This document shows positions 1-44,572 of a DNA stretch of 44,572 bases, piece by piece; positions within the stretch are counted from its first letter, which is position 1; the number at the start of each line of letters is the position of its first letter. The position numbers were made by a program, and so were the translations under genes. This stretch comes from Candidatus Lindowbacteria bacterium RIFCSPLOWO2_12_FULL_62_27. GTDB lineage: Bacteria > Lindowbacteria > 2-12-FULL-62-27. Under the pieces are notes generated by a model, which was given only the letters and a program-made list of their open reading frames with translations, was not told the origin of the DNA and made no database searches. The stretch spans positions 579 through 45,150 of the forward strand of contig MFPR01000027.1 in NCBI GenBank assembly GCA_001784175.1, read 5' to 3'.

Positions 1-582
1 CGTCGCCGTGCCGCTACTGCGGCACGGACGACGCCGAGAGAGACGACGGCGGGAATTCGGGCGGAATGCGGCGTACCGACAGCTGTTTATCTGCTGGCAA
101 GCGGCTCCTGGGATAGCCCCTCCGAAAGTTGTTTTGCGCTCGCCATGAATCTCCACCGGCGTGGGCGAGCGCTTCAATGAGGACCCGTATTTCGTTCCCG
201 GAATCGCACTCGCTGGGCGACCGATTTCGTCCTGCGGCAATTTTTGCCGCAGGGCGACGGCCGCCGAAAAAGCGCTGACGTTGCCTTCACGATCACGGGT
301 TCGCACATTGCCCCTGCCGCCGCGGTTGATCGGGAAGCACAGACGTGGGCGGGTTCGTCCCGGCCGCCGGAGGCGGGCGGGACGAGTGCCGCCGGCGATC
401 GCGTGTTGCGGAGGGAATGGGCACGGGGCAGCGGGATGTGGATGCGGCACGGAATATGCGCTCGTGCGGCACCACGTGTGTCTGCGGCGCATAATCGTAT
501 TCTTTGATCGTTTTTGGTTTCGGATCAAACTACATACGTTCGATACTCATCAATTGGTTACGGACTAAAAATCTTTTTTGCT

Positions 583-611
583 TGACTTTTTAAAATAAAA
601 GTCGATAATCC
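583..611 (+). promoter_or_regulatory. sigma70-like promoter (TTGACT -17 nt- GATAAT/ATAATC) in an AT-rich island
   Basis: TTGACT at 583-588, 17-nt AT-rich spacer, ATAAT at 606-610. The segment is locally AT-rich in a 65% GC context and sits upstream of the small ORF at 660. Confidence 0.45.
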
Positions 612-659
612 GAACAAAAGCAGCGGGCGTTGCCCGCAAAATGTTTTGGGGAGACAACT

Positions 660-848
660 ATGGTTCGAGTAACCCTGAGAGAAAGTCTTAAATCCAATCA
701 GCAACCATTATGCCTATGGGCCGCGATGTGCTCACGGACGGGGATTTATTTGCCCAGTGAGACAACCGTCAACCATATATCGCAGGCGGCCTTTAATAGT
801 GCTGATAGGAATCTCATAGACGCTCTCGGGAATAGGGTGCATACATGA
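660..848 (+). CDS. small hypothetical protein (62 aa); longer alternative start at ATG 630
   Basis: RBS GGGGAGA lies 5 nt upstream of ATG 660. The ORF sits between the predicted promoter and the intrinsic terminator. No recognizable domain. Confidence 0.3.
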   Translation: MVRVTLRESLKSNQQPLCLWAAMCSRTGIYLPSETTVNHISQAAFNSADRNLIDALGNRVHT

Positions 849-882
849 TCTAGTCGATCCAAGCGTATATTCGAACGCAAAA

Positions 883-924
883 CCCCGAGAGCCTTTCAAA
901 GGCTTTCGGGGTTTTTTGTTTTTT
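883..924 (+). terminator. Rho-independent terminator
   Basis: 11-bp GC-rich stem (ccccgagagcc / ggctttcgggg) with a 7-nt loop, followed by TTTTTTGTTTTTT. Confidence 0.65.
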
Positions 925-984
925 CTGGGGGTTTCGACATAGATCAGTTCTTTGACAAGTGAATACGGTGTTGTTTTTTCGTTT

Positions 985-1057
985 TGGAGAGTCGTCCAAA
1001 GGTAGGACCGCAGATTCTGGATCTGCGTATGCAGGTTCGATTCCTGCCTCTCCAGCC
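985..1057 (+). tRNA. tRNA-Gln(CTG), CCA encoded
   Basis: 7-bp acceptor tggagag/ctctcca. D stem gtcc/ggac. Anticodon stem gcaga/tctgc with loop ttCTGga. T arm gcagg-TTCGATT-cctgc. Discriminator G, then CCA. Confidence 0.8.
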
Positions 1058-1080
1058 AATTTTGTTTCGGGCAGTTTGGT

Positions 1081-1152
1081 GTGGTCGGAGCATGGCGGTC
1101 TGTGCGGCCGGTTGTGGCCCGGCATGCCTGGGTTCGACTCCCAGCGATCACC
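1081..1152 (+). tRNA. tRNA-His(GTG)
   Basis: Acceptor gtggtcg/cgatcac (one G-U). D stem gcat/gtgc with a GG loop. Anticodon stem gccgg/ccggc, loop ttGTGgc. T arm ctggg-TTCGACT-cccag. No G-1 or CCA encoded. Confidence 0.65.
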
Positions 1153-1167
1153 CCCGACTGCCTGGAT

Positions 1168-1252
1168 GGGCGTGTGGCAGAGCGGCGATTGCACCTGACT
1201 GTAGATCAGGCGGGCCTCTGGCCCTTCGGTGGTTCGAGTCCATCCACGCCCA
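1168..1252 (+). tRNA. tRNA-Tyr(GTA), class II
   Basis: Acceptor gggcgtg/cacgccc. 3-bp D stem. Anticodon stem cctga/tcagg, loop ctGTAga. Long variable arm. T arm ggtgg-TTCGAGT-ccatc. Confidence 0.8.
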
Positions 1253-1257
1253 TTTTT

Positions 1258-1331
1258 CCCGGTCGGAAGGAGATGGTCTCCTTGCCGCTCTCATAAGGCG
1301 GACATTCCGGGCTCGATACCCGGGGCCGGGA
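1258..1331 (+). tRNA. tRNA-Met(CAT), elongator or Ile2-type. Non-canonical T-loop CTCGATA.
   Basis: Acceptor cccggtc/ggccggg. D stem aagg/cctt. Anticodon stem ccgct/ggcgg, loop ctCATaa. T stem ccggg/cccgg. Confidence 0.6.
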
Positions 1332-1359
1332 CAAATTCTCAAGAAGGAGGTCGGAGAAA

Positions 1360-1587
1360 ATGGAGACGTACGTTTTGAAGTACACGGTGCGGTTCGTGAC
1401 GATTGACGATCCCACGGCGCGTCAGACTACTCAGCGGATTTTGACGACAGTTGGGGAATGTCTGAAAGACACACTCTCCGACCTGCCCTTGGTGGCGGAC
1501 ACGTTGGAGACGGAGGCGCGGTGTGTTCGTCACGGAGATCGGACTAACCGCGATATTCTGACTGGAAAATCTTCCGCATCAACATAA
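1360..1587 (+). CDS. hypothetical small protein (75 aa) inside the tRNA array
   Basis: Consensus RBS AAGGAGG at 1344-1350, 9 nt upstream of ATG 1360. The 228-nt ORF lies between tRNA-Met and the next tRNA-like gene. No recognizable domain. Confidence 0.35.
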   Translation: METYVLKYTVRFVTIDDPTARQTTQRILTTVGECLKDTLSDLPLVADTLETEARCVRHGDRTNRDILTGKSSAST

Positions 1588-1588
1588 C

Positions 1589-1667
1589 TGCGGAGGGGAG
1601 GTGGACGGCGGAGCCGTCTTCGAGGGCCCATAACCCTCTTAAGCCGGTGCGACTCCGGCCTCCGCTA
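1589..1667 (+). tRNA. tRNA-like, anticodon CAT, initiator-like features. About 79 nt with an expanded D region; possibly a pseudo or atypical tRNA.
   Basis: Acceptor gcggag/ctccgc with an unpaired 1:72. Anticodon stem gaggg/ccctc carries three consecutive G-C pairs, as in initiator tRNA. Loop ccCATaa. T stem gccgg/ccggc with loop TGCGACT. An extra 5-bp hairpin gacgg-cggag-ccgtc sits in the D region. Confidence 0.35.
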
Positions 1668-1668
1668 T

Positions 1669-1753
1669 GGACTCGTCGCCTAATTGGAATGGCCCCAGAC
1701 TCTTAATCTGGCGGGCGTTACGCCCATTGGGAGTTCGAGTCTCCCCGGGTCCA
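1669..1753 (+). tRNA. class II-shaped tRNA with anticodon CTT (Lys-type)
   Basis: Acceptor ggactcg/cgggtcc. 3-bp D stem gcc/ggc. Anticodon stem ccaga/tctgg, loop ctCTTaa. 17-nt extra arm forms hairpin gggcg-tta-cgccc. T arm gggag-TTCGAGT-ctccc. Discriminator A. Confidence 0.55.
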
Positions 1754-1760
1754 TTTGTAT

Positions 1761-1843
1761 TCCGAGGTCGCCTAATTGGTCGGGCAGCGCACTGTTAATG
1801 CGCCGCGGATTTCGCACTGTGGGTTCGAATCCCACCCTCGGAG
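1761..1843 (+). tRNA. class II-shaped tRNA with anticodon GTT (Asn-type)
   Basis: Acceptor tccgagg/cctcgga. 3-bp D stem gcc/ggc. Anticodon stem gcgca/tgcgc, loop ctGTTaa. 15-nt extra arm (gcg-gattt-cgc). T arm gtggg-TTCGAAT-cccac. Discriminator G. Confidence 0.55.
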
Positions 1844-1909
1844 TTTTTTCAAACGGTTTGAAGGAGGTGATGGAATTGAAATCGGACAAAGACGGTAAAG
1901 GGTAGTGAT

Positions 1910-1982
1910 GGGCTTGTAACTCAATTGGCTGAGTACCGGACTTTTAATCCGGGAGATGTGGGTTCGAGTCCCACCGGGCCCA
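1910..1982 (+). tRNA. tRNA-Lys(TTT)
   Basis: Acceptor gggcttg/cgggccc. D stem actc/gagt. Anticodon stem ccgga/tccgg, loop ctTTTaa. T arm gtggg-TTCGAGT-cccac. Confidence 0.85.
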
Positions 1983-1988
1983 AGATAC

Positions 1989-2073
1989 GGCGCAGTGGTG
2001 GAACTGGGATACACGCGAGTCTCAGAAACTCGTGCTCTATTCGAGCGTGAGAGTTCGAATCTCTCCTGCGCCA
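1989..2073 (+). tRNA. tRNA-Leu(CAG), class II
   Basis: Acceptor ggcgcag/ctgcgcc. 3-bp D stem. Anticodon stem cgagt/actcg, loop ctCAGaa. Extra arm gctc-tatt-cgagc. T arm gagag-TTCGAAT-ctctc. Discriminator A. Confidence 0.85.
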
Positions 2074-2078
2074 TTTTT

Positions 2079-2152
2079 GCGGCATTCGTATAGGGGCAAT
2101 ACATCACGTTGCCAACGTGAAGACACGAGTTCAATTCTCGTATGCCGCTCCA
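2079..2152 (+). tRNA. tRNA-Gly(GCC), CCA encoded
   Basis: Acceptor gcggcat/atgccgc. D stem gtat/atac. Anticodon stem tcacg/cgtga, loop ttGCCaa. T arm acgag-TTCAATT-ctcgt. Discriminator T, then CCA. Confidence 0.85.
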
Positions 2153-2155
2153 AGT

Positions 2156-2390
2156 GGAGGGTGAATCGATCGGGGATCGGCGCTGTGTGCTACACAGTTG
2201 GTCCGCCATGCGCGGATAGGGGTCGGCCGTTCGCGACATCCGTGTCGCTCGGCGGCACTTCCTCCGTCCATGGAGGTCGGGACCTTCGCCCTCCGTTACG
2301 GAGAGTCAACCTCGCAGGGCGAGGCACTGGTTTGAAACCAGAGGGTCCGCGAAAGTGGATGAGGATCGAGACCTCGGCTCTCCGCAAGAT
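2156..2390 (+). ncRNA. structured RNA-like element A (unassigned family). Domain 1 spans 2156-2294 and domain 2 spans 2299-2384.
   Basis: Not a tRNA. A 6-7 bp closing helix ggaggg(t)/(g)ccctcc encloses domain 1, which holds a 64-nt core nearly identical to element B. A second domain is closed by (c)ggagag/ctctcc(g). Internal hairpins tccgc-N5-gcgga and cctcc-gtccat-ggagg. Compensatory changes relative to paralog B. Confidence 0.4.
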
Positions 2391-2463
2391 GCGGGCGTGG
2401 TGTTCAACAGCAGCATGACAGTCTTCCAAACTGTCGGTGCCGGTGCAATTCCGGTCGCCCGCT
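2391..2463 (+). tRNA. tRNA-Gly(TCC)-like. Weak D arm, non-canonical T-loop TGCAATT.
   Basis: Acceptor gcgggcg/cgcccgc. Anticodon stem acagt/actgt, loop ctTCCaa. T stem gccgg/ccggt. The D loop lacks GG. Confidence 0.5.
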
Positions 2464-2469
2464 CAAAAC

Positions 2470-2543
2470 AGCCTCGTCGTCCAACTGGACAGGACACCTC
2501 TTTGCGAAGGAGGAGATTGCGCGTTCAAGTCGCGCCGAGGCTA
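2470..2543 (+). tRNA. tRNA-Arg(GCG)-like, atypical D arm
   Basis: Acceptor agcctcg/cgaggct. Anticodon stem cctct/ggagg, loop ttGCGaa. T arm gcgcg-TTCAAGT-cgcgc. The D region is one nucleotide too long with a short loop. Confidence 0.45.
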
Positions 2544-2545
2544 TA

Positions 2546-2780
2546 GGGAAGGTGAACCTCGCGGGCGGGGCGCTGTTTGGAAGACAGTCGGTCCGCTTAA
2601 AGCGGATGCGGGTCGGCCGTTCGCGACATCCCTGTCGCTCTGCGGCACTTCCTCCGTCCATGGAGGTCGGGACCGCCGCCTTCCGTTGTGGAGAGTGAAA
2701 CCGGGAAGCCCGATCGCCGTTCCGAAGACGGATGGCCCCGCCATGCGGGGTGGGGTGCGATACCTCCGCTCTCCGAAATA
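2546..2780 (+). ncRNA. structured RNA-like element B, paralog of A. Domain 1 spans 2547-2684 and domain 2 spans 2689-2775.
   Basis: Closing helix ggaagg(t)/(g)ccttcc. The 4th pair is A-U here versus G-C in element A. The 64-nt core at 2611-2674 is about 97% identical to 2221-2284. Hairpin tccgc-ttaaa-gcgga has the same stem as in A with a different loop. Second domain closed by (t)ggagag/ctctcc(g). Confidence 0.4.
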
Positions 2781-2851
2781 GGCCGGTAGTATCAACAGTA
2801 GAACGTCGGTCTCCAAAACCGAAGGTCTCGGGGCAGAACCGAGCCGGCCTG
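2780..2851 (+). tRNA. tRNA-Trp(CCA)-like. Poor D stem, non-canonical T-loop GGCAGAA.
   Basis: Acceptor aggccgg/ccggcct. Anticodon stem tcggt/accga, loop ctCCAaa. T stem ctcgg/ccgag. Confidence 0.45.
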
Positions 2852-2903
2852 TGACTGAAAGGAATCCCCGAGGTACTCGCCCGAAGGGCGGGTCGGGGAC
2901 CAT

Positions 2904-2976
2904 GGGCACTGAGCAGGCGTAGTCGTTGCGTCCGGCTGAAGACCGGAAGAGCGTGGTGCGATCCCACGAGTGCCCA
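2904..2976 (+). tRNA. tRNA-Phe(GAA). T-loop TGCGATC.
   Basis: Acceptor gggcact/agtgccc. D stem gcag/ttgc. Anticodon stem tccgg/ccgga, loop ctGAAga. T stem cgtgg/ccacg. Discriminator A. Confidence 0.7.
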
Positions 2977-2979
2977 CTT

Positions 2980-3049
2980 CGCGGCGAGCAGAGAAGCTCT
3001 GGGATGGTCTGCAAAACCATCAAAGTCGGGGCGGTACCGACCGCCGTGT
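2980..3049 (+). tRNA. tRNA-Cys(GCA)-like. Short D loop, non-canonical T-loop GGCGGTA.
   Basis: Acceptor cgcggcg/cgccgtg (one G-U). D hairpin cagag-aagc-ctctg. Anticodon stem atggt/accat, loop ctGCAaa. T stem gtcgg/ccgac. Confidence 0.45.
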
Positions 3050-3052
3050 CAC

Positions 3053-3123
3053 GCCCGATTAGGTCAGTGGCAGACCAACCGTCTTGTAAGCGGTGAACGT
3101 CGGCTCGATTCCGACATCGGGCT
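3053..3123 (+). tRNA. tRNA-Thr(TGT). T-loop CTCGATT.
   Basis: Acceptor gcccgat/atcgggc. D stem ggtc/gacc with a GG loop. Anticodon stem accgt/gcggt, loop ctTGTaa. T stem gtcgg/ccgac. Confidence 0.75.
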
Positions 3124-3130
3124 TACCTGC

Positions 3131-3203
3131 GCCCTCCTAATTCAATTGGACAGAAACGGGAGTTTCTACCTCTCGGATGCGTGTTCGAGTCACGCGGAGG
3201 GCA
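3131..3203 (+). tRNA. tRNA-Arg(TCT)
   Basis: Acceptor gccctcc/ggagggc. D loop contains GG. Anticodon stem gggag/ctctc, loop ttTCTac. T arm gcgtg-TTCGAGT-cacgc. Confidence 0.8.
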
Positions 3204-3209
3204 ATTCTC

Positions 3210-3280
3210 GCCGCCATAGTTCAGTGGCAGAACAGAAAACTCGTAATTTTCAGACCTGCGTTCGATTCGCAGTGGCGGCT
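3210..3280 (+). tRNA. tRNA-Thr(CGT)
   Basis: Acceptor gccgcca/tggcggc. D stem gttc/gaac. Anticodon stem gaaaa/ttttc, loop ctCGTaa. T arm ctgcg-TTCGATT-cgcag. Confidence 0.85.
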
Positions 3281-3284
3281 TTTC

Positions 3285-3356
3285 GGGGGCGTAGTGAGAA
3301 CGATAACACGGCTGGTCTGCACCCAGCAGATGAGAGTTTGAATCTCTCCGCCTCCA
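3285..3356 (+). tRNA. tRNA-Ala(TGC) with the G3:U70 identity pair
   Basis: Acceptor gggggcg/cgcctcc with G3-U70. Anticodon stem gctgg/ccagc, loop tcTGCac. T arm gagag-TTTGAAT-ctctc. Discriminator A. Confidence 0.75.
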
Positions 3357-3361
3357 CTTTT

Positions 3362-3447
3362 CGGCGTGTGGCTGAACGGTAAAAGCGCCGTCCTGATAAG
3401 GCGGTGGGCTGAAGTAGTCCGCGTGCGTTCGACTCGCACCGCGCCGA
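3362..3447 (+). tRNA. class II-shaped tRNA with anticodon GAT (Ile-type)
   Basis: Acceptor cggcgtg/cgcgccg. 3-bp D stem gct/agc with a GG loop. Anticodon stem ccgtc/ggcgg, loop ctGATaa. 18-nt extra arm (gggc-tgaagta-gtcc). T arm gtgcg-TTCGACT-cgcac. Discriminator A. Confidence 0.55.
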
Positions 3448-3455
3448 GCATTTAC

Positions 3456-3548
3456 CCACGGGTAGCATAGCGGCCAATGCAGCAGGCCTATAACCTGCGT
3501 TAGCTCCGGACTGGGGCGAGATCGTGGGTTCGAGTCCCACCCCGTGGA
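3456..3548 (+). tRNA. class II-shaped tRNA with anticodon TAT (AUA-reading or Ile2-type). Very long extra arm of about 25 nt.
   Basis: Acceptor ccacggg/cccgtgg. D stem gcat/atgc with a GG loop. Anticodon stem gcagg/cctgc, loop ccTATaa. T arm gtggg-TTCGAGT-cccac. Discriminator A. Confidence 0.45.
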
Positions 3549-3569
3549 TTTGATGTGTGAGGTACATAC

Positions 3570-3644
3570 GGCTCGGTGGTGTAGCAGCCTGCACACGGCT
3601 CTGTCACAGCCGAGGTACGAGGGCAGCACTCGTCCGAGCCGCCA
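3570..3644 (+). tRNA. tRNA-Asp(GTC), CCA encoded. Non-canonical T-loop GGCAGCA.
   Basis: Acceptor ggctcgg/ccgagcc. Anticodon stem cggct/agccg, loop ctGTCac. T stem acgag/ctcgt. Discriminator G, then CCA. Confidence 0.6.
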
Positions 3645-3645
3645 T

Positions 3646-3721
3646 CAGGGAATGGGATAATCTGGTAGTCCGCCGCACTTGGGACGCGGTCGTCCGAGTT
3701 CAAATCTCGGTTCCCTGACCA
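3646..3721 (+). tRNA. tRNA-Pro(TGG), CCA encoded
   Basis: Acceptor cagggaa/ttccctg. D stem ggat/gtcc with a GG loop. Anticodon loop ctTGGga. T arm ccgag-TTCAAAT-ctcgg. Discriminator A, then CCA. Confidence 0.75.
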
Positions 3722-3733
3722 AACTTCAAGTAC

Positions 3734-3808
3734 GGGCGCGTGGTCCAGCAGCGAAGACATCAGTCCTACAAACTGAAAACCTCGGTGCAAGTCCGAGCGT
3801 GCCCACCA
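3734..3808 (+). tRNA. tRNA-Val(TAC), CCA encoded. T-loop TGCAAGT.
   Basis: Acceptor gggcgcg/cgtgccc. Anticodon stem tcagt/actga, loop ccTACaa. T stem ctcgg/ccgag. Discriminator A, then CCA. Confidence 0.7.
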
Positions 3809-3865
3809 AATCTGACCGACCGGATGGAGGAAATGTCGCGGGCGCCAGGGATGGCGCAGGAGCGA

Positions 3866-3942
3866 CCTCTCGTCGCCCAATTGGAAAAGGCACCGATTTC
3901 CTAAATCGGGGACTGCGCGTTCGAATCGCGCCGAGAGGCCCA
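3866..3942 (+). tRNA. tRNA-Arg(CCT), CCA encoded
   Basis: Acceptor cctctcg/cgagagg. D stem gcc/ggc with a GG loop. Anticodon stem ccgat/atcgg, loop ttCCTaa. T arm gcgcg-TTCGAAT-cgcgc. Discriminator C, then CCA. Confidence 0.8.
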
Positions 3943-3955
3943 GTAAGACCAATGA

Positions 3956-4028
3956 CCGCTCGTAGTGAAACTGGATATCACGCGACGCTTCGAACGTCGT
4001 AATGAGGGTTCGAATCCTTCCGAGCGGA
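3956..4028 (+). tRNA. tRNA-Arg(TCG)
   Basis: Acceptor ccgctcg/cgagcgg. D stem gtga/tcac with a GG loop. Anticodon stem cgacg/cgtcg, loop ctTCGaa. T arm gaggg-TTCGAAT-ccttc. Confidence 0.85.
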
Positions 4029-4033
4029 TTTGT

Positions 4034-4116
4034 GGCGATGTGGCGGAACGGAATACGCGGCTGTTTCAAGAACAGTTGATCGTAAGATCGTGAGAGTTCG
4101 ACTCTCTCCATCGCCA
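4034..4116 (+). tRNA. tRNA-Leu(CAA), class II
   Basis: Acceptor ggcgatg/catcgcc. 3-bp D stem. Anticodon stem gctgt/acagt, loop ttCAAga. Extra arm gatcg-taa-gatcg. T arm gagag-TTCGACT-ctctc. Discriminator A. Confidence 0.8.
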
Positions 4117-4121
4117 ATTTT

Positions 4122-4205
4122 GCGGGCGTGGCGGAATGGGATACGCGGCGGATTTAAGACCCGCTGGGGCAGAGCCCCGTGCAGGTTCAAGTCCTGTCAC
4201 CCGCA
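4122..4205 (+). tRNA. tRNA-Leu(TAA), class II
   Basis: Acceptor gcgggcg/cacccgc (one mismatch). 3-bp D stem. Anticodon loop ttTAAga. Extra arm ggggc-aga-gcccc. T arm gcagg-TTCAAGT-cctgt. Discriminator A. Confidence 0.7.
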
Positions 4206-4208
4206 TTC

Positions 4209-4295
4209 GGCCGAGTGGTGGAACTGGAATACACGCGCGGTTGAGGTCCTCGTGGACGAAAGTAGTCCTTGCGAGTTCGAGTCTCGCCTCGGCCA
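4209..4295 (+). tRNA. tRNA-Leu(GAG), class II
   Basis: Acceptor ggccgag/ctcggcc. 3-bp D stem. Anticodon loop ttGAGgt. Extra arm ggac-gaaagta-gtcc. T arm gcgag-TTCGAGT-ctcgc. Discriminator A. Confidence 0.75.
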
Positions 4296-4300
4296 GTTTT

Positions 4301-4373
4301 GGGGCGGTAGGCGAATGGTAGAGCCGCCGGCCTTTCAAGCCGGAGTCTGTGGGTTCAAGTCCCATCCGCCCTG
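4301..4373 (+). tRNA. tRNA-Glu(TTC)
   Basis: Acceptor ggggcgg/ccgccct (G1-U72). D stem ggc/gcc. Anticodon stem ccggc/gccgg, loop ctTTCaa. T arm gtggg-TTCAAGT-cccat. Discriminator G. Confidence 0.8.
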
Positions 4374-4377
4374 TTGT

Positions 4378-4450
4378 GGGGGTATCGGCTAATCGGCAGG
4401 CCGCCGTGTTCTCAGCGCGGAAACCGCGGGTTCGAATCCCCGTACCCCTG
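4378..4450 (+). tRNA. tRNA-Glu(CTC)-like. Imperfect T stem.
   Basis: Acceptor gggggta/tacccct. D stem ggct/ggcc. Anticodon stem ccgtg/cgcgg, loop ttCTCag. Only 3 of 5 T-stem pairs form around TTCGAAT. Discriminator G. Confidence 0.45.
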
Positions 4451-4455
4451 GTCAT

Positions 4456-4530
4456 TGGGGAGTCGTCTAATAGGTAGGACGCGAGACTTTGGATCTCGCT
4501 ATGCAGGATCGAAGCCTGCCTCCCCAGCCA
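4456..4530 (+). tRNA. tRNA-Gln(TTG), CCA encoded. Non-canonical T-loop ATCGAAG.
   Basis: Acceptor tggggag/ctcccca. Same architecture as the first Gln. Anticodon stem cgaga/tctcg, loop ctTTGga. Discriminator G, then CCA. Confidence 0.7.
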
Positions 4531-4645
4531 TTTTCGAACAAATACGAACGTTGGCGCGGGCACGCCAGCGGCGCACAGGTGACCAAGTATCTTGGATTTC
4601 ATTTGTGCGTTCCGCCAATGGATTCTAAACGTGCCCGGAGCCAGA

Positions 4646-4718
4646 CGTTGGTTAGCTCAGCAGGCAGAGCATCAGGCTGTGAACCTGAGAGTCGCGGGTT
4701 CGAATCCCGCACCAACTT
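4646..4718 (+). tRNA. tRNA-His(GTG)-like, second copy. 1:72 mismatch.
   Basis: Acceptor cgttggt/accaact with C1 unpaired against T72. D stem gctc/gagc with a GG loop. Anticodon stem tcagg/cctga, loop ctGTGaa. T arm gcggg-TTCGAAT-cccgc. Confidence 0.55.
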
Positions 4719-5070
4719 CGGGTGGAAACACCCGCCAGTGGAAAACCGCGCAAGCGGGCTCAGAACGCGTCCGATGGAGACGAACGCTCGATCAACTGGC
4801 CGACGCGCGGATAATGGCCGCACCGGAAGTACGCGCCGGCGTCTGTCGGAGGCAACACAAATACGCCGCCCTGCAGCTCGCAGATACCGCATCGCCGACC
4901 GTGGCAACCTCCGACGGATTTCATACTCGTCGGAAAACCCATGCGAGCGATGCTCAAGCGACGCTCCGCGGATGATGTGCAGTTGGACTTGCCGTTCGTC
5001 TCCTGAGGGCCTTATTTCAACACATATCGAGAAAGGCGAAATCAAAAATCAGAAAGGGAGGTGAATCGCC

Positions 5071-6177
5071 ATGTTCTTGATTGGATACCGGAAGATTCGT
5101 TCCTACGAGAGGGGCCTGTACTTCTACGATGGGGAGTTCCGGAAAATTCTGGCCACAGGCCGACATTGGTTCGTGGATCCTCTGAACCGCATCCGGATCG
5201 ATGTTGTGTCCCAGCGCGACCCCTGGCTGGACCATGACAAGCTCGACATCATCGTCAAGTCCGGTGTCCTCAAGGACGAGGCGGTGGTACTGGACCTGAA
5301 GGACTATGAGCGCGCGCTCGTGTGGATCGACGGCCGGTTCAGCCGCGTGCTGGATGCAGGTCTCTACGCGATGTGGTCCAAGTTCCGCGACATCAAGACG
5401 GAGATCGTTGACGCGCGGGCCGTGCTGTTCGAGCACAAGAGCATCGACGTCATCCTGAAGTCGGGGGGTGTCGATGCAGTGCTCAATGTCTTCAACGTCG
5501 AGGAGGGTCACGCCGGCGTCTATTTCAAGGACGGTGAATACGTCAAGACACTGGCTCCGGGCAAGTATGCGACGTGGAAGAACGTCGGCAAGGTCAAGTT
5601 CTACCACCTCGACGTGCGCGAGACGGTACTCGACGTGGCCGGCCAGGAGATCATGACGGCCGACAAGGTCACGCTCCGGATGAACGCGATCGTGACCTAT
5701 CGCATCGTTGATGCCCGCAAGTCCGTCGAAACGGTCGGAGACGTGGCGCAGGCGCTGTATCGTGAGGCGCAGCTGGCGCTTCGTGCCGCAGTCGGCACAC
5801 GAGAGCTTGAGCCGCTTCTGGTCGACAAGACCGACGTTGCGAAGGAACTCGAGTCCGTCATTCGCCGACGCGCGAGCGAGTTCGGCATTCACGTGATCGG
5901 TCTTGGCATTCGAGACATCATCCTGCCGGGCGACATGAAGACGTTGCTCAACAAGGTGCTCGAGGCCAAGAAGGCGTCCGAGGCGAACGTGATTCTGCGA
6001 CGCGAGGAGACGGCAGCCATGCGCAGCCAGCTCAACACGGCGAAGCTCATGGAGGACAATGCGGTTCTGATGCGCCTCAAGGAACTGGAGGTGCTGGAGA
6101 AGGTCGCGGGCGCGTCTAAGCTGAGCGTCGTGCTGGGTGAGAAGGGATTGGCCGAGCGTGTGGTCAATCTGCTGTGA
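5071..6177 (+). CDS. SPFH/band-7 (stomatin/prohibitin-like) domain protein with three N-terminal ~35-aa repeats
   Basis: RBS GGGAGGTGA lies 6 nt before the ATG. A 368-aa ORF. Its C-terminal half has SPFH-like composition (TADKVTLRMNAIVTYRI...GIRDIILPGDM...coiled-coil tail). The N-terminus has three tandem ~35-aa repeats. Confidence 0.8.
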   Translation: MFLIGYRKIRSYERGLYFYDGEFRKILATGRHWFVDPLNRIRIDVVSQRDPWLDHDKLDIIVKSGVLKDEAVVLDLKDYERALVWIDGRFSRVLDAGLYAMWSKFRDIKTEIVDARAVLFEHKSIDVILKSGGVDAVLNVFNVEEGHAGVYFKDGEYVKTLAPGKYATWKNVGKVKFYHLDVRETVLDVAGQEIMTADKVTLRMNAIVTYRIVDARKSVETVGDVAQALYREAQLALRAAVGTRELEPLLVDKTDVAKELESVIRRRASEFGIHVIGLGIRDIILPGDMKTLLNKVLEAKKASEANVILRREETAAMRSQLNTAKLMEDNAVLMRLKELEVLEKVAGASKLSVVLGEKGLAERVVNLL

Positions 6178-6389
6178 GCAGTAAGGAGGAACGATGTTTA
6201 CGGTAGACGAGTTTGAAAGCGGCGGAGGGGGGCCGGATCAAAAACGCAGCGGCGGCCCCCCTCCTTGGAGCCGGGTGATCCGAACAAACAGGCAACACCG
6301 TATTCAACGCCCGCATGGTGTGAGTGGCAGCACGTCGCCGGGGTAAGGCGGAGGTCTCGGATCAAAACCGAGTGCGGGCTTGATCAATT

Positions 6390-7061
6390 ATGTTCAGGAG
6401 GAATGATGTGACTGGTGTACTGGTTCAACCAACGTTGCTTTTGAATTCCAGTTTTCTGCCGGTGTCGGTCATCCGTGTGATGGAGGCAATCTGTCTGCTC
6501 GTTACTTCCAAAGCCGATCTAATAGACGGTGACGAGAGGGAACCGATCCGTTCGCAAAGATTGTCGATCCCTCTGCCGAGGGTCGTACGCCTGTTGAATT
6601 TCAACGGGATTCCGTCGAACCCGGCCTGGTCAAGATTGAAGGTGATTTACCGGGACGACATGACCTGCGCCTGGTGCGGCAAGCGCGGCCGTATGGAGGA
6701 ACTGGACTGCGACCACATCATTCCCCGATCACGGTGGCACGTTTGTCCGCCGAATCTTCGCCGAGCATACGAAGTTCCACGAGTGAAACTCCAGAACATT
6801 GCAGCCCCTTGGAATTCGTGGATGAACACCCTCGCGGCCTGTCGAAAATGCAACGCCGCCAAGGGAAATCTCTATCCATGGGAGATGGGCCACCGCCCCC
6901 TCTGGTCGCCGTACGAGCCGGAATACGTCCCATCCATCATTGTCAGCTTCGAGCGAGCAAAAAATCTTGGCTGGCTGGATTATCTGCTCACGCGCCGCGG
7001 GACGCTCGTCTATCCGTCGGGAGTGCGTGCCGTGGGTGTGCCCTCCAGAAAACGGATATAG
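6390..7061 (+). CDS. HNH endonuclease family protein
   Basis: RBS AGGAGGAATG precedes the ATG. HNH motif CAWCGK...DHIIP...N...CRKCNAAKG (CxxC...H...N...CxxC). Confidence 0.75.
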   Translation: MFRRNDVTGVLVQPTLLLNSSFLPVSVIRVMEAICLLVTSKADLIDGDEREPIRSQRLSIPLPRVVRLLNFNGIPSNPAWSRLKVIYRDDMTCAWCGKRGRMEELDCDHIIPRSRWHVCPPNLRRAYEVPRVKLQNIAAPWNSWMNTLAACRKCNAAKGNLYPWEMGHRPLWSPYEPEYVPSIIVSFERAKNLGWLDYLLTRRGTLVYPSGVRAVGVPSRKRI

Positions 7062-7075
7062 TATTTAATACTAAT
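7059..7075. repeat. 17-bp AT-rich near-palindromic site TAGTATTTAATACTAAT, copy 1
   Basis: Identical 17-mer at 9114-9130. Both copies sit in short AT-rich intergenic islands of a GC-rich genome. Confidence 0.7.
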
Positions 7076-7154
7076 TTATTGACTACTGGACAAATCACTG
7101 GTACATGCAGTATAGACACTGTAAGACCGAATAAACTGATGGGGGTGGTCCATT

Positions 7155-7433
7155 GTGACGGTTCCAGAAACAGAATCGAACGAGGCACAGAAAACCGAAG
7201 AAATCTGTAAGCGTAAACCCGGGATTCCGGACGTGCCCATTCCATCTGGCCCGTACCTGAATTCTGTAGAAGCCGCCTGTTATTTGCGCTTGTCGCTCGG
7301 CACAATCGCCAACCTTGTATCCGAGGGGAAGATTCCTTTTGCAAAAGCGGGCCGCCGGCGCGTCTTCCGTAGGACCGACCTCGATGAATATGTCGAGAAG
7401 TCGTACAAGCCGGCAGTCCACAACTCGTTTTAG
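7155..7433 (+). CDS. excisionase/Xis-like helix-turn-helix DNA-binding protein
   Basis: GTG start with a GGGGGTGG RBS. The C-terminal segment SVEAACYLRLSLGTIANLVSEGKIPFAKAGRRRVFRRTDLDEYV resembles the excisionase-family (MerR-like) HTH. Confidence 0.55.
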   Translation: MTVPETESNEAQKTEEICKRKPGIPDVPIPSGPYLNSVEAACYLRLSLGTIANLVSEGKIPFAKAGRRRVFRRTDLDEYVEKSYKPAVHNSF

Positions 7434-7945
7434 GCCGGCTCTTCAGGGAAATCCTTCCTGGGAAAAGGAATAATTTTGTTCTGCCCAAGATCTTTCTTCA
7501 CGGCAGATTCCTCGAAGCCTGGCAACGGTGCTTGTGGCGGAGTTTCCTTGCGAGTTTCCGTCCGGTAGATTTCCTCTTTGTTTTTCATTCGAAAGTGTCG
7601 CACCAAATCTTCGACGCCCCGCTGCTGACCATCCTTTAAGTCCTCGATCCCGATCAAAGATCCTCGGGACCATTTTGTGGTCAGGATGCCATCCCCGGGC
7701 AGTTTCTGATGGGCGCCTATATCTTGGCCGAGAACATAGAGCGCCTGCTGATAAGGGATGACATTTGGTGTTCCCGATGATGAGAGGATCTTCAAATACT
7801 GATCCAAGGTCGGCACCGCGCGCCCAGTGAGAATCTTTCGGAATTCAGGAGCCTTCAGGAATGGCAGATCAAGATGACGGGTGATTCGACGTAAGAAGAC
7901 ATGTAGCCTCAGTGGCTTCTTCAACGGGGTCGTGGGCTCGTTCAA
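7430..7945 (-). CDS. hypothetical protein (171 aa)
   Basis: ORF convergent with the xis-like gene. No recognizable domain. Confidence 0.4.
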   Translation of the reverse strand: MNEPTTPLKKPLRLHVFLRRITRHLDLPFLKAPEFRKILTGRAVPTLDQYLKILSSSGTPNVIPYQQALYVLGQDIGAHQKLPGDGILTTKWSRGSLIGIEDLKDGQQRGVEDLVRHFRMKNKEEIYRTETRKETPPQAPLPGFEESAVKKDLGQNKIIPFPRKDFPEEPA

Positions 7946-8214
7946 TTACCACAGGAATGCTGCTTCGACTTCGACTGCGTTCGGTTCATCGTCGGCCTCC
8001 TCGATATGAATATCCCCCTCAGAATTCCGGTGATTCGGGAGGCGACGGGGTTTTCCTGAACGACGTTGATCAAGTATCGCGACAGATCACTGATCAGTCA
8101 AAATCAGATTTTCTCTGGCTGAATCTTTTTGTTTGGAGGATTGATTGGCGGCAGATTTTCCACAATCGCGCGGCGGATACTACAAGTTTCTAAAAGGGAT
8201 ACTACCAGTACAGC

Positions 8215-8283
8215 GTGACAAGATGCACAGGCCGGACGTGACAGCATATCGTGCGTTTCTCTCGGACGGCCGTGTGACAAGAT
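8215..8283. repeat. iteron-like direct repeats GTGACA(A/G)(G/C)AT x3, at 8215, 8238 and 8274
   Basis: Three copies within 70 bp in the non-coding gap downstream of the Rep-like gene. Two copies are identical (GTGACAAGAT). Confidence 0.5.
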
Positions 8284-8324
8284 ACCGTGCACAATTCCCA
8301 GAATCCACACGGAAGTGTGGACAA

Positions 8325-9095
8325 CTATTGTGGAACCGACGGCGGGGATGGCCTCAAGATCAGATGTCGAGCTTCGAGTTCGACTTTCGCATCCGGATAG
8401 ACTGCGAGTACCCGGATGAGATTTTCACGCAACGCGCGTTTAAAAAAGCGCAGCCGGGAATAATCGGCTCCAAACTGACAGAACAGGGCACATAGGGGAA
8501 TAGCCGTTGCGGTACGGAGATAACTGAAGCGGTAGGTGAGCCAGGCATAGAGATCGATCGCCAGAGATGAGCGTTTCAAGGTGCAGATGGCATCCGGTCG
8601 CAATGGAATCGACGATTGCACCGCATGAAGATAAAACTCCGCCGTTACGCGGATCTCTGTTTGAAAGAGGGATCGTTCATACGGTCGCTTGGGGTCCCAC
8701 CAGAGTTCAAACTCCACGGCGACTCTCATTTGCTCGATCACGCCGGACATTCGACCGAATGCGATGGTTGACGCCAGAAGCCGGCTGACTTGGTCGTAGA
8801 ATCGCCGGCGCGTGTGGCCGTCCGGACTCAAGCCAAGCCCTGCTAGAAACGAATGGTAGGACTCGTCGAGTTCTATTCGCCGTTGCCCTGTGATCAAAAT
8901 CTGCCTGGTGAGCCACATGAGAAACAGCCGGGGGTAACTCGCGTAGGGCAGACCCAGATTCGGGTTGGCCCGAACATTGAGGACATAGTCATTGGCGCGG
9001 CGGGTCCAGATGGTTTCACCGGCGCGGTCGGAATGGGGGAGGTTCGCCACAACGAAGGACTTCGGAAGATAGACGGGGTTGGTCTTGGCATTCAT
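8325..9095 (-). CDS. hypothetical protein, possibly a plasmid/ICE-type replication initiator (weak call)
   Basis: 256-aa ORF flanked by iteron-like repeats and TCCACA/TGTGGA motifs. It is divergent from the HTH regulator and integrase genes. The functional guess rests on context only. Confidence 0.45.
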   Translation of the reverse strand: MNAKTNPVYLPKSFVVANLPHSDRAGETIWTRRANDYVLNVRANPNLGLPYASYPRLFLMWLTRQILITGQRRIELDESYHSFLAGLGLSPDGHTRRRFYDQVSRLLASTIAFGRMSGVIEQMRVAVEFELWWDPKRPYERSLFQTEIRVTAEFYLHAVQSSIPLRPDAICTLKRSSLAIDLYAWLTYRFSYLRTATAIPLCALFCQFGADYSRLRFFKRALRENLIRVLAVYPDAKVELEARHLILRPSPPSVPQ

Positions 9096-9113
9096 GTGGC
9101 CGCAAGGTATTAG

Positions 9114-9130
9114 TATTTAATACTAATGTC
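9114..9130. repeat. 17-bp site TAGTATTTAATACTAAT, copy 2
   Basis: Identical to 7059-7075. Extended, it reads ATTAGTATTTAATACTAAT, which is nearly palindromic. Confidence 0.7.
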
Positions 9131-9150
9131 AATGTGTTTGGGGCAATTTG

Positions 9151-9212
9151 TCCACAATACCAACAGGCTATCCACAAACCTTGACATGACCGGTCGCGGC
9201 TGGGATAATTCG
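9151..9212 (+). promoter_or_regulatory. two TCCACAA direct repeats (9154-9160 and 9174-9180) followed by a promoter TTGACA (9184-9189) -17 nt- GATAAT (9207-9212)
   Basis: Near-consensus -35/-10 with 17-nt spacing. Two TCCACAA boxes 20 bp apart lie immediately upstream. The inverse TGTGGA appears at 8316 and 8331, and TCCACA at 8304 and 8160. Confidence 0.55.
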
Positions 9213-9237
9213 CGCACTACCGCAAAGGGGGCCATCC

Positions 9238-9669
9238 ATGGAGCAAGGTGAAAGGATATACGAGATATTCCGCAAGCGCGCCAAGGCGCGAGAGCTGACC
9301 GTTCAAGAAATCGTCAACGGGCTCGGCAAGAAGGATACAACCCACTACAGCCTTTATCAGTTCTCCATCGGCAAGAGCATGCCGCCGATTCACAAGCTCG
9401 CCGCGTATTTCGAATCCGTGGGCATGCGCCTCCTTCTTGAGGCGGATGGAAACGTCTATGCGCTTGAGTTCAAGGACCGGGTCCAGCCGAAGCGGGAGGG
9501 CGACCGGATGATGGTCGGCGAGCGCGTCAGTGTCGGAGGCGAGTACGCGGATCTCACGCCGGACCAGATCAGCGCCGTCGAAGCCCTGGTTGCGTCGTTC
9601 CGAGCCACAAACAAGCGCGTGAAACGATCCCGGGTCGAAACAGCGGCCAAGGTCAGACGGGCCGCGTAG
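9238..9669 (+). CDS. helix-turn-helix (XRE/Cro-like) transcriptional regulator
   Basis: 143-aa ORF downstream of the strong promoter. N-terminal segment ELTVQEIVNGLGKKDTTHYSLYQFSIGKSMPPIHKLAAYFESVGMRL resembles an HTH. Confidence 0.55.
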   Translation: MEQGERIYEIFRKRAKARELTVQEIVNGLGKKDTTHYSLYQFSIGKSMPPIHKLAAYFESVGMRLLLEADGNVYALEFKDRVQPKREGDRMMVGERVSVGGEYADLTPDQISAVEALVASFRATNKRVKRSRVETAAKVRRAA

Positions 9670-9681
9670 GGGACAAATCCC

Positions 9682-10788
9682 ATGGGCGTTCGAGCGATCA
9701 CGCGATTACCGAGTGGCGAATATCGCGTCAATTTCTATTACTGGAATCAGATCGGCATGAAGCATCGCGGGCGGAAGAAATTCCGTACGCTGCGGCTTGC
9801 AGAGACGTTCTATGCCGAGAGGATTCGTGAATTTGAAGCGAAGGTGCATGTTGGCTCGAAGGAGCGAGGGTCGATCACGGTGAAGCAATTCCTGGACCAG
9901 CATTATTATCCATGGGCGCAGAAGGCCAAGAAATCTTATCCCGTGGAAAGAGTGTTCATGAGGAATACCGAAGTGCGATGGGGCGAACGCCGACTCTCGT
10001 CAATCACTGTGTTTGATATTGAAAAGTGGCGGATTGAAATGAAGCAGAAGGTCTGCCCGGCGACCGTCAGCCGCCGACTGGCGTATCTTCGGTCCTTCTT
10101 CAAATTCGCGCATGCCGGCATGACGGACGAGGATGGCCACACGGTCGGCGGCGGATTCATCGGCGACAATCCGATGCGGCATGTTCGAAGCCCGAAAACG
10201 AAGCTGCCTCTTCGACCGCCGACGATTCTGGCGCCGGATGAAATTGCGAGGCTCAAGCCCGATGGGACGCGCGGGATGGATCTCGTTTTATTCTGCATTT
10301 ATTCGGGGATGCGCCGGGGCGAGATATTCCGGATGCGGTACGAGGACATAGATCGCGTGGCCGGCGTCATCCGGATCCCCGTCACGAAAAACGACGAGCC
10401 GCGGATCATTCCGTTGACGAAACAGCTTGCCGGTATTATTGACAGACAACCGGTGGACGATTCGGGATTTGTTTTTTCATGGAAGGGAAGGCAAACTAGG
10501 GACTGTCGTAGCGCGATCAATCAGGCGCTCTGGCGCGTGGGGATCACACGGCGGGTCCGGATGCATGACCTTCGCCACACGTTCGGCTCGTACCTGGCCA
10601 TGAACGGGGTAGACTTGGACGAAAGGATGGCTCTGATGGGGCACAAGACAATCACAGCGGCGCGGATTTATACCCATTATTATACGAAACGCCTGTCGGA
10701 GTCGATGGAGAGGCTGATGGAGGCCTATGAGACGGCCGAGGAGAAAACAAAAGGGCACAAAAAGGGCACTGAGGCGATTGCCGTATGA
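9682..10788 (+). CDS. int: tyrosine-type site-specific recombinase / phage integrase
   Basis: C-terminal catalytic motifs: R...HDLRHTFGSYLAMNGVDLDERMALMGHKTITAARIYTHY (HxxR...Y). 368 aa. Lies immediately upstream of tRNA-Thr(CGT). Confidence 0.9.
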   Translation: MGVRAITRLPSGEYRVNFYYWNQIGMKHRGRKKFRTLRLAETFYAERIREFEAKVHVGSKERGSITVKQFLDQHYYPWAQKAKKSYPVERVFMRNTEVRWGERRLSSITVFDIEKWRIEMKQKVCPATVSRRLAYLRSFFKFAHAGMTDEDGHTVGGGFIGDNPMRHVRSPKTKLPLRPPTILAPDEIARLKPDGTRGMDLVLFCIYSGMRRGEIFRMRYEDIDRVAGVIRIPVTKNDEPRIIPLTKQLAGIIDRQPVDDSGFVFSWKGRQTRDCRSAINQALWRVGITRRVRMHDLRHTFGSYLAMNGVDLDERMALMGHKTITAARIYTHYYTKRLSESMERLMEAYETAEEKTKGHKKGTEAIAV

Positions 10789-10824
10789 GGCGTACTTTTA
10801 TAATTCTCTCTTGTAGTTATGGTT

Positions 10825-10897
10825 GCCAACGTAGCTCAGACGGTAGAGCAACGCACTCGTAATGCGTAGGTCGGCGGTTCGATTCCGCCCGTTGGCT
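10825..10897 (+). tRNA. tRNA-Thr(CGT)
   Basis: Acceptor gccaacg/cgttggc. D stem gctc/gagc with loop AGACGGTA. Anticodon stem acgca/tgcgt, loop ctCGTaa. T arm ggcgg-TTCGATT-ccgcc. Discriminator T. Confidence 0.85.
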
Positions 10898-10944
10898 TTT
10901 TTTGTGAGTGGGTCGCAGGCCAGAGTGCGCGGGAGATTTGATGG

Positions 10945-11205
10945 TTACTTGATCTGCTCCTGCAGCGCCGCGATTTTTTGGGACGCCTCCCGGAACTGCT
11001 TCAGGGTGAGCACGCAGAGGTACCAAGTATAGGGAATCATGACGATCGTGAGAAGGATTTTTGACCGTTTGCCGAAATTGGGACTTTGATAAAGGATCGG
11101 CAGGCCAAAGGGTCCCAGCACGAAAAACAACAAGAAAAGAATCATCCATGGCCTTTGATGCCATAGAATTTTCGCAGCATCGTTCTCCACGATCATCACC
11201 TCCAA
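10945..11205 (-). CDS. small membrane protein (86 aa), hypothetical
   Basis: Two hydrophobic segments (WMILFLLFFVLGPFGLPILY and ILLTIVMIPYTWYLCVL). Confidence 0.4.
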   Translation of the reverse strand: MEVMIVENDAAKILWHQRPWMILFLLFFVLGPFGLPILYQSPNFGKRSKILLTIVMIPYTWYLCVLTLKQFREASQKIAALQEQIK

Positions 11206-11250
11206 GGGGTGGCAGAAGCCACGGCACCGTGGGCGTTCCGCCGACGCGTT

Positions 11251-11529
11251 TCAGCGAAAGCGATAGTGTTTCCGGACCGCCTTCGACACCACCCACGTGC
11301 ACGAGAGACCTTTTGGAAACGAGACATAATCGCCGGGACCGAAACTCACCTCGCCCGCCGGTGTCCGGACCGTGACCTGCCCTTCGAGGATGCAGCAGTC
11401 CTCGTCGTCATCGTAATGCCAGTCGAACGTGCTCGGATCGCATGTCCAGATCGGCCATGCTTCGACGCCGAGCTTCTTCCTTTCCTCTTCGGATAATTTC
11501 CGGATTTCGACTTCGTTTTTCATGGGCAA
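11251..11529 (-). CDS. cupin-domain protein (DUF861/cupin_3-like)
   Basis: The 92-aa sequence ...DCCILEGQVTVRTPAGEVSFGPGDYVSFPKGLSCTWVVSKAVRKHYRF is characteristic of small cupins. Confidence 0.65.
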   Translation of the reverse strand: MPMKNEVEIRKLSEEERKKLGVEAWPIWTCDPSTFDWHYDDDEDCCILEGQVTVRTPAGEVSFGPGDYVSFPKGLSCTWVVSKAVRKHYRFR

Positions 11530-11538
11530 AGTCTGCCG

Positions 11539-14325
11539 TCAGCGCAGGCGCTCGACGACGCGCGGGGCGCGGTCGGCCGCGACCGGGGATTTTTTCCGGA
11601 TGTATTCGATGAGGGCTTCGCGGACGGATTTGCCGTCGTCGTCCCTTTGGGTGGCAAGCGCGGTTTTGGGATAGCCGGCACGTTTTTCGGCGAAATAGGA
11701 CGGCATCGCGACGCGGTAGACGGCGTCCTTGGAGAAAACTTTTCCCGCGCCCAAATTGACCGTGACCTCCAGCGATTTCGGGCCGCTGTCGACTTCCAGA
11801 AACATGCCGGACGGGTAGGTGAACTTGCCGGCCGCGAACGCGTCTTTCAGGAAACCCTGCATATCCGCGCCCTTGAGATGGAGGACAATGAGATCGTTGT
11901 CGAAGGGCAGGATGTGCTCGATGAGTTCCTTGTTGACCGGGCCCGCCGGGAGATTGCCGCGGAGTCCCAGCGTGTTGTGGACGGCGACGTCCGCGCCGCT
12001 GACCGAACGCATCGCGTCCGTCACGAGATTGCCGAGGCCATTGGTGGCCCACGGATAGGTCCAATACAGATTGTCCGCGGCGACGCCGTACGTTTCGGCG
12101 CGCTCGTTTCCGAGCAACACGTCGTACTCGACGAGACCCGCGCCGATTCCACCGGAATAGAATTGCGCTTTCAACACGCCCCGCCAGTCATGCGCCAGAA
12201 ACGTGAGCGACGAATGCGCCGGCGTGCGCACGTACATCCACTGTCCGCCCCAGGGGGACGTGGGGAAGGTGTCGATGAGGAGGGTCTGAAGCATCTGTTT
12301 GATGGAGGGCTGGTCCTCGAAATTGGCGATCCGGAGTTTCGCGCGGACTTCCGTCAGCCATTCGACGGCGGCCTTGCCGGATTCGGTTTGCGCCGTGAAG
12401 AGGTCGCCCATGACGCCGCCCCAGTCCCGGACCGGGATGCTGGCCGGCATTCCGGCGATGTCGCCGACGACCCGGCGGACTTCGACGAACTCCGGCGGCG
12501 GTCCGGCCGGATTGAGGCTGATGACCTGGACATGGTCGTAGGCCGAGACGCGGCGGCTCGAGAAGACGTTGCCGACCGCGAACCGGACCGAGAGGTCGTA
12601 GGTCTCGCCGGTTTCGATTCCCTCGCCGTGAATGACGAGGTCGCCGCGCCGCAATTTGATCGTTTCGTATCCTTTCGCGCCGTGAGTCGTGATGCTGGCC
12701 TCCTCGATTTTCCGGAGGTAGGTCGCGTGCAGGTGTTCGGGCGCCGGCGCGAACGGCGAGACGGTGAGCGTTTCGCCCGCGACGGCGCCGACCGCCCACA
12801 GTCCGCCCACGCGCGCGGCCCAGAAGACCTCGTGAATCCCGATCTCCCACTCCGCCGGCACTCGCCATTTGCCGTCCGCGAACATCTGCCCGGCCGCCGG
12901 CTTAACTTCCGGACGCCACACGACCATTTTGCCGCTCGGCTGTTCGACGAGGCCGACGATGTCGTCGACCGGCCGGCGGAACGAGAGCTTCAACGATTCG
13001 TTGGGCATGGCCGCGAAAAGATCGCCGCGATCGCTCCTCTGAAAGTCGTCCATGTCCGGCCAGTCGATGACGAGGAACTGGAACGGCTCCGAAACGGCGT
13101 CGACCACTTTGAGCGTCACCTGGGCGCTTCCCCGGGACAATTCCGCCGGCACTTTGAACATCAGCAGGTCCTGGATCCATCCCTGCCAGGCCTGAACGCT
13201 TCGATCCACCGGCCATTCCTGTCCGGCCTGGGAGAAAACGGCGGTGACGGTCCACTCCTGTATCTTCGCTTTGTCCTTTTCCGTCACATGCACCGCCTGG
13301 TTGCGGCCCGCCTGAAGGCCGACGGAATTAATCTGCATCCAGCCGCCCGGAACCGCGCGGTCGGGAGAAACGGACTGGATCCGGGCCGGCGCCGGGGTTG
13401 AGGTGATCCGGATATCGAACTGTCCGAGTTTGGGCACGACGATGCCGGCGCCGCCCGGATGGAGTTCCGGCGGCACGCCAAGCACGGCGGACCCGCGATA
13501 CAATCCGCTGCTTCTGTCTTTGTGCCCCATGGCGCGGCGATGCACCACCGGGAAGGTTTTCCGATCCTGGACGAACGTCACACCCCGCCAGTTCGGTTCG
13601 ACCGGACCGCCGCCCTCGAAAAGAATTTCCTGGCCCGGCGCCGCTTCCGGACTTCGTAATACCCACGAATCAATCTGCCGGTCGCGCCGGACGCGCGTCA
13701 TGGTTTCACGGATGACCGGTTGAAGAAGCTGGAGGATGGAGCGCTGCGTGTCGTCCACGGGCTCGAAGGGGATTCTGAATCCCGCCTCGCGAAACGGCGG
13801 GACCGACGATTGCCACCAGCGCGTCACCAGCCGCTCGACCACGAGCGGATTTTGCATGAGTTCCAGAAGGCGCGCCGCAGGTTTTTCGGCGCCGCGATCC
13901 AACTCGTTGAGGCAGACGACTTCGAGGAACCGCCGTTCCCCCTCATCGAATGTCTGCCCCGCCCGATTCGTCGCCTGCATGGCTTCCTCAAATCTGTTGG
14001 CCTGCATGAGGAGCGCCACGAGATGCCGCCAGCCATCGGAATGCGGCGGGATCGGCAGTTTTTCCACGGGTTGCTCCTCGTCCAGAATTTGCAGGAGGGA
14101 CTGATAGGCCCACGTCCGCACGGCGAGTTTCGCGTACGCGGCCGACGAAACCTCCTCGTCCTGCCGGGCCAGCGTGAGGAGCGTCTCGTAGATGCGCGCG
14201 CCGAGCCGGGCGAGATCCTTGTCGGAGTATTGAGACGTTCGAATGCGGGCCGCCGCCGGCGCGGAAAGGGCAAAGACGCCGACTGCGATCACGAACATGC
14301 GAAGCAGACGGCGGCGGATCACCAT
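11539..14325 (-). CDS. secreted 928-aa protein with a C-terminal 5'-nucleotidase-like substrate-binding domain
   Basis: N-terminal signal peptide. The C-terminal ~250 aa (…[22 protein letters not shown]…[16 protein letters not shown]…[10 protein letters not shown]…) resemble the 5'-nucleotidase C-terminal domain. Confidence 0.7.
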
Positions 14326-16376
14326 TTCAAAGGCTTGACATCAGACACTTGTTTGAGAAGCTCCGCGGGGTCGCCCGTCGGATTCTTGCACAGGCCTCTT
14401 TCGCAGACATACGCGTGCGGGCCAGCCGTTTTCCCCTCGAGCAGCAACAGCCTGCCCGCCGGGGTTTTCCCGTCCGACACAGCCACCACCTTGTTCGGCA
14501 AAAACGCGCGGCGGACCGTTTTGAGCATCTCCTGGACTTTCGAATCGCCGGCGCCGCCCACGATCGCGATTTCCTTCGACCGGTCAAGCGCATAATCGAG
14601 CGCGATGAGCATCTGGGGGCACGCGTCCGGCGCGCGGTCCAGCCAGCCGGCCGCCGCGCGCAGAATCCGCTCCGCGCGCGACCGGCCGTCCTGCTCATAG
14701 GTGAAATCGGCGAGCCGCAAGAGGTTCAGGGCCGCGACGGAATTGCCGGAAGGGACAGCCATGTCTTCGAATTCCCTGGACCGAACGAGCAGCGTGGGAT
14801 CTTTTGCGTCATCCAGAAAATACGCGCCGCCCTTTTCATCCCAGAACAACGCGTCCTGCATGGACTGCAGGCCGACCGCCCAGTCCATCCACGCCGGGTC
14901 GAAATCGGACTGGTACAGTTCGATGAGGCCGTGGATGAGAAATGCGTAATCGTCGACAAGCCCCCGATGCGCGGCGGCGCCGTCACGCCAGCGGTGCAGG
15001 AGGCCTCCCTGGGCGTCGGTCATATGGCTGCGAATAAACGTAGCAGCCTTCTGCGCGGCCTTCAAATACTTTTCGTCTCCCAGCGCCTGATGCCCGCGGG
15101 CCATCGCCGCGATCGTGAGGCCGTTCCAGTCGGCCAGGACCTTGTCGTCGAGCCGGGGGCGCTTGCGTTTGGCGCGGGCCCTCAGAAGCTTTTCCTTGAC
15201 GGAACGAAAAACCGGATCGCTGTCGTCCGGGACCGGCGCGGCGTCCGGCACGTGAAAGACGTTGCGGTCGCCTTCGAAATTTCCGTATTTTGATATTTGA
15301 AATATTTTTTCGGCATATTGAAATTCCTCTTTGGAAAGGATGCTCGAAAGCTCATCCCACGTCCACGCGTAATAGTCGCCCTCTTCGCCGAAATCGCCCG
15401 CGTCCTGCGCCGAGTAGAAGCCCCCGGCGGGATCGGCCATCTCGGCCAGCGTCCAGTCCAGCGTCTTCCGCGCGACCGCGGCGAACTCGGGATCGCCCGT
15501 GGCCTGCCATGCTTCCAGCGAGGTGACCGCGATCCCCGCGTTGTCGTAGAGCATCTTCTCAAAATGCGGGATGTCCCATTCCGCGTCGACGCTGTACCGA
15601 TGAAATCCGCCGGCCAGAATATCGTGAATCCCACCGCGCGACATCGCCTTGAGGGTCCGCGTGACCATCCGCAGGGCATCGCCTTCTCCGGACCGCCGGT
15701 GTACGCGGAGGAGGGCCGAGTGGAGGTGCGGGCGCGGGAATTTGTTGCCGCCGCCGAATCCCGCATGGGTTTCGTCAAAATACTCCCGAAGCCGCGTGAA
15801 AAATCCGCCGAACGCTTTTTCGCCGGAGGCGCTGACCCGGCCGGCGTCGCCCGGCGGCGACGACGCATTCAAGGCGCGCGCGAGGTGGTCCGCGATTTCC
15901 TCGCCGCTCCGGCGGATGCGCGCCTCGTCGGTTTTCCATGTTTTGGCGATTTCCTTCAGAAGCGGGATAAAATTATCGTGCGGGATGGTGCTTGCGCCGT
16001 AAAACGGCCGGCCCTCGGGTGTCAGAAACATGGACATCGGCCAGCCGCCGGCGCCCGTCATCGAGACGAGGGCCGTCATGTACACATGGTCGACGTCCGG
16101 GCGCTCTTCGCGGTCGACTTTGATGGAGATGAAATGCGCGTTCAGGACGTCCGCCACATCCTGTTTTTCGAATGAGTCCTTTTCCATGAAATGGCACCAG
16201 TAACAGGAGGAATAGCCGATGGACAGAAAGACCGGCTTGTTCTCGCGCTTCGCCGCCTCAAGCGCCTCCGGACCCCAGGGACGCCACCAGATCGGGTTGT
16301 GGGCGTGCTGCAGGAGATAGGGACTTTTTTCGGCGCCGAGCCGGTTGGAGGTCTCAGCGGTTGCCACGGCCCTCAT
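14319..16376 (-). CDS. thioredoxin-domain protein (DUF255/YyaL-like with an alpha/alpha-toroid C-terminal part)
   Basis: N-terminal segment [52 protein letters not shown] is a DUF255 hallmark. Confidence 0.85.
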
Positions 16377-17620
16377 CCCCCGGCGCCTCGAGAATTCGCC
16401 AAGTCCGACAGGACGGCGTCATACTTTCGCCTGAGATCGTTACGCGTCTGCTCGAGGGTGGGCCACATGGGGAATCCGACGAACGCGTGGCGAATCGCGC
16501 CGCCGGCGTCGATGAAATAGGTCGCCGGAAACGCCGTCACGCCGAAGGAACGGAGAATTTTTTTGTCCGGGAGAAGATAGACCGGCACCGTGTATCCGTT
16601 GTCCTCCAGATACGCGCGGACCGTCCGGCCGTCTTCCGGCGTGAGAAGAAAAAACGCGACGCGGCCGCCGTGTTTCCCGTAGAGGTCCTGAAGGACCGGC
16701 CACTCGATGCGGCACGGGCCGCACCACGTGGCCCAGAAATTGATGATCGCCGGCCGGCCGCGAACATCGCTCAACGACACCGCCGACCCATCCAGTTTCC
16801 GCATCGTTCCGGCGGGAACACGCTTTCCAACCAGCCAGCGGTGGTCGGCGCCCAGGGCCAGCATGATCTCGCGGCTCTCCAGCGTATCGGCGCCTTGCGG
16901 AAGAGAAAACGCCGGCAGCGGCGCAGGCGGGGATTTCGAGTAATCCCAGGACAATCGCGCAATCGCGAGCCCGGCGGCGTTCAGCATACGGAGCTCGGAA
17001 ATCCGGCCGGTCCGCCGGGACGCGCGAATCTGCAGAAGATCGGGCGTCAGCGAGTAGACGATTTCCGACCCCGCGCCGGACTGGAGGGTTACCCACGACC
17101 ACAGAAAATTCTGGTAGTCAGCGCCCGGCCGATACGCGCGCCATTCGTCGTCCGGTCCAGACTGCTCCGGAGACGCCGACCCGGACTGCGCGTCCGGGAC
17201 GTAATGGCGATCGATCCCTTTCCGAAGCCGGTCCGGCGGGAGAAACGGAACGCCCAGCGGCCCGAGCGCCAGCCGGAGCCGGTCATATTCGGTGTCCGTC
17301 AAATCCTGCGGCGTCACATGAAACGCCATCTTGCCGATGAGGAGCCATGCGTCGCGTCCCGTCTGACTGAAATCGATCCGAAACTCGTCGTTGGACAAAA
17401 CGTACCGGACCCGGTCGGGGCCGATGGACTCATAGAATCCTTTGAGCGGCTTGTCCGACAGAAATTCATGCTCGAGCGTGACCTCGGCCGTGACCGCCTT
17501 CGGTCCGCTTTCCTTCGCGTCCGACAGGCTGGACGCGTCTCCCCCGCAGGAACCGATCCAGACCGAAAGCGCGGCCGTTGCGAACCCCGCGACCGTCCTC
17601 CGTCGATGGTTCATATTCAA
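16373..17620 (-). CDS. TlpA-like thiol-disulfide oxidoreductase lipoprotein
   Basis: Lipobox near the N-terminus (WIGSCGG). C-terminal redoxin fold with the WCGPC active site ([16 protein letters not shown]). Confidence 0.8.
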
Positions 17621-18876
17621 GAACTGAACGTATACCGCCGGCCGATGGCGGTTTTGACGATATCGGGAACCGTGGGATTGTTGAAGAGTTTTTCCATGAT
17701 GTCCTTCTTGCTTGACATGTCATGGATCAGCCACGCGATGCTGGGCGGCTCGATGGCCGGGCTGGCGGCGACGTCGAGGAGTTCGCCGACCGAGCTGAGT
17801 TTGTGTTTCGTCGCGACCTTGTCGACGTCCTCGAGTCCCGCGACCTGAAACGCGAGGTCTTCCAGGGAGACATCCTCGGACATGTCCGCCGGCGCGTCCA
17901 TCTCGGCCGCCGGGAGGTCGCGGCGTTCGAGGAGGGAGAAGTTCTGGGTATAGAATTCGCCGAGGCGGACCACCGCCGACTCGAGCTGTTCGGGGGACGC
18001 AAAGGAGCCGTACTGGTGCTCGATTTCGGACAGTTCGGTTTCGAGGTGGGACTGCGCGACGGGAATTTTTTCGTGGAGTTCCGCGAGGAATTTCTGCGCA
18101 GCCGTTTTTTCGAATTCGAACTCCCGTTTCAGGATGCTGTCCGTCATCTGCCGGAGCTTGACCTCGAGCGGCTCCCGGGGCGCCGCCGGGCCGACGTAAT
18201 GGACGTCCGATTCGAAATGGAACGTCAGGAGCCGGATGATGAACCGGACGAACTTGTCGAAGAACGACGCGAACTGGTAGTCGATTTCGTCGATGGCGGC
18301 GGCGCACATTTTCCGCCGGGCGTGTTTCTCATCGACCGTCAGCGGCGCTTCGTGGAGGATGGTCAGGGCCTTGTTGAAATTCTTTTTGGCCACGTAATAA
18401 TTGTCGATCACCCCGCGCTCGCCGCGCCTGTACCGGAACACGCCCGTGTTGATGTACGCGTCGGCCGACGCGGCCTTGAGGGCCTCGGCGAAGAACTGGT
18501 CGGCGGCGGAATCGTTTCCCGACTGGTTGTAGACCGCGCCGAGGAACTGGAAATCGTCCGGGATGAGGAAGGTGGTATTGATGTCGTTGATGACGAAGAG
18601 CGGGGTTTCACAGATGAAGTGCAGCGGGTGGCATTCCGGCCGGGACCGGTACTTCTGCCAGATCGGTTTGGTCAGTTTCTCGTATTTATGGATGAGGACG
18701 GCGTCCTTTTCGCCTCTGATGGTCTCCAGGAGCCTCGGCGTCTGGCCTTCCTCAACGACTTTCTTATCGAGATACCACTTCGGCGCCAGGACCACCGACA
18801 GGGTGTCCTTCTTCTTGTCCGGCTCGGCCGAAAGGATCTGCGCAAGTTCCGTACCGACTTCTTCGGGTGTTGCCAT
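17617..18876 (-). CDS. hypothetical protein (419 aa)
   Basis: Long ORF with coding-like composition, translationally coupled to the downstream gene. No recognizable domain. Confidence 0.55.
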   Translation of the reverse strand: MATPEEVGTELAQILSAEPDKKKDTLSVVLAPKWYLDKKVVEEGQTPRLLETIRGEKDAVLIHKYEKLTKPIWQKYRSRPECHPLHFICETPLFVINDINTTFLIPDDFQFLGAVYNQSGNDSAADQFFAEALKAASADAYINTGVFRYRRGERGVIDNYYVAKKNFNKALTILHEAPLTVDEKHARRKMCAAAIDEIDYQFASFFDKFVRFIIRLLTFHFESDVHYVGPAAPREPLEVKLRQMTDSILKREFEFEKTAAQKFLAELHEKIPVAQSHLETELSEIEHQYGSFASPEQLESAVVRLGEFYTQNFSLLERRDLPAAEMDAPADMSEDVSLEDLAFQVAGLEDVDKVATKHKLSSVGELLDVAASPAIEPPSIAWLIHDMSSKKDIMEKLFNNPTVPDIVKTAIGRRYTFSS

Positions 18877-19062
18877 GAGCCCCCAATATTAAAGGAAACG
18901 GCCCAATTCGCAAGGGTCACGGTTTCAGAATCGTCGGCCGCGTGTTAAGAAAATAACCGTGCGGCGGCGGTGTCTAACTGAGGGGTGGTTGTAGGACCGC
19001 CGCCGCACGGATTGCGGATGATTCTGCTTCGCGCCTCCGGAGTCGGATTCCGCGAGGGATAA

Positions 19063-20295
19063 TTATTGACCCTGGGCCCTCCTCAAGAAACTCGGTATTT
19101 CCAGCTCGTCCTCCGACGGACGCTCTTTGGCTCCCTCCACTTGGACCTTCTGGCCGGCCACGACGGCCTGCCGGACGAATTGGGACGGCGCGGCCGGCGC
19201 CGCGGCGGCCTGCGCCGCCTGCGCGGTCGATCGCGCGCCGCTCTGGGCGGTCCGGAGCGCCGCCTGCTGCTGCACGGGCAGGCCGGCGGCGATGAGGACC
19301 ACCTGGATGTGATCGACGAGCGACTGGTCGATGCCGTAGCCGGCGATGATGTTGGTTTTTCCGCCGGCCTCCTCCTGGACGGTGCGGCAGATGGTGCCGA
19401 ACTCGCGCATCTCAAAATCGACGCCGCCCCGGATCCACAAGAGGACCGAGGTCGCGCCGGAGATGGTGAAACTCTCCGTCAACGGATTGCGCATGGCCTG
19501 CGTGACCGCATCGAGCGCGCGGTTCTCGCCCGCGGCCAGCCCGATTCCCATGAGCGCGTCGCCGCGGTCGCACATGACGGTTTTCACGTCCGCGAAGTCG
19601 ACGTTGATGACGCCCTCGTCGACGATGATCGACGATACGCCCTGGACGGCCTGCCGGAGCGTGTCGTCGGCGCGCGCGAACGCGTCATTGATGAAGAGCT
19701 TCTCGGCGGACGCTTCGAGAATCTTGTCGTTGGGGATCGTGATGAGGGTATCGACGTGTTCCTTGAGCTGCTGGATACCCTCTTCCGCGTTCTTGGTCCG
19801 CGCGGGCCCCTCGAACACGAAGGGTTTGGTCACAATTCCGACCGTCAGAATGCCGAGTTCCTTGGAAAGCTCCGCGACCACCGGCGCGGCGCCGGTGCCG
19901 GTGCCGCCGCCCATGCCGGCGGTGATGAAGACCATCTTGGCGCCCTGGAGCGCGTTGAGAATTCCGTCGCGCTCCTCGTTCGCCGCCTTTCTCCCGATTT
20001 CCGGTTTCCCGCCGGCGCCCAGCCCTCCGGTCAGGTTCTGCCCCAGCAGCAACCGGTACCGCGCGCGGCAGTTCCGGAGCACCTGGGAGTCGGTGTTCAT
20101 GGCGACGAACTCCACACCGTTGAGACCAATTTCAATCATGCGATTGACGGCATTGCCGCCGGCCCCGCCGATCCCGAGAACTTTCAGGATCGTCTCGGGC
20201 GCCTCCGGCGACTTCGGCCGAATTTTCAAATCTTCGTGTTCCTCATAATTCACCACGTTTGGGTTCCCTCCTCTTGGTTTTCCCTGCTTGCTCAT
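19063..20295 (-). CDS. ftsZ: cell division GTPase FtsZ
   Basis: Tubulin signature GGGTGTG (AGMGGGTGTGAAPV). 410 aa. Conserved C-terminal peptide. Confidence 0.95.
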   Translation of the reverse strand: MSKQGKPRGGNPNVVNYEEHEDLKIRPKSPEAPETILKVLGIGGAGGNAVNRMIEIGLNGVEFVAMNTDSQVLRNCRARYRLLLGQNLTGGLGAGGKPEIGRKAANEERDGILNALQGAKMVFITAGMGGGTGTGAAPVVAELSKELGILTVGIVTKPFVFEGPARTKNAEEGIQQLKEHVDTLITIPNDKILEASAEKLFINDAFARADDTLRQAVQGVSSIIVDEGVINVDFADVKTVMCDRGDALMGIGLAAGENRALDAVTQAMRNPLTESFTISGATSVLLWIRGGVDFEMREFGTICRTVQEEAGGKTNIIAGYGIDQSLVDHIQVVLIAAGLPVQQQAALRTAQSGARSTAQAAQAAAAPAAPSQFVRQAVVAGQKVQVEGAKERPSEDELEIPSFLRRAQGQ

Positions 20296-20306
20296 CTATT
20301 CTCCTC

Positions 20307-21554
20307 TTAACTCCGGATGAATTCCCGGAACCAGTCCTTCATGCTGCGGGCGACGCTCCGAAACATCGCGCCGTCCAGCAGTTTGGCTCCCGGCGCCATC
20401 TGGCCGGTTTCCCGCGCGTAGATCAGAAGACCCACGGCGGTCGAATATCGCGGGCTGTCCACCATGTCGGCGATGCCTTTGACGCCGGACGGTTTTCCGA
20501 CCCGCGCCGGCATCTGCAGAATCTGTTCGGCCAGCCGGTCCACGCCGGGCGTGGCGGCGACGCCGCCGGTGAGGACGACGCCGCCGGAAATGAGCGGCCC
20601 CAGCCCGGTCTTCTTGATTTCGTTGCCCAGGATGATGAACAGCTCCTCGAGCCTCGGCCCGATGATTTCAACGAGCTTTCGGCGCGGAATCATTTCGGCA
20701 GGTCGGCTGCCCACCGTCGGGACCTCCACCGTCTCGTCCGGCTCGACCATTTCGGCGATGGCCGCGCCGGCTTTGACTTTGACCTTCTCGGCCGCCGCGA
20801 GCGGCGCGCGAAGCCCGACCGAAAGGTCCTTGGTGACGTTTTCGCCTCCGACGAGGATGACGTCGGTATGCCAGAGGTTGCCGTCGATGAAGATCGCGAT
20901 GTCGGTGGTGCCGCCGCCGATGTCGACCAGGATGCAGCCCATGTCCTTTTCGTCGTCGGTCAGCACCGCCAGCGCGGAGGCGAGCGGTTCGAGGACGATG
21001 TCCTCGACGCGGAGACCCGCCTTGTTGACGCTGTGGATGATGTTCTGCGCGCTCGTGACCGCGCCGGTCACGATATGGACCTCCGCCTCCAGCCGGATGC
21101 CGGACATCCCGACCGGGTCGCGGATGCCGTCCTGGCCGTCGACGATGAATTCCCTCGGAATGATATGGATGACCTCGCGGTCGGCGGGAATGGAAACGGC
21201 CTTCGCCGCCTCGATGACGCGGTCGACGTCCTTTTCGGAAATCTCCCGGCCGCCGCCGCACGCGACCACGCCGCGGCTGTTCATGCCCTTGATGTGCCCG
21301 CCCGCGATCGACGTGTAGACGCGGTCAATCTGGACGCCCGACATCAGCTCCGCGTCGCGGAGGGCGCGTTCGATCGACTCGACGGTCTTGTCGACGTTGA
21401 CGACCACGCCCTTGCGGAGGCCGAGCGAGTCGGCCTCGCCGATGCCGTCGACCCGGAGGTCCCCGGTGTCGGAAACGCCTCCGATCACGGCCACGACCTT
21501 GGAGGTGCCGATGTCAAGCCCGCAAATCTTGTTCATGCCCATTCTGGCCTTCAC
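20307..21554 (-). CDS. ftsA: cell division protein FtsA (actin-like ATPase)
   Basis: Begins MNKICGLDIGTSKVVAVIG. Immediately upstream of ftsZ. Confidence 0.9.
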   Translation of the reverse strand: MKARMGMNKICGLDIGTSKVVAVIGGVSDTGDLRVDGIGEADSLGLRKGVVVNVDKTVESIERALRDAELMSGVQIDRVYTSIAGGHIKGMNSRGVVACGGGREISEKDVDRVIEAAKAVSIPADREVIHIIPREFIVDGQDGIRDPVGMSGIRLEAEVHIVTGAVTSAQNIIHSVNKAGLRVEDIVLEPLASALAVLTDDEKDMGCILVDIGGGTTDIAIFIDGNLWHTDVILVGGENVTKDLSVGLRAPLAAAEKVKVKAGAAIAEMVEPDETVEVPTVGSRPAEMIPRRKLVEIIGPRLEELFIILGNEIKKTGLGPLISGGVVLTGGVAATPGVDRLAEQILQMPARVGKPSGVKGIADMVDSPRYSTAVGLLIYARETGQMAPGAKLLDGAMFRSVARSMKDWFREFIRS

Positions 21555-22426
21555 CTGCCTTGCTTTCCGCGTTCCTGCGGCGTCTCCGGTTTGTAGGCGA
21601 TGACGTCCTGCTCAAACCGCACATCTATGTAAGACACCGGCCGCGCGACCTTGAAAAGTATTTTTTGGAGCCGATCGGCCTTGTCCGGAAAATTGACCGG
21701 ATCGGCCTTGACCACCACGCCGGAGAAAAACTCGAGCTCGTAATAATCGGCCCGGACGATCCGCACGGATTTCAGATGAGCCGGAGACGGCAGGGAAAGG
21801 ACCACGCGCAGGAGGCCGGCCCCGGAGGGATGCTCAAAAAGATTCCGGCCCGGCGCGATGGTCGAACCGGCCAGGCCCGTCACTTCCGCGAGCCGCGTCC
21901 GGGACGGATCGTCCGCCGGGTACAGGACGCCCTCGCGATCGACTTCAAGCCTTCCCATGGAAGATCGAATGACGGCCACTCCAGTCCGTTCCACCACTGC
22001 AACGGTCATGACGCCCCTCCCGATGTTTTTCGTAACCGTGACCGACCGGATGGCCGGAATTCGCTGCGTCAAATATTCCGACAGTTCGGCCAGGTCCACC
22101 TCAATTAGATTTTCGGCATTTGCAGTCCGTAACTTGCGGAAAATTTCCGATCGAACCTGTTCCACCGGAACCCGCTTCGATCCGGTCACCTGGACGGAAT
22201 CCCGGGAGGCGGGGATCGTCCCGAACGAATAGGTCACAAAATCGAACAGGATCCAGAGGGCCGGCAGGGCGAGGAGGATGCGTGAAAGGAGCCTGGGCCT
22301 TCTTCTGAACATGTCCGCGACTTTTTTCCACGCCGACTGAAAGGATTGGCGGACCGTGGAACCGCCCGCCGCCTTGCCCCGGCGCCGGGCGGCGAAGACC
22401 TTGGCGATCGTTTCAGGATTTTTCAT
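21551..22426 (-). CDS. ftsQ: cell division protein FtsQ/DivIB-like
   Basis: 291 aa with one N-terminal transmembrane segment. Position between ddl and ftsA. Stop/start overlap with ftsA. Confidence 0.7.
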   Translation of the reverse strand: MKNPETIAKVFAARRRGKAAGGSTVRQSFQSAWKKVADMFRRRPRLLSRILLALPALWILFDFVTYSFGTIPASRDSVQVTGSKRVPVEQVRSEIFRKLRTANAENLIEVDLAELSEYLTQRIPAIRSVTVTKNIGRGVMTVAVVERTGVAVIRSSMGRLEVDREGVLYPADDPSRTRLAEVTGLAGSTIAPGRNLFEHPSGAGLLRVVLSLPSPAHLKSVRIVRADYYELEFFSGVVVKADPVNFPDKADRLQKILFKVARPVSYIDVRFEQDVIAYKPETPQERGKQGR

Positions 22427-23416
22427 CGGCCCGCGCTCCTTTGGCCATGTCGATCAGTTTGCGAATCAGCTCTGGAAATTCGATCCCTGCGGCTTTGGCG
22501 GACATTGGCAGGAGGCTGGTGGCCGTCATGCCGGGGATCGTGTTGATTTCCAGAAAGTACGGTTGTCCATCCGGCGGGATGTTGCGCGGCATGCCGGGCA
22601 GCGGCGGTTTTTCCGTCGCCGACTGCGGCCCGGCCAGCATGACGTCGATCCGGGACATGTGGCGGAGTCCCAGGGCGCCCGCAATCCGCATGGCGTGGCC
22701 GTTCAACGTCTCGCGCAATTCCGCAGAGATGTCCGCCGGGCAGATGTAGTCGGTCATGCCGTTCGTGTATTTCGCGTCGAAATCGAAAAAGCCGGCTTTC
22801 GGCCGGATCTCGATGACCGGCAGAAGTTCGATCGGGCGGCCGAAGACCGGCAGCGTCAGTTCCCGGCCGACGATGCGCTCTTCCACAAGGAGCGGCATGT
22901 TTCGTTTTTCGGCCAGGGCGACGAGGTCCACTGCGGTTTTCACAAATGCGACGCCGACGCTGGACCCTTCCGTCAGAGGTTTGACCACGACCGGAAACGG
23001 CGGCAGAGACCGCTCCGGCGTGGCAAGTTTTTCCTCGAGGTCCGCCGCCGACTCGACCAGCGCCCAGCGCGGCGTCGGAATGGCCAGCGCCTCAAACGCC
23101 CATTTCGTGTAGAGCTTGTTCATGCAAATCGCGCTGGCCGCCACGCCGGACCCCACGTACGGAATGCCGGCCGATTCCAGAAATCCCTGGATGCAGCCGT
23201 CCTCCCCGCCGGGCCCGTGCAGCGCCGGGAACGCGACGTCGGGCCGGAAGGCCATGAGGGCCGCCGGCATGCCGGCGTCCGCGGGATCGAATTTTTCGTA
23301 CGACACGTTCATCGTCTGCAGCACTTCAGCGACCGCCTTTGCGCTCTTAAATGAAATTTCCCTCTCCGCTGATCTTCCACCGGCGAGGAGAGCGATCTTC
23401 AACACGTTCGCGCGGG
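22413..23416 (-). CDS. ddl: D-alanine--D-alanine ligase. Start is probably the GTG near 23416; the annotated ORF runs on to 23564.
   Basis: Conserved N-terminal segment LKIALLAGGRSAEREISFKSA. ATP-grasp motifs. The real start must lie upstream of this conserved segment, which puts it inside the murB 3' end. Confidence 0.8.
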
Positions 23417-24390
23417 GTGTCCGCGCCCCGGGTCGACCCGTGGGGCGCGCCGCCTTCGACGTTCGCCGACGTCGGATTCGCTCTGACAATTTCCACCTCC
23501 AGTTCAAGAATGACTCCAAATTTCTTTTGGACTTCCGACCGGACCAGCGCCACGAGTTCCTCAAAATCCTTGAAGGTGGCCCGGCCGTCGTTCAGGAAAA
23601 AATTCCCGTGCAGGTCGGACACGACCAGCCCGCCGACCCGCCGGCCTTTCAGTCCGGCCTGGTCGATCCATTGCCCCGCGGACGCGCCTTCGGCGTTCTT
23701 GAAAATGCACCCGATGCTGCGCCCGGTCGGCTGGGTCACGCCGCGGTGTTTCATCCGCGCGTTGACCTCCGCCATGATGGCTTCGCGGGAATCGGGCTTG
23801 AGATCGAGCTCGGCCGAGAGGATGACCGCCCGCAGGTTCTTGAAGCAGCTCGTGCGGTAGCCGAACTGAAGTTCCGGCCCGCGGATCGTCCGGATTTTTT
23901 TCTGCGCCGCGTCCAGGAACGTCACCGACGCGACCGCGCAGCCGATCTCGTAATCCCGGGCGCCGCTGTTCTGGTAGATCGCGCCGCCGAGCGTGCCCGG
24001 AATCCCGGCCAGTTTCTCAAGGCCGGAAAGACCGAGTTCCATGCTCCGGGTGATAAGTGCGGTCAGGTGGACCGCCGCGCCGGCGCGGAGGCCAGACCCG
24101 GACGTTTGCGTCCGGGCCTCGATTTTTTTGAAGTTCTCTCCCAGCCGGACCAGGAGGCCGTCGAATCCGTCGTCGGTGAAGACGACGTTGGTGCCGCCGC
24201 CGAGCATTTTGACGACGATCCCAAGCGATTCGGCCGTGCGCCATATTTTTTCGAGCGCCTGTTCCGATTCGGCCGTCAGGGCGCCGGCGGCGAATCCGCC
24301 GATGCCGAGCGAGCTGTATCTGCGCAGGGCCACGTCGCGGGCGATGGCAAGTTGGGTGGCCGATTCGAACGCCTGCCACTTATTTTCCAT
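23347..24390 (-). CDS. murB: UDP-N-acetylenolpyruvoylglucosamine reductase MurB
   Basis: FAD-binding N-terminus (GIGGFAAGALTAESEQ...). C-terminal MurB domain. 347 aa. Confidence 0.85.
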   Translation of the reverse strand: MENKWQAFESATQLAIARDVALRRYSSLGIGGFAAGALTAESEQALEKIWRTAESLGIVVKMLGGGTNVVFTDDGFDGLLVRLGENFKKIEARTQTSGSGLRAGAAVHLTALITRSMELGLSGLEKLAGIPGTLGGAIYQNSGARDYEIGCAVASVTFLDAAQKKIRTIRGPELQFGYRTSCFKNLRAVILSAELDLKPDSREAIMAEVNARMKHRGVTQPTGRSIGCIFKNAEGASAGQWIDQAGLKGRRVGGLVVSDLHGNFFLNDGRATFKDFEELVALVRSEVQKKFGVILELEVEIVRANPTSANVEGGAPHGSTRGADTPRERVEDRSPRRWKISGEGNFI

Positions 24391-25783
24391 ATCGAGCCTT
24401 CAGCCCTTCCTCCAGCGCCAACGGCGCCTGGTCGATGTCGCCGGCCCCGAGCGTCAGGATGGTGTCGCCGGGTCTGGCCTGTTTGAGAATTTCCTGAACG
24501 CCACCTCTCCAGTCCTTCACGTACGCCACCGCCGGATGCCCCTTGCGGGCGACGCGCTGGACGATGGTGTCGCCGGTGACGCCGTTGATGGGCATTTCGC
24601 TCGCGGCGTAGATGTCCGTCACGAAGAGGAGGTCGGCCAGCTCGAAGGCGCCGCCGAACTCGTCCGCCAGAAGTTTCGTGCGGGTGAATCGGTGGGGCTG
24701 GAAAAGGACGATGATGCGGCCGGCCGGGTGCGCGATCCGGGCCGTTTCGAGCGTGGCCTTGATTTCGGTCGGATGATGGCCGTAGTCGTCGTAGAGCCGG
24801 ACGCCGCCGACCGACCCGTGCGATTCGAACCGGCGGGCGACCCCGCGAAAGTCGGCGAGGCTGTCGCGGATCACGGCCGCCGGAACGTCCATCTCGCGGC
24901 AGACGGCGATCGTCGCGAGGGCGTTCAGCACGTGGTGCCGGCCGGGCACGGACAGAGTGAACTCCCCATAAGATTCATTTTTGAATCTCGCCGAAAAACG
25001 GCTGCCCGCGCCCGAGAGGGTGACTGATTCGGCCCGGAGGTCCGAGCTGTCGGAGAACCCGTAGGTGATGGTCTTGCGCCGGACCTCCCCGTGGATGCGG
25101 CGAACGTTGGGGTCGTCCCAGCAGACGACGCCGACGCCGTAAAAGGGGACGAGGTTGAGAAAATCCCGGAACGCATTTCGCAGGTTGTCCATCGTGCCGT
25201 AATGGTCCAGATGGTCGGTGTCGATGTTCGTGACGACCGCGAGGGCCGGATGCAATTTCAAAAATGATCCGTCGCTCTCGTCGGACTCGACCACGTAAAG
25301 ATTCCGGCCGGACGCGGCCGACGCGAGTCGGGCGCCCGCCGCCTGTTCGAAATTCTTGACGCGCCCGCCGATGATGACGGTGGGGTCGAGGCCGCCGCCG
25401 GTGGCGACGCACGCGATCATGGACGACGTCGTCGATTTCCCGTGCGAGCCGGCCACCGCGACCGTTTCGCCCATGCGCGTCAGCTCCGCCAGAAGTTCCC
25501 CGCGGCCGACCAGCGGAATGTTCCGTTTTCGGGCCTCGACGATTTCCGGATTGGCGTCGGCCACGGCCGTCGACCGGACCACGACGTCGGCCTGGCCGAC
25601 ATGACCGGCCGAGTGCCCGACTTCGACCGGAATGCCGATCGACCGGAGATGCTCGACGACGGGACCGCCTTTCAGGTCGGAGCCGGTGACGGTGAACCCG
25701 AGCCCCTGCAGAATCTGCGCGAGCCCGCTCATGCCGGACCCCCCGGCGCCGACCATGTGGAATCGTTTGACGTGAAGAAACAT
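24380..25783 (-). CDS. murC: UDP-N-acetylmuramate--L-alanine ligase MurC
   Basis: MFLHVKRFHMVGAGGSGMSGLAQIL... Mur ligase motif GSHGKSTTSSM. Confidence 0.9.
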   Translation of the reverse strand: MFLHVKRFHMVGAGGSGMSGLAQILQGLGFTVTGSDLKGGPVVEHLRSIGIPVEVGHSAGHVGQADVVVRSTAVADANPEIVEARKRNIPLVGRGELLAELTRMGETVAVAGSHGKSTTSSMIACVATGGGLDPTVIIGGRVKNFEQAAGARLASAASGRNLYVVESDESDGSFLKLHPALAVVTNIDTDHLDHYGTMDNLRNAFRDFLNLVPFYGVGVVCWDDPNVRRIHGEVRRKTITYGFSDSSDLRAESVTLSGAGSRFSARFKNESYGEFTLSVPGRHHVLNALATIAVCREMDVPAAVIRDSLADFRGVARRFESHGSVGGVRLYDDYGHHPTEIKATLETARIAHPAGRIIVLFQPHRFTRTKLLADEFGGAFELADLLFVTDIYAASEMPINGVTGDTIVQRVARKGHPAVAYVKDWRGGVQEILKQARPGDTILTLGAGDIDQAPLALEEGLKARYGK

Positions 25784-25784
25784 G

Positions 25785-26981
25785 TCATTTGCCCGCCGGC
25801 CATACCGGCGGCGTTCCCTGGTCCGGCGGCTGCGCCTCCCGGGAAAAACAGAGCAGACAGCCGATCGCCGCCAGCGTGCTCACGAGGGACGTGCCGCCGG
25901 CCGAGATCATCGGAAGCGGTTCGCCCGTGACCGGCAGAAGCCCCGTGACGACCGACATGTTCAGGAGCGCCTGGAGGGTGATCATGAAGACGATGCCGGC
26001 CGTGGCGAGTTTGAGGAAGAAGTTCGGCATCCGGTGGGCCAGCCGCAGGCCGTAGACGAAAAACGCCAGGAACAGGACCGCGACGGCCGCCGCGCCCAGA
26101 AAGCCGGTCTCCTCCCCGATCACCGCGTAAATGAAATCGGTGTGCGGTTCCGGCAGCATCGAGGTCTTCTGAAGGGAATTGCCGAGCCCCACGCCGTCGA
26201 CGCCGCCCCGGCCGAGCGCAATATACGACTGCAGAATCTGAAACCCGCGCGACGTTGGGTCCTCCAGCGGCTTGAGATAGGCCTTCAGGCGGTTCAGGAT
26301 GTAGCTCTTCGTCGCGAGTCCGTAGGCTGCCATGGCCAAAATCACGGAAAGCGTCACGCCGATCGACGCCCAGGAAATGCCGCCCATGAACAGCATGAGC
26401 AGCGTCAGCATCATGACAAAAATGGCGGCGGAATAGTCAGGCTCCTTGTACACCAGAAACGACACGAGGCCGGACACCATCAATATTTTCAACGTCGCCT
26501 TCCCGCCGATCCAACGGCTCTCCCGGTCGGAAATGAATTTCGCCAGATACAGGACGAGCGCCAGTTTGGCCGGTTCCGCCGGCTGAAACGAAAATCCCGC
26601 CACGCGAATCCACCGGTTGACACCCGCCACGTCCGGGCCGATGCCCGGGACGAAGACGAGCGCCAGACACGCCACGCTTGCGGCCAGAAAAACGCCGCTC
26701 AGGCGCTCGATGTGCTTCCACGATAGGCACGTCGCCGCGTATACCGCGATCACGGTTCCAATGACCCCGGCGAGGATTTGTTTCCTGATGAAGTAGGACG
26801 TCTCGTGCCCGTAGAGCGCCGACCGCTGCGCGAGAAGCGCGCTCGAGCTGTAGACGAAGACGCATCCGACGCCGAGCAGGATCGCGGCCCAGTAAATGAG
26901 TTTGATGTCCGTCTCTCCCAGGCGCTCGAGGCGATGCCGGACCGTCGTCAGTCCAATCATCGGGACAGTCGATCCACGCAC
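25785..26981 (-). CDS. ftsW: SEDS-family peptidoglycan glycosyltransferase FtsW
   Basis: Polytopic membrane protein, 398 aa. Lies between murD and murC. Confidence 0.85.
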   Translation of the reverse strand: MRGSTVPMIGLTTVRHRLERLGETDIKLIYWAAILLGVGCVFVYSSSALLAQRSALYGHETSYFIRKQILAGVIGTVIAVYAATCLSWKHIERLSGVFLAASVACLALVFVPGIGPDVAGVNRWIRVAGFSFQPAEPAKLALVLYLAKFISDRESRWIGGKATLKILMVSGLVSFLVYKEPDYSAAIFVMMLTLLMLFMGGISWASIGVTLSVILAMAAYGLATKSYILNRLKAYLKPLEDPTSRGFQILQSYIALGRGGVDGVGLGNSLQKTSMLPEPHTDFIYAVIGEETGFLGAAAVAVLFLAFFVYGLRLAHRMPNFFLKLATAGIVFMITLQALLNMSVVTGLLPVTGEPLPMISAGGTSLVSTLAAIGCLLCFSREAQPPDQGTPPVWPAGK

Positions 26982-28327
26982 CGGCGAAAATCCTCTCCGC
27001 GCTCCGCGTAGCTCGTATACTGGTCGTAACTCGTGCCGCCGGGAGACAGGAGAACCACGTCGCCCGGTGAGGCCATCTGATGAGACGCCGCAACCGCCTC
27101 CGACACGCGGCCCACGCGGCGGTGCGGAAGGCGGAACCGGTCCGCCAGACAGCTGAACTTTTCGCCGAGGGCGCCGAAAAAAACCAGCGCCTTGAGATTG
27201 CGCCGCCGGGTCAGTTCCCTGAAAAGCGGCGTGAAATCCATGCCCTTGTCCTGTCCGCCCATGAGCGCGACGATCTGTCTCGACGGAAAACTTTCCATCG
27301 CCTTGCGCGCCGCGTCGACGCTCGTGGCCTTCGAGTCGTCATAGTAGGCCACGCCCCCGGCCTCCCGCACAAATTCCAGCCGGTGGGCCGGCAGGCGAAA
27401 CCGCCGCGCGGCCGAGAGGATGGTTTCCGGCCTCACGCCCACCGATGCGGCGGCGCAGGCGGCGGCCAGCAGGTTCGACTGATTGTGTTTGCCCGGCCCA
27501 AGAAGCGTTGCGCCCATCTGAAAGAACACGGAACTTTTTCCGCCGCGCCGCAGGAAGACCGTTGAGCCTTCCAGATGGAGCCCGTCGATCAGCGCGCGCG
27601 GACGCTCCAGGCTGTAACCGAGCACGCGGCCGGCGCGCCTTTCCTGCATGCGCCGCGCCAGCCGGATGCCATACGGATCGTCGAGATTGATGACAGCGGC
27701 GTCGCGGGCGGCGAAATTCCGAAACAAGCGGGCCTTGGCCTCAAAGTACGCGGCCATGGTCTTGTGGCGGTCCAGATGGTTCTGGCTCAGATTCAAAAAT
27801 ATCCCGACCGTCGGCCGGAACCGCTTGGCCAGCTCGAGCTGGAACGAGGAAAGTTCGACAACGTACAGAAGATTTTTTCTCTCGCCGACTTCATCCAAAA
27901 GAGGCGTGCCGATATTTCCAGCGACGATGACTCTTTTTCGGCCAAACTGGGCGCGGAGAAGCGCCGCGAGAAGCTTGGTCGTCGTCGTCTTGCCGTTCGT
28001 GCCCGTCACCGCCAGAAACGTTCCGCCGCGGCGACGCGCAAAGGCGAGGTCGAGATCGCCCGTGACCCTGGCATCGTCGCGCGAAATTCCAAGCGGCGCC
28101 AGCGGGATGCCGGGGCTCACGACAATGGTGTCCGCCTCCCGCGCGCGGGGCGGAAGAAGCCGCCGGTCGGTCACGACCGACTTGAGGTCCCGGCGCAGGC
28201 GGCGCCGGAGGTCCGGGGAGAATCGCTCGAATCCCTCATCGAATCCGACGAGTTCCGCCCGGCCCTTGAATTTCCGGATCGCCGAAAGGCCGGTGAGGCC
28301 GAGGCCCAGAATGAGGACGCGGTCCAT
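26957..28327 (-). CDS. murD: UDP-N-acetylmuramoylalanine--D-glutamate ligase MurD
   Basis: Starts MDRVLILGLGLTG at ATG 28327, which overlaps the mraY stop (ATGA). Motif GTNGKTTTT. The listed 858-aa ORF is an artefactual upstream extension that overlaps mraY in another frame. Confidence 0.85.
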   Translation of the reverse strand: MDRVLILGLGLTGLSAIRKFKGRAELVGFDEGFERFSPDLRRRLRRDLKSVVTDRRLLPPRAREADTIVVSPGIPLAPLGISRDDARVTGDLDLAFARRRGGTFLAVTGTNGKTTTTKLLAALLRAQFGRKRVIVAGNIGTPLLDEVGERKNLLYVVELSSFQLELAKRFRPTVGIFLNLSQNHLDRHKTMAAYFEAKARLFRNFAARDAAVINLDDPYGIRLARRMQERRAGRVLGYSLERPRALIDGLHLEGSTVFLRRGGKSSVFFQMGATLLGPGKHNQSNLLAAACAAASVGVRPETILSAARRFRLPAHRLEFVREAGGVAYYDDSKATSVDAARKAMESFPSRQIVALMGGQDKGMDFTPLFRELTRRRNLKALVFFGALGEKFSCLADRFRLPHRRVGRVSEAVAASHQMASPGDVVLLSPGGTSYDQYTSYAERGEDFRRCVDRLSR

Positions 28328-29478
28328 CAGCGCAATTTCAGGCTGGCCAGCGCGACCAGCGCCGACACGATCCCGAGGATCCAGAACCGGATGACGATTT
28401 TGGATTCGGCCCAGCCCGACAGCTCGAAATGGTGGTGCAGGGGGGACATGCGAAAGACCCGGTGCGTGTTCGCGTATTCTTTCCCCCGCCGCCATTTGTT
28501 CCAGCGATACACGGCGGTCTGGATCAGCACTGAGAGGGTTTCCGCCACGAACATCGATCCGGCCAGCACGAGGAGCAGTTCCTGCTTGATCAGAATCGCG
28601 ACCGCGCCCAGAATGCCGCCGATGGTCAGCGCCCCCGTATCGCCCAGAAAAACTTCGGCCGGCGGGGCATTGAACCAGAGAAATCCCAGGAGGCCACCCA
28701 GCATGCCGGCCAGGACGACCGTGATTTCCCCGGCGCCGATCACGTTGATGACCTGCAGGTACCGGCTGAAGAAAAAATGACCGCTCAGGTACGTCAGCGC
28801 GGCGTAGGCGCCGATCGAAAAGATCGACAGCCCTCCCGCCAGGCCGTCCAGGCCGTCGGTCAGGTTGACCGCATTCGAGGCGCCGACGATCACGATGATC
28901 GCGAGGGGGACGTAAAGAACGCCAAGATCCACAAATATGTTTTTGAAGAACGGCACGGCGAGCTGCGTCTGGAAGCCGGACTGGATCGCCTCCGAATTCC
29001 ACAGCAGGCGGTACTCGATGTTCGACCGGTAGACCCAGGCGACGAGAACGGCGGCGATCACGAATTGACACAGAAGTTTGTACCGGCCGAACAACCCGGC
29101 CTCGTTCCGGAACGATTTCAAATAATCGTCGAGAAACCCCACGGCGCCCAGACCCATGAGGACGACCGTCAGCATCTGGACGAAGGTGTTGTGGAGATTG
29201 CCGCAGAGAAGCGTCGCCACCAGCGTCGCCAGGACGACCACCGCGCCGCCCAGGATGGGCGTGCCGGCCTTCTGCGAATGAAACGGGACGTCCTCCTTGG
29301 TCGCCGCGCGAAAGTTCGACGCCCGGCACCAGCGGATGACCTTCGGCATCCAGTACACGCTGAGCCCAAACCCGAGCACGGCCGAGATCATCGAACGGAA
29401 CGTGATGTACTGGAAGACGCGGATCGCCGTGATGGGACCGGCGGGGTCGTAGAAAGCGTCGAAAATCCACTTTAACAT
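28327..29478 (-). CDS. mraY: phospho-N-acetylmuramoyl-pentapeptide transferase MraY
   Basis: MLKWIFDAFYDPAGPITAIRVFQYITFRSM... Polytopic. Confidence 0.9.
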   Translation of the reverse strand: MLKWIFDAFYDPAGPITAIRVFQYITFRSMISAVLGFGLSVYWMPKVIRWCRASNFRAATKEDVPFHSQKAGTPILGGAVVVLATLVATLLCGNLHNTFVQMLTVVLMGLGAVGFLDDYLKSFRNEAGLFGRYKLLCQFVIAAVLVAWVYRSNIEYRLLWNSEAIQSGFQTQLAVPFFKNIFVDLGVLYVPLAIIVIVGASNAVNLTDGLDGLAGGLSIFSIGAYAALTYLSGHFFFSRYLQVINVIGAGEITVVLAGMLGGLLGFLWFNAPPAEVFLGDTGALTIGGILGAVAILIKQELLLVLAGSMFVAETLSVLIQTAVYRWNKWRRGKEYANTHRVFRMSPLHHHFELSGWAESKIVIRFWILGIVSALVALASLKLR

Positions 29479-30995
29479 CCCGCGGCCCGAAGAGTTTCCA
29501 GGATCGCCGTCCGGGCGACTTTGCGATCGTCAAACGGAAATTTGGTCGTGCCGATGATCTGATAGGTTTCGTGGCCCTTCCCGGCCATCGCGACGATTTC
29601 TCCCCGGCGCGCCATCCGGCACGCCAGCGCGATCGCCCGGCGCCGGTCCGGCTCGACGACGTAGGTTTGGCCCTCCCGGCCGCGGAATCCCGGCCGGATG
29701 TCGCGGATGATGTCCATCGGATTTTCGGCGCGCGGATTGTCGGAGGTGACGATCGCGAAATCCGCGAGCCGCGTCACGACCCGGGCCATTTTCGGCCGCT
29801 TCGTCCGGTCCCGGTCGCCGCCGCACCCGAACAGGCAGATCAGGCGCCGCGGGTTCAGGCGACGGCAGGCCAGCAGAAGTTTTTCGAGCGCGTCCGGCGT
29901 GTGCGCGTAATCGACCAGCGCCACGAACGCCTGCCCCGCGTCCACGCGCTCCATCCGGCCCGGCGGCGCCGACGCGCCGGCCAAGAGCCGCGCCAGGGTC
30001 GAGACGTTGGCCGGATCGCCGCAGGCCGACAGCGCCGCCGCGGCGTTCGACAGATTGTAATCTCCGATCAACGACAGCCGAAGCGGGATGTCCTTTCCGA
30101 AGGCGTTGAGCCGCGCGCGGGTGCCCCGAAGGTCGCTTCGCGCGGAGAGGATGCGCACCGTCGCCCCGCGCCGGCGGCCGAACGTCACCACGGGCCGGCC
30201 GGCCCTCTCAAGCAACGCGGCGAGACGGCGCCCGTAGGCGTCGTCGATGTTTACCACGGCTTTCTCGTATTCATATTCGACAAACAACTTTTTCTTCGCC
30301 TCAAAATATTTCTCCATCGTACGATGATAATCCAGGTGGTCCTGCGTCAGGTTCGTGAAAACCACCGTGTGAAACCGGATCCCCCATACCCGCCGCTGGT
30401 CCAGCGCGTGCGAGGAAACTTCGCAAACCCCCGCCTCGCAGCCCGCGTCCAGCGCCTGCCGGAAAAACCGGTTCATGTTCACCGCGTCCGGCGTCGTCAG
30501 CGCGGACGGCACCGGCGGCCGGCCCGGAATTTCCTCGTTCACGGTTCCAAGAAGCGCCGTCTTGATCCCCGCGCCCATGAGAAGCCGCCGGATCAGATAC
30601 GTCGTGGTGGTCTTGCCGTTCGTTCCCGTGACGCCATGGATCCGCAGGCGCTCCGTCGGGCGGCCGTAAAATTCGGACGCCAAAATTCCGTAGGCCATGC
30701 CCGCATCCCGCACGCGGATGCGAACGACGCGACGCAGCTCCGCGCCGCGCATCGGCCTGTCCGCCACCACGGCCGCCGCGCCACGCCGCACCGCCTCCGG
30801 CGCGAACTTCAGGCCGTCCATCCGGGTGCCGCGAAGCGCCACAAAGAGACAACCGCGCCGGACCTGCCGGGAATCGGACGTGACGCCGCCGATGCCGGGA
30901 CCGCCGGAGCCGTTTCCCGGAACCGCGACGGAAACGCATACACCCGCCGCACGGAGGGCGCGCACCGCCCTCTCCAGACGCATGATCTTCTTCAA
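29472..30995 (-). CDS. murE: UDP-N-acetylmuramoyl-L-alanyl-D-glutamate--2,6-diaminopimelate ligase MurE
   Basis: Mur ligase motifs GTNGKTTT and DNPR (SDNPRAE). The latter is the meso-DAP-specificity motif. Confidence 0.85.
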   Translation of the reverse strand: MKKIMRLERAVRALRAAGVCVSVAVPGNGSGGPGIGGVTSDSRQVRRGCLFVALRGTRMDGLKFAPEAVRRGAAAVVADRPMRGAELRRVVRIRVRDAGMAYGILASEFYGRPTERLRIHGVTGTNGKTTTTYLIRRLLMGAGIKTALLGTVNEEIPGRPPVPSALTTPDAVNMNRFFRQALDAGCEAGVCEVSSHALDQRRVWGIRFHTVVFTNLTQDHLDYHRTMEKYFEAKKKLFVEYEYEKAVVNIDDAYGRRLAALLERAGRPVVTFGRRRGATVRILSARSDLRGTRARLNAFGKDIPLRLSLIGDYNLSNAAAALSACGDPANVSTLARLLAGASAPPGRMERVDAGQAFVALVDYAHTPDALEKLLLACRRLNPRRLICLFGCGGDRDRTKRPKMARVVTRLADFAIVTSDNPRAENPMDIIRDIRPGFRGREGQTYVVEPDRRRAIALACRMARRGEIVAMAGKGHETYQIIGTTKFPFDDRKVARTAILETLRAAGC

Positions 30996-31028
30996 ATGTG
31001 GGATATCCCCCCCCTCACACTTGAAAGA

Positions 31029-31490
31029 CTATTCTCTTTTTTCTTCCTGCGACTTCTCCTGCGACAAGACTGCGGTCAATCCTATTTCTGACGCGGCCAG
31101 CGACTCGAGCCGCACCGGGCTTTCCAGCACGGTCCGCCTCATGTAGAGCCGCGTGATTTCGCTTTCAATCTCGGCCTTCCGCCGCGTCAGCGTCCAGACG
31201 TTCAGACTTTGTGACTTGGTCTGAACCCTCAGATACACTTCGAAAAAAAGAGCGACACAAAATAAACCCACATACGTCAGGCCCGCGACCAGCTCGCGAT
31301 ACCGAAGGGCCCGCTGCTCGACCGATATGGACCGGCCGGGCCGGACGGCCTTGACCTCCGACGGTTCCCGCAACGCAAACCGGCGGCGAAATAAAAGCGC
31401 CGGCGATAAGGCCGTGCTGACACGATGAACGAGGCCGAAGCCAGTCTTGGGTCGGTATTTTGCCCGGTACAGATTCCGCTTCTTCTGCAT
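31029..31490 (-). CDS. ftsL: FtsL/DivIC-like small bitopic division protein
   Basis: 153 aa. Single transmembrane segment (LVAGLTYVGLFCVALFFEVYL) followed by a coiled-coil. Position between rsmH and murE. Confidence 0.5.
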   Translation of the reverse strand: MQKKRNLYRAKYRPKTGFGLVHRVSTALSPALLFRRRFALREPSEVKAVRPGRSISVEQRALRYRELVAGLTYVGLFCVALFFEVYLRVQTKSQSLNVWTLTRRKAEIESEITRLYMRRTVLESPVRLESLAASEIGLTAVLSQEKSQEEKRE

Positions 31491-31547
31491 ATCGTCTGCG
31501 TCTTGTTCTTCTTCATCGGCATCCGCCCCTTCCGATCTGAGCCCGTC

Positions 31548-32585
31548 TCATATTCTTTCGATGACAAAGAGCTTCGCGCTTCGGGCCGACGGATTGCTCC
31601 GAATCTCCGCCGCCGCCGGCCGCACGCCCCTGCGGGTCACCCACCGAAGGAGCGGTTTGCGCCCGCACCGGCACTCCGGGAAATCCGGCGGACAGATGCA
31701 GCCCTTCACCAGCGCGTCTGTTTCGGTTCTCACCAGCCGTTCCTCTTCCCACGTATACGCAAGGATCGCCAGCCGCCCACCCGGTACCAGAACGGCCGCG
31801 GCCGCCGGGATCAGCGCGGCCAGGTCCTTCATCTCGCCGGTCACCGCCTCGCGCAACGCCCGAAAGACCTTGGTCGCCGGATGAGAACCGCTCCGCCCTC
31901 CGCCGATCGCCTTACGCAAAAGATCCGCCAACTCGCTCGTCCGCCGAATGGGGGTTTTCTTGCGTGCATCCACCAGCGCGCGCGCGATCCGCCGGCCCCG
32001 GCGCTCGCCGGCGTCGAGAAACAGCCGGGCGAGGTCCGGCTCCAGCCACCGGTTCACCACATCGGCCGCCGTCGGCCCCTCGACCCCGAGCCTCATGTCC
32101 AGCGGCCCATCGACGAATGAGAAGCCCCATTCGGGTGTGCGGTAATGCCGGGTCGAAACACCCAGATCCGCGAGCACGGCCTTCACCCGGTCATGCCCGA
32201 AAGAAGCGACGATCCGCCCCAGGTCCCGGAAGTTTCCTTCCACCACGACCAATCGGGGGTCCACAAGGCCCAGCGCCGCGAGCATCCGCGGGTCACGCTC
32301 GATGCCGATGAGTTTCCCGGCGGCATCCACGATCCGCAGCCGACGCAGAATTTCGCCCGCGTGGCCGCCCTCCCCGAGCGTCGCATCCACCACGATCCAC
32401 TCGCCCGTTGCTGCCGGTTGCGGCGGCTCGACCAAACCGAGAGCCTCCATACTCAGTTGTAAAAGAACAGGGGTGTGCAATCGGGGTTGGGACTGCGACG
32501 GATTCATCTGCGCGTTACTCCGAGCCAGGTTCCCATATTCCCCCCTCTCGGTGTTTGTTCGTGCGGCGTGCCCGCCCGATTGCAC
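31548..32585 (-). CDS. rsmH: 16S rRNA (cytosine1402-N4)-methyltransferase RsmH/MraW
   Basis: 345 aa. SAM-methyltransferase motifs. Canonical position after mraZ. Confidence 0.85.
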   Translation of the reverse strand: MQSGGHAARTNTERGEYGNLARSNAQMNPSQSQPRLHTPVLLQLSMEALGLVEPPQPAATGEWIVVDATLGEGGHAGEILRRLRIVDAAGKLIGIERDPRMLAALGLVDPRLVVVEGNFRDLGRIVASFGHDRVKAVLADLGVSTRHYRTPEWGFSFVDGPLDMRLGVEGPTAADVVNRWLEPDLARLFLDAGERRGRRIARALVDARKKTPIRRTSELADLLRKAIGGGRSGSHPATKVFRALREAVTGEMKDLAALIPAAAAVLVPGGRLAILAYTWEEERLVRTETDALVKGCICPPDFPECRCGRKPLLRWVTRRGVRPAAAEIRSNPSARSAKLFVIERI

Positions 32586-32601
32586 GACCCGATATTTTTT
32601 G

Positions 32602-33150
32602 TCAGACCGCCGCCGCGCCCGCGCGGGATATTTTCTCAGCGATCTCCTCCATCTCGTCCTGCATCTCCCTCGACGCCGCCTGCCATGCCTCCTCTCTCCA
32701 TATTTCTATGTGGTCCATCACGCCCACCACCACGATCCGCCGCGAACCCCGCTTCATCTGCAGGTGCTCCTCCAGAAACGCCTTCGGAATCAACAGCCGG
32801 CCCTGCCGGTCCACCTCCACTTCCTCCGCCTTCCCGGTCAGCATCCGCTTCAATTTTCGTATGTCTTTCGACAGCTCGCTCCGGCTCTCAATCTCTCTTT
32901 TCAGAAATTCCGACCACTGGGATTTCGGAAACAAATACACGCACCGCTCGAATCCCCGGGTCAGCACCAGTTCCCCCGCTTTCCGCGCGCCGCCCGACAC
33001 CTCGTCCAGGCGGACCTTCAGCTTGGCCGGAACCAGAAACCGTCCCTTCCCATCCACCTCCCTCGTATAGGATCCGATGTACATTCCACTTTCCTCCACT
33101 TTCTTACCACTATGACCGCAGATGCTAAGATGGCGGATGCGGGATGTCAA
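32602..33150 (-). CDS. mraZ: transcriptional regulator MraZ. The true start is probably the internal Met near 33084.
   Basis: Duplicated MraZ/SpoVT-AbrB-type halves (…DGKGRFLVPAKLK… and …DRQGRLLIPKAFL…). Confidence 0.75.
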   Translation of the reverse strand: MTSRIRHLSICGHSGKKVEESGMYIGSYTREVDGKGRFLVPAKLKVRLDEVSGGARKAGELVLTRGFERCVYLFPKSQWSEFLKREIESRSELSKDIRKLKRMLTGKAEEVEVDRQGRLLIPKAFLEEHLQMKRGSRRIVVVGVMDHIEIWREEAWQAASREMQDEMEEIAEKISRAGAAAV

Positions 33151-33195
33151 GGGAAATCTTCAGAATTTTGGGGAAACGGGACGCGCCGGGCGCGC

Positions 33196-33513
33196 CTAGA
33201 GGCCGGCCGAACGAGGCGGGGAGATTCTTTCCGTCAGTTCCTTTCCCGGTTTGAATTTGAGGTCGAGGCGGTCCGGCACCCGGATGCGGCCGCCGGTGCG
33301 GAAATCGTAGGCGGGGCGCGGGCGGCGGCGGACGGCCATGAAGGTGCCGAATCCCCGCAGTTCCACGCGCGGGACGGAGATGCATTCATGGACGACCGCG
33401 GAGCAGAAGGCGTCCAGAACCGCCTGCGCGTCTTTGAGAGGGATATCGAGCCTGCGGGAAATTTTTCTTGCGAGGTCGCGCGAAACTATTTCAGTCGGAT
33501 GGACGAAAAGAAT
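33196..33513 (-). CDS. HU/IHF-family DNA-binding protein. Start uncertain; the ORF extends to 33729 but that stretch overlaps the upstream gene.
   Basis: C-terminal arm motif RVELRGFGTFMAVRRRPRPAYDFRTGGRIRVPDRLDLKFKPGKEL is typical of HU/IHF. Confidence 0.6.
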   Translation of the reverse strand: MLFVHPTEIVSRDLARKISRRLDIPLKDAQAVLDAFCSAVVHECISVPRVELRGFGTFMAVRRRPRPAYDFRTGGRIRVPDRLDLKFKPGKELTERISPPRSAGL

Positions 33514-35744
33514 TTTCCGGGAACGATCGACGGCGTGAATTCCGCGACCCGCGGGCCGAGCGCAAACCGCCGCGTCAGCCAGCAGAGCGGAATCACCGGC
33601 AGTTCCGAGTGCAGGAGGTCCTGCGCGGCGCCCAAGTCCCCGCCCTCCGAGGTCAAGGCGTCCACGATCGAGTTGCGATATCCCCACCGGTTGTTTTTTC
33701 CGGACGACGCGAACTGCTGCTGCATCCACAGCCGGTACGGCGGCCCCGGCGTCAGCGTCACGACGGCGAGATCATAGTCACCTTCGGCCAGCCGGTCCGA
33801 ATACGCGCGCCACGAAAGGCCCGTCGGCTCCGCCGTGAGATACAGCGACGACAGGTCCGACCGGATGCCTTCGGCGATCAGGCCGTAGTGCGGCTCTTCC
33901 ACCGGAAAGATCAGAACCAGGCGGCCCGTGTCGCCGCGGTCCTTCGCCAGGACCTGCGCCGCTACCACGGATTTTTCCGGCAGCTTGACGAGCGGCTGCG
34001 CCACCTCGCGCGCGGACGCAGGGAGGAACCCCTCGGCGGGACTGCCCCGTTGATTCAAGGAAACTTCCAGGACGGTCCGGCGGTCCAGAATCAGCGCCAC
34101 CATTCTGCGGAAATGGACATCCGACATCGGCCGGCGCCGGGCATTGAACGCGAGCGCCACCAGTTCCTCGGCGGAACTCTGGACCGTCCGGACGCCGGAC
34201 GCCGGGCCGAACTTCAGATATTCCTCGTCCGGGATCTCGTGAAGATCGGCCTGCCCTTCCTCAAACCCCTTTGAGCGCTTTTTGGGATCGCGCTCCACGG
34301 TCAGGATCAGCGTGTCCGGCGCCTTCGACCACACATCCTTCATGAAAAAATACGGACGTTTCTCGAGGATCACCGTCCGGACGCCCTTGGAGGCAAGCCG
34401 GTACGGCGAAAGGCCGGTGCCGACCGGATCGTACCGATCGTTGATCAGCCGAAAGACGGGGTCGGACAATCGCTCGCGCACGTCCAGCACCGGCGAATCG
34501 AGCGACAGGCCGATCTCGGTGTCGGACAGGACCGACCACCGGCAGGTCCCGAGGAGCGCCTGGGCCGACGGATCTTCGCTTCGGGCCGTCATGAGGTCGA
34601 CCACCTCGCGCGCGCGCACCGATGAGCCGCCCATGTCGGTCGAAAGATACGGCGGCAGCGTCACACGGACTTTGCCGGGAACTTCTTCGTTCCAATCCAG
34701 CGCGATTTGCGGCAGCGTGACCGACAGAAGTTCCTCCAGCACCGCATCGGCGGGCGTCTTGGCCGGCCGCTCCGCCCGCGCCGTCGTCGACAGAAAAAGG
34801 CGAAGGACGCCTCTCAGCGGATCGACCGGGCCGGACGGCGCAGAAATCGTTGCCGACACCGGCCGCACCTGAGGCGGCGTCCCGGACGGCAACGCAGTAT
34901 AAGCGGCATCCTTGGACGGCGGCGCGAACGCCGCCAGGGTTCTCGCCTCGTACGAGCGCGCGAAGCGCATGTCGCGAAACCCGAGATCAAAGAGCGCGAT
35001 CCCCACGATGATCTGTCCGGGCGCGCCCGGCTTCGGCAAAATCCGGCCGATGAGAAGCACGCCTTCGGTGTCGAACTGGCTCAACGTCGCCGGATACGGA
35101 AGGCCCGACGGGTCGACCTCGTTCGGCGTGAGCGGCGCGTCCGACGTTTTGAGGCCGTTGCGTTTGAGATGATACAGAACGAGGCTGCGGAGGATGCGGC
35201 TGCGGCCGTCCTGTTTGGCGGCGCCGGAACCGTCGTCGACATAAAAGGGCGACACGCGAATTTTCGGAATGTCCAGCTCCACCACGGCCCAGTCGCCACG
35301 CTCCACGGCCGGCTTGGCCGACTCGTCCATCTGGACCCACGCGGTGCGGTCATGCAGCGCGGTCACTTTTCCGCGCCCGGCCTCCACGCTCTCGCGCCCG
35401 AGAATTCTCGGCGGGCTGTCCGGCGACAGGATCGGTGAGCCGTCCCGGAAGAACACGACGTTCTGGCCCGTCCGGACGGCCGTCAGGTCCCCGACCAGAT
35501 AGGCGCGGCCGCCGTCCATGCCGACGTACGCCACCTTGGTCTGTACCGCCAGGAGATTGTCCCGGATTTCTTCGGAAATCTTGGAAGCCAGCCGCTCCAT
35601 CTCCTCCTGCTGGCCCCACGCCATCGGGGCGGTCAGCGCCACAGTGAGCAAAATCCCCAAGACACGCCTCATGACCGCGAAGCGTAGCAGGAGACCGGCA
35701 AAAAGGAAAGTTGCGCGCACCGCGCGCACCCCGCGACTACGCAC
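33486..35744 (-). CDS. large secreted protein whose C-terminal part resembles solute-binding protein family 5 (tentative)
   Basis: 752-aa ORF with an N-terminal signal-like hydrophobic segment. The functional assignment is weak. Confidence 0.5.
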   Translation of the reverse strand: MRSRGVRAVRATFLFAGLLLRFAVMRRVLGILLTVALTAPMAWGQQEEMERLASKISEEIRDNLLAVQTKVAYVGMDGGRAYLVGDLTAVRTGQNVVFFRDGSPILSPDSPPRILGRESVEAGRGKVTALHDRTAWVQMDESAKPAVERGDWAVVELDIPKIRVSPFYVDDGSGAAKQDGRSRILRSLVLYHLKRNGLKTSDAPLTPNEVDPSGLPYPATLSQFDTEGVLLIGRILPKPGAPGQIIVGIALFDLGFRDMRFARSYEARTLAAFAPPSKDAAYTALPSGTPPQVRPVSATISAPSGPVDPLRGVLRLFLSTTARAERPAKTPADAVLEELLSVTLPQIALDWNEEVPGKVRVTLPPYLSTDMGGSSVRAREVVDLMTARSEDPSAQALLGTCRWSVLSDTEIGLSLDSPVLDVRERLSDPVFRLINDRYDPVGTGLSPYRLASKGVRTVILEKRPYFFMKDVWSKAPDTLILTVERDPKKRSKGFEEGQADLHEIPDEEYLKFGPASGVRTVQSSAEELVALAFNARRRPMSDVHFRRMVALILDRRTVLEVSLNQRGSPAEGFLPASAREVAQPLVKLPEKSVVAAQVLAKDRGDTGRLVLIFPVEEPHYGLIAEGIRSDLSSLYLTAEPTGLSWRAYSDRLAEGDYDLAVVTLTPGPPYRLWMQQQFASSGKNNRWGYRNSIVDALTSEGGDLGAAQDLLHSELPVIPLCWLTRRFALGPRVAEFTPSIVPGKFFSSIRLK

Positions 35745-37320
35745 GGACCAGAATCTCGGCCAGCACGGGAGACCCCAGAAAATTGTCCTGAAAAACCCGC
35801 TTCCAGAATTGCAGGAATTTCGCCGAGTGCGTGAAATGCAGTTCCACGAAATGGATCGGATCGAACAGATCCGCCACCGCCGGCGCGCCGGCGCCCGATT
35901 TTCGGGCTCGTACCATCAGCCGGAGACGGAGAGTGGCGTACAGAAAACATAAAATCTGGATGCCGCGGACCCAGCCGAATTCAAAAAAGAAATCTTTTTC
36001 AAATATTTTGTACTGCAGAAATTTTCGAACGATCGGGGACAGAATCGCCTCCGATGGATCGTAATGCGCGCGGCGTAGGCGACGGTAATAGAGCGCGGCC
36101 CCGACCCCTTCCTCGGCCGGACCCCGCTCCAGGCGGTCGACAAACTCCTGCAGATCGTCCCGGCAGGACCGGAGCTGCGGCGTGCCCGCAACGCAAAGGA
36201 CTCTGAGCGCGACGATGCGCCGGATCAGGTGATAGGCGGCGCCGAGATCGGACACGGATTTGTGCTCCATGAAACAAACCGGATGCAGGCTCCGGTCCCG
36301 CAACTTCCGCCGGAGCGCCTCGCCGTCCGGCATGGCCTCCACCGCGCCCAAAAAACGCGCGATGGCGATCAGCGCGTCGTCCAGCGGCACGGTCCGGTTC
36401 AGAAACTCGATCAGAATGCTCTCGACCAGAAAATAGGTGTCCCACCCGAACGGCTTCGGATCGCGGATGGGCGATTCCGGCAGATTCACGGCTTCCGGCG
36501 GAATCGGCATGTCTCCCTCGATCAGAGTAAACGGTTCCGGCCGGCACAGGGTATGGAGAAAGGCGCCGTACGACGAAAAACTCATGCTCATCTCAAATCC
36601 CCTCGGCGTCATCACGCCCAGCCGCGGATAATCGCGGCACACCATACTCTTGAGCATAGGATCGTGCGCGTGCAGATAACAGTGATTGTCCTTGCCCAGG
36701 AAAACACACCGGCCGTCGCCGGTCAGCGTATAGTATTTTTTCCCGCCCTCTTCAAAGTACCACGGCATCTCCGGGTTGGGCCGGGGCGCCGGGGGGTTCT
36801 CCAGAAATGCGCGCGCCCGCTCGAATGAGGGCTCGTCGATCAGAATGCCCCAGAGCCGGCAACAGCCGCCGCACGCGGTACACGAAAAGTTCCCGAGATC
36901 GGCGGGGGCGATGACCTTCAGCGTCGACGCCCGGGCGGAGGTTGTCAACGGATCAGGTCCTCCGGCGTGTAAAATCGGCTTGATGCGCCATACGGCCGCG
37001 CGCTTCGCTTGACATACAGCCACACGAGAAGCCGATGCAGAAGATGTCCCACGGCGGGGATCCGGCCGAAGAGAAAGAGGAAGGCGCGAAACAGGATCAG
37101 CTTGAACGGGCTCATGCAGTCCCTCCGCCGGACAACCAGAGGGCGCTCCGAAGATAATCGGCGGCGTACGGAACCATGTACCGGTCGTCCATCCAGGATG
37201 GTTGCAGAATTTTTTGCTGCGCAGCGCCGCGCGAGATTTTCCCGATCTGGCCGCTCCCGGCCCACGCGAGGGAAAAGGGATAAAAGAATCGCGTGGAACG
37301 CGACTGCCCGCCGTATTCAT
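35737..37320 (-). CDS. CxxCxxCC (UPF0153/YkgJ-like) putative Fe-S/zinc-binding protein. The start is probably downstream of 37112.
   Basis: Motif CTACGGCC. The N-terminal ~70 codons overlap the upstream gene in another frame and are low-complexity. Confidence 0.5.
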   Translation of the reverse strand: MNTAGSRVPRDSFIPFPSRGPGAARSGKSRAALRSKKFCNHPGWTTGTWFRTPPIIFGAPSGCPAEGLHEPVQADPVSRLPLSLRPDPRRGTSSASASRVAVCQAKRAAVWRIKPILHAGGPDPLTTSARASTLKVIAPADLGNFSCTACGGCCRLWGILIDEPSFERARAFLENPPAPRPNPEMPWYFEEGGKKYYTLTGDGRCVFLGKDNHCYLHAHDPMLKSMVCRDYPRLGVMTPRGFEMSMSFSSYGAFLHTLCRPEPFTLIEGDMPIPPEAVNLPESPIRDPKPFGWDTYFLVESILIEFLNRTVPLDDALIAIARFLGAVEAMPDGEALRRKLRDRSLHPVCFMEHKSVSDLGAAYHLIRRIVALRVLCVAGTPQLRSCRDDLQEFVDRLERGPAEEGVGAALYYRRLRRAHYDPSEAILSPIVRKFLQYKIFEKDFFFEFGWVRGIQILCFLYATLRLRLMVRARKSGAGAPAVADLFDPIHFVELHFTHSAKFLQFWKRVFQDNFLGSPVLAEILVRA

Positions 37321-38047
37321 AAACGCCGTCGGCGCCGAGGTTGGATCCCAGCCGGTCCGCCTCCCGTTTCACCCAGTCGCCGGCGCTCTCGTCGCGGGCG
37401 CGGGCCGCGTAGATCGCCAGCGCCGACAGCGTGATGCTGGCATACCCGAGATCGGATCCGCCATACTCGTTGAAGTATCCGAGCCGCGCGTGTTCCTCGC
37501 GCATCCGTTCGACCCGCCGGCGCGCGGCGCGCAGCAGGGCGTCGCTGCATATTAATATGGAGAGGTTGGCAAGGGCGGCCGCCGAGGCAGCCTGCTGGTT
37601 GGCCGTGTCGTCCGCCTCATGACGGGCCAGCCAGCGGCCGACCGGCGCGAGGTCTGTCACGGGCGGCTCTTTCAAGAGCATGAGGGCCTGCGTTGCGTGC
37701 ATCGCCGAAAAGGCGGTCGCGCAGAACGAGCGTTCCCAAGGGTACGCCTCGTCAAAGCTTCCGTCGCCGCGCCGCATCCGCTCCCAGTACCGGACAGCGG
37801 CCAGCGCCCACTCGCGGATCTTCTCTTTTCCATGGTAAGGATTGGACGCGTGCGAATAGACAAAGGCGCACGCGAGGACTTCCGACACTTCTTGAAAGCG
37901 CGCGTTTGGAAAATCATGCAATTTGTAGTGCCAGAAATACCGCTCGGCGCAGCCGTACGTGGAACTGGGGTTGTCCCGGTCGATCATTCCCAGAATCCTG
38001 GGCACCTGCCCGATGGCTTCGCCGCCGATCTCCTCCGCTTCGTTCAC
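37112..38047 (-). CDS. hypothetical protein (311 aa), alpha-helical
   Basis: ORF with coding-like composition, divergent from the ATP-grasp gene. No confident domain call. Confidence 0.5.
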   Translation of the reverse strand: MNEAEEIGGEAIGQVPRILGMIDRDNPSSTYGCAERYFWHYKLHDFPNARFQEVSEVLACAFVYSHASNPYHGKEKIREWALAAVRYWERMRRGDGSFDEAYPWERSFCATAFSAMHATQALMLLKEPPVTDLAPVGRWLARHEADDTANQQAASAAALANLSILICSDALLRAARRRVERMREEHARLGYFNEYGGSDLGYASITLSALAIYAARARDESAGDWVKREADRLGSNLGADGVYEYGGQSRSTRFFYPFSLAWAGSGQIGKISRGAAQQKILQPSWMDDRYMVPYAADYLRSALWLSGGGTA

Positions 38048-38210
38048 CGCGTGGCCTCCTGTAACCCGAAAAGTCGATTCGGCGCATTCACCCGTTCAAC
38101 TTATCGACCCCTCTCTTTCCCCCCTTTACAAGGGGGGATAAAGGGGGGTCTGTTGAAACGGTTGCGGGCGACGCGGCGTCTTGATAAGTGTTCATAAGGG
38201 GGGTGAAGCC

Positions 38211-39728
38211 ATGACGTCAAATCCGCTGGAGAGTTTGTCCAAGCTCAAGCGAGTGTCCCGGGCGGCCGGGTGGTTCAAGGGCGTTCAGCTTGTCTATCAG
38301 GGGTTCGGCCCGCTCGCGGCCCACATGTTCCACCATTTCACGCCGGTCGCCGGTATCGTCGCCAATTTTTACGGCGAGGACGTGCAGACCTACATCGAAA
38401 AGGGGTGGGGCACGCCGGTGTTTTCCTACGAGGCCAAAAAGCGCGTGCGCCACAACTCGGTCAATTTATTCACGGATTTTTTTTACAAGGACTATGGCGA
38501 AGAGATCGCCCGGAGGTTCAACCGGCTCAAGGGCACGGTCTGTTTCGTGCCGTTCAACACGACGCCCGCGCTCCACGATTTCCTCTTTCGCCGCGGCCGG
38601 CACTACCGGCTGTTTCAGAATCCGGTCATCGTCCAGAATTATTTTGACTACAAGGCCCGGCTCGCATGGCGCGCGAAGGACATCGGCATTCCCATTCCAC
38701 CGGCAAGCCAGGTCAAGATGTTTTGCGAGCTGAATTACAAGGAACTGGCCGACACCTACGAGGGGTCGTTCGTCCTCCAGATGCCGCTGTCGACGGCCGG
38801 CAGCGGCACCGATTTCGTCCACTCGCGTGACGATTTCGACGCGATCCTGGACCGCCGCCGGCGGGAACTCGGCGAGGGATTCGACCGGAAGCAGGTCAAA
38901 ATCACCCGGTACATGGGCGGACCCAGCCTGAACTGCACCGCGTGTGTCATCAACGGGGAAGTCGCGTTGTCCCAGCCGGACATCCAGATCGTGGGCGATC
39001 CTGATCTTGTGTCGACGCCCGGCCAGTACATCGGCTCCGATTTTTCCCAGCATGCGATCCCGAAACACATCCGCAAACAGATCCTGGACATCATGCGCAA
39101 GACCGGAACATGGATGGGCGCGAACGGCTATCATGGGAATTTCGGACTTGATTTTCTGACGACCACCGACAAGTCGGGCGTGGTGGACACCCTCTGCGTC
39201 AGCGAGATCAACGCGCGGCTGGTCGGCGAATCGCAGTACATGGCGGATTTTCAAGCCATGAAAAACGTCGTGCCGCTGCCGTTTTTCCATCTCGCCGAGT
39301 TTCTCGAGATCGACATCAAGCCCGAGTGGGTCCGGAAATACAATCAGGCCCTGCCCGAGATCGAGGGGTCGGCGCTCCTGATTTACAACAACCGCAAAGG
39401 CACGTTCCGTGCGCCCGGCAAACTGCGCAGCGGCGTCTTCCGGATCGAGGACGGAAAACTCAACAGACTCCGAGACGGGTACCTCCTGTCCGAAACGAAG
39501 AACAGCGACGAGTTCGTCATCACCAACGGGACTCCCTGGAAGGACCTCGTGATCGGCCATCCGCGATACGGCGACCAGGACGTCTTCCTCTGCTATATCA
39601 TGACGCGGGAAAGCATCGTCGATCCGAAAAACTGGAGGCGTGTGAGCCCGAAGTGGCGAGGGATCGTCGATGTCGTCCGCGACGCCGTCGGGCTTGAACC
39701 CTGCCCGTACCGATCGCTCAGCGAATAA
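38211..39728 (+). CDS. ATP-grasp-fold protein (hypothetical ligase)
   Basis: RBS AAGGGGGG lies 7 nt before ATG 38211. ATP-grasp-like core (…MPLSTAGSGTDFV…, …NGYHGNFGLDFL…, …EINARLVGES…). Confidence 0.6.
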   Translation: MTSNPLESLSKLKRVSRAAGWFKGVQLVYQGFGPLAAHMFHHFTPVAGIVANFYGEDVQTYIEKGWGTPVFSYEAKKRVRHNSVNLFTDFFYKDYGEEIARRFNRLKGTVCFVPFNTTPALHDFLFRRGRHYRLFQNPVIVQNYFDYKARLAWRAKDIGIPIPPASQVKMFCELNYKELADTYEGSFVLQMPLSTAGSGTDFVHSRDDFDAILDRRRRELGEGFDRKQVKITRYMGGPSLNCTACVINGEVALSQPDIQIVGDPDLVSTPGQYIGSDFSQHAIPKHIRKQILDIMRKTGTWMGANGYHGNFGLDFLTTTDKSGVVDTLCVSEINARLVGESQYMADFQAMKNVVPLPFFHLAEFLEIDIKPEWVRKYNQALPEIEGSALLIYNNRKGTFRAPGKLRSGVFRIEDGKLNRLRDGYLLSETKNSDEFVITNGTPWKDLVIGHPRYGDQDVFLCYIMTRESIVDPKNWRRVSPKWRGIVDVVRDAVGLEPCPYRSLSE

Positions 39729-39748
39729 TTTTTCAGGAGCGCCGAAAC

Positions 39749-41665
39749 GTGCCGGAAACCTTGTATGAAACGCGGCCGGTGGAACACTGGGTCGGCCCGC
39801 ACCGCCTGTACGTCGAAGGCCGCGAGCCGGTGGGGGCGCCGGCCGACCGGCCGGCGATTCTCTTCACGGGCGGGGCCTTCGATGGGAGCTGGATTTTCCG
39901 GAGAGAAATCGAGTATCTTTCCGCCCGCGGCTGGCGCGTCTTCGCGCTGAACCTGCGCGGATACTTCAAGAGCCTCTGGCAGGATGTCGCGTCTCTGACC
40001 GTCGAGGATTATCTAAACGACATTTTGACCGTCCGGCAGAGTTTGAATCTGGAGCAGGTGATCCTGTCCGGATTCAGCATGGGCGGGCTCCTCGCCGCCA
40101 AACACGCCGAGCAGCACGGCGCGGCGGCGATGATCCTGTACGACAGCGACGCATCCCGCGAAATCTGGGAGGCACTCGGCCTCAAGCGCAACGCGCACCA
40201 CGTCCAGCCGGTGGCGCGGTTCTGGCCGGCGCCGGAGATTGTGCGGGAAATGTGGGGCGGTTGGGTCAGCAAGGCGCGGTACCGGGAATTTCTGGAATTG
40301 TTCAAACAGACATCGATGTCGGGCCGGGCGTTCGAGGTCACGGAATACGGCGGGCTCAGCGTCGACGCCGAAAAAATTCATTGTCCCGCGCTCCTCATCG
40401 GCATCCGCCGCGACGCGCGCGTCCAGGAGGAATGGTTCCGCCGGCTGCACGCGACATGGCTCGTGTTTGAGGGAAACTCGCACGGCAGCATTCTCGTCGG
40501 CCCTCGGTCCCTCACGATCACAGAAGAGGTCACCCGGTGGCTGGACTCGGGATTCAGCCCGCGCGGCAAAAAAATATTCCCGCCGCTCGGCGTTCTGCCC
40601 GGACAACCGGACTGGTTCCGGATGAGGCTCTTTTATTTTTCGGGCTGGAAAAATCCGGAGGTCGAAATTCAACCGCCCAACCGCCGGCCGGCCATCCGGG
40701 TGAAAATGGAGCGCGCGGGGAATGGCCGGAACGAAAGCGAGAGCCTGCATGAAGCCACGCTGGTGCTGAACCGGCGCGGGGGATTCTTCATCCGCGAGGG
40801 CGAGACGCATGACCGGCCGCTGGGCCGCGGCCTCTATCGGCCGCTCGCGCGCGAAGGCTGGCTGGCGGACGGGGAGTTCTTCCATGAATGGCCGCCGGCC
40901 GGCCGATCCGGCCCCGAATACATCAATCTTGAAGTTGAATCCAACGATCTGCGCCACAAATTCCGCGTGCATCTGCTGCTGCCGAGAAACTACCGACGTG
41001 AAACACAGCCGTATCCGGTCTGCGTTTTGAACGACGGCCAGAACCAGTGGAAAAACCAGGGCGCGTTCGGCGGGTGGCACACCGATGCCATCACGAGCGA
41101 ACTCGCAAAAAAGGGACGATGCCGCGACGTCGTGCTCGTCGGTGTCGAGTCCACACGCCTGCACCGCAGCAAGTATTATCTCACGCCACCCATCGGCCGG
41201 GCCGATCTCTATGTGAACTTCCTCGCCGACGTTCTGCTCCCGCGCCTCCGCCGGGATTTCCATCTCTCGGCCCGCTCCGATGAGATCGGCATCGTCGGCG
41301 CCTCCTACGGCGCCAATTGCGCCGTTTACGCGGGAATGAAACGCCCGGACGTGTTCGGCCTTGTCGGAAGCCTGTCCTACACGCCGCTGAAAGGCCGCCC
41401 GCTCCGGAGCTGGATGGAACGCCTGCCGAGGCTGCCCTTCCGACGCCTCTACATCGACTGCGGCACCCGCTGGACACCCGAGCAAAAAGGTTCCCGGACC
41501 GACAACACACAAACCTCCAAGGATCTCGCGCGCGTCGCGCAGGCCAAGGGCATGACGCCGGGGAGAAATCTCATGTTCCTCGTCGCCCAGGGACACTGCC
41601 ACCGCGAACCCTTCTGGCGCAAACGCGTCGGCGGCTGCATCGAGTTTCTGTTTACGCTTGTTTGA
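39749..41665 (+). CDS. alpha/beta-hydrolase fused to an esterase (enterochelin esterase-like) domain
   Basis: N-terminal GFSMGG nucleophile elbow. C-terminal GASYGANCAVYAG esterase motif. Confidence 0.7.
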   Translation: MPETLYETRPVEHWVGPHRLYVEGREPVGAPADRPAILFTGGAFDGSWIFRREIEYLSARGWRVFALNLRGYFKSLWQDVASLTVEDYLNDILTVRQSLNLEQVILSGFSMGGLLAAKHAEQHGAAAMILYDSDASREIWEALGLKRNAHHVQPVARFWPAPEIVREMWGGWVSKARYREFLELFKQTSMSGRAFEVTEYGGLSVDAEKIHCPALLIGIRRDARVQEEWFRRLHATWLVFEGNSHGSILVGPRSLTITEEVTRWLDSGFSPRGKKIFPPLGVLPGQPDWFRMRLFYFSGWKNPEVEIQPPNRRPAIRVKMERAGNGRNESESLHEATLVLNRRGGFFIREGETHDRPLGRGLYRPLAREGWLADGEFFHEWPPAGRSGPEYINLEVESNDLRHKFRVHLLLPRNYRRETQPYPVCVLNDGQNQWKNQGAFGGWHTDAITSELAKKGRCRDVVLVGVESTRLHRSKYYLTPPIGRADLYVNFLADVLLPRLRRDFHLSARSDEIGIVGASYGANCAVYAGMKRPDVFGLVGSLSYTPLKGRPLRSWMERLPRLPFRRLYIDCGTRWTPEQKGSRTDNTQTSKDLARVAQAKGMTPGRNLMFLVAQGHCHREPFWRKRVGGCIEFLFTLV

Positions 41666-41681
41666 TATCCGGCTGAGACAT

Positions 41682-42875
41682 TCAGTCCGAACGGGTGCTG
41701 AGCGCCTCCGCCAATCGAAGAATCTCCCCCGGCGGCATCTCCGCATAGCAGGGCACGAACACCCAGCCGGCCCGGATACGTTCCACACCCGCCGCCCGGA
41801 GTTCGGAACGACCGGCGGGGGAATCCACCACGACCATGCTGTCCCCCTGCGTCGCGTCGAATCCAAGCCGGCGAAGTTTTCCAATGGTGGCTGCGGAGTC
41901 GGACGTCCACACAGGGAACACCCAAAAGGTATGATCCGCCGCGCGGCCGCCCGGACACATCAGAGGGGGCTGCAGTCGTTCCATGAGCATCGTGCCGTTC
42001 TCTCGACGCACGGCCATTCGAGCCGCATTCGGCCGGCCCAAGCGTCGGGCCATCACCGCCAGAAGCGCGGCGCAGGGCTGACGGCGGATCTGATCGAAGA
42101 AATCGGCGCCGGCAAATCCTTTCACCGCCGCATTGATGCGCCCATCGTAATCGACGCCGAACAGACGGCAGACCCCGACGACCCGGCCATACGCGAACCG
42201 GCAAGACAAAGCCTTCAAAACGGCGTATTTCATCAGCCGCCGAAGATAGGCCCATCGAGATTGTTCCGGATAGGCGGCTTGCCGCTCGCGCATTCGAGCC
42301 AGGACCCCGGGCGATCGAACCATCGCCATGGCGCCGCCGAGCGCGGAGGCGGTTTTGATCGGACCAAAACTGAAAAGCGACACGTCCGCATGCGGCGATC
42401 CCCGGTAAGAATCCGCAGTGTACGCTTGAGCGGCGTCCTCGATCAGCAGGATCCCCTTTTCCTTCGCGATCCTGGCGATGGGTTCCAACGAATTCCGCCC
42501 GCCGAAATACTGGGCGACGACGATGGCGCGGCACGCGGGCGTGATGGCGCTTCGCAGGTGTTTGGGGTCCGGCGCAAGGTCAAGGCAGTTGAGATCGATT
42601 GGCACGGCCACCAAGCCATGGTGTTCGATGATTCCGACCATGTCTCTCACCGTCAGCGCCGTGATCAGAATTTCGCTTCGAGGCGGAAAATCCAAGACGC
42701 CAAGCAGGAGGTCAAACCCGGTTCGGACGGACAGCGTCGACAGGCACGCTCCACGCGGAGACCAAACGGCTTCAACACGCGTCTGCCAGGCATCGCGTTT
42801 GACGCCAATGACAGATTGAACCATTCCGTAAAAAATGTCCGCCCAGCCGATGTCCAGCCGGAGCCTTGCCCACAT
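41682..42875 (-). CDS. DegT/DnrJ/EryC1/StrS-family PLP-dependent aminotransferase
   Basis: Segment …GILLIEDAAQAYTADSYRGSPHADVSLFSFGPIKTASALGGAMAM… is typical of the family. Confidence 0.8.
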   Translation of the reverse strand: MWARLRLDIGWADIFYGMVQSVIGVKRDAWQTRVEAVWSPRGACLSTLSVRTGFDLLLGVLDFPPRSEILITALTVRDMVGIIEHHGLVAVPIDLNCLDLAPDPKHLRSAITPACRAIVVAQYFGGRNSLEPIARIAKEKGILLIEDAAQAYTADSYRGSPHADVSLFSFGPIKTASALGGAMAMVRSPGVLARMRERQAAYPEQSRWAYLRRLMKYAVLKALSCRFAYGRVVGVCRLFGVDYDGRINAAVKGFAGADFFDQIRRQPCAALLAVMARRLGRPNAARMAVRRENGTMLMERLQPPLMCPGGRAADHTFWVFPVWTSDSAATIGKLRRLGFDATQGDSMVVVDSPAGRSELRAAGVERIRAGWVFVPCYAEMPPGEILRLAEALSTRSD

Positions 42876-43011
42876 GGTCGGGTCTATTCACCTCCTCTCC
42901 CCCCGCAAGGGGGGAGAGGAATGAGGTGAGGGGGGTTGATGTGCCGGCGATGGGCCACCCTCACCCCGACCCTCTCCCGCCAATGGCGGGAGAGGGGGGA
43001 TACCTGAATAG

Positions 43012-44325
43012 TCACGAAAAATCTCTTGGCGTGATCGTGAGTTTCTTGAGTTTCAGTTGAAGACCCCGTCTCGTGAGGCCCAGTCGGGTCGCGGCGCGGG
43101 TCACGTTGCCCTTTTCGATCTGGAGCGCCTCGCGGATCGCGGCGAGTTCGGCTTCCTGTCTCCTGCCGGACAAATCCGAAGGCGGGAGGCCAGCGGAATC
43201 ATCCCGGACGGCGTCGGGACCGATGGCGTCGGTTTCGGCGAAAATAGCGGCGCTTTCCACCACGTTTTGCAATTCTCGAATATTGCCCGGCCAGGAGCGC
43301 CGCTCCAGAACATCAAGGGCTTCTCCGGTCCATGTCAGTTTCCGGCGCAGCTTTGCGGCATGCTGTTTCAGAAAATTGTCGGCGAGGAGCCGAATGTCCG
43401 CGGCGCGATCGCGAAGCGGGGGGATCGACAGCGTGACGGCGCTCAACCGATAGTACAAATCCTCTCGAAACCTGCCTGACGACATTTCCTGCTTCAAGTC
43501 CCGGTGCGTCGCCACGACCAGCCGAAGATCCACGGGACGTTCGGAGACGGCGCCCAGCCGCGTGATTTTTCGTTCCTGTACTGCGCGCAGGAGCTTCGCC
43601 TGCGCCGGCGCCGGTAGTTCCGCCACCTCGTCCAGAAACAACGTGCCGCCGGCCGCCACCTCGAATTTGCCCGGGCGAGCCGTCGTCGCGCCCGTGAATG
43701 CGCCCTTTTCGTGGCCGAACAGCTCGCTTTCCACGAGCGTCTCCGGCAGGGCCGCGCAGTTCACCGCAACGAACGGGCCCGCCGGCCTCTTGGAAGTCTC
43801 ATGGATCGCCCGCGCGGCCAGCTCCTTGCCGGTCCCGGTTTCACCGACGATCAGCACCGTGGCGTCCGTCGGGCCGACCTTGCGGATATCGGCGATGAGT
43901 TTCCGAATCGCCGGGCTCTCGCCGAGAATGCCGCCGGGCGTCGGCCGCGCGTCACCCTCGGACGCGCGCGATTGCGCGAGCGCTTTTTGCACGACCGATT
44001 TCATTTGTTCGGCATCGAAGGGCTTTTCAAGAAAATCGAACGCCCCGAGTTTCATCGACTCGACGGCGTCGGACACCGTGCCGTGCGCCGTCAGCACGAC
44101 AACCGTCGATGGAAGCCGGCCGCCGTATTCGCGCAGGAGCGCCATCCCGTCTTTTTCGGGCATGTTCAGATCCAGGAGGACCAGCTCCGGCTGGTCCGCA
44201 TCCATGCACGATTTGGCCTCGACGCCATTTTTGGCCTGCAACACCTCCAGCCCCATGTCCGCAAGAAGTTTGCCCACGACGGTCCGGATGCCGGATTCGT
44301 CGTCCACGACCAGCGCCGTGATCAT
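43012..44325 (-). CDS. sigma-54-dependent response regulator (NtrC family)
   Basis: Receiver domain (VVDDE...LLDLNMP). AAA+ sigma-54 activator core (GETGTGKE...GAFTGA...ESELFGHEKGAFTGA). C-terminal Fis-type HTH. Confidence 0.9.
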   Translation of the reverse strand: MITALVVDDESGIRTVVGKLLADMGLEVLQAKNGVEAKSCMDADQPELVLLDLNMPEKDGMALLREYGGRLPSTVVVLTAHGTVSDAVESMKLGAFDFLEKPFDAEQMKSVVQKALAQSRASEGDARPTPGGILGESPAIRKLIADIRKVGPTDATVLIVGETGTGKELAARAIHETSKRPAGPFVAVNCAALPETLVESELFGHEKGAFTGATTARPGKFEVAAGGTLFLDEVAELPAPAQAKLLRAVQERKITRLGAVSERPVDLRLVVATHRDLKQEMSSGRFREDLYYRLSAVTLSIPPLRDRAADIRLLADNFLKQHAAKLRRKLTWTGEALDVLERRSWPGNIRELQNVVESAAIFAETDAIGPDAVRDDSAGLPPSDLSGRRQEAELAAIREALQIEKGNVTRAATRLGLTRRGLQLKLKKLTITPRDFS

Positions 44326-44572
44326 GCTTCGGACCGCCCCAGGCGAAACTCGACTGTCGTGCCGTCCGGGCCGCTCGCGGCCGAGATGTCGCCGCCGTGC
44401 GCGTCGACGATCCGCTTGCAGATCGCCAGACCCAGCCCGGTGCCGCCGGATTTGCCTGTGACAAAGGGTTCAAACAGCCGATCCCGGATGGCTGGGTCGA
44501 TTCCGGGGCCTCTGTCGCGGATCTGGACCACCGGCACGCCGCCGGCGAGTTTGACGTGGACGGCCACCGGCG
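44322..44572 (-). CDS. sensor histidine kinase, C-terminal HATPase_c part only. The 5' end lies beyond the window.
   Basis: Segment …RDRGPGIDPAIRDRLFEPFVTGKSGGTGLGLAICKRIVDAHGG… Its stop overlaps the response-regulator start. Confidence 0.7.
   Translation of the reverse strand, partial: PVAVHVKLAGGVPVVQIRDRGPGIDPAIRDRLFEPFVTGKSGGTGLGLAICKRIVDAHGGDISAASGPDGTTVEFRLGRSEA

What the first reader, a model, noticed from the sequence alone, without database searches (positions are those of the whole stretch)
980..4720. Very dense single-strand array of about 33 tRNA/tRNA-like genes next to an integrase-bearing accessory module
Most tRNA-like genes are 3-10 bp apart in 3.7 kb and all lie on the + strand. 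They cover Gln(x2), His(x2), Tyr, Met, Lys, Leu(x4), Gly(x2), Arg(x5), Trp, Phe, Cys, Thr(x2), Ala, Asp, Pro, Val and Glu(x2). Only a subset encode CCA. An independent promoter, small ORF and terminator lie upstream. Arrays of this kind are typical of phages and integrative elements, and recent work links them to countering host tRNA-depleting defences. Alternatively this is a chromosomal tRNA island. The integrase module ends about 6 kb downstream.
Basis: partly seen in the sequence, partly recalled or inferred. Interest (0 to 1): 0.7.

Follow-up and report, generated by a model that had tools for sequence, protein, structure and literature searches.

The report
Mobile tRNA gene array with attenuator
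A genomic island in an uncultured groundwater bacterium (Candidatus Lindowbacteria) carries 36 densely packed tRNA-like genes covering all 20 amino acids; this is a known kind of mobile spare tRNA set, but here it sits behind a leader-peptide/terminator switch that may turn it on when translation falters, which gives a testable idea of how such arrays are controlled.

Summary
Window 985-4719 carries 28 ARAGORN tRNAs and 27 Rfam hits above threshold, all on the + strand.

It is a mobile long tRNA array ("tRNA array unit" / L-array), not a core tRNA island. Its composition is foreign. It lies on an island over 19.5 kb long that ends at integrase plus tRNA-Thr, and three different flanks follow that tRNA in related contigs.

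The array belongs to a 6.5-kb module (553-7061): promoter, 62-codon leader ORF rich in host-rare codons, strong terminator with a competing antiterminator, array, a structured RNA absent from Rfam ("motif X") plus the tRNA-like element, an SPFH gene and an HNH endonuclease.

Homologous modules occur in at least 39 other loci, mostly Planctomycetota. One locus is flanked by phage genes.

In 17 of 17 examined relatives the leader ORF's stop codon lies inside the antiterminator strand. This suggests translation-coupled attenuation.

A back-up or counter-defence role is inferred, not shown. The verdict is a new variant of a known kind.

The parts
582..609 (+). Sigma-70-like promoter, TTGACT-16-GATAAT
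   Evidence: This is the only promoter-like site in 400-7200 (10 of 12 matches). It is conserved in the Hainich variant L022, whose homology with the window begins about 30 nt upstream of it, at about 553.
660..848 (+). Leader ORF of 62 codons with a GGAG-type ribosome-binding site. It contains all 20 amino acids. 34% of its codons are rare in the host, and it includes 11 of the 13 rarest host codons.
   Evidence: One search gives the codon statistics; host genes have 3-21% rare codons. The ORF is 97% identical in L022. It has no Pfam, PHROG or PADLOC hit.
822..830 (+). Putative antiterminator strand GCUCUCGGG inside the leader ORF, 16 nt before its stop codon
   Evidence: It is perfectly complementary to the terminator 5' arm at 883-891. 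The minimum-energy fold of 800-900 forms this helix. The duplex is -19.9 kcal/mol, against a best of -13.6 among 200 control windows. The pairing is kept in L022 through changes on both strands.
879..915 (+). Intrinsic terminator with a 17-bp stem and a T-run, between the leader ORF and the first tRNA
   Evidence: The fold of 800-925 has z = -3.5.
985..1332 (+). tRNAs Gln-ctg 985-1058 (CCA encoded), His-gtg 1081-1154, Tyr-gta 1167-1253 and Met-cat 'a' 1258-1332 (T-loop CUCGAUA)
   Evidence: The Met 'a' type is shared with Planctomycete arrays.
1360..1587 (+). 75-codon ORF inside the array, with a strong ribosome-binding site
   Evidence: Its only homologue family is 92% identical, in the Hainich groundwater contigs L022/L023. 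It has no domain hit.
1594..2152 (+). Initiator-like Met-cat 'b' 1594-1667 (three G-C pairs next to the loop, a 1:72 mismatch, T-loop UGCGACU). Lys-ctt 1668-1754 and Asn-gtt 1760-1844 both carry an extra long variable arm. Then Lys-ttt 1909-1983, Leu-cag 1989-2073 and Gly-gcc 2079-2152.
   Evidence: In L022/L023 the differences fall in loops. Orthologous Lys-ctt and Asn-gtt genes in other arrays are mostly 72-78 nt, without the extra arm.
1870..1905 (+). Micro-ORF M(EL)KSDKDGKG with a ribosome-binding site and three AAA codons, directly upstream of tRNA-Lys-ttt
   Evidence: The TTG-started version MKSDKDGKG is conserved in L022/L023, with one synonymous change.
2156..2775 (+). Ser-gct 2156-2295 and Ser-gga 2547-2685, each interrupted by the same 54-nt insertion. 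Between and after them: Ser-tga 2300-2385, Gly-tcc 2391-2464, Arg-gcg 2470-2543 and Ser-cga 2690-2775.
   Evidence: (repeat D2, 85% identity). With the insert removed, the two Ser genes are still not called by ARAGORN, so they are weak.
2227..2280 (+). Mini-insertion of 45 nt plus a direct repeat of GGAGGTCGG. A second copy is at 2617-2670.
   Evidence: Further copies sit at other sites in L022/L023 (upstream of the 75-codon ORF) and L024 (after the Thr-ggt-like gene). The window has clean empty sites at both places.
2780..3641 (+). Trp-cca 2780-2851, Phe-gaa 2904-2977, Cys-gca 2980-3049, Thr-tgt 3053-3123, Arg-tct 3131-3203, Thr-cgt 3210-3280, Ala-tgc 3285-3357. Ile-gat 3361-3449 and Ile-tat 3456-3548 both have an extra long variable arm. 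Then Asp-gtc 3570-3641.
   Evidence: Trp, Cys, Asp and Phe have non-canonical T-loops (GGCAGAA, GGCGGUA, GGCAGCA, UGCGAUC).
3646..4530 (+). Pro-tgg, Val-tac, Arg-cct, Arg-tcg, Leu-caa, Leu-taa, Leu-gag, Glu-ttc, Glu-ctc and Gln-ttg
4546..4649 (+). 'Motif X', a conserved structured RNA with no Rfam family. It fills the 115-nt gap before the last tRNA-like gene.
   Evidence: Searches show covarying helices. A covariance model (R1) built from 38 loci scores the window copy at 64 bits. It gives one + strand hit in 55 of 58 independent SPFH loci that have more than 750 nt of upstream sequence. No Rfam hit.
4646..4719 (+). tRNA-like element (TLS), called 'tRNA-His-gtg' by the software
   Evidence: About 40 loci have a homologue 330-600 nt upstream of SPFH. 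The body is conserved and the D, anticodon and T helices are 99-100% paired with compensatory changes. The 'anticodon' loop is hypervariable and 5-9 nt long. The outer 3 bp of the acceptor stem are unpaired in about half of the loci.
4720..5070 (+). Non-coding leader between the TLS and SPFH
   Evidence: The ORF called here (4489-5064) is Arg-rich, overlaps tRNAs and has no homologues beyond the tRNA-like part.
5071..6177 (+). SPFH/Band-7 protein, 368 aa
   Evidence: Pfam PF01145, E = 2e-30. It is 60-95% identical to homologues that follow arrays and/or motif X plus TLS in more than 100 loci.
6309..6380 (+). Degenerate tRNA-Thr-ggt-like gene (no U33, T-loop AUCAAAA)
   Evidence: ARAGORN calls it; Rfam does not. 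It is also present in L024 and L104.
6390..7061 (+). HNH endonuclease-like protein, a candidate homing endonuclease. Its end marks the right end of the array module.
   Evidence: phrog_16726, E = 9e-15. It is 29% identical to the HNH embedded in the L020 array. HNH homologues are found in 24-27 array loci. Homology with L024 and L104 stops at 7046-7055.
7059..9127 (.). Excisionase-like HTH 7155-7433 (+), orf171 7430-7945 (-) and RepA_C protein 8325-9095 (-). The block is bracketed by a 17-nt palindrome at 7059-7075 and 9109-9127.
9238..10788 (+). orf143 (9238-9669) and tyrosine integrase (9682-10788)
   Evidence: PF00589, E = 1e-24; phrog_1, E = 2e-60. L104 retains remnants of the integrase 3' part.
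10825..10897 (+). Canonical tRNA-Thr-cgt. Its 3' end is the right terminus of the island.
   Evidence: It has the best Rfam score in the window, 73 bits. Window, L017 and L104 diverge from each other immediately after its 3' end.

Best explanation
Window 985-4719 is a horizontally acquired long tRNA gene array (an 'L-array' or 'tRNA array unit'). It holds 36 tRNA-like genes. Together they can read every sense codon except CUA and cover all 20 amino acids, including an initiator-like tRNA.

The array is the core of a 6.5-kb module (about 553-7061). In order, the module holds a promoter, a 62-codon leader ORF rich in host-rare codons, and an intrinsic terminator with a competing antiterminator. 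Then come the tRNA genes, a conserved structured RNA (motif X), a tRNA-like element, an SPFH-family gene and an HNH endonuclease.

The module rides on a compositionally foreign island more than 19.5 kb long in a Candidatus Lindowbacteria genome. The island's right end is excisionase - RepA - integrase - tRNA-Thr.

Proposed working, all of it inferred. Transcription starts at 582-609. It normally stops at the terminator (879-915), because ribosomes translating the leader ORF keep the antiterminator strand (822-830) unavailable. When ribosomes lag, the antiterminator forms and RNA polymerase reads into the array. Causes of lag would include shortage or cleavage of tRNAs, starvation or ribosome inhibitors. 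The polycistron is then cut by RNase P and RNase Z, and CCA is added to the 30 genes that lack it. The result is a back-up tRNA pool, co-expressed with the SPFH protein. The HNH endonuclease and the integrase account for spread.

What is shown: the genes, their order, their conservation, the mobility signatures and the alternative RNA structures.
What is inferred: expression, charging, the attenuation logic and any counter-defence role.
For: The array is real.
-.

It is foreign and mobile.
- GC content and tetranucleotide composition differ from the host part.
- Three different flanks follow tRNA-Thr.
- The module sits in different left and right contexts in L022, L024 and L104.
- Integrase, excisionase-like and RepA genes are present.
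- Planctomycete modules mostly do not share flanks.
- In L020 the homologous array lies between PHROG phage genes, terminase and portal.

The modules are homologous.
- SPFH is 60-95% identical, HNH 27-30% identical, the TLS and motif X are shared, and so are two non-canonical Met tRNA types.

The tRNAs are under constraint.
- Differences between the window and the Hainich variant fall in loops.
- Non-canonical Met types are conserved across phyla.

An attenuator is plausible.
- Promoter and terminator.
- Rare-codon leader ORF.
- Antiterminator fold. The duplex is -19.9 kcal/mol against a best control of -13.6.
- In 17 of 17 Planctomycete-type arrays examined, a conserved leader ORF of about 32-44 aa has its UGA stop inside the strand that pairs with the terminator 5' arm. 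L034, L071 and L085/L090 show compensatory changes. In 14 of the 17, that strand is the best of 48 candidate partners.

Published precedent.
- The Anabaena L-array is induced by translational stress and is linked to an HNH gene (PMC8421152).
- Mycobacterial arrays carry an embedded HNH gene and variant tRNA arms, and are considered putative anti-defence elements (PMC12803027).
Against: - There are no expression, processing or aminoacylation data.
- About 8 of the 36 genes fail default detection. Several lack U33 (Val-tac, Ala-tgc, Met b, Ile-tat) or have aberrant T-loops. Two Ser genes carry a 54-nt insertion. Part of the set may therefore be dead.
- In the window the antiterminator strand lies 16 nt upstream of the stop codon rather than over it. 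Ribosome position therefore does not obviously decide the outcome. The fold of 800-900 is not better than shuffles (z = -0.97).
- The window leader ORF is not homologous to the Planctomycete leader peptides.
- No att repeat of tRNA-Thr was found within 18.6 kb upstream of the window start, so the left end of the island is undefined.
- Whether the host has a separate full tRNA set could not be checked.
- Related loci were gathered through the SPFH gene, so the linkage of arrays with SPFH is biased by how they were found.
Confidence: 0.6

Rival explanations
1. Cryptic, decaying cargo. The array is a relic of a phage or mobile-element tRNA cluster. It is largely silent behind a terminator and is accumulating defects, and it has no current role for the host.
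For: - A strong terminator stands directly in front of the array.
- 8-10 genes fall below the Rfam or ARAGORN thresholds.
- There are C33 and G33 anticodon loops, odd T-loops, two Ser genes split by a mobile mini-insertion, and a degenerate Thr-ggt-like gene.
- The integrase module is being deleted in the relatives L104 and L024.
- Published L-arrays are reported as poorly transcribed (PMC8421152).
Against: - All 20 amino acids remain covered.
- Substitutions against the Hainich variant spare the stems.
- The same non-canonical tRNA types and the leader/terminator architecture are conserved across dozens of diverged loci. That is not expected of junk.
Confidence: 0.2
2. Codon compensation. The array exists to translate the AT-richer genes of the island, or of a parent phage, in a 63% GC host.
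For: - Island genes use 19-34% host-rare codons (HNH, xis, orf171, RepA and the two small ORFs), against a median of about 7% in host genes.
- The array carries readers for the rare codons UUA, AUA, AGA, AGG, GUA, ACA, CCA, GCU/GCA and UCA.
Against: - The set is complete rather than targeted. It also includes readers of the commonest codons.
- SPFH, the gene most tightly linked to the array, has host-like codon usage (9% rare codons, GC3 0.81).
- CUA, one of the rarest host codons, has no reader in the array.
- This explanation does not exclude the back-up explanation.
Confidence: 0.12
3. Housekeeping chromosomal tRNA island. This is the genome's main or only tRNA set, and it merely lies beside an integrase.
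For: - The set is complete: 20 amino acids plus an initiator-like tRNA.
- Only one other canonical tRNA occurs in the 44.5-kb window.
Against: - The composition is foreign.
- The module and the island sit in variable contexts.
- Many tRNAs are non-canonical and score well below the neighbouring canonical tRNA-Thr (73 bits).
- Thr-cgt is duplicated by that gene.
- An upstream terminator would silence a housekeeping set.
Confidence: 0.05
4. Deliberate recoding or mistranslation. The four tRNAs with long variable arms (Lys-ctt, Asn-gtt, Ile-gat, Ile-tat) are charged by SerRS or LeuRS, which ignore the anticodon, and insert Ser or Leu at Lys, Asn and Ile codons.
For: - A long variable arm is normally restricted to Leu, Ser and Tyr tRNAs in bacteria (established knowledge).
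- The D-arm of Ile-gat resembles those of the array's Leu tRNAs.
Against: - Asn-gtt keeps a tRNA-Asn-like acceptor stem (UCC...GGA) and G73. Lys-ctt keeps A73.
- Without these four genes the array would lack Asn and Ile readers.
- Extra arms appear sporadically in many different tRNAs of related arrays, which looks like a tolerated insertion rather than an identity switch.
Confidence: 0.03

Closest known systems
L-arrays, for example the trn operon of Anabaena sp. PCC 7120 (Santamaria-Gomez et al. 2021, PMC8421152)
   Same: It is a long, single-strand, co-transcribable array of 20-43 tRNA genes. It is non-periodic, horizontally transferred and adjacent to an HNH homing-type endonuclease. It is normally silent and is proposed to respond to impaired translation.
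   Different: The Anabaena array is regulated through direct repeats in its promoter. Here the candidate control is a leader ORF plus a terminator/antiterminator. This array is also linked to motif X, a tRNA-like element and an SPFH gene. The host phyla are Lindowbacteria and Planctomycetota. Induction has not been tested.
tRNA array units of Mycobacterium, Acidithiobacillus and Firmicutes (Tran et al. 2015, PMC4758250; Morgado & Vicente 2018, PMC5966550; M. avium giant linear plasmids 2026, PMC12803027)
   Same: There are at least 20 tRNA genes at 2 or more per kb. They cover 19-20 amino acids and sit on mobile elements. One HNH gene is conserved with the array. The tRNAs differ from chromosomal ones in the D, anticodon and variable arms, and flanks vary between copies.
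   Different: In the window the HNH gene lies after the SPFH gene rather than inside the array. The carrier is an integrase/RepA island at tRNA-Thr rather than a plasmid or ICE. No leader-ORF attenuator, SPFH gene or motif X is reported for those arrays in the papers read.
Phage tRNA clusters, with the proposal that phage tRNAs replace host tRNAs cleaved by anticodon nucleases, PARIS or retron effectors (PMC10264068, PMC11464382, PMC11555353)
   Same: A near-complete tRNA set is carried by a mobile element, and a homologous array lies inside a phage-like contig (L020). The set includes Lys, Asn, Gln, Glu, Tyr and Thr tRNAs, the usual nuclease targets (my own knowledge of those systems).
   Different: Here the array is resident in a bacterial chromosome island with no phage structural genes in the 28 kb examined. 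Host tRNAs are not available for comparison, so anticodon-loop escape changes cannot be assessed.
Ribosome-mediated transcription attenuators (trp, pheL and his leaders)
   Same: A short translated ORF with a ribosome-binding site is followed by an intrinsic terminator whose 5' arm can pair with an upstream strand that lies in or at the end of the ORF.
   Different: The controlled genes are tRNAs, not biosynthetic enzymes. The window leader has no run of one regulatory codon; instead it samples almost every rare codon and all 20 amino acids. The relatives have a conserved peptide ending in PLR[LV]-UGA.
tRNA-like structural elements (mascRNA-type processing signals, bacterial Y RNA tRNA-like domains, viral 3' TLS)
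   Same: The TLS at 4646-4719 keeps the D/T-loop core and covarying stems while losing the constraints of decoding.
   Different: There is no match to those Rfam families (the best is Tymo_tRNA-like at 19 bits against a threshold of 40). The TLS is always paired with motif X and sits about 0.5 kb upstream of an SPFH gene.

Membership tests
tRNA array unit (Tran et al. 2015) | At least 20 tRNA genes in one region | tested here: met
   28 genes by ARAGORN default and 27 by the Rfam gathering score. Up to 36 with relaxed search and manual calls.
tRNA array unit (Tran et al. 2015) | Density of at least 2 tRNA genes per kb | tested here: met
   28-36 genes in 3.7 kb gives 7.5-9.7 per kb.
L-array (Santamaria-Gomez et al. 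2021) | All genes in one orientation and close enough to be co-transcribed; the array is not periodic | tested here: met
   All genes are on the + strand. Most spacers are 2-7 nt. No internal promoter or terminator was found on the + strand apart from the upstream ones. The only repeat family beyond generic T-arm matches is the mini-insertion.
L-array (Santamaria-Gomez et al. 2021) | Acquired by horizontal transfer | tested here: met
   The composition is foreign. Flanks vary. Integrase and HNH genes are linked to the array.
L-array (Santamaria-Gomez et al. 2021) | Supernumerary: redundant with a dispersed housekeeping tRNA set | tested here: inconclusive
   Only Thr-cgt is seen twice (3210-3280 and 10825-10897). 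The rest of the genome is not available to the tools.
L-array (Santamaria-Gomez et al. 2021) | Silent by default and induced by translational stress | not testable with these tools
   Only the sequence architecture (terminator plus antiterminator) is consistent with this.
Ribosome-mediated transcription attenuator | Short translated leader ORF upstream of an intrinsic terminator | tested here: met
   ORF 660-848 has a ribosome-binding site and the terminator is at 879-915. The same arrangement is present in 17 relatives.
Ribosome-mediated transcription attenuator | A mutually exclusive antiterminator that involves the leader ORF | tested here: met
   822-830 pairs with 883-891. In 17 of 17 relatives the stop codon lies inside the antiterminator strand, with compensatory changes. 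This is computational evidence only.
Ribosome-mediated transcription attenuator | Regulatory codons whose decoding rate sets the outcome | tested here: inconclusive
   The leader has 34% host-rare codons and all 20 amino acids, but no run of a single codon. The relatives instead have a conserved peptide.
Canonical decoding tRNA (asked of 4646-4719) | A 7-bp acceptor stem and a 7-nt anticodon loop with U33, with the anticodon conserved among orthologues | tested here: not met
   The outer 3 acceptor pairs are unpaired in 19-27 of 40 homologues. The loops are 5-9 nt. More than 20 different 'anticodons' sit in an otherwise conserved body.
Integrative element inserted at a tRNA gene | Tyrosine integrase next to a tRNA gene whose 3' end is the junction | tested here: met
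   The integrase is at 9682-10788 and tRNA-Thr at 10825-10897. Three different flanks start right after the tRNA.
Integrative element inserted at a tRNA gene | A direct repeat of the tRNA 3' part (att) at the other end of the element | tested here: not met
   No repeat of 12 nt or more was found in the window or in the 18.6 kb upstream of it. The left end was not reached.
Prophage | Phage structural or packaging genes within the element | tested here: not met
   There are no terminase, portal or capsid PHROG hits in the 28 kb from L184:1 to window 10897. Only the relative L020 has them.

The most novel reading that the evidence does not exclude
The tRNA array is one part of a conserved, multi-phylum stress operon that has not been described. 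A leader peptide senses the state of translation and, by attenuation, gates transcription of three things: a complete spare tRNA set, a new structured RNA (motif X plus a tRNA-like domain with a free 'anticodon' loop) and an SPFH membrane-scaffold protein. On this reading, long tRNA arrays are translation-failure-inducible back-up systems. They would respond, for example, to tRNA-cleaving defence or toxin nucleases. They would be neither constitutive codon helpers nor junk.
Probability: 0.35. Interest if true: 0.8.

Novelty: new variant of a known kind. Interest (0 to 1): 0.62.

Why it matters
Long tRNA arrays on mobile elements have been catalogued for a decade, but what they do and how they are switched on is largely open. 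Only the Anabaena array has functional data.

This locus and its relatives (at least 39 array-bearing loci) offer a concrete, sequence-encoded control device that simple reporter assays can test. It is a leader ORF whose translation decides between terminator and antiterminator. If the device works, it links array expression directly to ribosome stalling. That is the condition created by tRNA-targeting immune nucleases, starvation and ribosome-targeting antibiotics.

The work also extends such arrays to Candidatus Lindowbacteria and shows that they are common in Planctomycetota, including cultured strains: Adhaeretor mobilis, Lacipirellula limnantheis and Bythopirellula polymerisocia. That makes experiments possible.

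It also brings up a candidate new RNA motif tightly linked to SPFH genes in several phyla.

Tried and rejected
1. Plasmid and phage databases. Megablast of the array gave no match.
2. ORF 5071-6177 as an integrase. Rejected; it is SPFH/Band-7.
3. ORF 4489-5064 as an NfeD-like partner of SPFH. Rejected; it is Arg-rich, overlaps tRNAs and has no homologues.
4. Divergence among contigs that carry the same proteins. L001-L019 are about 100% identical and so useless for covariation.
5. The 75-codon ORF as an anchor for relatives. It has only one close family.
6. L017's alternative junction as the circular form of the island. Its tail matches nothing in the 18.6 kb upstream, so it is more likely another host flank.
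7. Search for the att repeat or the left end of the island. Not found within L184.
8. The island as a prophage or a known defence island. There are no structural PHROG hits and only faint PADLOC hits (IetA-like AAA, BrxL).
9. Pairing between the TLS 'anticodon' loop and its own leader, as in an in-cis T-box-like contact. Observed 4.58 nt against a control of 4.69, so rejected.
10. The window leader ORF as a homologue of the Planctomycete leader peptides. Not so.
11. An ECF-sigma-type promoter in front of the Planctomycete modules. A strict pattern matches only 7 of 17 (4% in shuffles), so this is kept as tentative.
12. Restoring the two split Ser genes by removing the insertion. ARAGORN still does not recognise them.
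13. Literature search for attenuators in front of tRNA arrays, or for SPFH-linked tRNA-like RNAs. None found in the held library.

Full report
OBSERVATION

ARAGORN at default settings finds 30 tRNA genes in the 44.6-kb window. Of these, 28 lie in 985-4719 and all are on the + strand. Rfam's tRNA covariance model independently gives 27 hits above its gathering score in the same stretch. One of them, 2780-2851 (anticodon CCA), ARAGORN missed.

Lowering ARAGORN's threshold adds two Met-cat genes, Ser-tga and Ser-gga. Reading the remaining gaps gives Ser-gct, Ser-cga, Cys-gca and Asp-gtc. These fold as cloverleaves or near-cloverleaves without constraints.

The tally is 36 tRNA-like genes plus one tRNA-like element. 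The anticodons cover all 20 amino acids and every sense codon except CUA. Spacers are mostly 2-7 nt, and six genes encode CCA.

The upstream promoter (582-609), small ORF (660-848) and terminator (879-915) are all present. The integrase (9682-10788) is real.
- Ser x4, Asn, Ile x2 and a second Lys were missed.
- Arg is x4, not x5.
- The second 'His' is not an ordinary tRNA.
- ORF 5071-6177 is an SPFH protein, not an integrase.

QUALITY OF THE tRNAs

Many are non-canonical.
- Rfam does not score ten of them at all: both Met, all four Ser, Phe, Cys, Arg-tct and Asp.
- Several have C33 instead of U33, or T-loops such as GGCAGAA and UGCGAUC.
- Four genes with Lys-CUU, Asn-GUU, Ile-GAU and Ile-UAU anticodons carry a long variable arm. 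In bacteria that arm normally belongs to Leu, Ser and Tyr tRNAs.
- Two Ser genes are interrupted, between the variable arm and the T-stem, by the same 54-nt insertion.

The set still looks constrained.
- In the only diverged close relative (Hainich groundwater contigs L022/L023), the differences in Lys-ctt, Asn-gtt and the other shared tRNAs lie in loops.
- The two odd Met types (T-loops UGCGACU and CUCGAUA, reduced D-arms) recur in Planctomycete arrays.
- Extra variable-arm hairpins appear sporadically in different tRNAs of different related arrays.

The extra arms therefore look like a tolerated peculiarity of this array family rather than an identity switch.

WHERE IT COMES FROM

Exact-protein look-ups place the window on a 260-kb scaffold from the Rifle aquifer and on NCBI contig MFPQ01000117.1. 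NCBI names the neighbouring host proteins as Candidatus Lindowbacteria bacterium.

The left 10.9 kb differs sharply in composition from the rest. GC is 0.57 against 0.63. Tetranucleotide L1 distance is 0.29-0.37, against at most 0.165 for host windows of the same size. Low GC continues at least 8.6 kb further left and declines to host-like values only about 17-18 kb upstream of the window start.

MOBILITY

Three contigs carry the same or a closely related island and diverge from each other immediately after the 3' end of tRNA-Thr-cgt (10897). They are the window, L017 and L104. The tRNA's 3' end is therefore the island terminus, and the integrase and a full tRNA-Thr sit on the island side.

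In L104 only fragments of the integrase remain. In L024 the xis-RepA-integrase block is absent, and ordinary genes follow the HNH gene. On the left, homology with L022 begins at about 553, just upstream of the promoter.

So a 6.5-kb module, about 553-7061, behaves as a unit within different surroundings.

I did not find the left end of the island or an att repeat within 18.6 kb upstream. Those genes have no phage structural hits and no clear defence-system hits.

RELATIVES

The SPFH protein just downstream of the array was used as an anchor.
- In IMG/VR it is 66% identical to a gene on a 94-kb viral contig (L020). There it follows an array of at least 36 tRNAs with an embedded HNH gene. That array is flanked upstream by PHROG phage families and downstream by terminase and portal.
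- In one-genome-per-species contigs, 347 relatives were found. The best 80 are almost all Planctomycetota. At least 23 of them carry a 15-40-gene array directly upstream of the SPFH gene on the same strand, with a largely conserved gene order. They include the cultured strains Bythopirellula polymerisocia, Adhaeretor mobilis and Lacipirellula limnantheis.
- JGI metagenomes add 16 more arrays.
- HNH homologues accompany the arrays.
- Flanks are mostly not shared between these loci.

These loci were collected through SPFH, so the strength of the array-SPFH linkage is biased by the sampling.

Published work already defines this class.
- 'tRNA array units' have at least 20 genes at 2 or more per kb. 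A few Planctomycetes were noted among them (PMC4758250).
- 'L-arrays' are horizontally spread and HNH-linked, and the Anabaena one is induced by translational stress (PMC8421152).
- Mycobacterial arrays have an embedded HNH gene and variant D, anticodon and variable arms, and are viewed as putative anti-defence elements (PMC12803027).

THE LAST 'tRNA' AND THE GAP BEFORE IT

The gene at 4646-4719 belongs to a family found 330-600 nt upstream of SPFH in about 40 loci, whether or not an array is present. The loci without arrays include Lentisphaerota, Acidobacteriota and Geobacteraceae.

Its D, anticodon and T helices are 99-100% paired, with many compensatory changes. But the outer three acceptor pairs are unpaired in about half of the loci. 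The 'anticodon' loop varies from 5 to 9 nt and shows more than 20 different triplets. It is a tRNA-like structural element, not a decoding tRNA.

A test for pairing between this loop and its own leader was negative.

The 115-nt gap before it (4531-4645) holds a second conserved RNA, motif X. It has covarying helices and the invariant stretches CCAGCGGCG and GUUCC...GGGUUCU.

A covariance model built from 38 loci finds exactly one + strand copy in 55 of 58 independent SPFH loci with enough upstream sequence. The median position is 523 nt upstream of the SPFH start. No Rfam family matches it.

I cannot tell what motif X plus the tRNA-like element do. Candidates are a processing signal that separates the tRNA polycistron from the SPFH mRNA, and a regulatory leader for SPFH.

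REGULATION

This is the main mechanistic lead. In the window the only good promoter (582-609) is followed by a 62-codon ORF with a ribosome-binding site, and then by a 17-bp terminator 70 nt before the first tRNA.

The ORF contains all 20 amino acids. 34% of its codons are rare in the host, against 3-21% in host genes, and it includes 11 of the 13 rarest host codons.

Nine nucleotides inside its 3' end (822-830) are perfectly complementary to the terminator's 5' arm. Without the 3' arm, the minimum-energy fold forms this antiterminator. The duplex (-19.9 kcal/mol) beats all 200 control windows, whose best is -13.6.

The Planctomycete-type arrays have unrelated leader sequences but the same logic. 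In all 17 distinct leaders in which both elements could be located, a conserved ORF of about 32-44 codons (consensus MTS[IF]R...ANTLP..PLR[LV]) ends in a UGA. That UGA lies inside the strand GUGACACC.GGCC, which pairs with the terminator 5' arm GGCCCGGUGUCAC. Compensatory changes occur in L034, L071 and L085/L090. In 14 of the 17, that strand is the best of 48 candidate partners.

I infer ribosome-mediated attenuation. Prompt translation of the leader masks the antiterminator and transcription stops. Lagging ribosomes leave it free and the array is transcribed. This would explain why such arrays look silent. It fits the Anabaena result and offers a route by which tRNA depletion could switch the array on.

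None of this has been tested. In the window the geometry is less clean than in the relatives, because the antiterminator strand lies 16 nt before the stop codon. I found no paper in the held library that describes an attenuator in front of a tRNA array.

VERDICT

The feature is real. It is a mobile long tRNA array of a known kind, in a new host lineage, and it belongs to a large and previously little-noticed family in Planctomycetota.

What is new is its conserved company: leader-ORF attenuator, motif X plus tRNA-like element, and SPFH gene. The recurrent structural oddities of its tRNAs are also new.

The back-up or counter-defence function is plausible but inferred. A cryptic, partly decayed state is the main rival.

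Noticed in passing
window 4546-4649; the same element in L020-L183 about 0.5 kb upstream of SPFH genes: 'Motif X' is a structured RNA of about 100 nt with covarying helices and the invariant stretches CCAGCGGCG and GUUCC..GGGUUCU. It is always followed by the tRNA-like element. It is present in 55 of 58 independent SPFH loci and has no Rfam family.
   Followed up: partly
window 4646-4719 and about 40 homologues (alignment A2): The tRNA-like element has a conserved body, a hypervariable 'anticodon' loop of 5-9 nt and a truncated acceptor stem. Some homologues (L081, L085, L093, L097, L102) end in CCA.
   Followed up: partly
window 2227-2280 and 2617-2670; L022:~1190-1245; L023; L024:1291-1346: A 54-nt mini-insertion (45 nt plus a direct repeat of GGAGGTCGG) has copies at different sites in close relatives, with clean empty sites elsewhere. 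It appears to be a small mobile element that targets GGAGGUCGG. One of its hairpins would sequester the GGAGG sequence.
   Followed up: partly
window 1870-1905: A conserved micro-ORF (M(EL)KSDKDGKG) with a ribosome-binding site has three AAA Lys codons in 9-11 codons and sits directly before tRNA-Lys-UUU. It may be a local leader peptide.
   Followed up: no
window 1360-1587: A 75-codon ORF with a strong ribosome-binding site is embedded in the array. Its only homologues are in Hainich groundwater contigs (92% identity), and it has no domain.
   Followed up: partly
Planctomycete-type arrays, e.g. L020 6745-6996, L031, L042, L107: tRNAs with the Leu anticodons UAG, CAA, GAG and UAA are mostly 74-79 nt, so they lack the long variable arm that is universal in bacterial tRNA-Leu. 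Only Leu-CAG is long. Their identity is unclear.
   Followed up: no
L028 4041-4130, L020 5942-6031/7654-7744/9020-9113, L042 7007-7395 and others: Hairpin insertions of about 15-20 nt occur sporadically in the variable region of otherwise orthologous tRNAs (Ile, Asn, Thr, Arg, Gly, Phe, Gln, Val), and differ from array to array.
   Followed up: partly
L022 ~935-960 (homologue of window tRNA-Tyr 1167-1253) and L022 1464-1532: The Hainich variant has a 25-nt insertion in the D-loop of tRNA-Tyr. It also has a 9-nt shorter D-arm in the initiator-like Met tRNA.
   Followed up: no
L184:10001-10654 (8 kb upstream of the window start): A 217-aa protein with no Pfam domain has more than 3200 homologues at 67-80% identity across Deltaproteobacteria, Planctomycetes and Actinomycetota. 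It is part of a same-strand block of uncharacterised island genes.
   Followed up: partly
L184:13047-14201: A 384-aa protein is made of only the cytoplasmic C-terminal domains of FlhA (FHIPEP) and FlhB, without the membrane parts. It lies on the island next to an AAA ATPase and a YAcAr/SLOG protein.
   Followed up: no
window 7059-7075 and 9109-9127: A 17-nt palindrome (ATAGTATTTAATACTA-like) brackets the xis-orf171-RepA block. It may be an operator of the integrative module.
   Followed up: no
L028 and L031 (contig CAWDRV010000004.1, 50 kb apart): Two complete array-HNH-SPFH modules lie in one Planctomycetia contig.
   Followed up: no
upstream of leader ORFs in L020, L028, L042, L053, L056, L085, L122; also L069, L077, L089: A GAACC-N16-CGTC motif resembling ECF-sigma promoters precedes several Planctomycete modules and some array-less SPFH loci. 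A strict pattern matches 7 of 17 leaders, against 4% of shuffles.
   Followed up: partly
window 6309-6380; also L036 11161-11235, L145 11223-11295, L072 2551-2624: A second, degenerate tRNA-like gene often sits just downstream of the SPFH gene.
   Followed up: no

Follow-up and report, generated by a model that had tools for sequence, protein, structure and literature searches.

Several described systems come close to the locus reported here. Allo-tRNAs, presented together with (8/4) tRNA-Ser and tRNA-His (Mukai et al. 2017, PMC5389517), are defined by an 8/4 or 9/3 structure and a Sec-like D arm, and UAU is among their commonest anticodons. The nematode nev-tRNAs (Hamashima et al. 2012, PMC3333845) are eukaryotic nuclear species derived from tRNA-Leu; they retain the Leu determinants, accept no amino acid but Leu and are expressed at a low level. 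tRNA arrays, defined as at least 20 tRNA genes at a density of at least two per kb on an integrative element, were surveyed by Tran et al. (2016, PMC4758250); in that survey, we came across no extra-armed class I isotypes. Finally, there are phage tRNAs that escape anticodon nucleases (T5 tRNA-Lys versus PARIS, 10.1101/2024.01.02.573894; van den Berg et al. 2023, PMC10264068), Lys being a favourite target of these enzymes.

The window, that is the whole stretch of 44,572 nucleotides analysed, carries on its forward strand a tRNA array (985-4719) of about 37 genes for all 20 amino acids, as determined by ARAGORN, Rfam and folding, with a 75-codon ORF inside it (1360-1587). The count comprises 28 genes called by ARAGORN at default settings, 5 at relaxed settings, Trp found by Rfam, and Ser-CGA, Cys and Asp found by folding. 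The array is part of a 6.6-kb cargo cassette (492-7061), which also includes a slipin gene (5071-6177), a tRNA-Thr GGU (6309-6380) and, at its end, an HNH endonuclease gene (6390-7061), the proteins being assigned by Pfam and PHROGs matches. The cassette is absent from another genome, L424, where about 70 bp occupy the site and the flanks are 92-93% identical to the window element. The carrier is a plasmid-like element integrated at tRNA-Thr in the Candidatus Lindowbacteria chromosome. Its tyrosine integrase (9682-10788, forward strand) adjoins the host tRNA-Thr(CGU) (10825-10897; ARAGORN, Rfam 73 bits) and RepA_C (8325-9095, reverse strand) lies upstream of the integrase, both proteins being identified from Pfam and gene tables.

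Four extra-armed genes of the array, all on the forward strand, are real tRNA genes. Rfam RF00005 (gathering score 29) matches the CUU (Lys) gene at 1669-1753 with 51.5 bits, the GUU (Asn) gene at 1761-1843 with 55.1, the GAU (Ile) gene at 3362-3447 with 53.8 and the UAU (Ile, AUA) gene at 3456-3548 with 54.0. An earlier reading of the DNA, made from the sequence only, had given exactly these ends. ARAGORN calls Lys(ctt) at 1668-1754, Asn(gtt) at 1760-1844, Ile(gat) at 3361-3449 and Ile(tat) at 3456-3548. The unconstrained minimum free energy (MFE) structure of each gene is a five-armed cloverleaf with a 7-bp acceptor and a 5-bp T stem, in agreement with the 7/5 stems noted before. The anticodon triplet lies within an open 7-nt loop in the CUU, GUU and UAU genes, while the anticodon loop of the GAU gene is partly closed in the MFE. 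Variable regions measure 17, 15, 18 and 25 nt (CUU, GUU, GAU and UAU genes, respectively), matching the reported range of 15-25 nt, and contain hairpins of 4-5, 3, 5-6 and 5-7 bp; the discriminators A, G, A and A also agree. The D loops of 8-10 nt are ordinary and the D stems have 3-4 bp. A 3-bp D stem, attributed earlier to all four, is correct for the CUU and GAU genes but not for GUU (3 bp plus a U.G pair) or UAU (4 bp). Nor are all anticodon loops fully canonical as had been described, since that of the UAU gene reads C-C-U-A-U-A-A, with C33 instead of the U33 that is near-universal in tRNAs.

Asn and Ile are represented in the array by long-arm genes only: as the sequence-only reading had stated, no class I Asn and no class I Ile (GAU/UAU) gene occurs within it. 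Its statement that Ser tRNAs are missing is true at default thresholds only. Relaxed ARAGORN adds Ser GCU (2161-2250), Ser UGA (2300-2385), Ser GGA (2546-2640) and two Met CAU genes. The Ser(UGA) gene (forward strand, called at -ps90) is of the 8/4 type as defined in PMC5389517, its MFE showing an 8-bp acceptor, a 4-bp T stem, a 6-bp D stem with a 3-nt D loop and a variable arm of 6 bp that ends in a GAAA cap, with G73. A candidate Ser(CGA) gene, also of the 8/4 type (about 2690-2775, forward strand), was called by no tRNA finder; in its MFE the acceptor has 8 bp, the T stem is short and the variable arm has 6 bp, and the assignment is tentative because position 33 is C. Many array neighbours are structurally irregular and missed by standard finders, so some members may not work in translation. 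Across four relatives, the proportion of variable sites is lowest in stems (4.7%), higher in loops (7.4%) and highest in spacers (10.3%). Cognate discriminators are found throughout the 20-amino-acid set, and within this array family an anticodon has been switched on a fixed tRNA body (GTG in the window versus GTA in L409).

The relatives of the array used for comparison include L407, L409, L412 and L421. An anticodon-blind classifier with a cross-validated accuracy of 69% ranked Lys first for the CUU gene, Asn for the GUU gene and Ile for the GAU gene. The variable region of the GUU gene is composed of 1 unpaired nt, a 3-bp stem, a 5-nt loop and 3 unpaired nt. This gene carries U1-A72 and G73, as ordinary Asn tRNAs do, without the G2-C71/A3-U70 Ser signature, and its identity pattern is that of 89 phage long-arm Asn genes. 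Judged from these bases, it cannot, by the known rules, be a Leu or Tyr substrate. It is kept in L407, L412 and L421 with changes in loops only, and its D arm has the string TCGCCTAATTGG in common with the CUU gene. In the latter, 1 unpaired nt, a 4-5 bp stem, a loop and 3 unpaired nt make up the variable region, the five-arm MFE has a z of -2.2, and differences from a Hainich relative are confined to loops. Two features count against cognate decoding by the CUU gene, namely the Ser-like start of its acceptor (G1-C72, G2-C71, A3-U70) and, in the L412/L421 homologue, the disruption of the anticodon loop, which is replaced by 14 nt.

The GAU gene is a hybrid. Its core is Leu-like (G9, G13.A22 and G26, with an arm that matches the Leu-GAG arm at 72% identity) and is combined with the Ile determinants C4-G69, U12-A23, A37 and A38 of the bacterial Ile identity set (PMC9976931). 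Within the array it is closest to the four Leu genes (identity 0.63-0.65), an observation that counts against cognate charging; three of these four carry G37, where the GAU gene has A37. The anticodon is one base away from GAG, and the classifier puts Ile ahead of Leu by only 0.6 log units. Given the resemblance of the core to the array Leu genes, charging with Leu is conceivable for this gene. In L409, compensatory changes have altered the arm stem, the remaining tRNA being identical, and CCA directly follows A73.

The sequence of the UAU gene, with its 4-bp D stem, A9, and a variable arm looped by GGACU, is identical in L409, L412 and L421. Along its whole length it reaches 68.3 bits with model R1, for which 36 phage long-arm Ile-UAU genes were used and the window gene was left out. 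The core of phage long-arm Ile-UAU genes is Ile-like, the commonest 12-23 pair being U12-A23 (38) and A9 being present in 58 of 71, whereas phage Leu genes have G12-C23 (118/122) and G9 (119/121). All four pairs of the family's arm helix have changed on both sides, with 93% of cells paired, and the arm bears a conserved, anticodon-like loop containing GAU. The D loop of the window gene contains AGCGGCCAA, a string that we presume to be that of bacterial tRNA-Tyr. Counting against cognate decoding by the UAU gene are C33, a classifier result in which Tyr, Lys, Leu and Met lead and Ile is not in the top four, and the poor use of this anticodon by IleRS, the E. coli enzyme charging UAU 360-fold worse than LAU (PMC3575796).

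The sequence-only reading held that such an arm is restricted to Leu, Ser, Tyr and Sec tRNAs. This fails for phage and mobile-element tRNA genes, as hundreds of unrelated phage contigs, and cultured phages too, carry genes of the same long-arm design. In pattern scans of IMG/VR contigs, at least 76 Asn, at least 52 Lys-CUU and at least 80 Ile-UAU long-arm genes were found. When counted in loci not selected for the anticodon concerned, the long form accounts for 17/26 Ile-UAU, 28/132 Lys-UUU, 16/91 Thr-UGU and 13/76 Asn genes, and for 0/80 Arg-UCU and 0/72 Ala genes. In most phage loci, the single Asn gene of the fetched stretch is a long-arm gene (at least 76 of 92 Asn genes, 81 loci). The window genes and their phage counterparts belong to a structural type of tRNA that is widespread in phages and mobile elements, has a variable-region hairpin and covers certain codons starting with A (anticodons Ile UAU, Lys UUU/CUU, Thr UGU and Asn GUU, rarely Ile GAU). 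We found a description of this type in no paper, and it is apparently undescribed.

Long-arm Asn genes resemble class I Asn genes in G73 (82/89 vs 74/77) and U1-A72 (64/89 vs 53/77). The acceptor signature of Ser genes (G2-C71 in 141/147, A3-U70 in 128/147) is as a rule absent from them (G2-C71 in 34/89). Arm geometry is also distinct: stems measure 5-7 bp in Ser arms but 3-4 bp in long-arm Asn and Lys arms, the 3′ side has 1 unpaired nt in the former and 3-4 in the latter, and GNRA loops occur in 36/47 Asn and 27/30 Lys arms. The window CUU and GUU genes, with 3 unpaired nt 3′ of the arm, are unlike Ser in this respect. Hairpin propensity exceeds that of shuffles (means 3.5 vs 2.9 and 3.4 vs 2.6). 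The extra helix is shown to be under selection.

We favour, with a probability of roughly 60%, the reading that the four genes function as elongator tRNAs within a complete mobile set, charged according to their anticodons and decoding in the standard way. The earlier proposal of unusual Asn, Ile and Lys isoacceptors is the better supported of the two that had been made, except that they would belong to a mobile cassette and recur in phages rather than characterize this lineage. A polycistronic transcript would be cut by RNase P and 3′ processing, and CCA would be added where it is not encoded. Host enzymes reading anticodon and discriminator (AsnRS, LysRS and IleRS) would then charge the tRNAs, with a non-discriminating AspRS plus GatCAB as an alternative to AsnRS for the Asn tRNA, and AAC/U, AAG, AUC/U and AUA would therefore keep their standard meaning. 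The extra arm does not appear to be a Ser/Leu identity mark here. Our preferred conjecture is that it alters the tRNA body at the contacts of tRNA-targeting toxins, defence nucleases or modification enzymes; in the UAU type, it may add a recognition handle instead.

The other earlier proposal, of allo-tRNA-like species charged with Ser or Leu and recoding ANN codons, lacks support in that form, on several counts. With their 7/5 stems and ordinary D loops, the genes depart from the 8/4 or 9/3 form with its Sec-like D arm; the acceptor end of the Asn gene and the arm geometry are not those of Ser; and the argument from missing Ser tRNAs falls with the Ser-anticodon genes found. Host and element genes follow the standard code, the invariant Asn and Ile residues of host FtsZ being encoded by AAC, AUC and AUA. 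Leucylation (or, for the UAU gene, tyrosylation) of at least one of the A73 species, Ile-GAU, Ile-UAU and Lys-CUU, is conceivable because bacterial LeuRS ignores the anticodon: Leu identity resides in A73, tertiary interactions, A20a and the large variable region and involves no element of the anticodon (PMC9976931 Table 1). Leu would in that case be placed by the cassette's tRNAs at codons for Ile or Lys. The clustering of the GAU gene with the Leu genes and its narrow classifier gap fit such missense decoding, as do the Tyr-, Lys- and Leu-led ranking and the D-loop string of the UAU gene, the weakness of wild-type IleRS on UAU and the anticodon switch within the array family; leucylated nematode class II tRNAs with a UAU anticodon offer a precedent (PMC3333845). 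We nevertheless consider it unlikely. Under a standard code, mischarging would mean proteome-wide mistranslation, and the array would otherwise be without an Ile tRNA for AUC/AUU. Moreover, the GAU gene has the Ile determinants listed above, including U12-A23 in place of the Leu pair, the UAU gene comes from a phage family whose core is Ile-like, and the Asn gene is unfit for either enzyme.

Less probable again is that some or all of the four do not decode, being decaying copies, or else tRNA-shaped RNAs that act as regulators, as substrates of RNA repair, or as decoys or sensors of toxins that target tRNA. This would suit the irregular neighbours, C33 and the 14-nt anticodon loop in L412/L421. 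The slipin gene and the tRNA preceding it show, furthermore, homology to the leading part of tRNA-slipin-rtcA-rtcB operons under rtcR control, and charged but untranslated irregular tRNAs have been found in polycistrons (PMC5389517). However, stems are more constrained than loops and spacers, the extra helix shows compensatory changes, the set is complete with cognate discriminators, and a long-arm gene is the sole Asn gene in most fetched phage stretches. A Sec-like 8/5 structure, in which the discriminator would pair with the base preceding position 1 and the acceptor branch would reach 13 bp, is very improbable. ARAGORN does draw an 8-bp acceptor for the CUU, GUU and GAU genes (T-A, T.G and T-A), but such a pair is expected by chance because the upstream spacers are T-rich. 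The ends lie at 7 bp according to Rfam as well as the MFE, an extra pair of this kind is missing from the UAU gene, no D arm resembles that of tRNA-Sec, and the CCA of the L409 GAU gene directly follows the discriminator.

The four genes share several traits with the systems described above and differ from them in others. Like allo-tRNAs, they combine a long variable arm with non-Leu/Ser/Tyr anticodons in a bacterial or phage setting and are clustered with irregular tRNAs, the Ser-UGA and Ser-CGA genes being themselves 8/4; unlike them, they have 7/5 stems, D stems of 3-4 bp and D loops of 8-10 nt, are without the Ser identity set and keep acceptor and discriminator features of their anticodon's amino acid. 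With nev-tRNAs they share the 7/5 class II shape and class I anticodons including Ile UAU, and the GAU gene looks tRNA-Leu-related. In contrast, a Leu-like character is absent from the Asn, Lys and Ile-UAU genes, and the complete set has no Asn or Ile genes other than the long-arm ones. As in the nuclease-escape phage tRNAs, mobile copies have a body unlike that of the host, although the escape changes documented there map to the anticodon stem-loop (10.1101/2024.01.02.573894; PMC10264068). In cultured phages, Aeromonas phage 44RR2.8t (NC_005135) has an annotated 86-nt tRNA-Asn(GUU) with a short variable hairpin, and Lactobacillus phage 3-521 (NC_048753) a 91-nt tRNA-Ile(UAU) with arm loop GGACA, compared with GGACU in the window, and an HNH gene beside its tRNA cluster. 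Both records name these genes as plain tRNAs without remark, and their identity to the window genes is too low for BLAST. The two phages are virulent, whereas the window cassette sits in a plasmid-like element that is integrated into the chromosome of a groundwater bacterium. In that respect the locus agrees with the mobile-element tRNA arrays (PMC4758250), whose definition covers it and whose redundancy to the host set it shares.

The 30 tRNA genes predicted by ARAGORN in the window include Lys(ctt) at 1668-1754, Asn(gtt) at 1760-1844, Ile(gat) at 3361-3449 and Ile(tat) at 3456-3548, four genes of 85-93 nt each. The Rfam tRNA model, with a gathering score of 29, matched them with 51.5, 55.1, 53.8 and 54.0 bits, respectively, at exactly the coordinates proposed in the sequence-only reading (1669-1753, 1761-1843, 3362-3447 and 3456-3548). 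These scores rule out chance or artefact as the source of the four genes. Free folding produced a five-armed cloverleaf in each case with an acceptor stem of 7 bp and a T stem of 5 bp (7/5), in agreement with the shape first assigned to them. Fold z-scores were -2.2, -2.0, -1.1 and -2.0 for CUU, GUU, GAU and UAU, variable regions measured 17, 15, 18 and 25 nt, and discriminators were A, G, A and A, in the same order. The expected triplet lies in an open 7-nt loop in three genes, and the minimum free energy (MFE) structure of the GAU gene partly closes the anticodon loop. Two details of the initial description stood only in part: the anticodon loops are canonical except in the UAU gene, which carries C33 instead of U33, and a strict 3-bp D stem was found in two of the four genes.

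The array carrying these genes (985-4719) includes 28 genes by default ARAGORN and about 37 in total, within 3.7 kb. It qualifies as a tRNA array unit under the definition of Tran et al. 2016 (PMC4758250), which asks for a minimum of 20 tRNA genes and a density of 2 per kb or higher. Relaxed ARAGORN thresholds revealed two CAU genes (Met/Ile2-type, 1258-1332 and 1594-1667), Ser GCU (2161-2250), Ser UGA (2300-2385) and Ser GGA (2546-2640). Rfam added a Trp gene (2780-2851), and folding a Cys-GCA cloverleaf with U73 (2980-3049), an Asp-GUC with G73 (3570-3642) and a Ser-CGA candidate (around 2690-2775). The array thus covers all 20 amino acids, with Asn and Ile served by extra-armed genes only, and the earlier statement that it lacks a Ser tRNA does not hold. 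Ser-UGA and, tentatively, Ser-CGA escape both default ARAGORN and Rfam; in their folds, an acceptor stem of 8 bp is combined with a T stem of 4 bp, the D stem and the variable arm are both long, and the discriminator is G73. They thus have the (8/4) tRNA-Ser form known from phage tRNA clusters (Mukai et al. 2017, PMC5389517), so that the true allo-type tRNAs of the array are its Ser genes, with Ser anticodons, and not the four long-arm genes.

Other genes of the array are irregular. In the tRNA-like genes Ser GCU (about 2159-2270) and Ser GGA (about 2546-2660), a T region of about 37 nt replaces the normal T arm; the two have in common a 128-bp repeat of 85% identity (2179-2306 and 2569-2696), which extends into the start of the next gene. 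The two CAU genes, Cys-GCA and Asp-GUC have non-canonical T loops (e.g. GGCGGUA, GGCAGCA) and D loops without GG, and retain cognate discriminators where the identity rule is known. For annotation, default finders miss the Ser, Cys, Asp and Met genes of this array, so that false gaps in a tRNA set may result.

The first 10.8 kb of the window (55-59% G+C) correspond to an integrated element. From about 11.5 kb on, the sequence is ordinary chromosome (63% G+C) with genes for a 5'-nucleotidase and a thioredoxin-like protein, then ftsZ, ftsA, ftsQ, ddl, murB, murC, ftsW and further mur genes. Downstream of the array, the element carries a slipin gene (5071-6177), a tRNA-Thr GGU (6309-6380), a phage-type HNH endonuclease gene (6390-7061), an excisionase-like HTH gene, RepA_C (8325-9095) and a tyrosine integrase (9682-10788), and is directly adjoined by the host tRNA-Thr(CGU) (10825-10897). 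In a second groundwater genome, this element occupies the equivalent tRNA-Thr and is 92-93% identical, with about 70 bp (7312-7383 of locus L424) in place of window positions 492-7061. The array, slipin gene, tRNA-Thr GGU and HNH gene therefore form a 6.6-kb accessory cassette with presence/absence polymorphism, and tRNAs missing from the array say nothing about the host's own decoding set. The cassette ends at the stop codon of the HNH gene, a hint at spread with the help of the endonuclease, as has reportedly been described for the tRNA region of T4. Within 10 kb upstream, no copy of the tRNA-Thr site turned up that would mark the left end of the carrier element. The whole array gave no relevant BLAST match in the plasmid collection.

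Several features surround the array. Immediately upstream, a small ORF lies between a good sigma-70-like promoter (582-609; TTGACT, 16-nt spacer, GATAAT) and a 17-bp intrinsic terminator (879-915); for the array, no promoter matching the consensus was detected. Within the array, between the two CAU genes, is an ORF of 75 codons (1360-1587) that has a strong Shine-Dalgarno sequence; it gave no family match, and its sole homologue found (92% identical) is in an array copy from Hainich. Slipin homologues (70-75% identical) occur in rtcR-tRNA-slipin-rtcA-rtcB operons; these carry no arrays and were set aside as a lead to related ones. The last tRNA, its 350-nt leader and the slipin gene (window 4646-5075) are homologous to the head of such rtcR-controlled operons of other bacteria (9353-10005 in L011, an rtc-type operon), and the anticodon on this tRNA body varies (GTG in the window, GTA in the array relative L409, TGG in L011). 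In L011, a long near-perfect hairpin with weak matches to several microRNA precursor models is located between tRNA and slipin (9850-9940).

Four partial copies of the array, 88-98% identical, were recovered from other groundwater and sediment data sets. A scan of the genome collection with the Ile-GAU pattern returned only two loci, the source genome not among them. Variable sites amount to 10.3% in spacers, 7.4% in tRNA loops and 4.7% in tRNA stems. Changes were confined to loops in Asn-GUU of the relatives and in Lys-CUU of the Hainich copy, and Ile-UAU was identical in all copies. Ile-GAU of L409 is identical outside the extra arm, where GGGCU/AGUCC is replaced by GGGGA/UUCCC; two pairs have changed on both sides and the helix is kept. 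The Lys-CUU homologue of the relatives L412 (about 705-800) and L421 has a 14-nt anticodon loop (CTCCGGCGCAGCCG) in place of 7 nt, the rest including the extra arm being kept, and the tRNA at 4646-4719 has GTG in the window and GTA in L409 on the same body. Array-family members can therefore lose or switch anticodons.

The four tRNAs gave no relevant BLAST match in the phage collection. IMG/VR contigs were scanned for anticodon loops with a T loop downstream, spaced such that the variable region between them must be long. The Asn-GUU, Lys-CUU and Ile-UAU patterns each returned at least 120 stretches, and the Ile-GAU pattern 33, of which 8 were true long-arm Ile-GAU genes. ARAGORN on 392 loci (2633 tRNAs) detected at least 76 long-arm Asn, at least 52 Lys-CUU and at least 80 Ile-UAU genes. 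Counting for each anticodon only loci not picked for it, the long form accounted, among the matches listed, for 17/26 Ile-UAU, 28/132 Lys-UUU, 16/91 Thr-UGU, 13/76 Asn-GUU, 13/162 Met-CAU and 2/88 Ile-GAU genes, and for none of 80 Arg-UCU, 72 Ala-UGC and 58 Val-UAC. Within phage tRNA clusters, the extra-armed design is thus commonplace for a particular set of codons that begin with A. It is found in cultured phages under plain names: the T4-like Aeromonas phage 44RR2.8t carries an 86-nt tRNA-Asn(GUU) and an 84-nt tRNA-Phe, and Lactobacillus phage 3-521 a 91-nt tRNA-Ile(UAU) adjoining an HNH gene. In the literature within our coverage, which excludes most subscription journals, no paper was found that describes phage or array tRNAs for Asn, Lys or Ile with an extra arm. 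The four genes belong to an extra-armed class of mobile-element tRNAs which is present in public phage records and, as far as could be found, apparently undescribed. Phage tRNA-Leu, for its part, often lacks the long arm (long form in only 14/42 Leu-CAA and 3/11 Leu-CAG among the matches listed). Arm length in phage tRNA sets is uncoupled from the textbook classes in both directions.

The arm was analysed in an alignment of 36 phage long-arm Ile-UAU genes from which the window gene was left out. All four pairs of the extra helix (4/4) were changed on both sides and 93% of cells were paired; the whole-structure covariation score was 0.86, against 0.20 in shuffles and 0.12-0.20 with partners slid. 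The arm helix thus covaries like a structural arm and, to our knowledge, no bacterial splicing system excises 15-25 nt from a tRNA variable region; the possibility that the extra arm is an intron is therefore rejected. R1, the covariance model built from these 36 genes, matched window 3456-3548 with 68.3 bits (E 7e-15) over model positions 1-91, with a gap-free arm. The next-best window tRNA reached 50.4 bits, 18 bits lower, with the arm deleted. The window UAU gene thus belongs to the phage long-arm Ile-UAU family.

Among the matches listed, AGAU is present in the variable region of 78 of 94 non-identical family members (shuffles: mean 8.7, maximum 17), in 71 of the 78 inside the hairpin loop. 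It occurs in 0-7% of genes in the other long-arm groups (Asn, Lys, Ser, Leu, Tyr, Ile-GAU). The arm consensus reads G-C-N-C (stem), Y-A-G-A-U-U-R (7-nt loop) and G-N-G (stem). About 5 nt after it are left unpaired, as many as make up an ordinary variable loop. Eight further members carry YGAUU or YGAUA, which brings the GAU-bearing motif to 86/94 among the matches listed; two of these eight read exactly CUGAUAA, the canonical Ile anticodon loop. As judged by its size and by the GAU, the major Ile anticodon, at the anticodon place, the Ile-UAU extra arm looks like a second anticodon arm. The window gene departs from the family's AGAUU with the loop GGACU, GAC standing in GAU's place; the loop is GGACG in L304, a metagenomic phage gene, and GGACA in Lactobacillus phage 3-521. 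E. coli IleRS charges the UAU anticodon 360-fold worse than LAU (PMC3575796), which makes a role of the arm in recognition conceivable. A fuller functional proposal is that the Ile-UAU tRNA would read AUA while its arm offers GAU to a UAU-rejecting IleRS or to another enzyme, and that the GNRA-capped arm of the Asn and Lys tRNAs would shield them from tRNA-targeting defence nucleases; we regard this as a long shot. In the PARIS, PrrC and Schlafen literature, escape changes were found only in the anticodon stem-loop, with nothing on the variable region.

Which amino acid the four tRNAs carry was approached through identity elements. E. coli AsnRS recognizes the GUU anticodon and G73, and U1-A72 is typical of bacterial tRNA-Asn. 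The window GUU gene, with its GUU anticodon, U1-A72, C2-G71 and G73, conforms to bacterial tRNA-Asn identity. Among the matches listed, G73 and U1-A72 occur in 82/89 and 64/89 long-arm Asn genes of phages, respectively, and in 74/77 and 53/77 of their ordinary class-I Asn genes. The Ser acceptor signature of phages (G2-C71 in 141/147, A3-U70 in 128/147, among the matches listed) is as a rule absent from long-arm phage Asn genes. Bacterial tRNA-Ser identity was taken to comprise G73, G2-C71, A3-U70 and a long arm whose stem has 5-7 bp and leaves about 1 nt unpaired on its 3' side; none of the four genes has this set. The GUU gene shares G73 but has U1-A72, C2-G71, a 3-bp arm and 3 unpaired nt; the CUU gene shares G2-C71 and A3-U70 but leaves 3 nt unpaired and, like the GAU and UAU genes, has A73.

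Arm layouts were compared on the same lines. All groups leave 1 nt unpaired 5' of the arm. Ser arms have a 5-7 bp stem, a loop mostly of 4-6 nt (GNRA in 59/75 tetraloops) and 1 nt unpaired 3'; Leu arms 3-4 bp, mostly 4 nt and 2 nt; Tyr arms 3 bp, mostly 4-5 nt and 3 nt. Long-arm Asn, Lys and Thr genes have 3-4 bp, GNRA loops (36/47 Asn, 27/30 Lys-CUU) and 3-4 nt unpaired 3'. The window CUU and GUU arms have 4 and 3 bp, respectively, each with a 5-nt loop and 3 nt unpaired 3'. The MAFFT alignment of long-arm Asn genes was too poor at the 5' end and in the arm for pair counts, so structure-anchored statistics and shuffles were used for the Asn arm. A position-specific classifier blind to anticodon, D arm and variable region (cross-validated accuracy 69%) gave Lys as the top isotype of the CUU gene, Asn as that of the GUU gene and Ile as that of the GAU gene, where Leu followed at 0.6 log units; the leading isotypes of the UAU gene were Tyr, Lys and Leu.

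The two Ile genes are more ambiguous. The GAU gene is closest within the array to the four Leu genes, its arm being 72% identical to that of Leu-GAG, and has the Leu-type features G9, G13.A22 and G26. It carries U12-A23, where phage Leu has G12-C23 (118/122 among the matches listed). Compared with the bacterial Ile set (A73, C4-G69, U12-A23, C29-G41, G/C34, A35, U36, A37, A38; PMC9976931 Table 1), it has A73, C4-G69, U12-A23 and the whole anticodon loop, and deviates at G29-C41. The UAU gene has A73, C4-G69 and A35-A38, and deviates at U34, A12-U23, A29-U41 and C33. Among the matches listed, phage long-arm Ile-UAU genes have an Ile-like core: A9 is present in 58/71, the 12-23 pair is most often U12-A23, and positions 13 and 22 form a Watson-Crick pair. 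In the host FtsZ, invariant Asn residues are encoded by AAC and AAT, and invariant Ile residues by ATC and ATA. Taken together, identity nucleotides, arm geometry, the classifier and the host code point to charging according to the anticodon as the best reading of the four genes, one that is firm for Asn, reasonable for Lys and tentative for the two Ile genes.

In textbooks and in the identity rules of SerRS, LeuRS and TyrRS, the bacterial long variable arm is limited to three or four amino acids. The window presents a mobile tRNA set that is complete and yet has only extra-armed tRNAs for Asn and Ile, which raises the question of how the arm is accommodated by AsnRS, LysRS, IleRS, EF-Tu and the ribosome. 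One may also ask why it is selected in mobile elements, yet not for the tRNAs of most other sampled codons, and whether it serves to evade tRNA-targeting immunity or to charge an AUA-reading UAU tRNA without lysidine. The underlying pattern, above all the anticodon-like arm of the AUA-reading tRNAs, is broader and more interesting than one odd array.

The four genes were compared with two known systems. The nev-tRNAs descend from tRNA-Leu, keep Leu determinants and are charged with leucine only (Hamashima et al. 2012, PMC3333845). The four genes are like them in shape, and only the GAU gene has Leu affinity: it is nearest to Leu genes and carries G9 and G13.A22, but with U12-A23 in place of G12-C23. 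With allo-tRNAs, the four genes share a long variable region (15-25 nt) and an anticodon outside the class II set (CUU, GUU, GAU, UAU). Allo-tRNAs, however, split the 12-bp acceptor/T branch 8/4 or 9/3 and have a tRNA-Sec-like D arm with a long stem and a tetraloop (Mukai et al. 2017, PMC5389517), whereas the four genes are 7/5 by Rfam, by MFE and, after trimming of a -1:73 pair, by ARAGORN, with D stems of 3-4 bp and 8-10-nt loops containing GG, which are not Sec-like. The recoding by allo-tRNA-like species envisaged from the sequence alone is made unlikely by this 7/5 shape and by the Asn identity features of the GUU gene, and its premise of missing Ser tRNAs falls with the Ser-anticodon genes present in the array. 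The four genes are thus not allo-tRNAs.

What the first reader, a model, noticed from the sequence alone, without database searches (positions are those of the whole stretch)
5071..10897. Accessory module (SPFH protein, HNH endonuclease, Xis-like, Rep-like, HTH regulator, tyrosine integrase) abutting tRNA-Thr(CGT) in an atypical orientation
The integrase (9682-10788) ends 36 bp before the 5' end of a perfectly folded tRNA-Thr(CGT) and is transcribed toward it. In most tRNA-targeting elements, int instead lies just beyond the tRNA 3' end. A second, sequence-divergent tRNA-Thr(CGT) sits inside the array (3210-3280). I could not locate a direct repeat of the tRNA 3' end by eye, so the island boundaries and att sites remain undefined. 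The element may extend leftwards through the tRNA array.
Basis: partly seen in the sequence, partly recalled or inferred. Interest (0 to 1): 0.55.

Follow-up and report, generated by a model that had tools for sequence, protein, structure and literature searches.

The report
Genomic island anchored upstream of tRNA-Thr
The integrase next to tRNA-Thr(CGT) marks the right end of a roughly 33-kb foreign island in an uncultivated groundwater bacterium (Candidatus Lindowbacteria), and its "backwards" position is a shared trait of a small integrase clade that appears to insert upstream of tRNA genes, a known but rare arrangement.

Summary
An intact tyrosine integrase (9682-10788) ends 36 nt before a canonical tRNA-Thr(CGT) and points at it, and the window holds no repeat of that tRNA. 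The orientation is not a one-off. Every close homologue whose DNA I could fetch (55-97% identity, five distinct contexts, four tRNA species) lies 19-36 nt upstream of a co-directional tRNA. One relative (L039) is a complete 5.25-kb element bracketed by two tRNA-Val(GAC) copies. These are identical in the 5' 41 nt, and the far copy is a misfolded chimera. That fits crossover in the anticodon loop with the element supplying the 5' half, the minority "5'-fragment" configuration (159 of 3919 Islander islands). Positions 494-7058 (tRNA array, SPFH, HNH) form a cargo cassette that a 93%-identical sister island lacks. Positions 7059-10897 are the conserved Xis/RepA/Int core, under purifying selection. 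The island runs about 22 kb left of the window to a Maf gene. I found no attL, not even a degenerate one, and no empty site. This copy is probably anchored; one relative has lost most of int. I rate it a new member of a known kind, of moderate interest.

The parts
1..493 (-). Island backbone: the 5' part of a 179-aa ORF that continues left of the window. It is shared with sister island L021.
   Evidence: L021 6823-7315 matches window 1-493 at 92.7%. The gene is called in L001/L028. It has no Pfam hit.
494..7058 (+). Cargo cassette of 6.56 kb. It holds a low-GC leader, the 28-tRNA array (985-4719), SPFH, tRNA-Thr(GGT)-like and HNH. In sister island L021 it is absent and 59 unrelated nt take its place.
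   Evidence: Junctions were read directly and mapped by BLAST. Part of the cassette (4542-7046) recurs at 90% identity in L064. It has no terminal repeats.
582..609 (+). Promoter-like site (TTGACT-16-GATAAT) at the left end of the cassette. A strong terminator follows at 879-915.
   Evidence: Consensus scan only.
5071..6177 (+). SPFH/Band-7 protein, part of the cassette cargo.
   Evidence: PF01145, E=2.2e-30. No PADLOC or PHROG hit.
6309..6380 (+). tRNA-Thr(GGT)-like gene, part of the cassette cargo.
   Evidence: Found by ARAGORN only and not reported by Rfam at gathering score. Its minimum-energy fold is not a cloverleaf. It is conserved in L064.
6390..7061 (+). HNH endonuclease, the last gene of the cassette. 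Its stop codon TAG is the first three bases of the 17-nt palindrome.
   Evidence: phrog_16726 at E=9e-15. Pfam HNH_4 scores 22.3 bits against a cut-off of 22. Sequence read.
7059..7075 (.). Palindromic 17-mer TAGTATTTAATACTAAT, copy 1. It is a candidate operator or iteron, and homology to L021 resumes here.
   Evidence: Exact repeat (D20). Both copies are conserved in L021 despite 7% divergence.
7155..7433 (+). Excisionase-family HTH_17 protein (Xis-like).
   Evidence: PF12728 at E=3e-13. TIGR01764 at 49.2 bits against a cut-off of 28.8. dN/dS 0.12 against L021.
7430..7945 (-). Conserved 171-aa protein of unknown function.
   Evidence: No profile hits. Present in L021, with dN/dS 0.22.
8325..9095 (-). 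RepA_C plasmid replication initiator.
   Evidence: PF04796 at E=3e-17. 35-38% identity over 96% of its length to annotated RepA on 1091 plasmids. dN/dS 0.09.
9111..9127 (.). Palindromic 17-mer, copy 2. It lies between the divergent repA gene and the orf143-int operon.
9181..9209 (+). Best promoter-like site in the region (TTGACA-17-TG-GATAAT), upstream of orf143-int.
   Evidence: Consensus scan, 11 of 12 positions matched.
9238..9669 (+). Conserved 143-aa protein directly upstream of int. It is a possible XRE-like regulator or directionality factor.
   Evidence: 65% identical to the 144-aa protein upstream of int in L023. No profile hit. The AlphaFold model was unusable, pLDDT 42.
9682..10788 (+). 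Tyrosine integrase, intact.
   Evidence: PF00589 at E=1.2e-24. R211, K236, H295, R298, H321 and Y330 are invariant in the clade alignment. dN/dS 0.07 against L021.
10749..10769 (+). Tandem AAAAGGGCAC / AAAAAGGGCAC repeat inside the int 3' coding end. It is a candidate arm-type Int-binding site.
   Evidence: In L039 the same pair also occurs 67 nt beyond the far tRNA copy (D2). The repeat sequence co-varies within each element: GGTCAC twice in L023, GGGCAG three times in L025.
10789..10824 (+). Element-derived 36-nt spacer with TATAAT at 10799-10804. It is a candidate promoter for the downstream tRNA.
   Evidence: Read directly. The spacer is conserved in L021 and L064. Its function is inferred.
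10825..10897 (+). tRNA-Thr(CGT): the right end of the island and the proposed attR.
   Evidence: Similarity to L021 ends at 10905, similarity to L064 ends at 10900, and L007 diverges after 10898.

Best explanation
**What the region is**
Positions 7059-10897 are the integration/replication core of a roughly 33-kb low-GC genomic island in a Candidatus Lindowbacteria chromosome. The core consists of two operator-like palindromes, a Xis-family protein, orf171, a RepA_C initiator, orf143 and Int. The island's right end is tRNA-Thr(CGT).

**How the integrase clade appears to work**
The integrase belongs to a small clade whose attP is a tRNA-like sequence lying directly downstream of int. I propose that strand exchange occurs in the anticodon loop and that the element donates the promoter-proximal spacer and the 5' half of the tRNA. 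After integration the element therefore lies upstream of the regenerated tRNA, with int pointing into it (attR). The displaced host 5' half, fused to the element's decayed 3' half, ends up at the far end (attL). This mirrors the usual replacement of the 3' end.

**The cargo cassette**
Positions 5071-7058 (SPFH, a tRNA-Thr(GGT)-like gene, HNH) do not belong to this core. They form the tail of a 6.56-kb cargo cassette (494-7058) that also carries the 28-tRNA array.

**Status of this copy**
The far-end att copy is gone, so the island is most likely anchored and cannot excise through attL x attR. The core genes have nevertheless been kept intact by selection.

**Shown versus inferred**
- Shown: the gene identities, the clade-wide int-to-tRNA adjacency, the L039 bracket structure, the cassette indel, the island extent, and the absence of attL.
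- Inferred: the crossover position, the promoter donation, the arm sites, and the present immobility.
For: **Clade-wide adjacency**
- All close homologues with DNA available have a co-directional tRNA 19-36 nt after int.
- These are L021 Thr(CGT), L023/L040 Thr(GGT), L025-27/L041 Val(TAC), and L039 and L042 Val(GAC).
- The P0004 contig has a tRNA-sized 166-nt gap between int and chromosomal genes.

**The complete element L039**
- It has tRNA-Val(GAC) copies at 5891-5964 and 11145-11218, 5254 bp apart, with int at the right end.
- The 5' 41 nt are identical, and all 9 differences fall in the 3' 33 nt (P=3.5e-4).
- The right copy scores 67.2 bits with no bad pairs. The left copy scores 53.9 bits with two non-standard pairs in the anticodon stem and no cloverleaf minimum-energy fold.
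- Its flanks are chromosomal, and its cargo is a C5-methylase plus an HNH protein.

**Arm-like repeats**
- They lie on both sides of the L039 tRNA core and co-vary within each element.

**Sister island L021**
- It is 93% identical over window 7051-10905 and 1-493.
- It lacks 494-7058 and has a different right flank that begins 0-8 nt after the tRNA.

**Island extent and composition**
- Maf lies at window coordinate about -22142.
- The island is 33,039 bp at 55.2% GC, against 61.2% and 63.3% in the flanks.

**Evidence on mobility**
- No tRNA fragment, degenerate copy or arm motif occurs anywhere to the left.
- Every contig carrying the identical cupin or Maf gene also carries the island.
- L064 keeps the cassette tail and the tRNA but has lost Xis, RepA, orf143 and most of int.

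**Precedent and selection**
- The configuration is known: Islander lists 159 islands with a 5' fragment against 3760 with a 3' fragment (PMC4383910).
- The core genes are intact, with dN/dS 0.07-0.22.
Against: - The 5'-half mechanism rests on a single complete element, L039. I could not fetch an unoccupied attB for it.
- The two L039 copies also share their last 8 nt (AGCGCCCA). In every pairwise comparison, similarity ends at the tRNA 3' end. A crossover at the 3' end with a fully element-borne tRNA is therefore not excluded.
- For the window island itself no attL exists, so the mechanism is inferred by homology only.
- Purifying selection on all five core genes sits uneasily with an immobile relic. 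So does scaffold L007, which is 100% identical over 7.7 kb yet has a different right flank.
- Promoter and arm-site roles rest on sequence patterns only.
Confidence: 0.6

Rival explanations
1. The element carries a complete, functional tRNA of its own at its right end, and recombination occurs at or just after the tRNA 3' end (a T-arm/acceptor site). On this reading the tRNA-Thr(CGT) is element cargo plus attP, not a regenerated host gene.
For: - Similarity between the window and L021, L064 and L007 ends 0-8 nt after the tRNA 3' end.
- L039 and L042 share int and the tRNA, and their similarity ends exactly at the tRNA 3' end, with non-syntenic flanks.
- The two L039 copies share their last 8 nt.
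- The element already carries many tRNAs as cargo.
Against: - The L039 left copy is a chimera. Its 5' 41 nt are identical to the right copy, but its 3' strand does not pair with the anticodon stem. A 3'-end crossover does not predict this.
- The 10825 tRNA is the most canonical in the window (73 bits), whereas most of the array tRNAs score lower.
Confidence: 0.2
2. The island is still an active integrative plasmid-like element. Its attL either lies outside the 43 kb I examined or shares too short a core to be detected.
For: - All five core genes are intact, with dN/dS 0.07-0.22.
- L021 carries the same backbone next to different chromosomal genes.
- L007 shows the identical element with a third flank.
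Against: - To the left, conserved chromosomal genes (Maf, Dus, aldo-keto reductase, AhpC and others) begin about 33 kb from the tRNA.
- Nothing there matches the tRNA 5' half with 14 or fewer mismatches out of 41, and there is no arm motif.
- No empty site or alternative left junction appears among 17 contigs.
- L007 may be a chimeric join at a tRNA shared by different community members.
Confidence: 0.12
3. The integrase-tRNA adjacency is coincidental, and the integrase is a relic or Xer-like recombinase unrelated to the tRNA.
For: No att duplication exists in this locus. NCBIfam gives weak, sub-threshold Xer hits.
Against: - The adjacency recurs in five independent contexts with four different tRNA species.
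- L039 has the full bracket structure.
- The integrase sits with Xis and RepA genes inside low-GC DNA.
Confidence: 0.03
4. It is a canonical 3'-type island in which int belongs to an element lying downstream (to the right) of the tRNA.
For: The same tRNA does host a canonical downstream integrase in L064.
Against: - In the window the right flank is GC-rich housekeeping DNA: cupin, 5'-nucleotidase, thioredoxins, FtsZ and FtsA.
- Int lies on the 5' side of the tRNA.
Confidence: 0.02

Closest known systems
tDNA-targeting genomic islands of the minority 5'-fragment configuration, as catalogued by Islander (Hudson et al. 2015, PMC4383910)
   Same: - A tyrosine integrase and an island bounded by an intact tRNA gene.
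- In the complete relative L039, the displaced copy shares the tRNA 5' part and lies upstream in the same orientation.
- The proposed anticodon-centred crossover matches Islander's class A site.
   Different: - In L039 the displaced copy is a full-length tRNA look-alike rather than a bare fragment. Islander's filter against hits inside full-length tRNA genes would discard it.
- The window island has no displaced copy at all.
- The host is a candidate phylum known only from metagenome-assembled genomes.
[quoted passage not shown] 2008, PMC2440964)
   Same: - A compact module of replication initiator, excisionase and integrase, with attP directly downstream of int.
- tRNA genes as targets.
- The element can be thought of as an integrating plasmid.
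   Different: - The AICE attB overlaps the tRNA 3' end; here the identity block is the 5' half.
- The initiator is RepA_C (PF04796), not RepSA, RepAM or a Prim-Pol protein.
- The precomputed Pfam annotations of the island genes show no FtsK/TraB-type transfer gene and no Nudix gene.
- The host phylum is different.
tRNA array units carried by mobile elements (Mycobacterium plasmids, phages and ICEs, PMC5966550; Acidithiobacillus ICEs, PMC5468388)
   Same: A dense array of about 28 tRNA genes sits inside horizontally acquired DNA next to integration genes.
   Different: - Here the array is a discrete 6.56-kb cassette with SPFH and HNH genes and its own promoter-like and terminator-like sites.
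- The cassette is present or absent between otherwise 93%-identical islands.
- The host is Lindowbacteria.

Membership tests
Tyrosine recombinase / phage integrase (PF00589) | Catalytic-domain profile match above the curated threshold | tested here: met
   87.4 bits against a cut-off of 27.1, E=1.2e-24. phrog_1 at E=2e-60.
Tyrosine recombinase / phage integrase (PF00589) | Catalytic R-K-H-x-x-R-H-Y residues present | tested here: met
   R211, K236, H295, R298, H321 and Y330 are invariant across the 10-sequence clade alignment. I assigned them to catalytic roles by motif context, not by structure.
tDNA-targeting genomic island (Islander definition) | Integrase gene inside an island that is bounded by an intact tRNA gene | tested here: met
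tDNA-targeting genomic island (Islander definition) | Cognate tDNA fragment in the same orientation at the other island end | tested here: not met
   No fragment of 12 nt or more, and no copy with 14 or fewer mismatches out of 41, in the window or in 43 kb to the left. The feature is met in relative L039.
tDNA-targeting genomic island, 5'-fragment configuration | Island upstream of the regenerated tDNA, with the displaced copy sharing the tDNA 5' part | tested here: inconclusive
   The position upstream of the tRNA is met in the window. The 5'-part identity is shown only in L039.
AICE-type integrating plasmid | Rep + Xis + Int module with attP directly downstream of int | tested here: met
   RepA_C, the TIGR01764 excisionase domain and Int were detected. 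The tRNA lies 36 nt after int. Its identity as attP is inferred.
AICE-type integrating plasmid | [quoted passage not shown] | tested here: not met
   The L039 identity block covers the 5' 41 nt.
AICE-type integrating plasmid | FtsK/TraB-like conjugative translocase | tested here: not met
   No such Pfam family appears among the called genes of the 33-kb island in the precomputed annotations. Many of those genes have no hit at all, so this is only weak negative evidence.
ICE (type IV secretion) | Relaxase, coupling protein and VirB4 | tested here: not met
   None appear in the precomputed Pfam lists. Only weak FHIPEP/AAA hits occur. The sister island L021 has an ArdC-like gene.
tRNA array unit | 20 or more tRNA genes at high density | tested here: met
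   28 ARAGORN calls in 985-4719. Rfam reports 25 tRNA matches there at gathering score, including one at 2780-2851 that ARAGORN does not call.

The most novel reading that the evidence does not exclude
This Lindowbacteria integrase clade may be a dedicated 5'-half-replacing lineage. On this reading its attP is a decayed pseudo-tRNA fused to the end of int, and its arm sites are written into the integrase's own C-terminal coding sequence. After integration, the host's only functional copy of the target tRNA would depend on an element-supplied promoter and 5' half. That would act as a "tRNA hostage", stabilising the island and explaining why the core stays under purifying selection even without an attL. 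In addition, the tRNA-array/SPFH/HNH cassette may be a separately mobile unit that moves between such islands.
Probability: 0.15. Interest if true: 0.6.

Novelty: new member of a known kind. Interest (0 to 1): 0.4.

Why it matters
- It explains an apparent anomaly, an integrase on the "wrong" side of a tRNA, as a lineage-specific use of the rare 5'-type tRNA integration geometry.
- It supplies a concrete bracketed example (L039) and a recognisable signature: int, a tandem repeat in its 3' coding end, a short spacer, then a tRNA.
- Island finders that look only for 3' tRNA fragments, or that discard hits inside full-length tRNAs, would miss such elements. Annotators of candidate-phylum genomes should therefore know the pattern.
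- It shows that a 28-tRNA array in an uncultivated groundwater phylum is portable cargo inside a mosaic island rather than a chromosomal feature.

Tried and rejected
**att and repeat searches**
- Exact, 3-mismatch and BLAST-short searches with the tRNA and its flanks found nothing beyond chance 9-11-mers. I ran them on the window and on every locus to the left.
- A Hamming scan for degenerate 5'-half, 3'-half and anticodon-arm copies over a 44-kb composite hit only other array tRNAs.
- An 11-mer, GGGGGATCGGG, flanks int plus tRNA in L025-27. I judged it chance, since about one such match is expected.

**Empty-site searches**
- The identical cupin, Maf and 75-aa proteins always occur with the island.
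- Look-ups of P0005 and P0142 were not on record. The P0004 contig had no DNA available.
- The single metagenome scan with the tRNA 5' 42-mer returned one contig, L064.

**Other database searches**
- A viral-contig scan with the integrase alignment found nothing.
- The cassette against phage genomes matched only single tRNAs. SPFH against phages gave only weak partial matches.
- PADLOC found no defence-system match for the island proteins beyond sub-threshold noise.

**Structure and cassette ends**
- The AlphaFold model of orf143 had pLDDT 42 and was unusable.
- A search for terminal direct or inverted repeats at the cassette ends found none.

**Evidence I considered and set aside**
- Logan unitigs break inside the tRNA (L006/L016). 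I first read this as evidence of population heterogeneity. I rejected that because any community member sharing 30 nt of this tRNA would create the same branch.
- L007's alternative right flank is left unresolved. It is either a real second context or a chimeric join.

Full report
**1.

ARAGORN finds 30 tRNA genes in the window.
- 28 form an array at 985-4719.
- One tRNA-Thr(GGT) lies at 6309-6380.
- tRNA-Thr(CGT) lies at 10825-10897.

A second, divergent tRNA-Thr(CGT) sits in the array at 3210-3280. The 10825 copy has the highest Rfam score in the window, 73 bits. It folds as a perfect cloverleaf.

ORF 9682-10788 is a 368-aa tyrosine integrase, matching PF00589 at E=1.2e-24 and phrog_1 at E=2e-60. 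Its stop codon is 36 nt from the tRNA 5' end, and both lie on the + strand.

- SPFH at 5071-6177.
- HNH at 6390-7061.
- An excisionase-family HTH_17 protein at 7155-7433. TIGR01764 scores 49 bits against a cut-off of 28.8.
- A RepA_C initiator at 8325-9095 on the minus strand. It is 35-38% identical over its full length to annotated RepA on more than 1000 plasmids.

The 143-aa ORF at 9238-9669 has no profile support as an HTH protein. No part of the tRNA is repeated anywhere in the window.

**2. Source and surroundings**

The window is identical to contigs assembled from Rifle aquifer samples and to contig MFPQ01000117.1 of assembly GCA_001782795.1. Identical proteins from this locus are named Candidatus Lindowbacteria in NCBI records.

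To the right of the tRNA lies GC-rich chromosomal DNA (62-66% GC). It carries a 66-aa ORF, a cupin, a 5'-nucleotidase-like protein, thioredoxins, FtsZ and FtsA.

**3. The orientation is a clade trait**

A search of 5.8 billion proteins found only about ten close relatives of the integrase (54-97% identity). The next hits drop to 34% or less.

Every close relative whose DNA I could fetch has a co-directional tRNA 19-36 nt after int:

| Locus | Identity to window Int | tRNA after int |
|---|---|---|
| L021 | 97% | Thr(CGT), identical to the window's |
| L023/L040 (named Candidatus Lindowbacteria) | 67% | Thr(GGT), then Cys |
| L025-27/L041 | 55% | Val(TAC) |
| L039 and L042 | 55% and 65% | Val(GAC) |

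A sixth relative, P0004, has a tRNA-sized 166-nt gap between int and chromosomal genes. In each case mobile-element cargo lies to the left of int and housekeeping genes lie to the right of the tRNA. The cargo includes restriction-modification genes, an abortive-infection gene, a helicase and repressors.

**4. One relative shows the whole structure**

In L039 two tRNA-Val(GAC) genes lie 5254 bp apart, at 5891-5964 and 11145-11218. They bracket a C5-methylase, an HNH/HTH protein, an HTH_3 repressor and int. Int sits at the right end and points into the right-hand tRNA.

- The two copies are identical over the 5' 41 nt, from the 5' end through the anticodon loop.
- They differ at 9 of the remaining 33 positions. 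All 9 falling there by chance has P=3.5e-4.
- The right copy scores 67.2 Rfam bits with no aberrant pair.
- The left copy scores 53.9 bits, has two non-standard pairs in the anticodon stem and lacks a cloverleaf minimum-energy fold.

The left copy is therefore a chimera joined in or near the anticodon loop. The simplest reading has three parts:
- attP is a tRNA-like sequence directly after int.
- Exchange occurs in the anticodon loop.
- The element supplies the 5' half, and the upstream spacer, to the regenerated gene at attR.

The host 5' half, fused to the element's drifted 3' half, is left at attL.

A tandem repeat, AAAAGGGCAC twice, lies in the int 3' coding end and again 67 nt beyond the left copy (D2). 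Within each element the repeat units share the same variant: GGTCAC twice in L023 and GGGCAG three times in L025. This suggests arm-type binding sites on both sides of attP.

This geometry is the mirror image of the usual 3'-end replacement. It is already catalogued: Islander lists 159 islands with a 5' tDNA fragment against 3760 with a 3' fragment (PMC4383910).

The module order of Rep, Xis, Int and then attP recalls the actinomycete integrating elements. In those elements attP lies directly downstream of int, but attB overlaps the tRNA 3' end (PMC2440964).

**5.

Sister island L021 aligns to window 1-493 at 92.7% and to window 7051-10905 at 93.1%. Only 59 unrelated nucleotides lie between the two blocks in L021.

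Positions 494-7058 are therefore a 6.56-kb cassette that is either present or absent. It holds:
- a low-GC leader with a promoter-like site and a strong terminator;
- the 28-tRNA array;
- SPFH;
- the Thr(GGT)-like tRNA;
- HNH.

Its right junction is the HNH stop codon. That codon overlaps a 17-nt palindrome, TAGTATTTAATACTAAT. The palindrome recurs at 9111-9127, between repA and the orf143-int operon, and both copies are conserved in L021. The cassette has no terminal repeats and no counterpart in phage genomes.

Positions 7059-10897 are the conserved core. Between the window and L021 all five core genes are intact. dS is about 0.22-0.26 and dN/dS is 0.07-0.22. In the window, int is therefore not a relic.

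**6. Extent of the island and the missing attL**

I walked left through a 260-kb Rifle scaffold and overlapping contigs (L028, L045, L051/L056). Reading leftward from the window, the low-GC DNA contains:
- a YAcAr-domain gene;
- a 14.4-kb block of hypothetical genes that L021 also lacks;
- a PDDEXK nuclease;
- several small ORFs and a DUF6088 gene;
- a RelE-like/HTH_3 pair.

It then meets Maf, Dus and further housekeeping genes at window coordinate about -22142. The island is thus 33,039 bp at 55.2% GC, against 61.2% and 63.3% in its flanks.

Nowhere in it, nor in 10 kb beyond it, did I find any of the following:
- a tRNA outside the array;
- a tRNA-Thr fragment;
- a degenerate copy with 14 or fewer mismatches out of 41;
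- the arm repeat.

All contigs that carry the identical cupin, Maf or 75-aa proteins also carry the island.

The only metagenome contig sharing the tRNA 5' 42-mer is L064. It keeps the cassette tail and the tRNA but has lost Xis, RepA, orf143 and all but two fragments of int. A different tyrosine integrase sits in the canonical position just downstream of the same tRNA. The tRNA is therefore a hot spot used from both sides, and the upstream module can decay.

**7. What remains uncertain**

- The 5'-half mechanism rests on a single bracketed element.
- The rival is a fully element-borne tRNA with exchange at the 3' end. It is favoured by the fact that similarity between relatives always stops at the tRNA 3' end.
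- Scaffold L007 is 100% identical to window 3182-10898 and then continues into a different GC-rich flank. This could mean recent mobility or a chimeric join at a shared tRNA.
- Purifying selection on the core also leaves open that the element is still active by a route I could not see.

**8. Verdict**

The locus is the anchored right end of a mosaic island whose integrase belongs to a clade using the rare upstream (5'-type) tRNA geometry. The island carries a separable tRNA-array cassette as cargo. It is a new member of a known kind, of moderate interest.

Noticed in passing
window 985-4719: The 28-tRNA array covers 15 amino acids; ARAGORN calls no Met, Trp, Cys, Asp or Ser tRNA. Several class-I tRNAs are called at unusual lengths: Ile 89 and 93 nt, Lys 87 nt, Asn 85 nt. 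Rfam finds one more tRNA at 2780-2851 that ARAGORN misses, while five ARAGORN calls get no Rfam match at gathering score (array: 2470, 2904, 3131, 3866; plus 6309).
   Followed up: partly
window 2179-2309 and 2569-2699; L064 2738-2803: A 131-nt repeat (85% identity) occurs twice in the array spacers. Its 56-66-nt core also matches at 91-93% inside the HNH ORF of relative L064, where L064 carries about 50 extra nt. It may be a small mobile or tRNA-derived repeat.
   Followed up: partly
L064 3200-3290 and 3138-4763 (minus strand): Downstream of the same tRNA-Thr(CGT), L064 has a second tyrosine integrase in the canonical position. Three GTGCGTAGGYYGCTGGT repeats lie in its C-terminal coding tail, and its ORF reads through the tRNA on the opposite strand. 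As with the window integrase, arm-like repeats are embedded in the end of the int gene.
   Followed up: partly
L007 7718-8078: Rifle scaffold_26314 is identical to window 3182-10898 and then continues into an unrelated GC-rich open frame (MSKYRDISAYMVATRAARAKALG...) with no Pfam hit. It is either a second chromosomal context or an assembly chimera.
   Followed up: partly
L001 170-300 (window about -150 to -20): A nested inverted repeat (GCAAAAATAAAAG...CTTTTATTTTTGC around GGAGACGGCCACAT...ATGTGGCCGTCTCC) lies just left of the window. Several independent assemblies end within about 150 nt of it.
   Followed up: no
L045 3085-17485 (left of the window): A 14.4-kb block of about 19 mostly unannotated genes is a second indel relative to sister island L021. 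Its only Pfam hits are a weak FHIPEP/Bac_export_2 match, an AAA protein and a weak sigma-70 region-4 match. In one sample (L052/L057) an IS630-type transposase lies next to the 307-aa gene that borders the block's left junction.
   Followed up: no
L042 595-700: Directly after the tRNA-Val(GAC) of L042 there is a tandem GAAAGGGGCCTCG repeat. It may be the arm site of yet another element downstream of that tRNA.
   Followed up: no
window 10945-11205 (minus strand); L010 1537-1704: The small ORF between the tRNA and the cupin gene has low GC (about 52-53%). One contig (L010) diverges from the window inside it, at window position 10975. The right island boundary may therefore be slightly fuzzy, or this ORF may vary between strains.
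   Followed up: no

Follow-up and report, generated by a model that had tools for sequence, protein, structure and literature searches.

What do two identical AT-rich palindromes do when they stand at either side of an excisionase-like gene and a replication initiator gene? The pair in question sits in a module of a Candidatus Lindowbacteria MAG (groundwater bacterium) that comprises an excisionase-family HTH_17 gene (the xis-like gene), orf171, an origin-like spacer, a RepA_C initiator, orf143, a tyrosine integrase and a tRNA-Thr gene, all within the window, i.e. the whole stretch of 44,572 nucleotides that was analysed. A first-pass annotation had offered repressor operators, recombination sites of a nested element, or an oriT/ori element, and of these three readings the first is the best supported, by dyad symmetry, promoter positions, the presence of two copies only and conservation in two relatives. 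Judged from the sequence, the odds are slightly in favour of the palindromes being operators of one two-fold-symmetric, sequence-specific, element-encoded DNA-binding protein that would couple the expression of the xis-like gene and repA.

The repeat itself, annotated before as a 17-bp near-palindromic AT-rich pair, is real, exact and dyad-symmetric. The 17-mer TAGTATTTAATACTAAT is found at 7059–7075 and 9111–9127, both on the plus strand and 2,052 bp apart; the second copy had been placed three bases off, at 9114–9130. The AT-rich islands described at both sites are likewise present (local GC 37–40%), while the genome figure of 65% GC was too high, the whole window having 61.7% and the DNA beyond position 12000 having 63.4%. 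The setting had been described correctly, with one copy after the HNH gene, the other in the divergent Rep-like region, and the xis-like/Rep-like block flanked by the two. The sites are as follows:

7057–7075, unstranded: PAL-1, TATAGTATTTAATACTAAT, including the exact 17-mer at 7059–7075
9109–9127, unstranded: PAL-2, a perfect 9-1-9 palindrome, ATTAGTATT-T-AATACTAAT, including the exact 17-mer at 9111–9127

The arms of PAL-1 comprise 7 bp around a central T (TAGTATT-T-AATACTA), and the half-sites of the palindrome are about 10 bp, or roughly one helical turn, apart from centre to centre. PAL-2 lies between the divergent RepA_C gene (8325–9095, minus) and orf143 (9238–9669), and the first three bases of the PAL-1 17-mer form the TAG stop codon of the HNH ORF (6390–7061).

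With respect to further copies, for which a search had been proposed, the 17-mer occurs nowhere else in the 44.5-kb window at up to three mismatches, and a scan of public genomes returned more than 119 single chance matches in AT-rich genomes and two copies in a known relative only, among the matches listed. None of 100 dinucleotide shuffles contained a match (chance expectation 0), and about 24% of Markov-simulated windows contain some exact 17-mer repeat, but no AT-rich one; the other exact 17-mer repeats of the window all fall within its tRNA array. An IMG/VR scan with PAL-1 plus TTGACT yielded four contigs, all from one unrelated phage group of 38% GC, and an Rfam search gave no match at or near the palindromes. 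In itself the palindrome pair is an ordinary regulatory motif, the kind being known and the instance new.

The surroundings can be read by comparison with two relatives, L011, which is 93% identical at the nucleotide level, and L146, a 7-kb contig of a third and far more diverged island. The genes of the module are:

7155–7433, plus: excisionase-family HTH_17 gene, 92 aa (PF12728, E 3e-13; TIGR01764, E 5e-13; PHROG excisionase families)
7430–7945, minus: orf171, which lies between both palindromes in all three islands
8325–9095, minus: RepA_C replication initiator gene (repA), 256 aa (PF04796, E 3e-17)
9238–9669, plus: orf143, an orphan gene coupled to the integrase gene
9682–10788, plus: tyrosine integrase, 368 aa (PF00589, E 1e-24; PHROG_1, E 2e-60)
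10825–10897, plus: tRNA-Thr(CGU), just 3′ of which the homology with L011 stops

The module combines a tyrosine integrase, an excisionase-family gene and a RepA_C initiator adjoining a chromosomal attachment site. Since homology with L011 is lost just 3′ of tRNA-Thr(CGU) (the blastn block runs to 10905, and direct comparison places the end a few bases beyond the tRNA), this gene marks the island boundary, which is also seen as lower GC; a second copy of the tRNA-Thr segment, corresponding to the other island end, was not found in the DNA compared. All genes of the module are under purifying selection relative to L011, the HTH_17 gene with 13 synonymous and five non-synonymous codon changes. 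Family searches with orf171 found no match, but it is coding, since 28 of its 48 substitutions against L011 fall at codon position 3.

The AlphaFold2 model of the initiator (pLDDT 89) matches RctB domains 2–3, RepE54, a Rep-DUE complex and TrfA in Foldseek searches (E down to 2e-7, TM 0.5–0.66), and RepA is therefore predicted to be a two-winged-helix (WH1-WH2) initiator of the iteron type. More than 1,000 plasmid homologues annotated as RepA were found in a plasmid collection, all at most 38% identical to it, and a conjugative Aeromonas plasmid encodes a 498-aa protein with a RepA_C match; no homologue of 42–95% identity was present among 5.8 billion proteins, and an IMG/VR search with RepA gave no match. 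The repA gene has no Shine-Dalgarno sequence, whereas its neighbours have one.

By consensus reading, the palindromes overlap or abut putative core promoters in the window as well as in L011, the -10 hexamers being weak. The promoters are:

9104–9132, minus: putative repA promoter, TTGACA (9132–9127), a 17-nt spacer that is PAL-2, and TACCTT (9109–9104)
7079–7107, plus: putative promoter of the xis-like gene, TTGACT (7079–7084), a 17-nt spacer and TACATG (7102–7107)
9181–9209, plus: predicted near-consensus sigma-70 promoter of the orf143-integrase operon, TTGACA, 17 nt and GATAAT (11/12 matches in the scan)

The repA promoter was read by eye from the sequence, the consensus scan having missed its -10 hexamer, which matches at only 3/6 positions; with the repA ATG at 9095 the leader would be about 2 nt long. 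PAL-1 ends 3 bp upstream of the TTGACT box, and the -10 hexamer of the xis-like promoter is weak and varies across the islands (TACATG, TAAATG, TAAGCA). In the orf143 promoter a TG precedes the second hexamer, and PAL-2 does not overlap it.

This geometry suggests how the operators might act. Transcription of repA would start about 2 nt before its ATG, and because PAL-2 fills the whole 17-nt spacer of the putative repA promoter, a protein bound there should block RNA polymerase and so silence the initiator for as long as the element stays in the chromosome. An integrated copy would need such silencing, given that RepA is predicted to be an initiator of the iteron type. At PAL-1 the same protein could repress or autoregulate the xis-like promoter, so that one regulator would tie together the transcription of two functions for leaving the chromosome, an excisionase-family gene and a replication initiator. 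The exact repeat, the perfect dyad, the promoter geometry and the conservation of the sites while their flanks diverge or are replaced count for operators; against them count the weak -10 hexamers (3/6) and the setting of the second palindrome in L146, described below, which fits an architectural or recombination-accessory role at least equally well.

The proposal that the palindromes are themselves an oriT/ori element is not supported, as origin-like features are found elsewhere:

7946–8324, unstranded: origin-like non-coding spacer downstream of repA, a candidate origin from its sequence features
9137–9176, unstranded: two DnaA-box-like/iteron-like boxes, TTGTCCACA (9148–9156) and CTATCCACA (9168–9176), between PAL-2 and the orf143 promoter

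The spacer combines a GATC cluster and an AT-rich stretch (8054–8140), a perfect DnaA-box match TTTTCCACA (8156–8164), two copies of GGATACTAC 22 bp apart (8175 and 8197) that are conserved in L011, and GTGACAAGAT twice together with GTGACAGCAT (8215, 8238 and 8274); inverted TCCACA boxes follow at 8304–8337. The 22-mer at 9137–9158 is 77% identical to 8145–8166. We infer that 7946–8324 may act as a replication origin, since its position matches that of oriV downstream of the RepA_C gene in Salmonella genomic island 1 (SGI1), which has an int-xis-oriV-rep module (Huguet et al. 2020, PMC7433901).

Given the predicted RepE/RctB/TrfA two-winged-helix fold, the palindrome might also be an operator for RepA itself, as in F, pPS10 and R6K, with dimers bound to the inverted repeat and monomers to the iterons of the origin. 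PAL-2 does overlap the putative repA core promoter, and the GGATACTAC repeats, spaced by exactly 22 bp and conserved in L011, have ATACTA in common with the half-site. These 6 bp are, however, the sole link between the palindrome and the origin region; the TGTGGACAA-type and GTGACAAGAT repeats near repA are equally good iteron candidates and unrelated to the palindrome. Moreover, autorepression alone would leave the integrated origin unsilenced and gives no reason for a site at the xis promoter. This reading was downgraded because the L146 contig keeps the pair, with one mismatch each, without repA; in addition, the search of 5.8 billion proteins gave no RepA homologue of 42–95% identity. We regard it as very unlikely. 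The initiators F RepE, pPS10 RepA and R6K pi share the predicted fold of the window RepA and likewise have an inverted repeat overlapping the rep promoter, but the window differs from these iteron plasmids in that the palindrome pair survives without repA in L146, overlaps the candidate iterons by 6 bp only, and has its second copy at an unrelated promoter.

How much weight conservation can bear differs between the relatives. In L011 both 17-mers are unchanged (PAL-2 also in L012), and the PAL-2 intergenic region is 96.5% identical as compared to 93% for coding sequence; since a 17-mer stays intact by chance at 93% identity with p ~0.29, L011 alone is weak evidence. In L146 both palindromes are present with one mismatch each, against 0.01 expected, in non-coding DNA that is otherwise unalignable with the window. 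The xis-like gene (72% identical at the protein level, adjoining the first palindrome, PAL-1′) and orf171 (38% identical) are retained there, while repA (by tblastn), orf143 and the integrase were not found on the 7-kb contig. The arrangement of PAL-1, a 3-bp gap and TTGACT is kept in both L011 and L146. The second copy in L146, PAL-2′, is on the opposite strand, so that relative orientation is not conserved; no recognisable promoter lies at this site, the nearest good one, for the orf171 homologue, being about 245 bp away.

The exact direct repeats, 2,052 bp apart, do bracket what could be a self-contained replicon (xis, orf171, origin and repA), and it had been suggested that they are att-like sites or inverted repeats of a nested element, i.e. 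attL/attR-like repeats of an excisable 2-kb unit. The comparison speaks against this: neither the integrase nor orf143 is enclosed by the repeats, both copies are present at a spacing of 2,052 bp in every one of the organism's 17 contigs, which come from at least 10 samples, the inverted copies of L146 would give inversion and not excision, and excision would remove the repA -35 box. Neither the deletion junction GGATA-PAL-GTCAATG nor the circle junction GGTAT-PAL-TTATTGAC was seen as a variant among the 17 contigs. A metagenome scan for recombinant junctions returned one unrelated AT-rich contig and was uninformative, the organism and its native sites being absent from that dataset. We see next to no chance that the pair delimits such a unit.

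A stronger competitor is a role in site-specific recombination, as an architectural or accessory site that the excisionase-family protein or the integrase would bind close to the attachment site in order to direct excision or integration, with only secondary effects on transcription. In L146 a tRNA-Thr(GGU) gene stops just after its anticodon loop at an att-type junction, and PAL-2′ is 10 bp away from it, within an att arm and inside the roughly 100 bp of the crossover expected of Xis binding sites; the gene adjoining PAL-1 belongs to the excisionase family; and a 6-7-6 reading of the AT-rich site, like the core of a tyrosine recombinase, is possible too. Yet in the window and in L011 the distances to the tRNA-Thr boundary are 1.7 kb and 3.7 kb, and both palindromes stand in promoter positions. 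Each site has a single dyad, as opposed to the several direct repeats typical for recombination directionality factors; the palindrome has no similarity to the integrase-tRNA junction region, and the left junction of the tRNA cassette described below has no second copy. We consider an accessory recombination site to be unlikely.

Directly beside PAL-1 lies a further segment:

494–7058, plus: 6.56-kb cassette with a 28-gene tRNA array, a Band_7/SPFH gene, tRNA-Thr(GGU) and the HNH gene (29 tRNA genes in total)

The window lineage alone has this cassette, whose right end meets PAL-1 exactly; in its place L011 and L146 have a short GC-hairpin segment. It is a more unusual object than the palindromes. 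As the cassette ends at 7058 and the HNH ORF reads into the palindrome, where its stop codon lies, the palindrome might be an insertion target, either a cleavage site of the HNH protein or a fragile, hairpin-forming site. There is very little chance of this: the palindrome pre-dates the cassette, since L011 and L146 have the former without the latter; the event replaced about 66 bp instead of inserting cleanly; and a check of the left junction for microhomology or a further palindrome copy showed no palindrome and only GTATT in common, which is not meaningful. A break just outside the palindrome would also be expected if disruption of an operator is selected against. No relatives of the HNH gene were found for comparison in an IMG/VR search.

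If the palindromes are operators, which protein binds them? The 92-aa HTH_17 protein, whose gene lies 80 bp away from PAL-1, is found together with the pair in each of the three islands, and no other protein that does so is recognisable as DNA-binding; within the operator explanation it is the binder with a probability that falls a little short of even; two subunits would occupy the inverted AATACTAA half-sites. Against it counts that proteins of the HTH_17/Xis type usually bind head-to-tail direct repeats, not palindromes. It would also be odd logic for an excisionase to repress repA in an element that needs joint excision and replication. The three palindrome-bearing islands amount to three alleles, too few for covariation between site and binder.

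The product of orf143, again within the operator explanation, is a rather doubtful candidate. The gene is predicted to share a transcript with the integrase, made from a strong promoter, as is the case for the ImmR, Stl and CI-type repressors. The first-pass annotation had labelled both proteins as HTH, which stands for 7155–7433 (PF12728) but not for 9238–9669, where Pfam, PHROG, NCBIfam and PDB profile searches found no match, so that the proposed HTH binder has no demonstrable HTH; the palindrome pair moreover persists on the L146 contig without orf143. An assignment to the XRE-type repressors was rejected as well, the Cro/cI-like N-terminus being apparent by eye only, with nothing of the kind in the profile searches, an hhalign probability of 0.4%, and a poor single-sequence AlphaFold2 model (pLDDT 42). 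Among 1.8 billion representatives only two remote homologues of orf143 were found, one of which likewise immediately precedes an integrase gene and diverges from an HTH_17 gene; at the two loci (L138 and L142) the coupling to the integrase is alike, but no PAL-like site is present. The remaining share of the candidates falls to orf171, RepA, or a host or helper factor.

It is conceivable, though quite unlikely, that an excisionase-family complex silences repA, autoregulates xis, serves as an att-proximal architectural site and marks cargo capture, a dual use based on PAL-2′ lying 10 bp from the crossover in L146 and on the 29-tRNA cassette as captured cargo.

Known systems offer several parallels to the operator explanation. 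In ICEBs1 (ImmR), SaPIs/PICIs (Stl) and lambda (CI at OL/OR), the regulator gene is next to int and divergent from the excision and replication genes, and identical symmetric operators stand at more than one promoter; the layout of the window would be similar. Homology of orf143 or the 92-aa protein to ImmR, Stl or CI was not detected in family and profile searches, nor is an inducing signal or an anti-repressor evident. AlpA of P. aeruginosa, whose site lies between the -35 and -10 boxes, was considered as an analogue and set aside as not comparable, being a Q-like protein that acts as a monomer on a 6-bp element.

In SGI1, a single regulator has sites at the promoters of both xis and rep (RepA_C), and rep is followed downstream by oriV (PMC7433901). 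Like SGI1, the window element is integrative and encodes a tyrosine integrase, an excisionase-family protein and an initiator of the RepA_C family, with an origin (a candidate in the window) that combines iterons, a DnaA box and an AT-rich stretch downstream of rep, between rep and xis. Common-regulator sites at the xis and rep promoters would be a further likeness, and in SGI1 excision and replication switch together. In contrast, the SGI1 regulator is the activator AcaCD from a helper IncC plasmid, and its boxes are non-palindromic (PMC7433901), whereas the site of the window fills the putative repA core promoter, which implies repression, and its binder is probably element-encoded. Gene order differs too, with the integrase on the opposite side of rep, the host belongs to a different phylum, and RepA is at most 38% identical to plasmid RepA_C proteins, a figure that comes from the plasmid collection and not from SGI1 Rep. 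By analogy, the element would work like SGI1 without being filed as a member of the SGI1 family.

For repression by a palindrome within the initiator promoter, a precedent is the IncU plasmid RA3. Its small dimeric Cro/cI-type repressor RepA binds the palindrome IR1, and IR1 overlaps both hexamers, -35 and -10, of the promoter from which the initiator is expressed (Markowska-Barkic et al. 2022, PMC9455977). RA3 RepA is clearly of the Cro/cI type (HigA-like), and its gene precedes that of the initiator within one operon (PMC9455977); RA3 has one operator, no xis and no integration, as opposed to the two sites, the xis-like gene and the integrase of the window element.

Candidatus Lindowbacteria is a lineage without genetic tools, and if the operator explanation is true, the palindromes would be the control switch of an element there, undescribed so far, that both integrates and replicates itself. 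The parts of this element would comprise RepA_C and the origin as a minimal replicon, the integrase and its attachment site, and a switch made of two operators. Should the dual use apply, one small cis-element would integrate excision, replication control and cargo acquisition in a mobile element of a candidate phylum. Under the operator explanation the logic of SGI1, in which one regulator has a site before both xis and rep, would extend to a distant phylum, which suggests that the coupled control of excision and replication may be a general design.

The 17-mer TAGTATTTAATACTAAT is present exactly at positions 7059-7075 (copy 1) and 9111-9127 (copy 2); the identical pair described in the first-pass annotation was thus recovered, its second coordinate having been given 3 bases too high. 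No further site with up to three mismatches was found elsewhere in the 44.5-kb window, and 100 dinucleotide shuffles yielded zero matches. Some exact 17-mer repeat arises in about 24% of simulations of the same size and composition, but AT-rich palindromic repeats of this length are rare; the window's remaining exact 17-mers all lie within the tRNA array. Copy 2 is part of a perfect 9-1-9 palindrome, ATTAGTATT-T-AATACTAAT (9109-9127), the arms of copy 1 comprise 7 bp, and the G + C content around the sites is 37-40% compared to 61.7% window-wide. A second motif common to both neighbourhoods, which is not kept in the related island L146 (see below), is the 9-mer TGGACAAAT at 7087-7095, found in reverse complement at 9146-9154; these two places, one beside each palindrome, are its only occurrences in the window.

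The host organism is a Candidatus Lindowbacteria MAG from the Rifle aquifer (GCA_001782795.1), and the G + C content of positions 1 to about 10900 is below that of the remaining window. From left to right, this part contains a 28-tRNA array (985-4719), a Band_7/SPFH gene, tRNA-Thr(GGU), an HNH gene ending in a stop codon that coincides with bases 1-3 of copy 1, copy 1 itself, the xis-like HTH_17 gene, orf171, a 380-bp non-coding spacer, the RepA_C gene (repA), copy 2, orf143, a tyrosine integrase gene and tRNA-Thr(CGU). The genes and promoters around the two sites are as follows.

Genes and promoters around the palindrome copies
7079-7084: TTGACT of the putative xis-like promoter, followed by 17 nt, a weak -10 hexamer and the xis-like gene (consensus reading)
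7155-7433: excisionase-family HTH_17 (xis-like) gene
between the HTH_17 gene and the 380-bp spacer: orf171, minus strand
8325-9095: RepA_C initiator gene, minus strand
9132..9127 (TTGACA) and 9109..9104 (TACCTT): putative repA promoter, minus strand, its 17-nt spacer being the palindrome (consensus reading)
9181-9209: promoter of orf143 and the integrase gene, strong consensus with 11/12 matches, not overlapped by copy 2

On the minus strand copy 2 reads CATTGACATTAGTATTAAATACTAATACCTTGCGGCCACATG. The repA start codon (ATG at 9095) lacks a Shine-Dalgarno sequence and follows the end of the -10 box after 8 nt, and the genes neighbouring repA have clear GGAGG-type ribosome-binding sites; from this we infer that the repA mRNA is nearly leaderless and that the palindrome occupies its core promoter. 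Copy 1 lies upstream of the TTGACT hexamer, from which its end is separated by 3 bp.

All module genes show purifying selection, and orf171 can be regarded as a real gene since 28/48 substitutions relative to a relative's copy fall on codon position 3. The confident AlphaFold2 model of RepA (pLDDT 89) matches RctB domains 2-3, RepE54, a Rep-DUE complex and TrfA, and is therefore predicted to have the two-winged-helix fold of iteron-type initiators. Downstream of repA, the non-coding spacer looks like an origin by its sequence: it contains a GATC cluster, an AT-rich stretch, the sole perfect DnaA-box match in the window (8156-8164), two occurrences of GGATACTAC 22 bp apart and three of GTGACA(A/G)(G/C)AT, with additional TCCACA boxes on either side of repA. 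The 22-mers at 9137-9158 and 8145-8166, one on each side of repA, are 77% identical and may be iterons for RepA or DnaA boxes. In reverse complement the former reads ATTGTGGACAAATTGCCCCAAA and includes the DnaA-box-like TGTGGACAA; it resembles the F-plasmid iteron TGTGACAAATTGCCCT, a 16-mer that occurs 9 times in one paper located by text search.

In all 17 contigs of the same organism, from at least 10 samples, both copies are found 2,052 bp apart. The island L011 (GCA_016202645.1) is 93% identical to the window island and has both 17-mers intact, the intergenic region of copy 2 being 96.5% identical as compared to about 93% for genes; past the tRNA the chromosomal flanks of the two genomes are unlike. 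Its homology runs from tRNA-Thr(CGU) back to copy 1, stops precisely at the left end of that copy and resumes at window positions 493-1, and therefore the segment 494-7058 is replaced there by about 66 bp with a GC hairpin.

The more distant island L146 (GCA_023249255.1) was reached via the sole intermediate xis-like homologue (72% identical). Its left part consists of a YAcAr gene, the same conserved non-coding region of about 900 nt, the GC hairpin and the site PAL-1' (TAATATTTAATACTAAT), followed by 3 bp and TTGACT, the xis-like gene and an orf171 counterpart (38% identical). Then come roughly 400 non-coding bp that contain a good promoter of their own and, on the opposite strand relative to PAL-1', the site PAL-2' (TAGTATTTAATACGAAT). 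Each site has 1 mismatch, with 0.01 matches expected by chance, and the flanking non-coding DNA does not align to the window. No repA, orf143 or integrase gene is present on the L146 contig; a search of 5.8 billion proteins found neither RepA homologues of 41%-96% identity nor orf143 homologues beyond its own cluster.

Ten bp beyond PAL-2' lies the 5' half of a tRNA-Thr(GGU), which ends directly after the anticodon loop (ATGGTAA) and is followed by chromosomal genes. This stretch (L146 3466-3540) is an att-type junction and points to the anticodon loop as the place of recombination in this island family, which may also explain the place of the window island 5' of an intact tRNA-Thr.

The segment absent from both relatives, which carry the GC-hairpin segment in its place, is a 6.56-kb cassette (494-7058) meeting copy 1 to the base at its right end. 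ARAGORN predicts 29 tRNA genes, namely the 28 of the array and tRNA-Thr(GGU) at 6309-6380, and Rfam one more (2780-2851); Met, Trp, Cys, Asp and Ser tRNAs are missing. The cassette also holds a small ORF whose promoter is consensus-like (~583-610), besides the Band_7/SPFH and HNH genes. Because both cassette-free relatives have the site, and also share the GC hairpin whose place the cassette has taken, the palindrome is older than the cassette, and therefore the HNH gene arrived beside the site and did not create it. Within the array, a 131-nt direct repeat (85% identical; 2179-2309 and 2569-2699) fills two tRNA-free gaps. Several of the array tRNAs that were called for class I amino acids exceed the usual length, at 87 nt (Lys), 85 nt (Asn) and 89 and 93 nt (Ile); this may reflect long variable arms, introns or mis-assignment.

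Long array tRNAs and the conserved non-coding region
1167-1253, 1668-1844 and 3361-3548: long array tRNAs
window 1-493, continuing left (as L001 18604-19527); L011 12100-13026; L146 1229-2080: non-coding region of about 900 nt

This GC-rich region between copy 1 and the YAcAr gene is 78-95% conserved in all three islands and is non-coding, as judged from 1-nt indels. Its hairpins have conserved stems with variable loops or compensatory changes (e.g., GCGGCAA/TTGCCGC to GCGGCGG/TCGCCGC at window 227-257), two of them being terminator-like; it has no Rfam match and may be a structured non-coding RNA.

Comparison of the three alleles indicates that the palindrome is an element in its own right, discrete and under selection. 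Its two copies are direct repeats in the window but inverted repeats in L146; such independence of orientation is in keeping with a symmetric protein-binding site and counts against a directional att pair. The proposal of att sites of a nested element, for which four recombination junctions are conceivable (GGATA or GGTAT, the palindrome, then TTATTGAC or GTCAATG), is made less likely, too, by the retention of both copies in 17/17 contigs. The suggestion of repressor operators fared better, as the dyad sites that lie at the putative repA and xis promoters in the window are kept in relatives, these promoters being consensus readings. We therefore lean slightly towards the palindrome being the operator of one element-encoded protein that couples both promoters: bound within the spacer, it would repress repA, and the same protein would act at the xis promoter, so that an integrated iteron-type origin would be kept silent and excision and replication would be switched together.

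A primarily architectural site for the excisionase-family protein is rather improbable, though compatible with an operator role: in L146 the site lies 10 bp from the crossover in the anticodon loop, but it ranks second because in the window the island boundary is 1.7 and 3.7 kb away from the sites, which occupy promoter positions. Quite unlikely is an otherwise attractive RepE-type arrangement, with Rep dimers on the inverted repeat and monomers on iterons, since across the window, L011 and L146 the palindrome stays with the xis-like gene and orf171 but not with repA, which the L146 contig lacks.

For the operator, the leading candidate binder is the HTH_17 protein, whose DNA-binding region is nearly identical in the window and L146. 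Of the two supposed HTH proteins, only this one (7155-7433) held up, orf143 (9238-9669) having no DNA-binding match in any search made. Nevertheless orf143 is a possible binder: it is integrase-coupled and divergent from an HTH_17 gene every time, including in the unrelated element L138, and in a circular form of the L146 island it might be situated immediately beyond the att site; its promoter is strong and constitutive-looking. L138 (6990-9600; same Rifle sample, scaffold_45), a second, unrelated small module of like logic, carries an orf143-like gene (31% identical), then an integrase gene, divergent from HTH_17 and replication-protein-like HTH_36 genes, with GTGTCACC repeats and a DnaA-box-like site beyond; it contains no PAL-like palindrome.

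In SGI1, the RepA_C gene is followed by an oriV with iterons, DnaA boxes and an AT-rich stretch adjoining xis, and one regulator has sites at both the xis and rep promoters (PMC7433901); the window parallels this layout in its RepA_C gene, its origin-like spacer between repA and the xis-like side and its common site at both putative promoters. The tRNA cassette merits study of its own, as does the long conserved non-coding region. The palindromes are a conserved pair of predicted protein-binding sites within the putative control region of an integrating, SGI1-like replicon from a candidate phylum.

What the first reader, a model, noticed from the sequence alone, without database searches (positions are those of the whole stretch)
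8158..9180. Iteron-like repeats and TCCACA/TGTGGA boxes surround the Rep-like gene, suggesting a possible origin or operator cluster
There are three GTGACA(A/G)(G/C)AT direct repeats at 8215, 8238 and 8274 in the gap downstream of the 8325-9095 gene. An inverted pair TCCACA (8304) and TGTGGACAA (8316) plus TTGTGGAAC (8329) sit at its 3' end. TTCCACAAT is at 8158. Two TCCACAA boxes spaced 20 bp apart (9154 and 9174) directly abut the -35 of a near-consensus promoter. This organisation resembles iteron-regulated plasmid/ICE replication or partition modules.
Basis: seen in the sequence. Interest (0 to 1): 0.6.

Follow-up and report, generated by a model that had tools for sequence, protein, structure and literature searches.

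The report
Plasmid-type replication origin in an island
The repeats are real and mark a plasmid-style replication origin (initiator binding repeats flanked by binding sites for the host protein DnaA) just downstream of a RepA gene in a small integrated mobile element; this is an ordinary new example of a known kind of module.

Summary
The motifs are all present; a few coordinates are off by 1-3 bp. The 256-aa protein (8325-9095, minus strand) is a RepA_C plasmid initiator. Its predicted fold matches the iteron-binding initiators RepE and RctB.

The TCCACA/TGTGGA boxes are DnaA boxes. TTTTCCACA at 8156 is the only perfect TTWTNCACA in the 44.6-kb window, and TTGTCCACA occurs at 8316 (minus strand) and 9148.

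In 76 distant RepA_C loci from many phyla, including real plasmids, the 400 bp after the repA stop codon show one shared layout: DnaA box, 3-4 iterons, CTRTAG/CTGTAG repeats, DnaA box. Window 8156-8324 fits this layout.

In a 93%-identical sibling element, the motif positions and the repA promoter region are far better conserved than synonymous sites.

The neighbouring genes are an integrase, an excisionase-like gene and a tRNA-Thr. The closest studied parallel is the rep-oriV module of Salmonella Genomic Island 1.

Verdict: the origin reading is supported. The partition reading is not. The two boxes next to the promoter are specific to this element and their role is unknown. This is a new member of a known kind, of modest interest.

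The parts
8325..9095 (-). repA: 256-aa replication initiator of the RepA_C family
   Evidence: Pfam PF04796, E 3.2e-17, 63.8 bits against a cutoff of 26. AlphaFold2 mean pLDDT 89.3. Top Foldseek PDB hits are RctB domains 2-3 and RepE54-iteron co-crystals, probability 1.00. 1091 PLSDB plasmids carry a homologue, annotated 'replication protein RepA' in the records listed. pN/pS 0.11 against the sibling element.
8075..8324 (.). Proposed oriV as a whole: non-coding DNA directly downstream of repA
   Evidence: Layout matches the family-wide layout. Single-base indels relative to L001 at 8047, 8125 and 8256 argue against coding. No gene is called here in L001.
8316..8324 (-). DnaA box TTGTCCACA, directly after the repA stop codon
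   Evidence: Unchanged in L001. The family has a box at +3 to +21 after the stop in many loci.
8301..8309 (+). Weaker DnaA-like box GAATCCACA, forming TCCACA-N6-TGTGGA with the box at 8316
   Evidence: The same inverted arrangement with N6 spacing occurs in plasmid pW9NP1. The two L001 changes flank the 6-bp cores and do not keep the seventh stem pair.
8329..8337 (-). TCCACA box (GGTTCCACA, 2 mismatches to the DnaA consensus) inside the last repA codons; weakest member
   Evidence: Some homologues also carry a box in their last 10-20 coding bases.
8274..8290 (+). Iteron 3, GTGACAAGATACCGTGC (reads CACGGTATCTTGTCAC in the repA direction)
   Evidence: Resembles the family iteron CACGGTGAAACGGTAC at both ends. 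One change in L001, at the degenerate position.
8238..8254 (+). Iteron 2, GTGACAGCATATCGTGC
   Evidence: In L001 the GTGACA..AT half is kept and the CGTG half is changed.
8215..8231 (+). Iteron 1 (half-match), GTGACAAGATGCACAGG
   Evidence: No change in L001.
8175..8209 (+). Two 13-bp repeats GGATACTAC(A/C)AGT spaced 22 bp in a 40% G+C stretch; counterpart of the family's CCTGTAGT/CTATAG repeats; candidate unwinding element
   Evidence: D12; G+C. Across the family CTRTAG occurs at 3.1/kb downstream against 0.27/kb elsewhere.
8156..8164 (+). Outer DnaA box TTTTCCACA
   Evidence: The only perfect TTWTNCACA in the window. In L001 it reads ATATCCACA: the core is kept while five of the neighbouring bases change. 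The family has an outer box 130-190 bp from the inner one.
8075..8150 (.). A+T-rich stretch (36-40% G+C) outside the outer DnaA box
   Evidence: Similar A+T-rich DNA follows the outer box in relatives.
9096..9237 (.). Divergent control region between repA and the 143-aa gene
   Evidence: 5 of 142 positions differ from L001, with a 95-bp run unchanged, against pS 0.20 in the flanking genes.
9110..9126 (.). Perfect 17-bp palindrome TTAGTATTTAATACTAA; candidate operator filling the spacer of a putative repA promoter (-35 TTGACA 9132-9127, -10 TACCTT 9109-9104, minus strand)
   Evidence: The promoter was read by eye; the -10 is weak and was not reported by the scan.
9148..9156 (+). DnaA-type box TTGTCCACA between the divergent promoters
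   Evidence: Identical in L001. No enrichment of such boxes upstream of repA across the family.
9168..9176 (+). DnaA-type box CTATCCACA, 4 nt upstream of the -35
   Evidence: Identical in L001.
9181..9209 (+). Near-consensus promoter of the 143-aa gene
   Evidence: TTGACA-17-GATAAT, 11 of 12 matches, TG extension.
9238..9669 (+). 143-aa gene of unknown family; candidate regulator (helix-turn-helix only suspected by eye)
   Evidence: No Pfam, NCBIfam or PHROG match. pN/pS 0.13.
9682..10788 (+). Tyrosine integrase
   Evidence: PF00589 E 1.2e-24. phrog_1 integrase E 2e-60.
7155..7433 (+). Excisionase-family helix-turn-helix gene
   Evidence: PF12728 E 3e-13. TIGR01764 'excise', 49.2 bits against a cutoff of 28.8.
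7059..7075 (.). Second copy of the palindrome; left limit of the block shared with L001
7430..7945 (-). 171-aa gene of unknown function downstream of oriV, conserved in L001
   Evidence: pN/pS 0.25. No family match.
10825..10897 (+). tRNA-Thr(CGT) next to the integrase gene; right limit of the block shared with L001

Best explanation
**What it is.** Window 8075-8324 is the vegetative replication origin (oriV) of a small integrated mobile element. The gene just upstream of it (8325-9095, minus strand) encodes its initiator, a tandem winged-helix RepA_C protein.

**Proposed mechanism (inferred).**
1. The integrase and the excisionase-like protein cut the element out of the chromosome.
2. RepA monomers bind the three direct repeats at 8215, 8238 and 8274.
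3. Host DnaA binds the flanking DnaA boxes: 8156-8164 on one side and 8301-8324 on the other.
4. Together they open the A+T-rich DNA between or beside them. Candidates are the 13-bp repeat pair at 8175-8209 and the 36-40% G+C stretch at 8075-8150.
5. The host helicase is loaded and theta-type replication follows.

**Control of repA (inferred).** repA is transcribed from a promoter whose 17-bp spacer is a perfect palindrome. A dimeric repressor could therefore keep replication off while the element is integrated. The repressor may be the divergently encoded 143-aa protein.

**Shown here.** The motifs, the protein family and fold, the family-wide origin layout, and selective constraint on the motifs.

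**Not shown.** Binding, melting, excision and regulation.
For: 1. **Protein.** RepA_C, E 3e-17. The confident model (pLDDT 89) best matches RctB domains 2-3 and RepE54 bound to iteron DNA.
2. **DnaA boxes.** 8156 TTTTCCACA is the only perfect TTWTNCACA in 44.6 kb. All three exact TTNTCCACA copies seen in the window's box scans lie within this 1 kb.
3. **Iterons in relatives.** 60 of 76 RepA_C loci at 30-40% protein identity have at least 3 copies of an 11-mer within 400 bp after the stop codon, against 11 of 123 control segments.
4. **DnaA boxes in relatives.** Perfect boxes occur at 0.97/kb downstream against 0.05/kb elsewhere. TCCACA density peaks only at 0-400 bp after the stop.
5. **CTRTAG repeats in relatives.** 3.1/kb downstream against 0.27/kb elsewhere.
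6. **Constant box, varying iteron.** Iteron sequences differ between loci while the box stays the same. That is what a conserved host factor predicts.
7. **Real plasmids.** The same order of parts is seen in pW9NP1 and pPRO2.
8. **Sibling element L001.** Synonymous divergence is 0.20. Only 5 of 83 motif positions changed (p 3e-4) and 5 of 142 in the promoter region (p 9e-9).
9. **Literature.** In SGI1, a RepA_C Rep and a downstream oriV with four 17-bp iterons and a DnaA box are both needed for replication of the excised island (PMC7433901). REP modules of RepA_C plasmids were defined, with predicted oriVs, in Polaromonas (PMC6015842).
10. **Context.** Integrase, excisionase-like gene and a tRNA lie next door. 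G+C is 52-56% here against 62-66% in the rest of the window.
Against: - Only three iterons are present, and only two are full-length. In L001 the second half of iteron 2 is not conserved.
- Spacings of 23 and 36 bp are less regular than the 22/33/44 bp common in the family.
- The window's iteron shares only its two ends with the family consensus.
- No attachment-site repeat or element end was found, so excision is unproven.
- The element lies on the 5' side of the tRNA, which is unusual.
- The repA promoter's -10 is weak (3 of 6) and was not reported by the scan.
- The only close relative is 93% identical, so footprinting power is limited.
- All evidence is computational.
Confidence: 0.8

Rival explanations
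1. The TCCACA boxes are operators for a protein encoded by the element (RepA dimers or the 143-aa protein), not DnaA boxes. The cluster would then be mainly a transcriptional control region.
For: - Two boxes lie between divergent promoters, 4 nt from a -35.
- This upstream pair is not a family-wide feature.
- The whole intergenic region is strongly conserved.
Against: - The boxes match the DnaA consensus.
- Across phyla the downstream box is constant while iterons and Rep proteins diverge. That fits a host factor rather than a co-evolving element protein.
- The palindrome is a better operator candidate.
Confidence: 0.1
2. The inverted pair at 8304/8316 is simply the repA transcription terminator hairpin, and its likeness to the other boxes is incidental.
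For: - It folds into an 8-bp stem with a 4-nt loop directly after the stop codon.
- SGI1 also has a predicted terminator downstream of rep (PMC7433901).
Against: - The fold is not better than shuffles (z -1.67) and no U-tract follows.
- The L001 changes next to the cores are not compensatory.
- TCCACA-N6-TGTGGA recurs in pW9NP1 with a full TTATCCACA box.
- The two roles could coexist.
Confidence: 0.15
3. The module is an inactive remnant of an integrated plasmid, and the repeats no longer function.
For: - Few and imperfect iterons.
- No element ends found.
- RepA lacks the N-terminal extension of about 30-130 aa that its homologues have.
Against: - repA, int and the 143-aa gene are under purifying selection in two hosts, with pN/pS 0.08-0.13.
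- Motif and promoter positions are conserved well below the neutral rate.
- The block sits in different flanking DNA in the two genomes, implying recent mobility.
Confidence: 0.1
4. The repeats are integrase arm-type sites or partition (centromere) sites.
For: Direct repeats near an integrase gene could in principle be arm sites.
Against: - The repeats lie 1.4 kb or more from the integrase gene and from the limits of the shared block.
- No ParA or ParB gene is present in the element.
- The same repeat layout occurs in plasmids that show no detectable integrase nearby.
Confidence: 0.03

Closest known systems
rep (S003)-oriV module of Salmonella Genomic Island 1 (PMC7433901)
   Same: - A RepA_C-domain initiator.
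- The origin lies directly downstream of rep, with about four 17-bp iterons, a DnaA box, A+T-rich DNA carrying short repeats, and a stem-loop after rep.
- The module sits beside int and xis in an integrated element.
   Different: - The iteron sequence is unrelated: RKGGGGGHRATTATGCG in SGI1 against GTGACA..AT..CGTG here.
- SGI1 rep is switched on by the helper-plasmid activator AcaCD. Here the likely control is a palindromic operator plus two DnaA-type boxes.
- The gene order around the origin differs.
- No mobilisation genes or helper are known here.
- The similarity of this RepA to SGI1 Rep was not measured.
RepA_C-type plasmid replicons, for example Polaromonas pW9NP1 and pH8NP1 (PMC6015842), Pelobacter propionicus pPRO2, and PromA-type plasmids such as pTer331
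   Same: - RepA at 34-38% identity.
- In pW9NP1 and pPRO2 the same downstream order is seen: DnaA box, three iterons, CCTGTAG repeats, with or without a second box.
   Different: - Those are free plasmids with partition or toxin-antitoxin genes; this module is chromosomally integrated next to an integrase.
- The central part of the iteron differs.
- pTer331 has a much longer RepA and no gap after the gene.
Classical iteron replicons with tandem winged-helix initiators: mini-F RepE, pPS10 RepA, R6K pi, Vibrio chromosome 2 RctB
   Same: - The predicted fold matches RepE54 and RctB domains 2-3.
- Direct repeats, DnaA boxes and A+T-rich DNA are all present.
   Different: - No sequence-level match to any solved structure.
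- The origin lies downstream of the rep gene, not upstream.
- No inverted half-iteron operator was found in the repA promoter.

Membership tests
RepA_C (PF04796) replication initiators | Significant match to the Pfam model above its gathering score | tested here: met
   63.8 bits against a cutoff of 26, E 3.2e-17, residues 50-195. All 25 database homologues carry PF04796.
RepA_C (PF04796) replication initiators | Homologues act as the replication gene of real plasmids | tested here: met
   1091 PLSDB plasmids carry a match, annotated 'replication protein RepA' in the records listed. RepA_C is listed as the replication-protein family of plasmids pW9NP1 and pH8NP1 (PMC6015842).
Iteron-type theta replicon (winged-helix initiator) | Initiator with two winged-helix domains like RepE, pi or RctB | tested here: met
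   AlphaFold2 pLDDT 89.3, pTM 0.89. Foldseek hits to RctB domains 2-3 and RepE54 with E 4.5e-7 to 5.7e-4 and TM up to 0.68 on the target.
Iteron-type theta replicon (winged-helix initiator) | Three or more direct repeats of about 17-22 bp, phased on the helix, next to the rep gene | tested here: inconclusive
   Three copies share a 10-nt core, but only two are full 17-mers. Spacings are 23 and 36 bp. Position and order fit the family.
Iteron-type theta replicon (winged-helix initiator) | DnaA box or boxes in the origin | tested here: met
   One perfect TTWTNCACA at 8156, and TTGTCCACA at 8316 on the minus strand. Boxes are enriched about 20-fold downstream of repA across the family.
Iteron-type theta replicon (winged-helix initiator) | A+T-rich unwinding region beside the iterons | tested here: met
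   36-40% G+C at 8075-8149 and 40% at 8175-8224, against 52-58% in most of repA itself and 62-66% in the rest of the window. Actual melting was not tested.
Iteron-type theta replicon (winged-helix initiator) | Autonomous replication that depends on rep and on the origin | not testable with these tools
   Needs cloning and a replication assay.
Iteron-type theta replicon (winged-helix initiator) | Rep autorepression through an inverted half-iteron in its own promoter | tested here: not met
   No iteron-like sequence lies in 9096-9237 at up to 1 mismatch to the 10-nt core. An unrelated 17-bp palindrome occupies the promoter spacer instead.
SGI1-like replicating integrative element | int, xis and rep-oriV clustered in an integrated element | tested here: met
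   Integrase, excisionase-family gene and RepA_C within 3.7 kb beside a tRNA. The block is shared with L001 in different flanking DNA.
SGI1-like replicating integrative element | Defined attL/attR, with excision to a circle that replicates | tested here: inconclusive
   No direct repeat of the tRNA or of the block ends was found in the window or in L001. The far end may lie outside the window.
SGI1-like replicating integrative element | Activation by a helper-plasmid regulator (AcaCD), and mobilisation genes | not tested
   No AcaCD site search was run. No mobilisation genes were recognised among the ORFs examined.

The most novel reading that the evidence does not exclude
RepA_C replicons in many phyla may share one fixed, so far undescribed origin grammar. 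In it, two same-direction DnaA boxes 130-190 bp apart bracket 3-4 iterons and a set of CTRTAG/CCTGTAGT repeats that act as a family-specific unwinding or host-factor element. In this island the origin may additionally be wired to host DnaA through two extra DnaA boxes placed between the divergent repA and regulator promoters. Replication after excision would then follow the host's initiation state.
Probability: 0.3. Interest if true: 0.45.

Novelty: new member of a known kind. Interest (0 to 1): 0.3.

Why it matters
- It annotates an otherwise unnamed gene and a 380-bp gap as a complete replication module. It also marks the surrounding 4 kb, and probably more, as an integrative element that can likely replicate once excised, as SGI1 does.
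- The cross-phylum comparison gives a practical signature for finding origins of RepA_C replicons in metagenomes: DnaA box, iterons, CTRTAG repeats, DnaA box, all just after repA. Origins of this family are rarely annotated.
- It offers a compact repA-oriV cassette that might serve as a vector backbone for poorly studied groundwater or soil bacteria.
- It does not change the current understanding of plasmid replication.

Tried and rejected
- **PDB sequence search with RepA:** no hit even at E 10. Only the fold comparison was informative.
- **NCBIfam and PHROGs:** nothing for RepA, the 143-aa protein or the 171-aa protein.
- **Rfam on 1-11500:** only tRNAs, so no known RNA lies in the origin gap.
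- **Attachment sites:** no repeat of the tRNA-Thr or of the block ends was found in the window or in L001.
- **Iteron-like operator in the repA promoter:** none found.
- **Family-wide enrichment of TCCACA upstream of repA:** absent. The promoter-side boxes therefore cannot be generalised.
- **Terminator reading of the 8304/8316 hairpin:** weak.
- **Plasmid pF-183-3 (AP025255.1):** not in the annotated plasmid collection.
- **pTer331:** no gap after repA, so its origin lies elsewhere.
- **Partition reading:** rejected, because there are no par genes.
- **Integrase near the other RepA_C loci:** only 5 of 80 have a detectable relative of this integrase within 4 kb. Most relatives therefore show no sign of an integrative context; some are real plasmids.
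Full report
**1. The observation**

- GTGACA(A/G)(G/C)AT occurs exactly three times in the window, at 8215, 8238 and 8274. Shuffles give 0.15.
- TCCACA or its complement occurs at 8159, 8304, 8316 (minus), 8329 (minus), 9151 and 9171. That is six of the window's 24 copies within about 1 kb; about 14 are expected for the whole 44.6 kb.
These are only small offsets.
- The promoter is real as a consensus match: TTGACA 9181-9186, a 17-nt spacer, GATAAT 9204-9209, 11 of 12 matches with a TG extension.

- Two 13-bp repeats, GGATACTAC(A/C)AGT, at 8175 and 8197, 22 bp apart.
- A perfect palindrome, TTAGTATTTAATACTAA, at 9110-9126, with a second copy at 7059-7075.
- The boxes are DnaA boxes. TTTTCCACA at 8156-8164 is the only perfect TTWTNCACA in the window. 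TTGTCCACA occurs at 8316-8324 (minus) and 9148-9156, and CTATCCACA at 9168-9176. From my own knowledge, not tested here, TTGTCCACA is the preferred DnaA box of high-G+C bacteria such as Streptomyces.

**2. The gene and its neighbours**

The ORF at 8325-9095 (minus strand, 256 aa) matches Pfam RepA_C (PF04796) at E 3.2e-17. A sequence search of the PDB found nothing. An AlphaFold2 model built on 20 homologues is confident: pLDDT 89.3, pTM 0.89. Its best structural matches are RctB domains 2-3 and many RepE54-iteron DNA co-crystals, at probability 1.00. The protein is therefore a tandem winged-helix, iteron-binding type of initiator.

In PLSDB, 1091 plasmids encode a relative, annotated 'replication protein RepA' in the records listed.

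The surrounding genes are:

- a 143-aa gene of no known family, transcribed divergently (9238-9669);
- a tyrosine integrase (9682-10788);
- tRNA-Thr(CGT) (10825-10897);
- on the other side, a 171-aa unknown gene (7430-7945, minus strand);
- an excisionase-family gene (7155-7433).

G+C is 52-56% in this region against 62-66% in the rest of the window. This is an integrated foreign element.

**3. A close sibling**

A groundwater metagenome-assembled genome (GCA_016202645.1, locus L001) carries window 7059-10905 at 93% identity, in different flanking DNA.

Synonymous divergence in repA, int, the 143-aa gene and the 171-aa gene is 0.19-0.22. pN/pS is 0.08-0.25, so the genes are under selection.

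Taking 0.20 as the neutral rate:

| Region | Positions changed | Probability under neutrality |
|---|---|---|
| DnaA-box, iteron-core and 13-bp-repeat positions | 5 of 83 | 3e-4 |
| Rest of 8095-8324 | 24 of 147 | not different from neutral |
| repA / 143-aa-gene intergenic region (9096-9237) | 5 of 142, with a 95-bp run unchanged | 9e-9 |

The five changes inside motifs fall at degenerate positions. For example, TTTTCCACA becomes ATATCCACA while five neighbouring bases change.

Single-base indels in the gap argue against a hidden coding sequence.

**4. Distant relatives: the decisive evidence**

Eighty genome loci encoding RepA_C proteins at 30-40% identity were fetched. They come from Acidobacteriota, Planctomycetota, Proteobacteria, Cyanobacteria, Actinobacteria and others, and include a complete Bryobacterales plasmid. 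The locus that duplicates the sibling genome was left out of every count below.

| Feature | Downstream of repA | Comparison |
|---|---|---|
| TCCACA/TGTGGA density | 3.7, 2.4, 1.8 and 1.2 per kb in the four 100-bp bins after the stop | about 0.3 per kb elsewhere, including upstream of the gene |
| Perfect DnaA boxes | 0.97 per kb | 0.05 per kb elsewhere |
| Loci with at least 3 copies of an 11-mer (up to 1 mismatch) | 60 of 76 | 11 of 123 control segments |
| CTRTAG | 3.1 per kb | 0.27 per kb elsewhere |

Reading the sequences gives one recurring order in the repA direction:

1. stop codon;
2. TGTGGA(A/T/C)AA, which is a reverse DnaA box;
3. often GTTATCCAC;
4. three or four iterons, such as CACGGTGAAACGGTAC or CACGCATAAACGGTAC, usually 22-24, 33 or 44 bp apart;
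5. A+T-rich CCTATAG...CCTGTAGT repeats;
6. a second TGTGGA(A/T)AA, 130-190 bp from the first;
7. A+T-rich DNA.

The same order is seen in two sequenced plasmids, Polaromonas pW9NP1 and Pelobacter propionicus pPRO2.

The window fits part for part. Read in the repA direction:

- boxes at +4 and +16 after the stop;
- iterons CACGGTATCTTGTCAC, CACGATATGCTGTCAC and a half copy;
- ACTGGTAGTATCC and ACTTGTAGTATCC, which correspond to CCTGTAGT;
- TGTGGAAAA at +161;
- then 36-40% G+C DNA.

The iteron sequence differs from locus to locus while the box does not. That is what is expected if the iterons are read by the element's own Rep and the box by a conserved host protein, DnaA.

**5. Mechanism**

The best-supported reading is a theta-type, iteron-controlled origin.

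- RepA binds the three repeats at 8215-8290.
- DnaA binds the flanking boxes.
- The A+T-rich repeat pair at 8175-8209, or the stretch at 8075-8150, is opened.

These steps are inferred from family knowledge and layout. None has been shown here.

The control region has a putative minus-strand repA promoter: -35 TTGACA at 9132-9127 and -10 TACCTT at 9109-9104. Its 17-nt spacer is exactly the palindrome, and its -10 ends 9 nt before the ATG. There is no Shine-Dalgarno sequence and no earlier in-frame start. This suggests a leaderless repA mRNA repressed by a dimeric protein. That is my reading; the -10 is weak and the scan did not report it.

The two DnaA-type boxes at 9148 and 9168 lie between the divergent promoters. 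They are conserved in the sibling, but TCCACA boxes show no enrichment upstream of repA across the family. Their role is open: regulation by DnaA, or binding by another protein.

The inverted pair at 8304/8316 can form a small hairpin. However, it has no U-tract, it is no better than shuffles, and the sibling's changes next to it are not compensatory. The same TCCACA-N6-TGTGGA arrangement occurs in pW9NP1 with a full TTATCCACA box.

**6. Comparison with what is known**

The closest studied system is Salmonella Genomic Island 1. Its Rep has a RepA_C domain. Its oriV lies directly downstream of rep, with four 17-bp iterons, a DnaA box and A+T-rich repeats. Deleting rep or oriV abolishes replication of the excised island (PMC7433901). 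Polaromonas plasmids pW9NP1 and pH8NP1 are RepA_C replicons for which origins were predicted (PMC6015842).

The window's module is therefore a new member of a known kind. The differences are:

- an iteron sequence with a diverged centre;
- a short RepA lacking the N-terminal extension of its relatives;
- a palindromic operator candidate in place of an inverted half-iteron;
- two promoter-side DnaA-type boxes;
- an integrated context, which is detectable in only a few of the relatives.

**7. Open points**

- The element's ends were not found.
- The shared block ends 8 bp after tRNA-Thr(CGT), and the element lies on the tRNA's 5' side. This is unusual for tRNA-targeting integrases.
- The left end of the block is exactly the palindrome at 7059. 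In the sibling, window position 490 follows after only about 70 bp. Window 491-7058 is therefore an insertion specific to this copy. It holds a dense array of 28 tRNA genes, an SPFH gene, tRNA-Thr(GGT) and an HNH endonuclease gene.

**8. Verdict**

The finding is solid but ordinary, and its interest is modest. The tRNA array next door is the more unusual feature of this region.

Noticed in passing
window 985-4719 (insertion block 491-7058): A dense same-strand array of 28 tRNA genes by ARAGORN, with one more at 2780-2851 by Rfam. It is followed by an SPFH/Band 7 gene (5071-6177), tRNA-Thr(GGT) (6309-6380) and an HNH endonuclease gene (6390-7061). The whole 6.5-kb block is absent from the 93%-identical sibling element L001, where window positions 490 and 7059 are about 70 bp apart. 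The array therefore looks like cargo inserted into the mobile element.
   Followed up: partly
window 1668-1754, 1760-1844, 3361-3449, 3456-3548: ARAGORN draws four tRNAs of the array with a long variable arm and an 8-bp acceptor stem. Their anticodons are Lys(CTT), Asn(GTT), Ile(GAT) and Ile(TAT), which normally belong to short-arm tRNAs. The array has no tRNA-Ser, Met, Trp, Cys or Asp. The shapes recall tRNASec-like or 'allo-tRNA' species (PMC5389517); this is a lead only and was not tested.
   Followed up: partly
window 7059-7075 and 9111-9127: An identical 17-bp sequence, TAGTATTTAATACTAAT, containing a perfect palindrome, occurs twice. One copy fills the spacer of the putative repA promoter. 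The other lies exactly at the point where similarity to L001 breaks, and it overlaps the stop codon of the HNH gene. It may be an operator and also a hot spot for module exchange.
   Followed up: partly
window 10789-10905; L001 4190-4315: The integrase end of the element abuts the 5' side of tRNA-Thr(CGT). Similarity to L001 stops 8 bp after the tRNA's 3' end. No att-like repeat of the tRNA was found in the window or in L001. Either the tRNA belongs to the element or the integration geometry is unusual.
   Followed up: partly
window 9093-9132 (minus strand): repA seems to lack both a leader and a Shine-Dalgarno sequence. The first possible start codon (ATG, 9095) lies 9 nt after the putative -10 hexamer, so the mRNA may be leaderless.
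   Followed up: no
window 1-490; L001 7835-9026: About 1.2 kb in L001 has no called gene. Part of it is 93% identical to window 1-490, beyond the palindrome. The content is unknown, and it suggests the element continues to the left of the window.
   Followed up: no
L004 1-7098: On an 11-kb metagenome contig, a RepA_C gene at 41% identity sits next to genes for a DnaB-like helicase, a Toprim primase and a ParA-like protein. Some relatives therefore carry their own helicase and primase.
   Followed up: no
L010, L014, L015, L017, L018, L023, L045, L063 (Terracidiphilus and other Acidobacteriaceae loci): In this subgroup the four iterons lie about 170-260 bp after the repA stop and in the opposite orientation (for example GTACACCGTTT). 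This is an inverted version of the origin layout.
   Followed up: no
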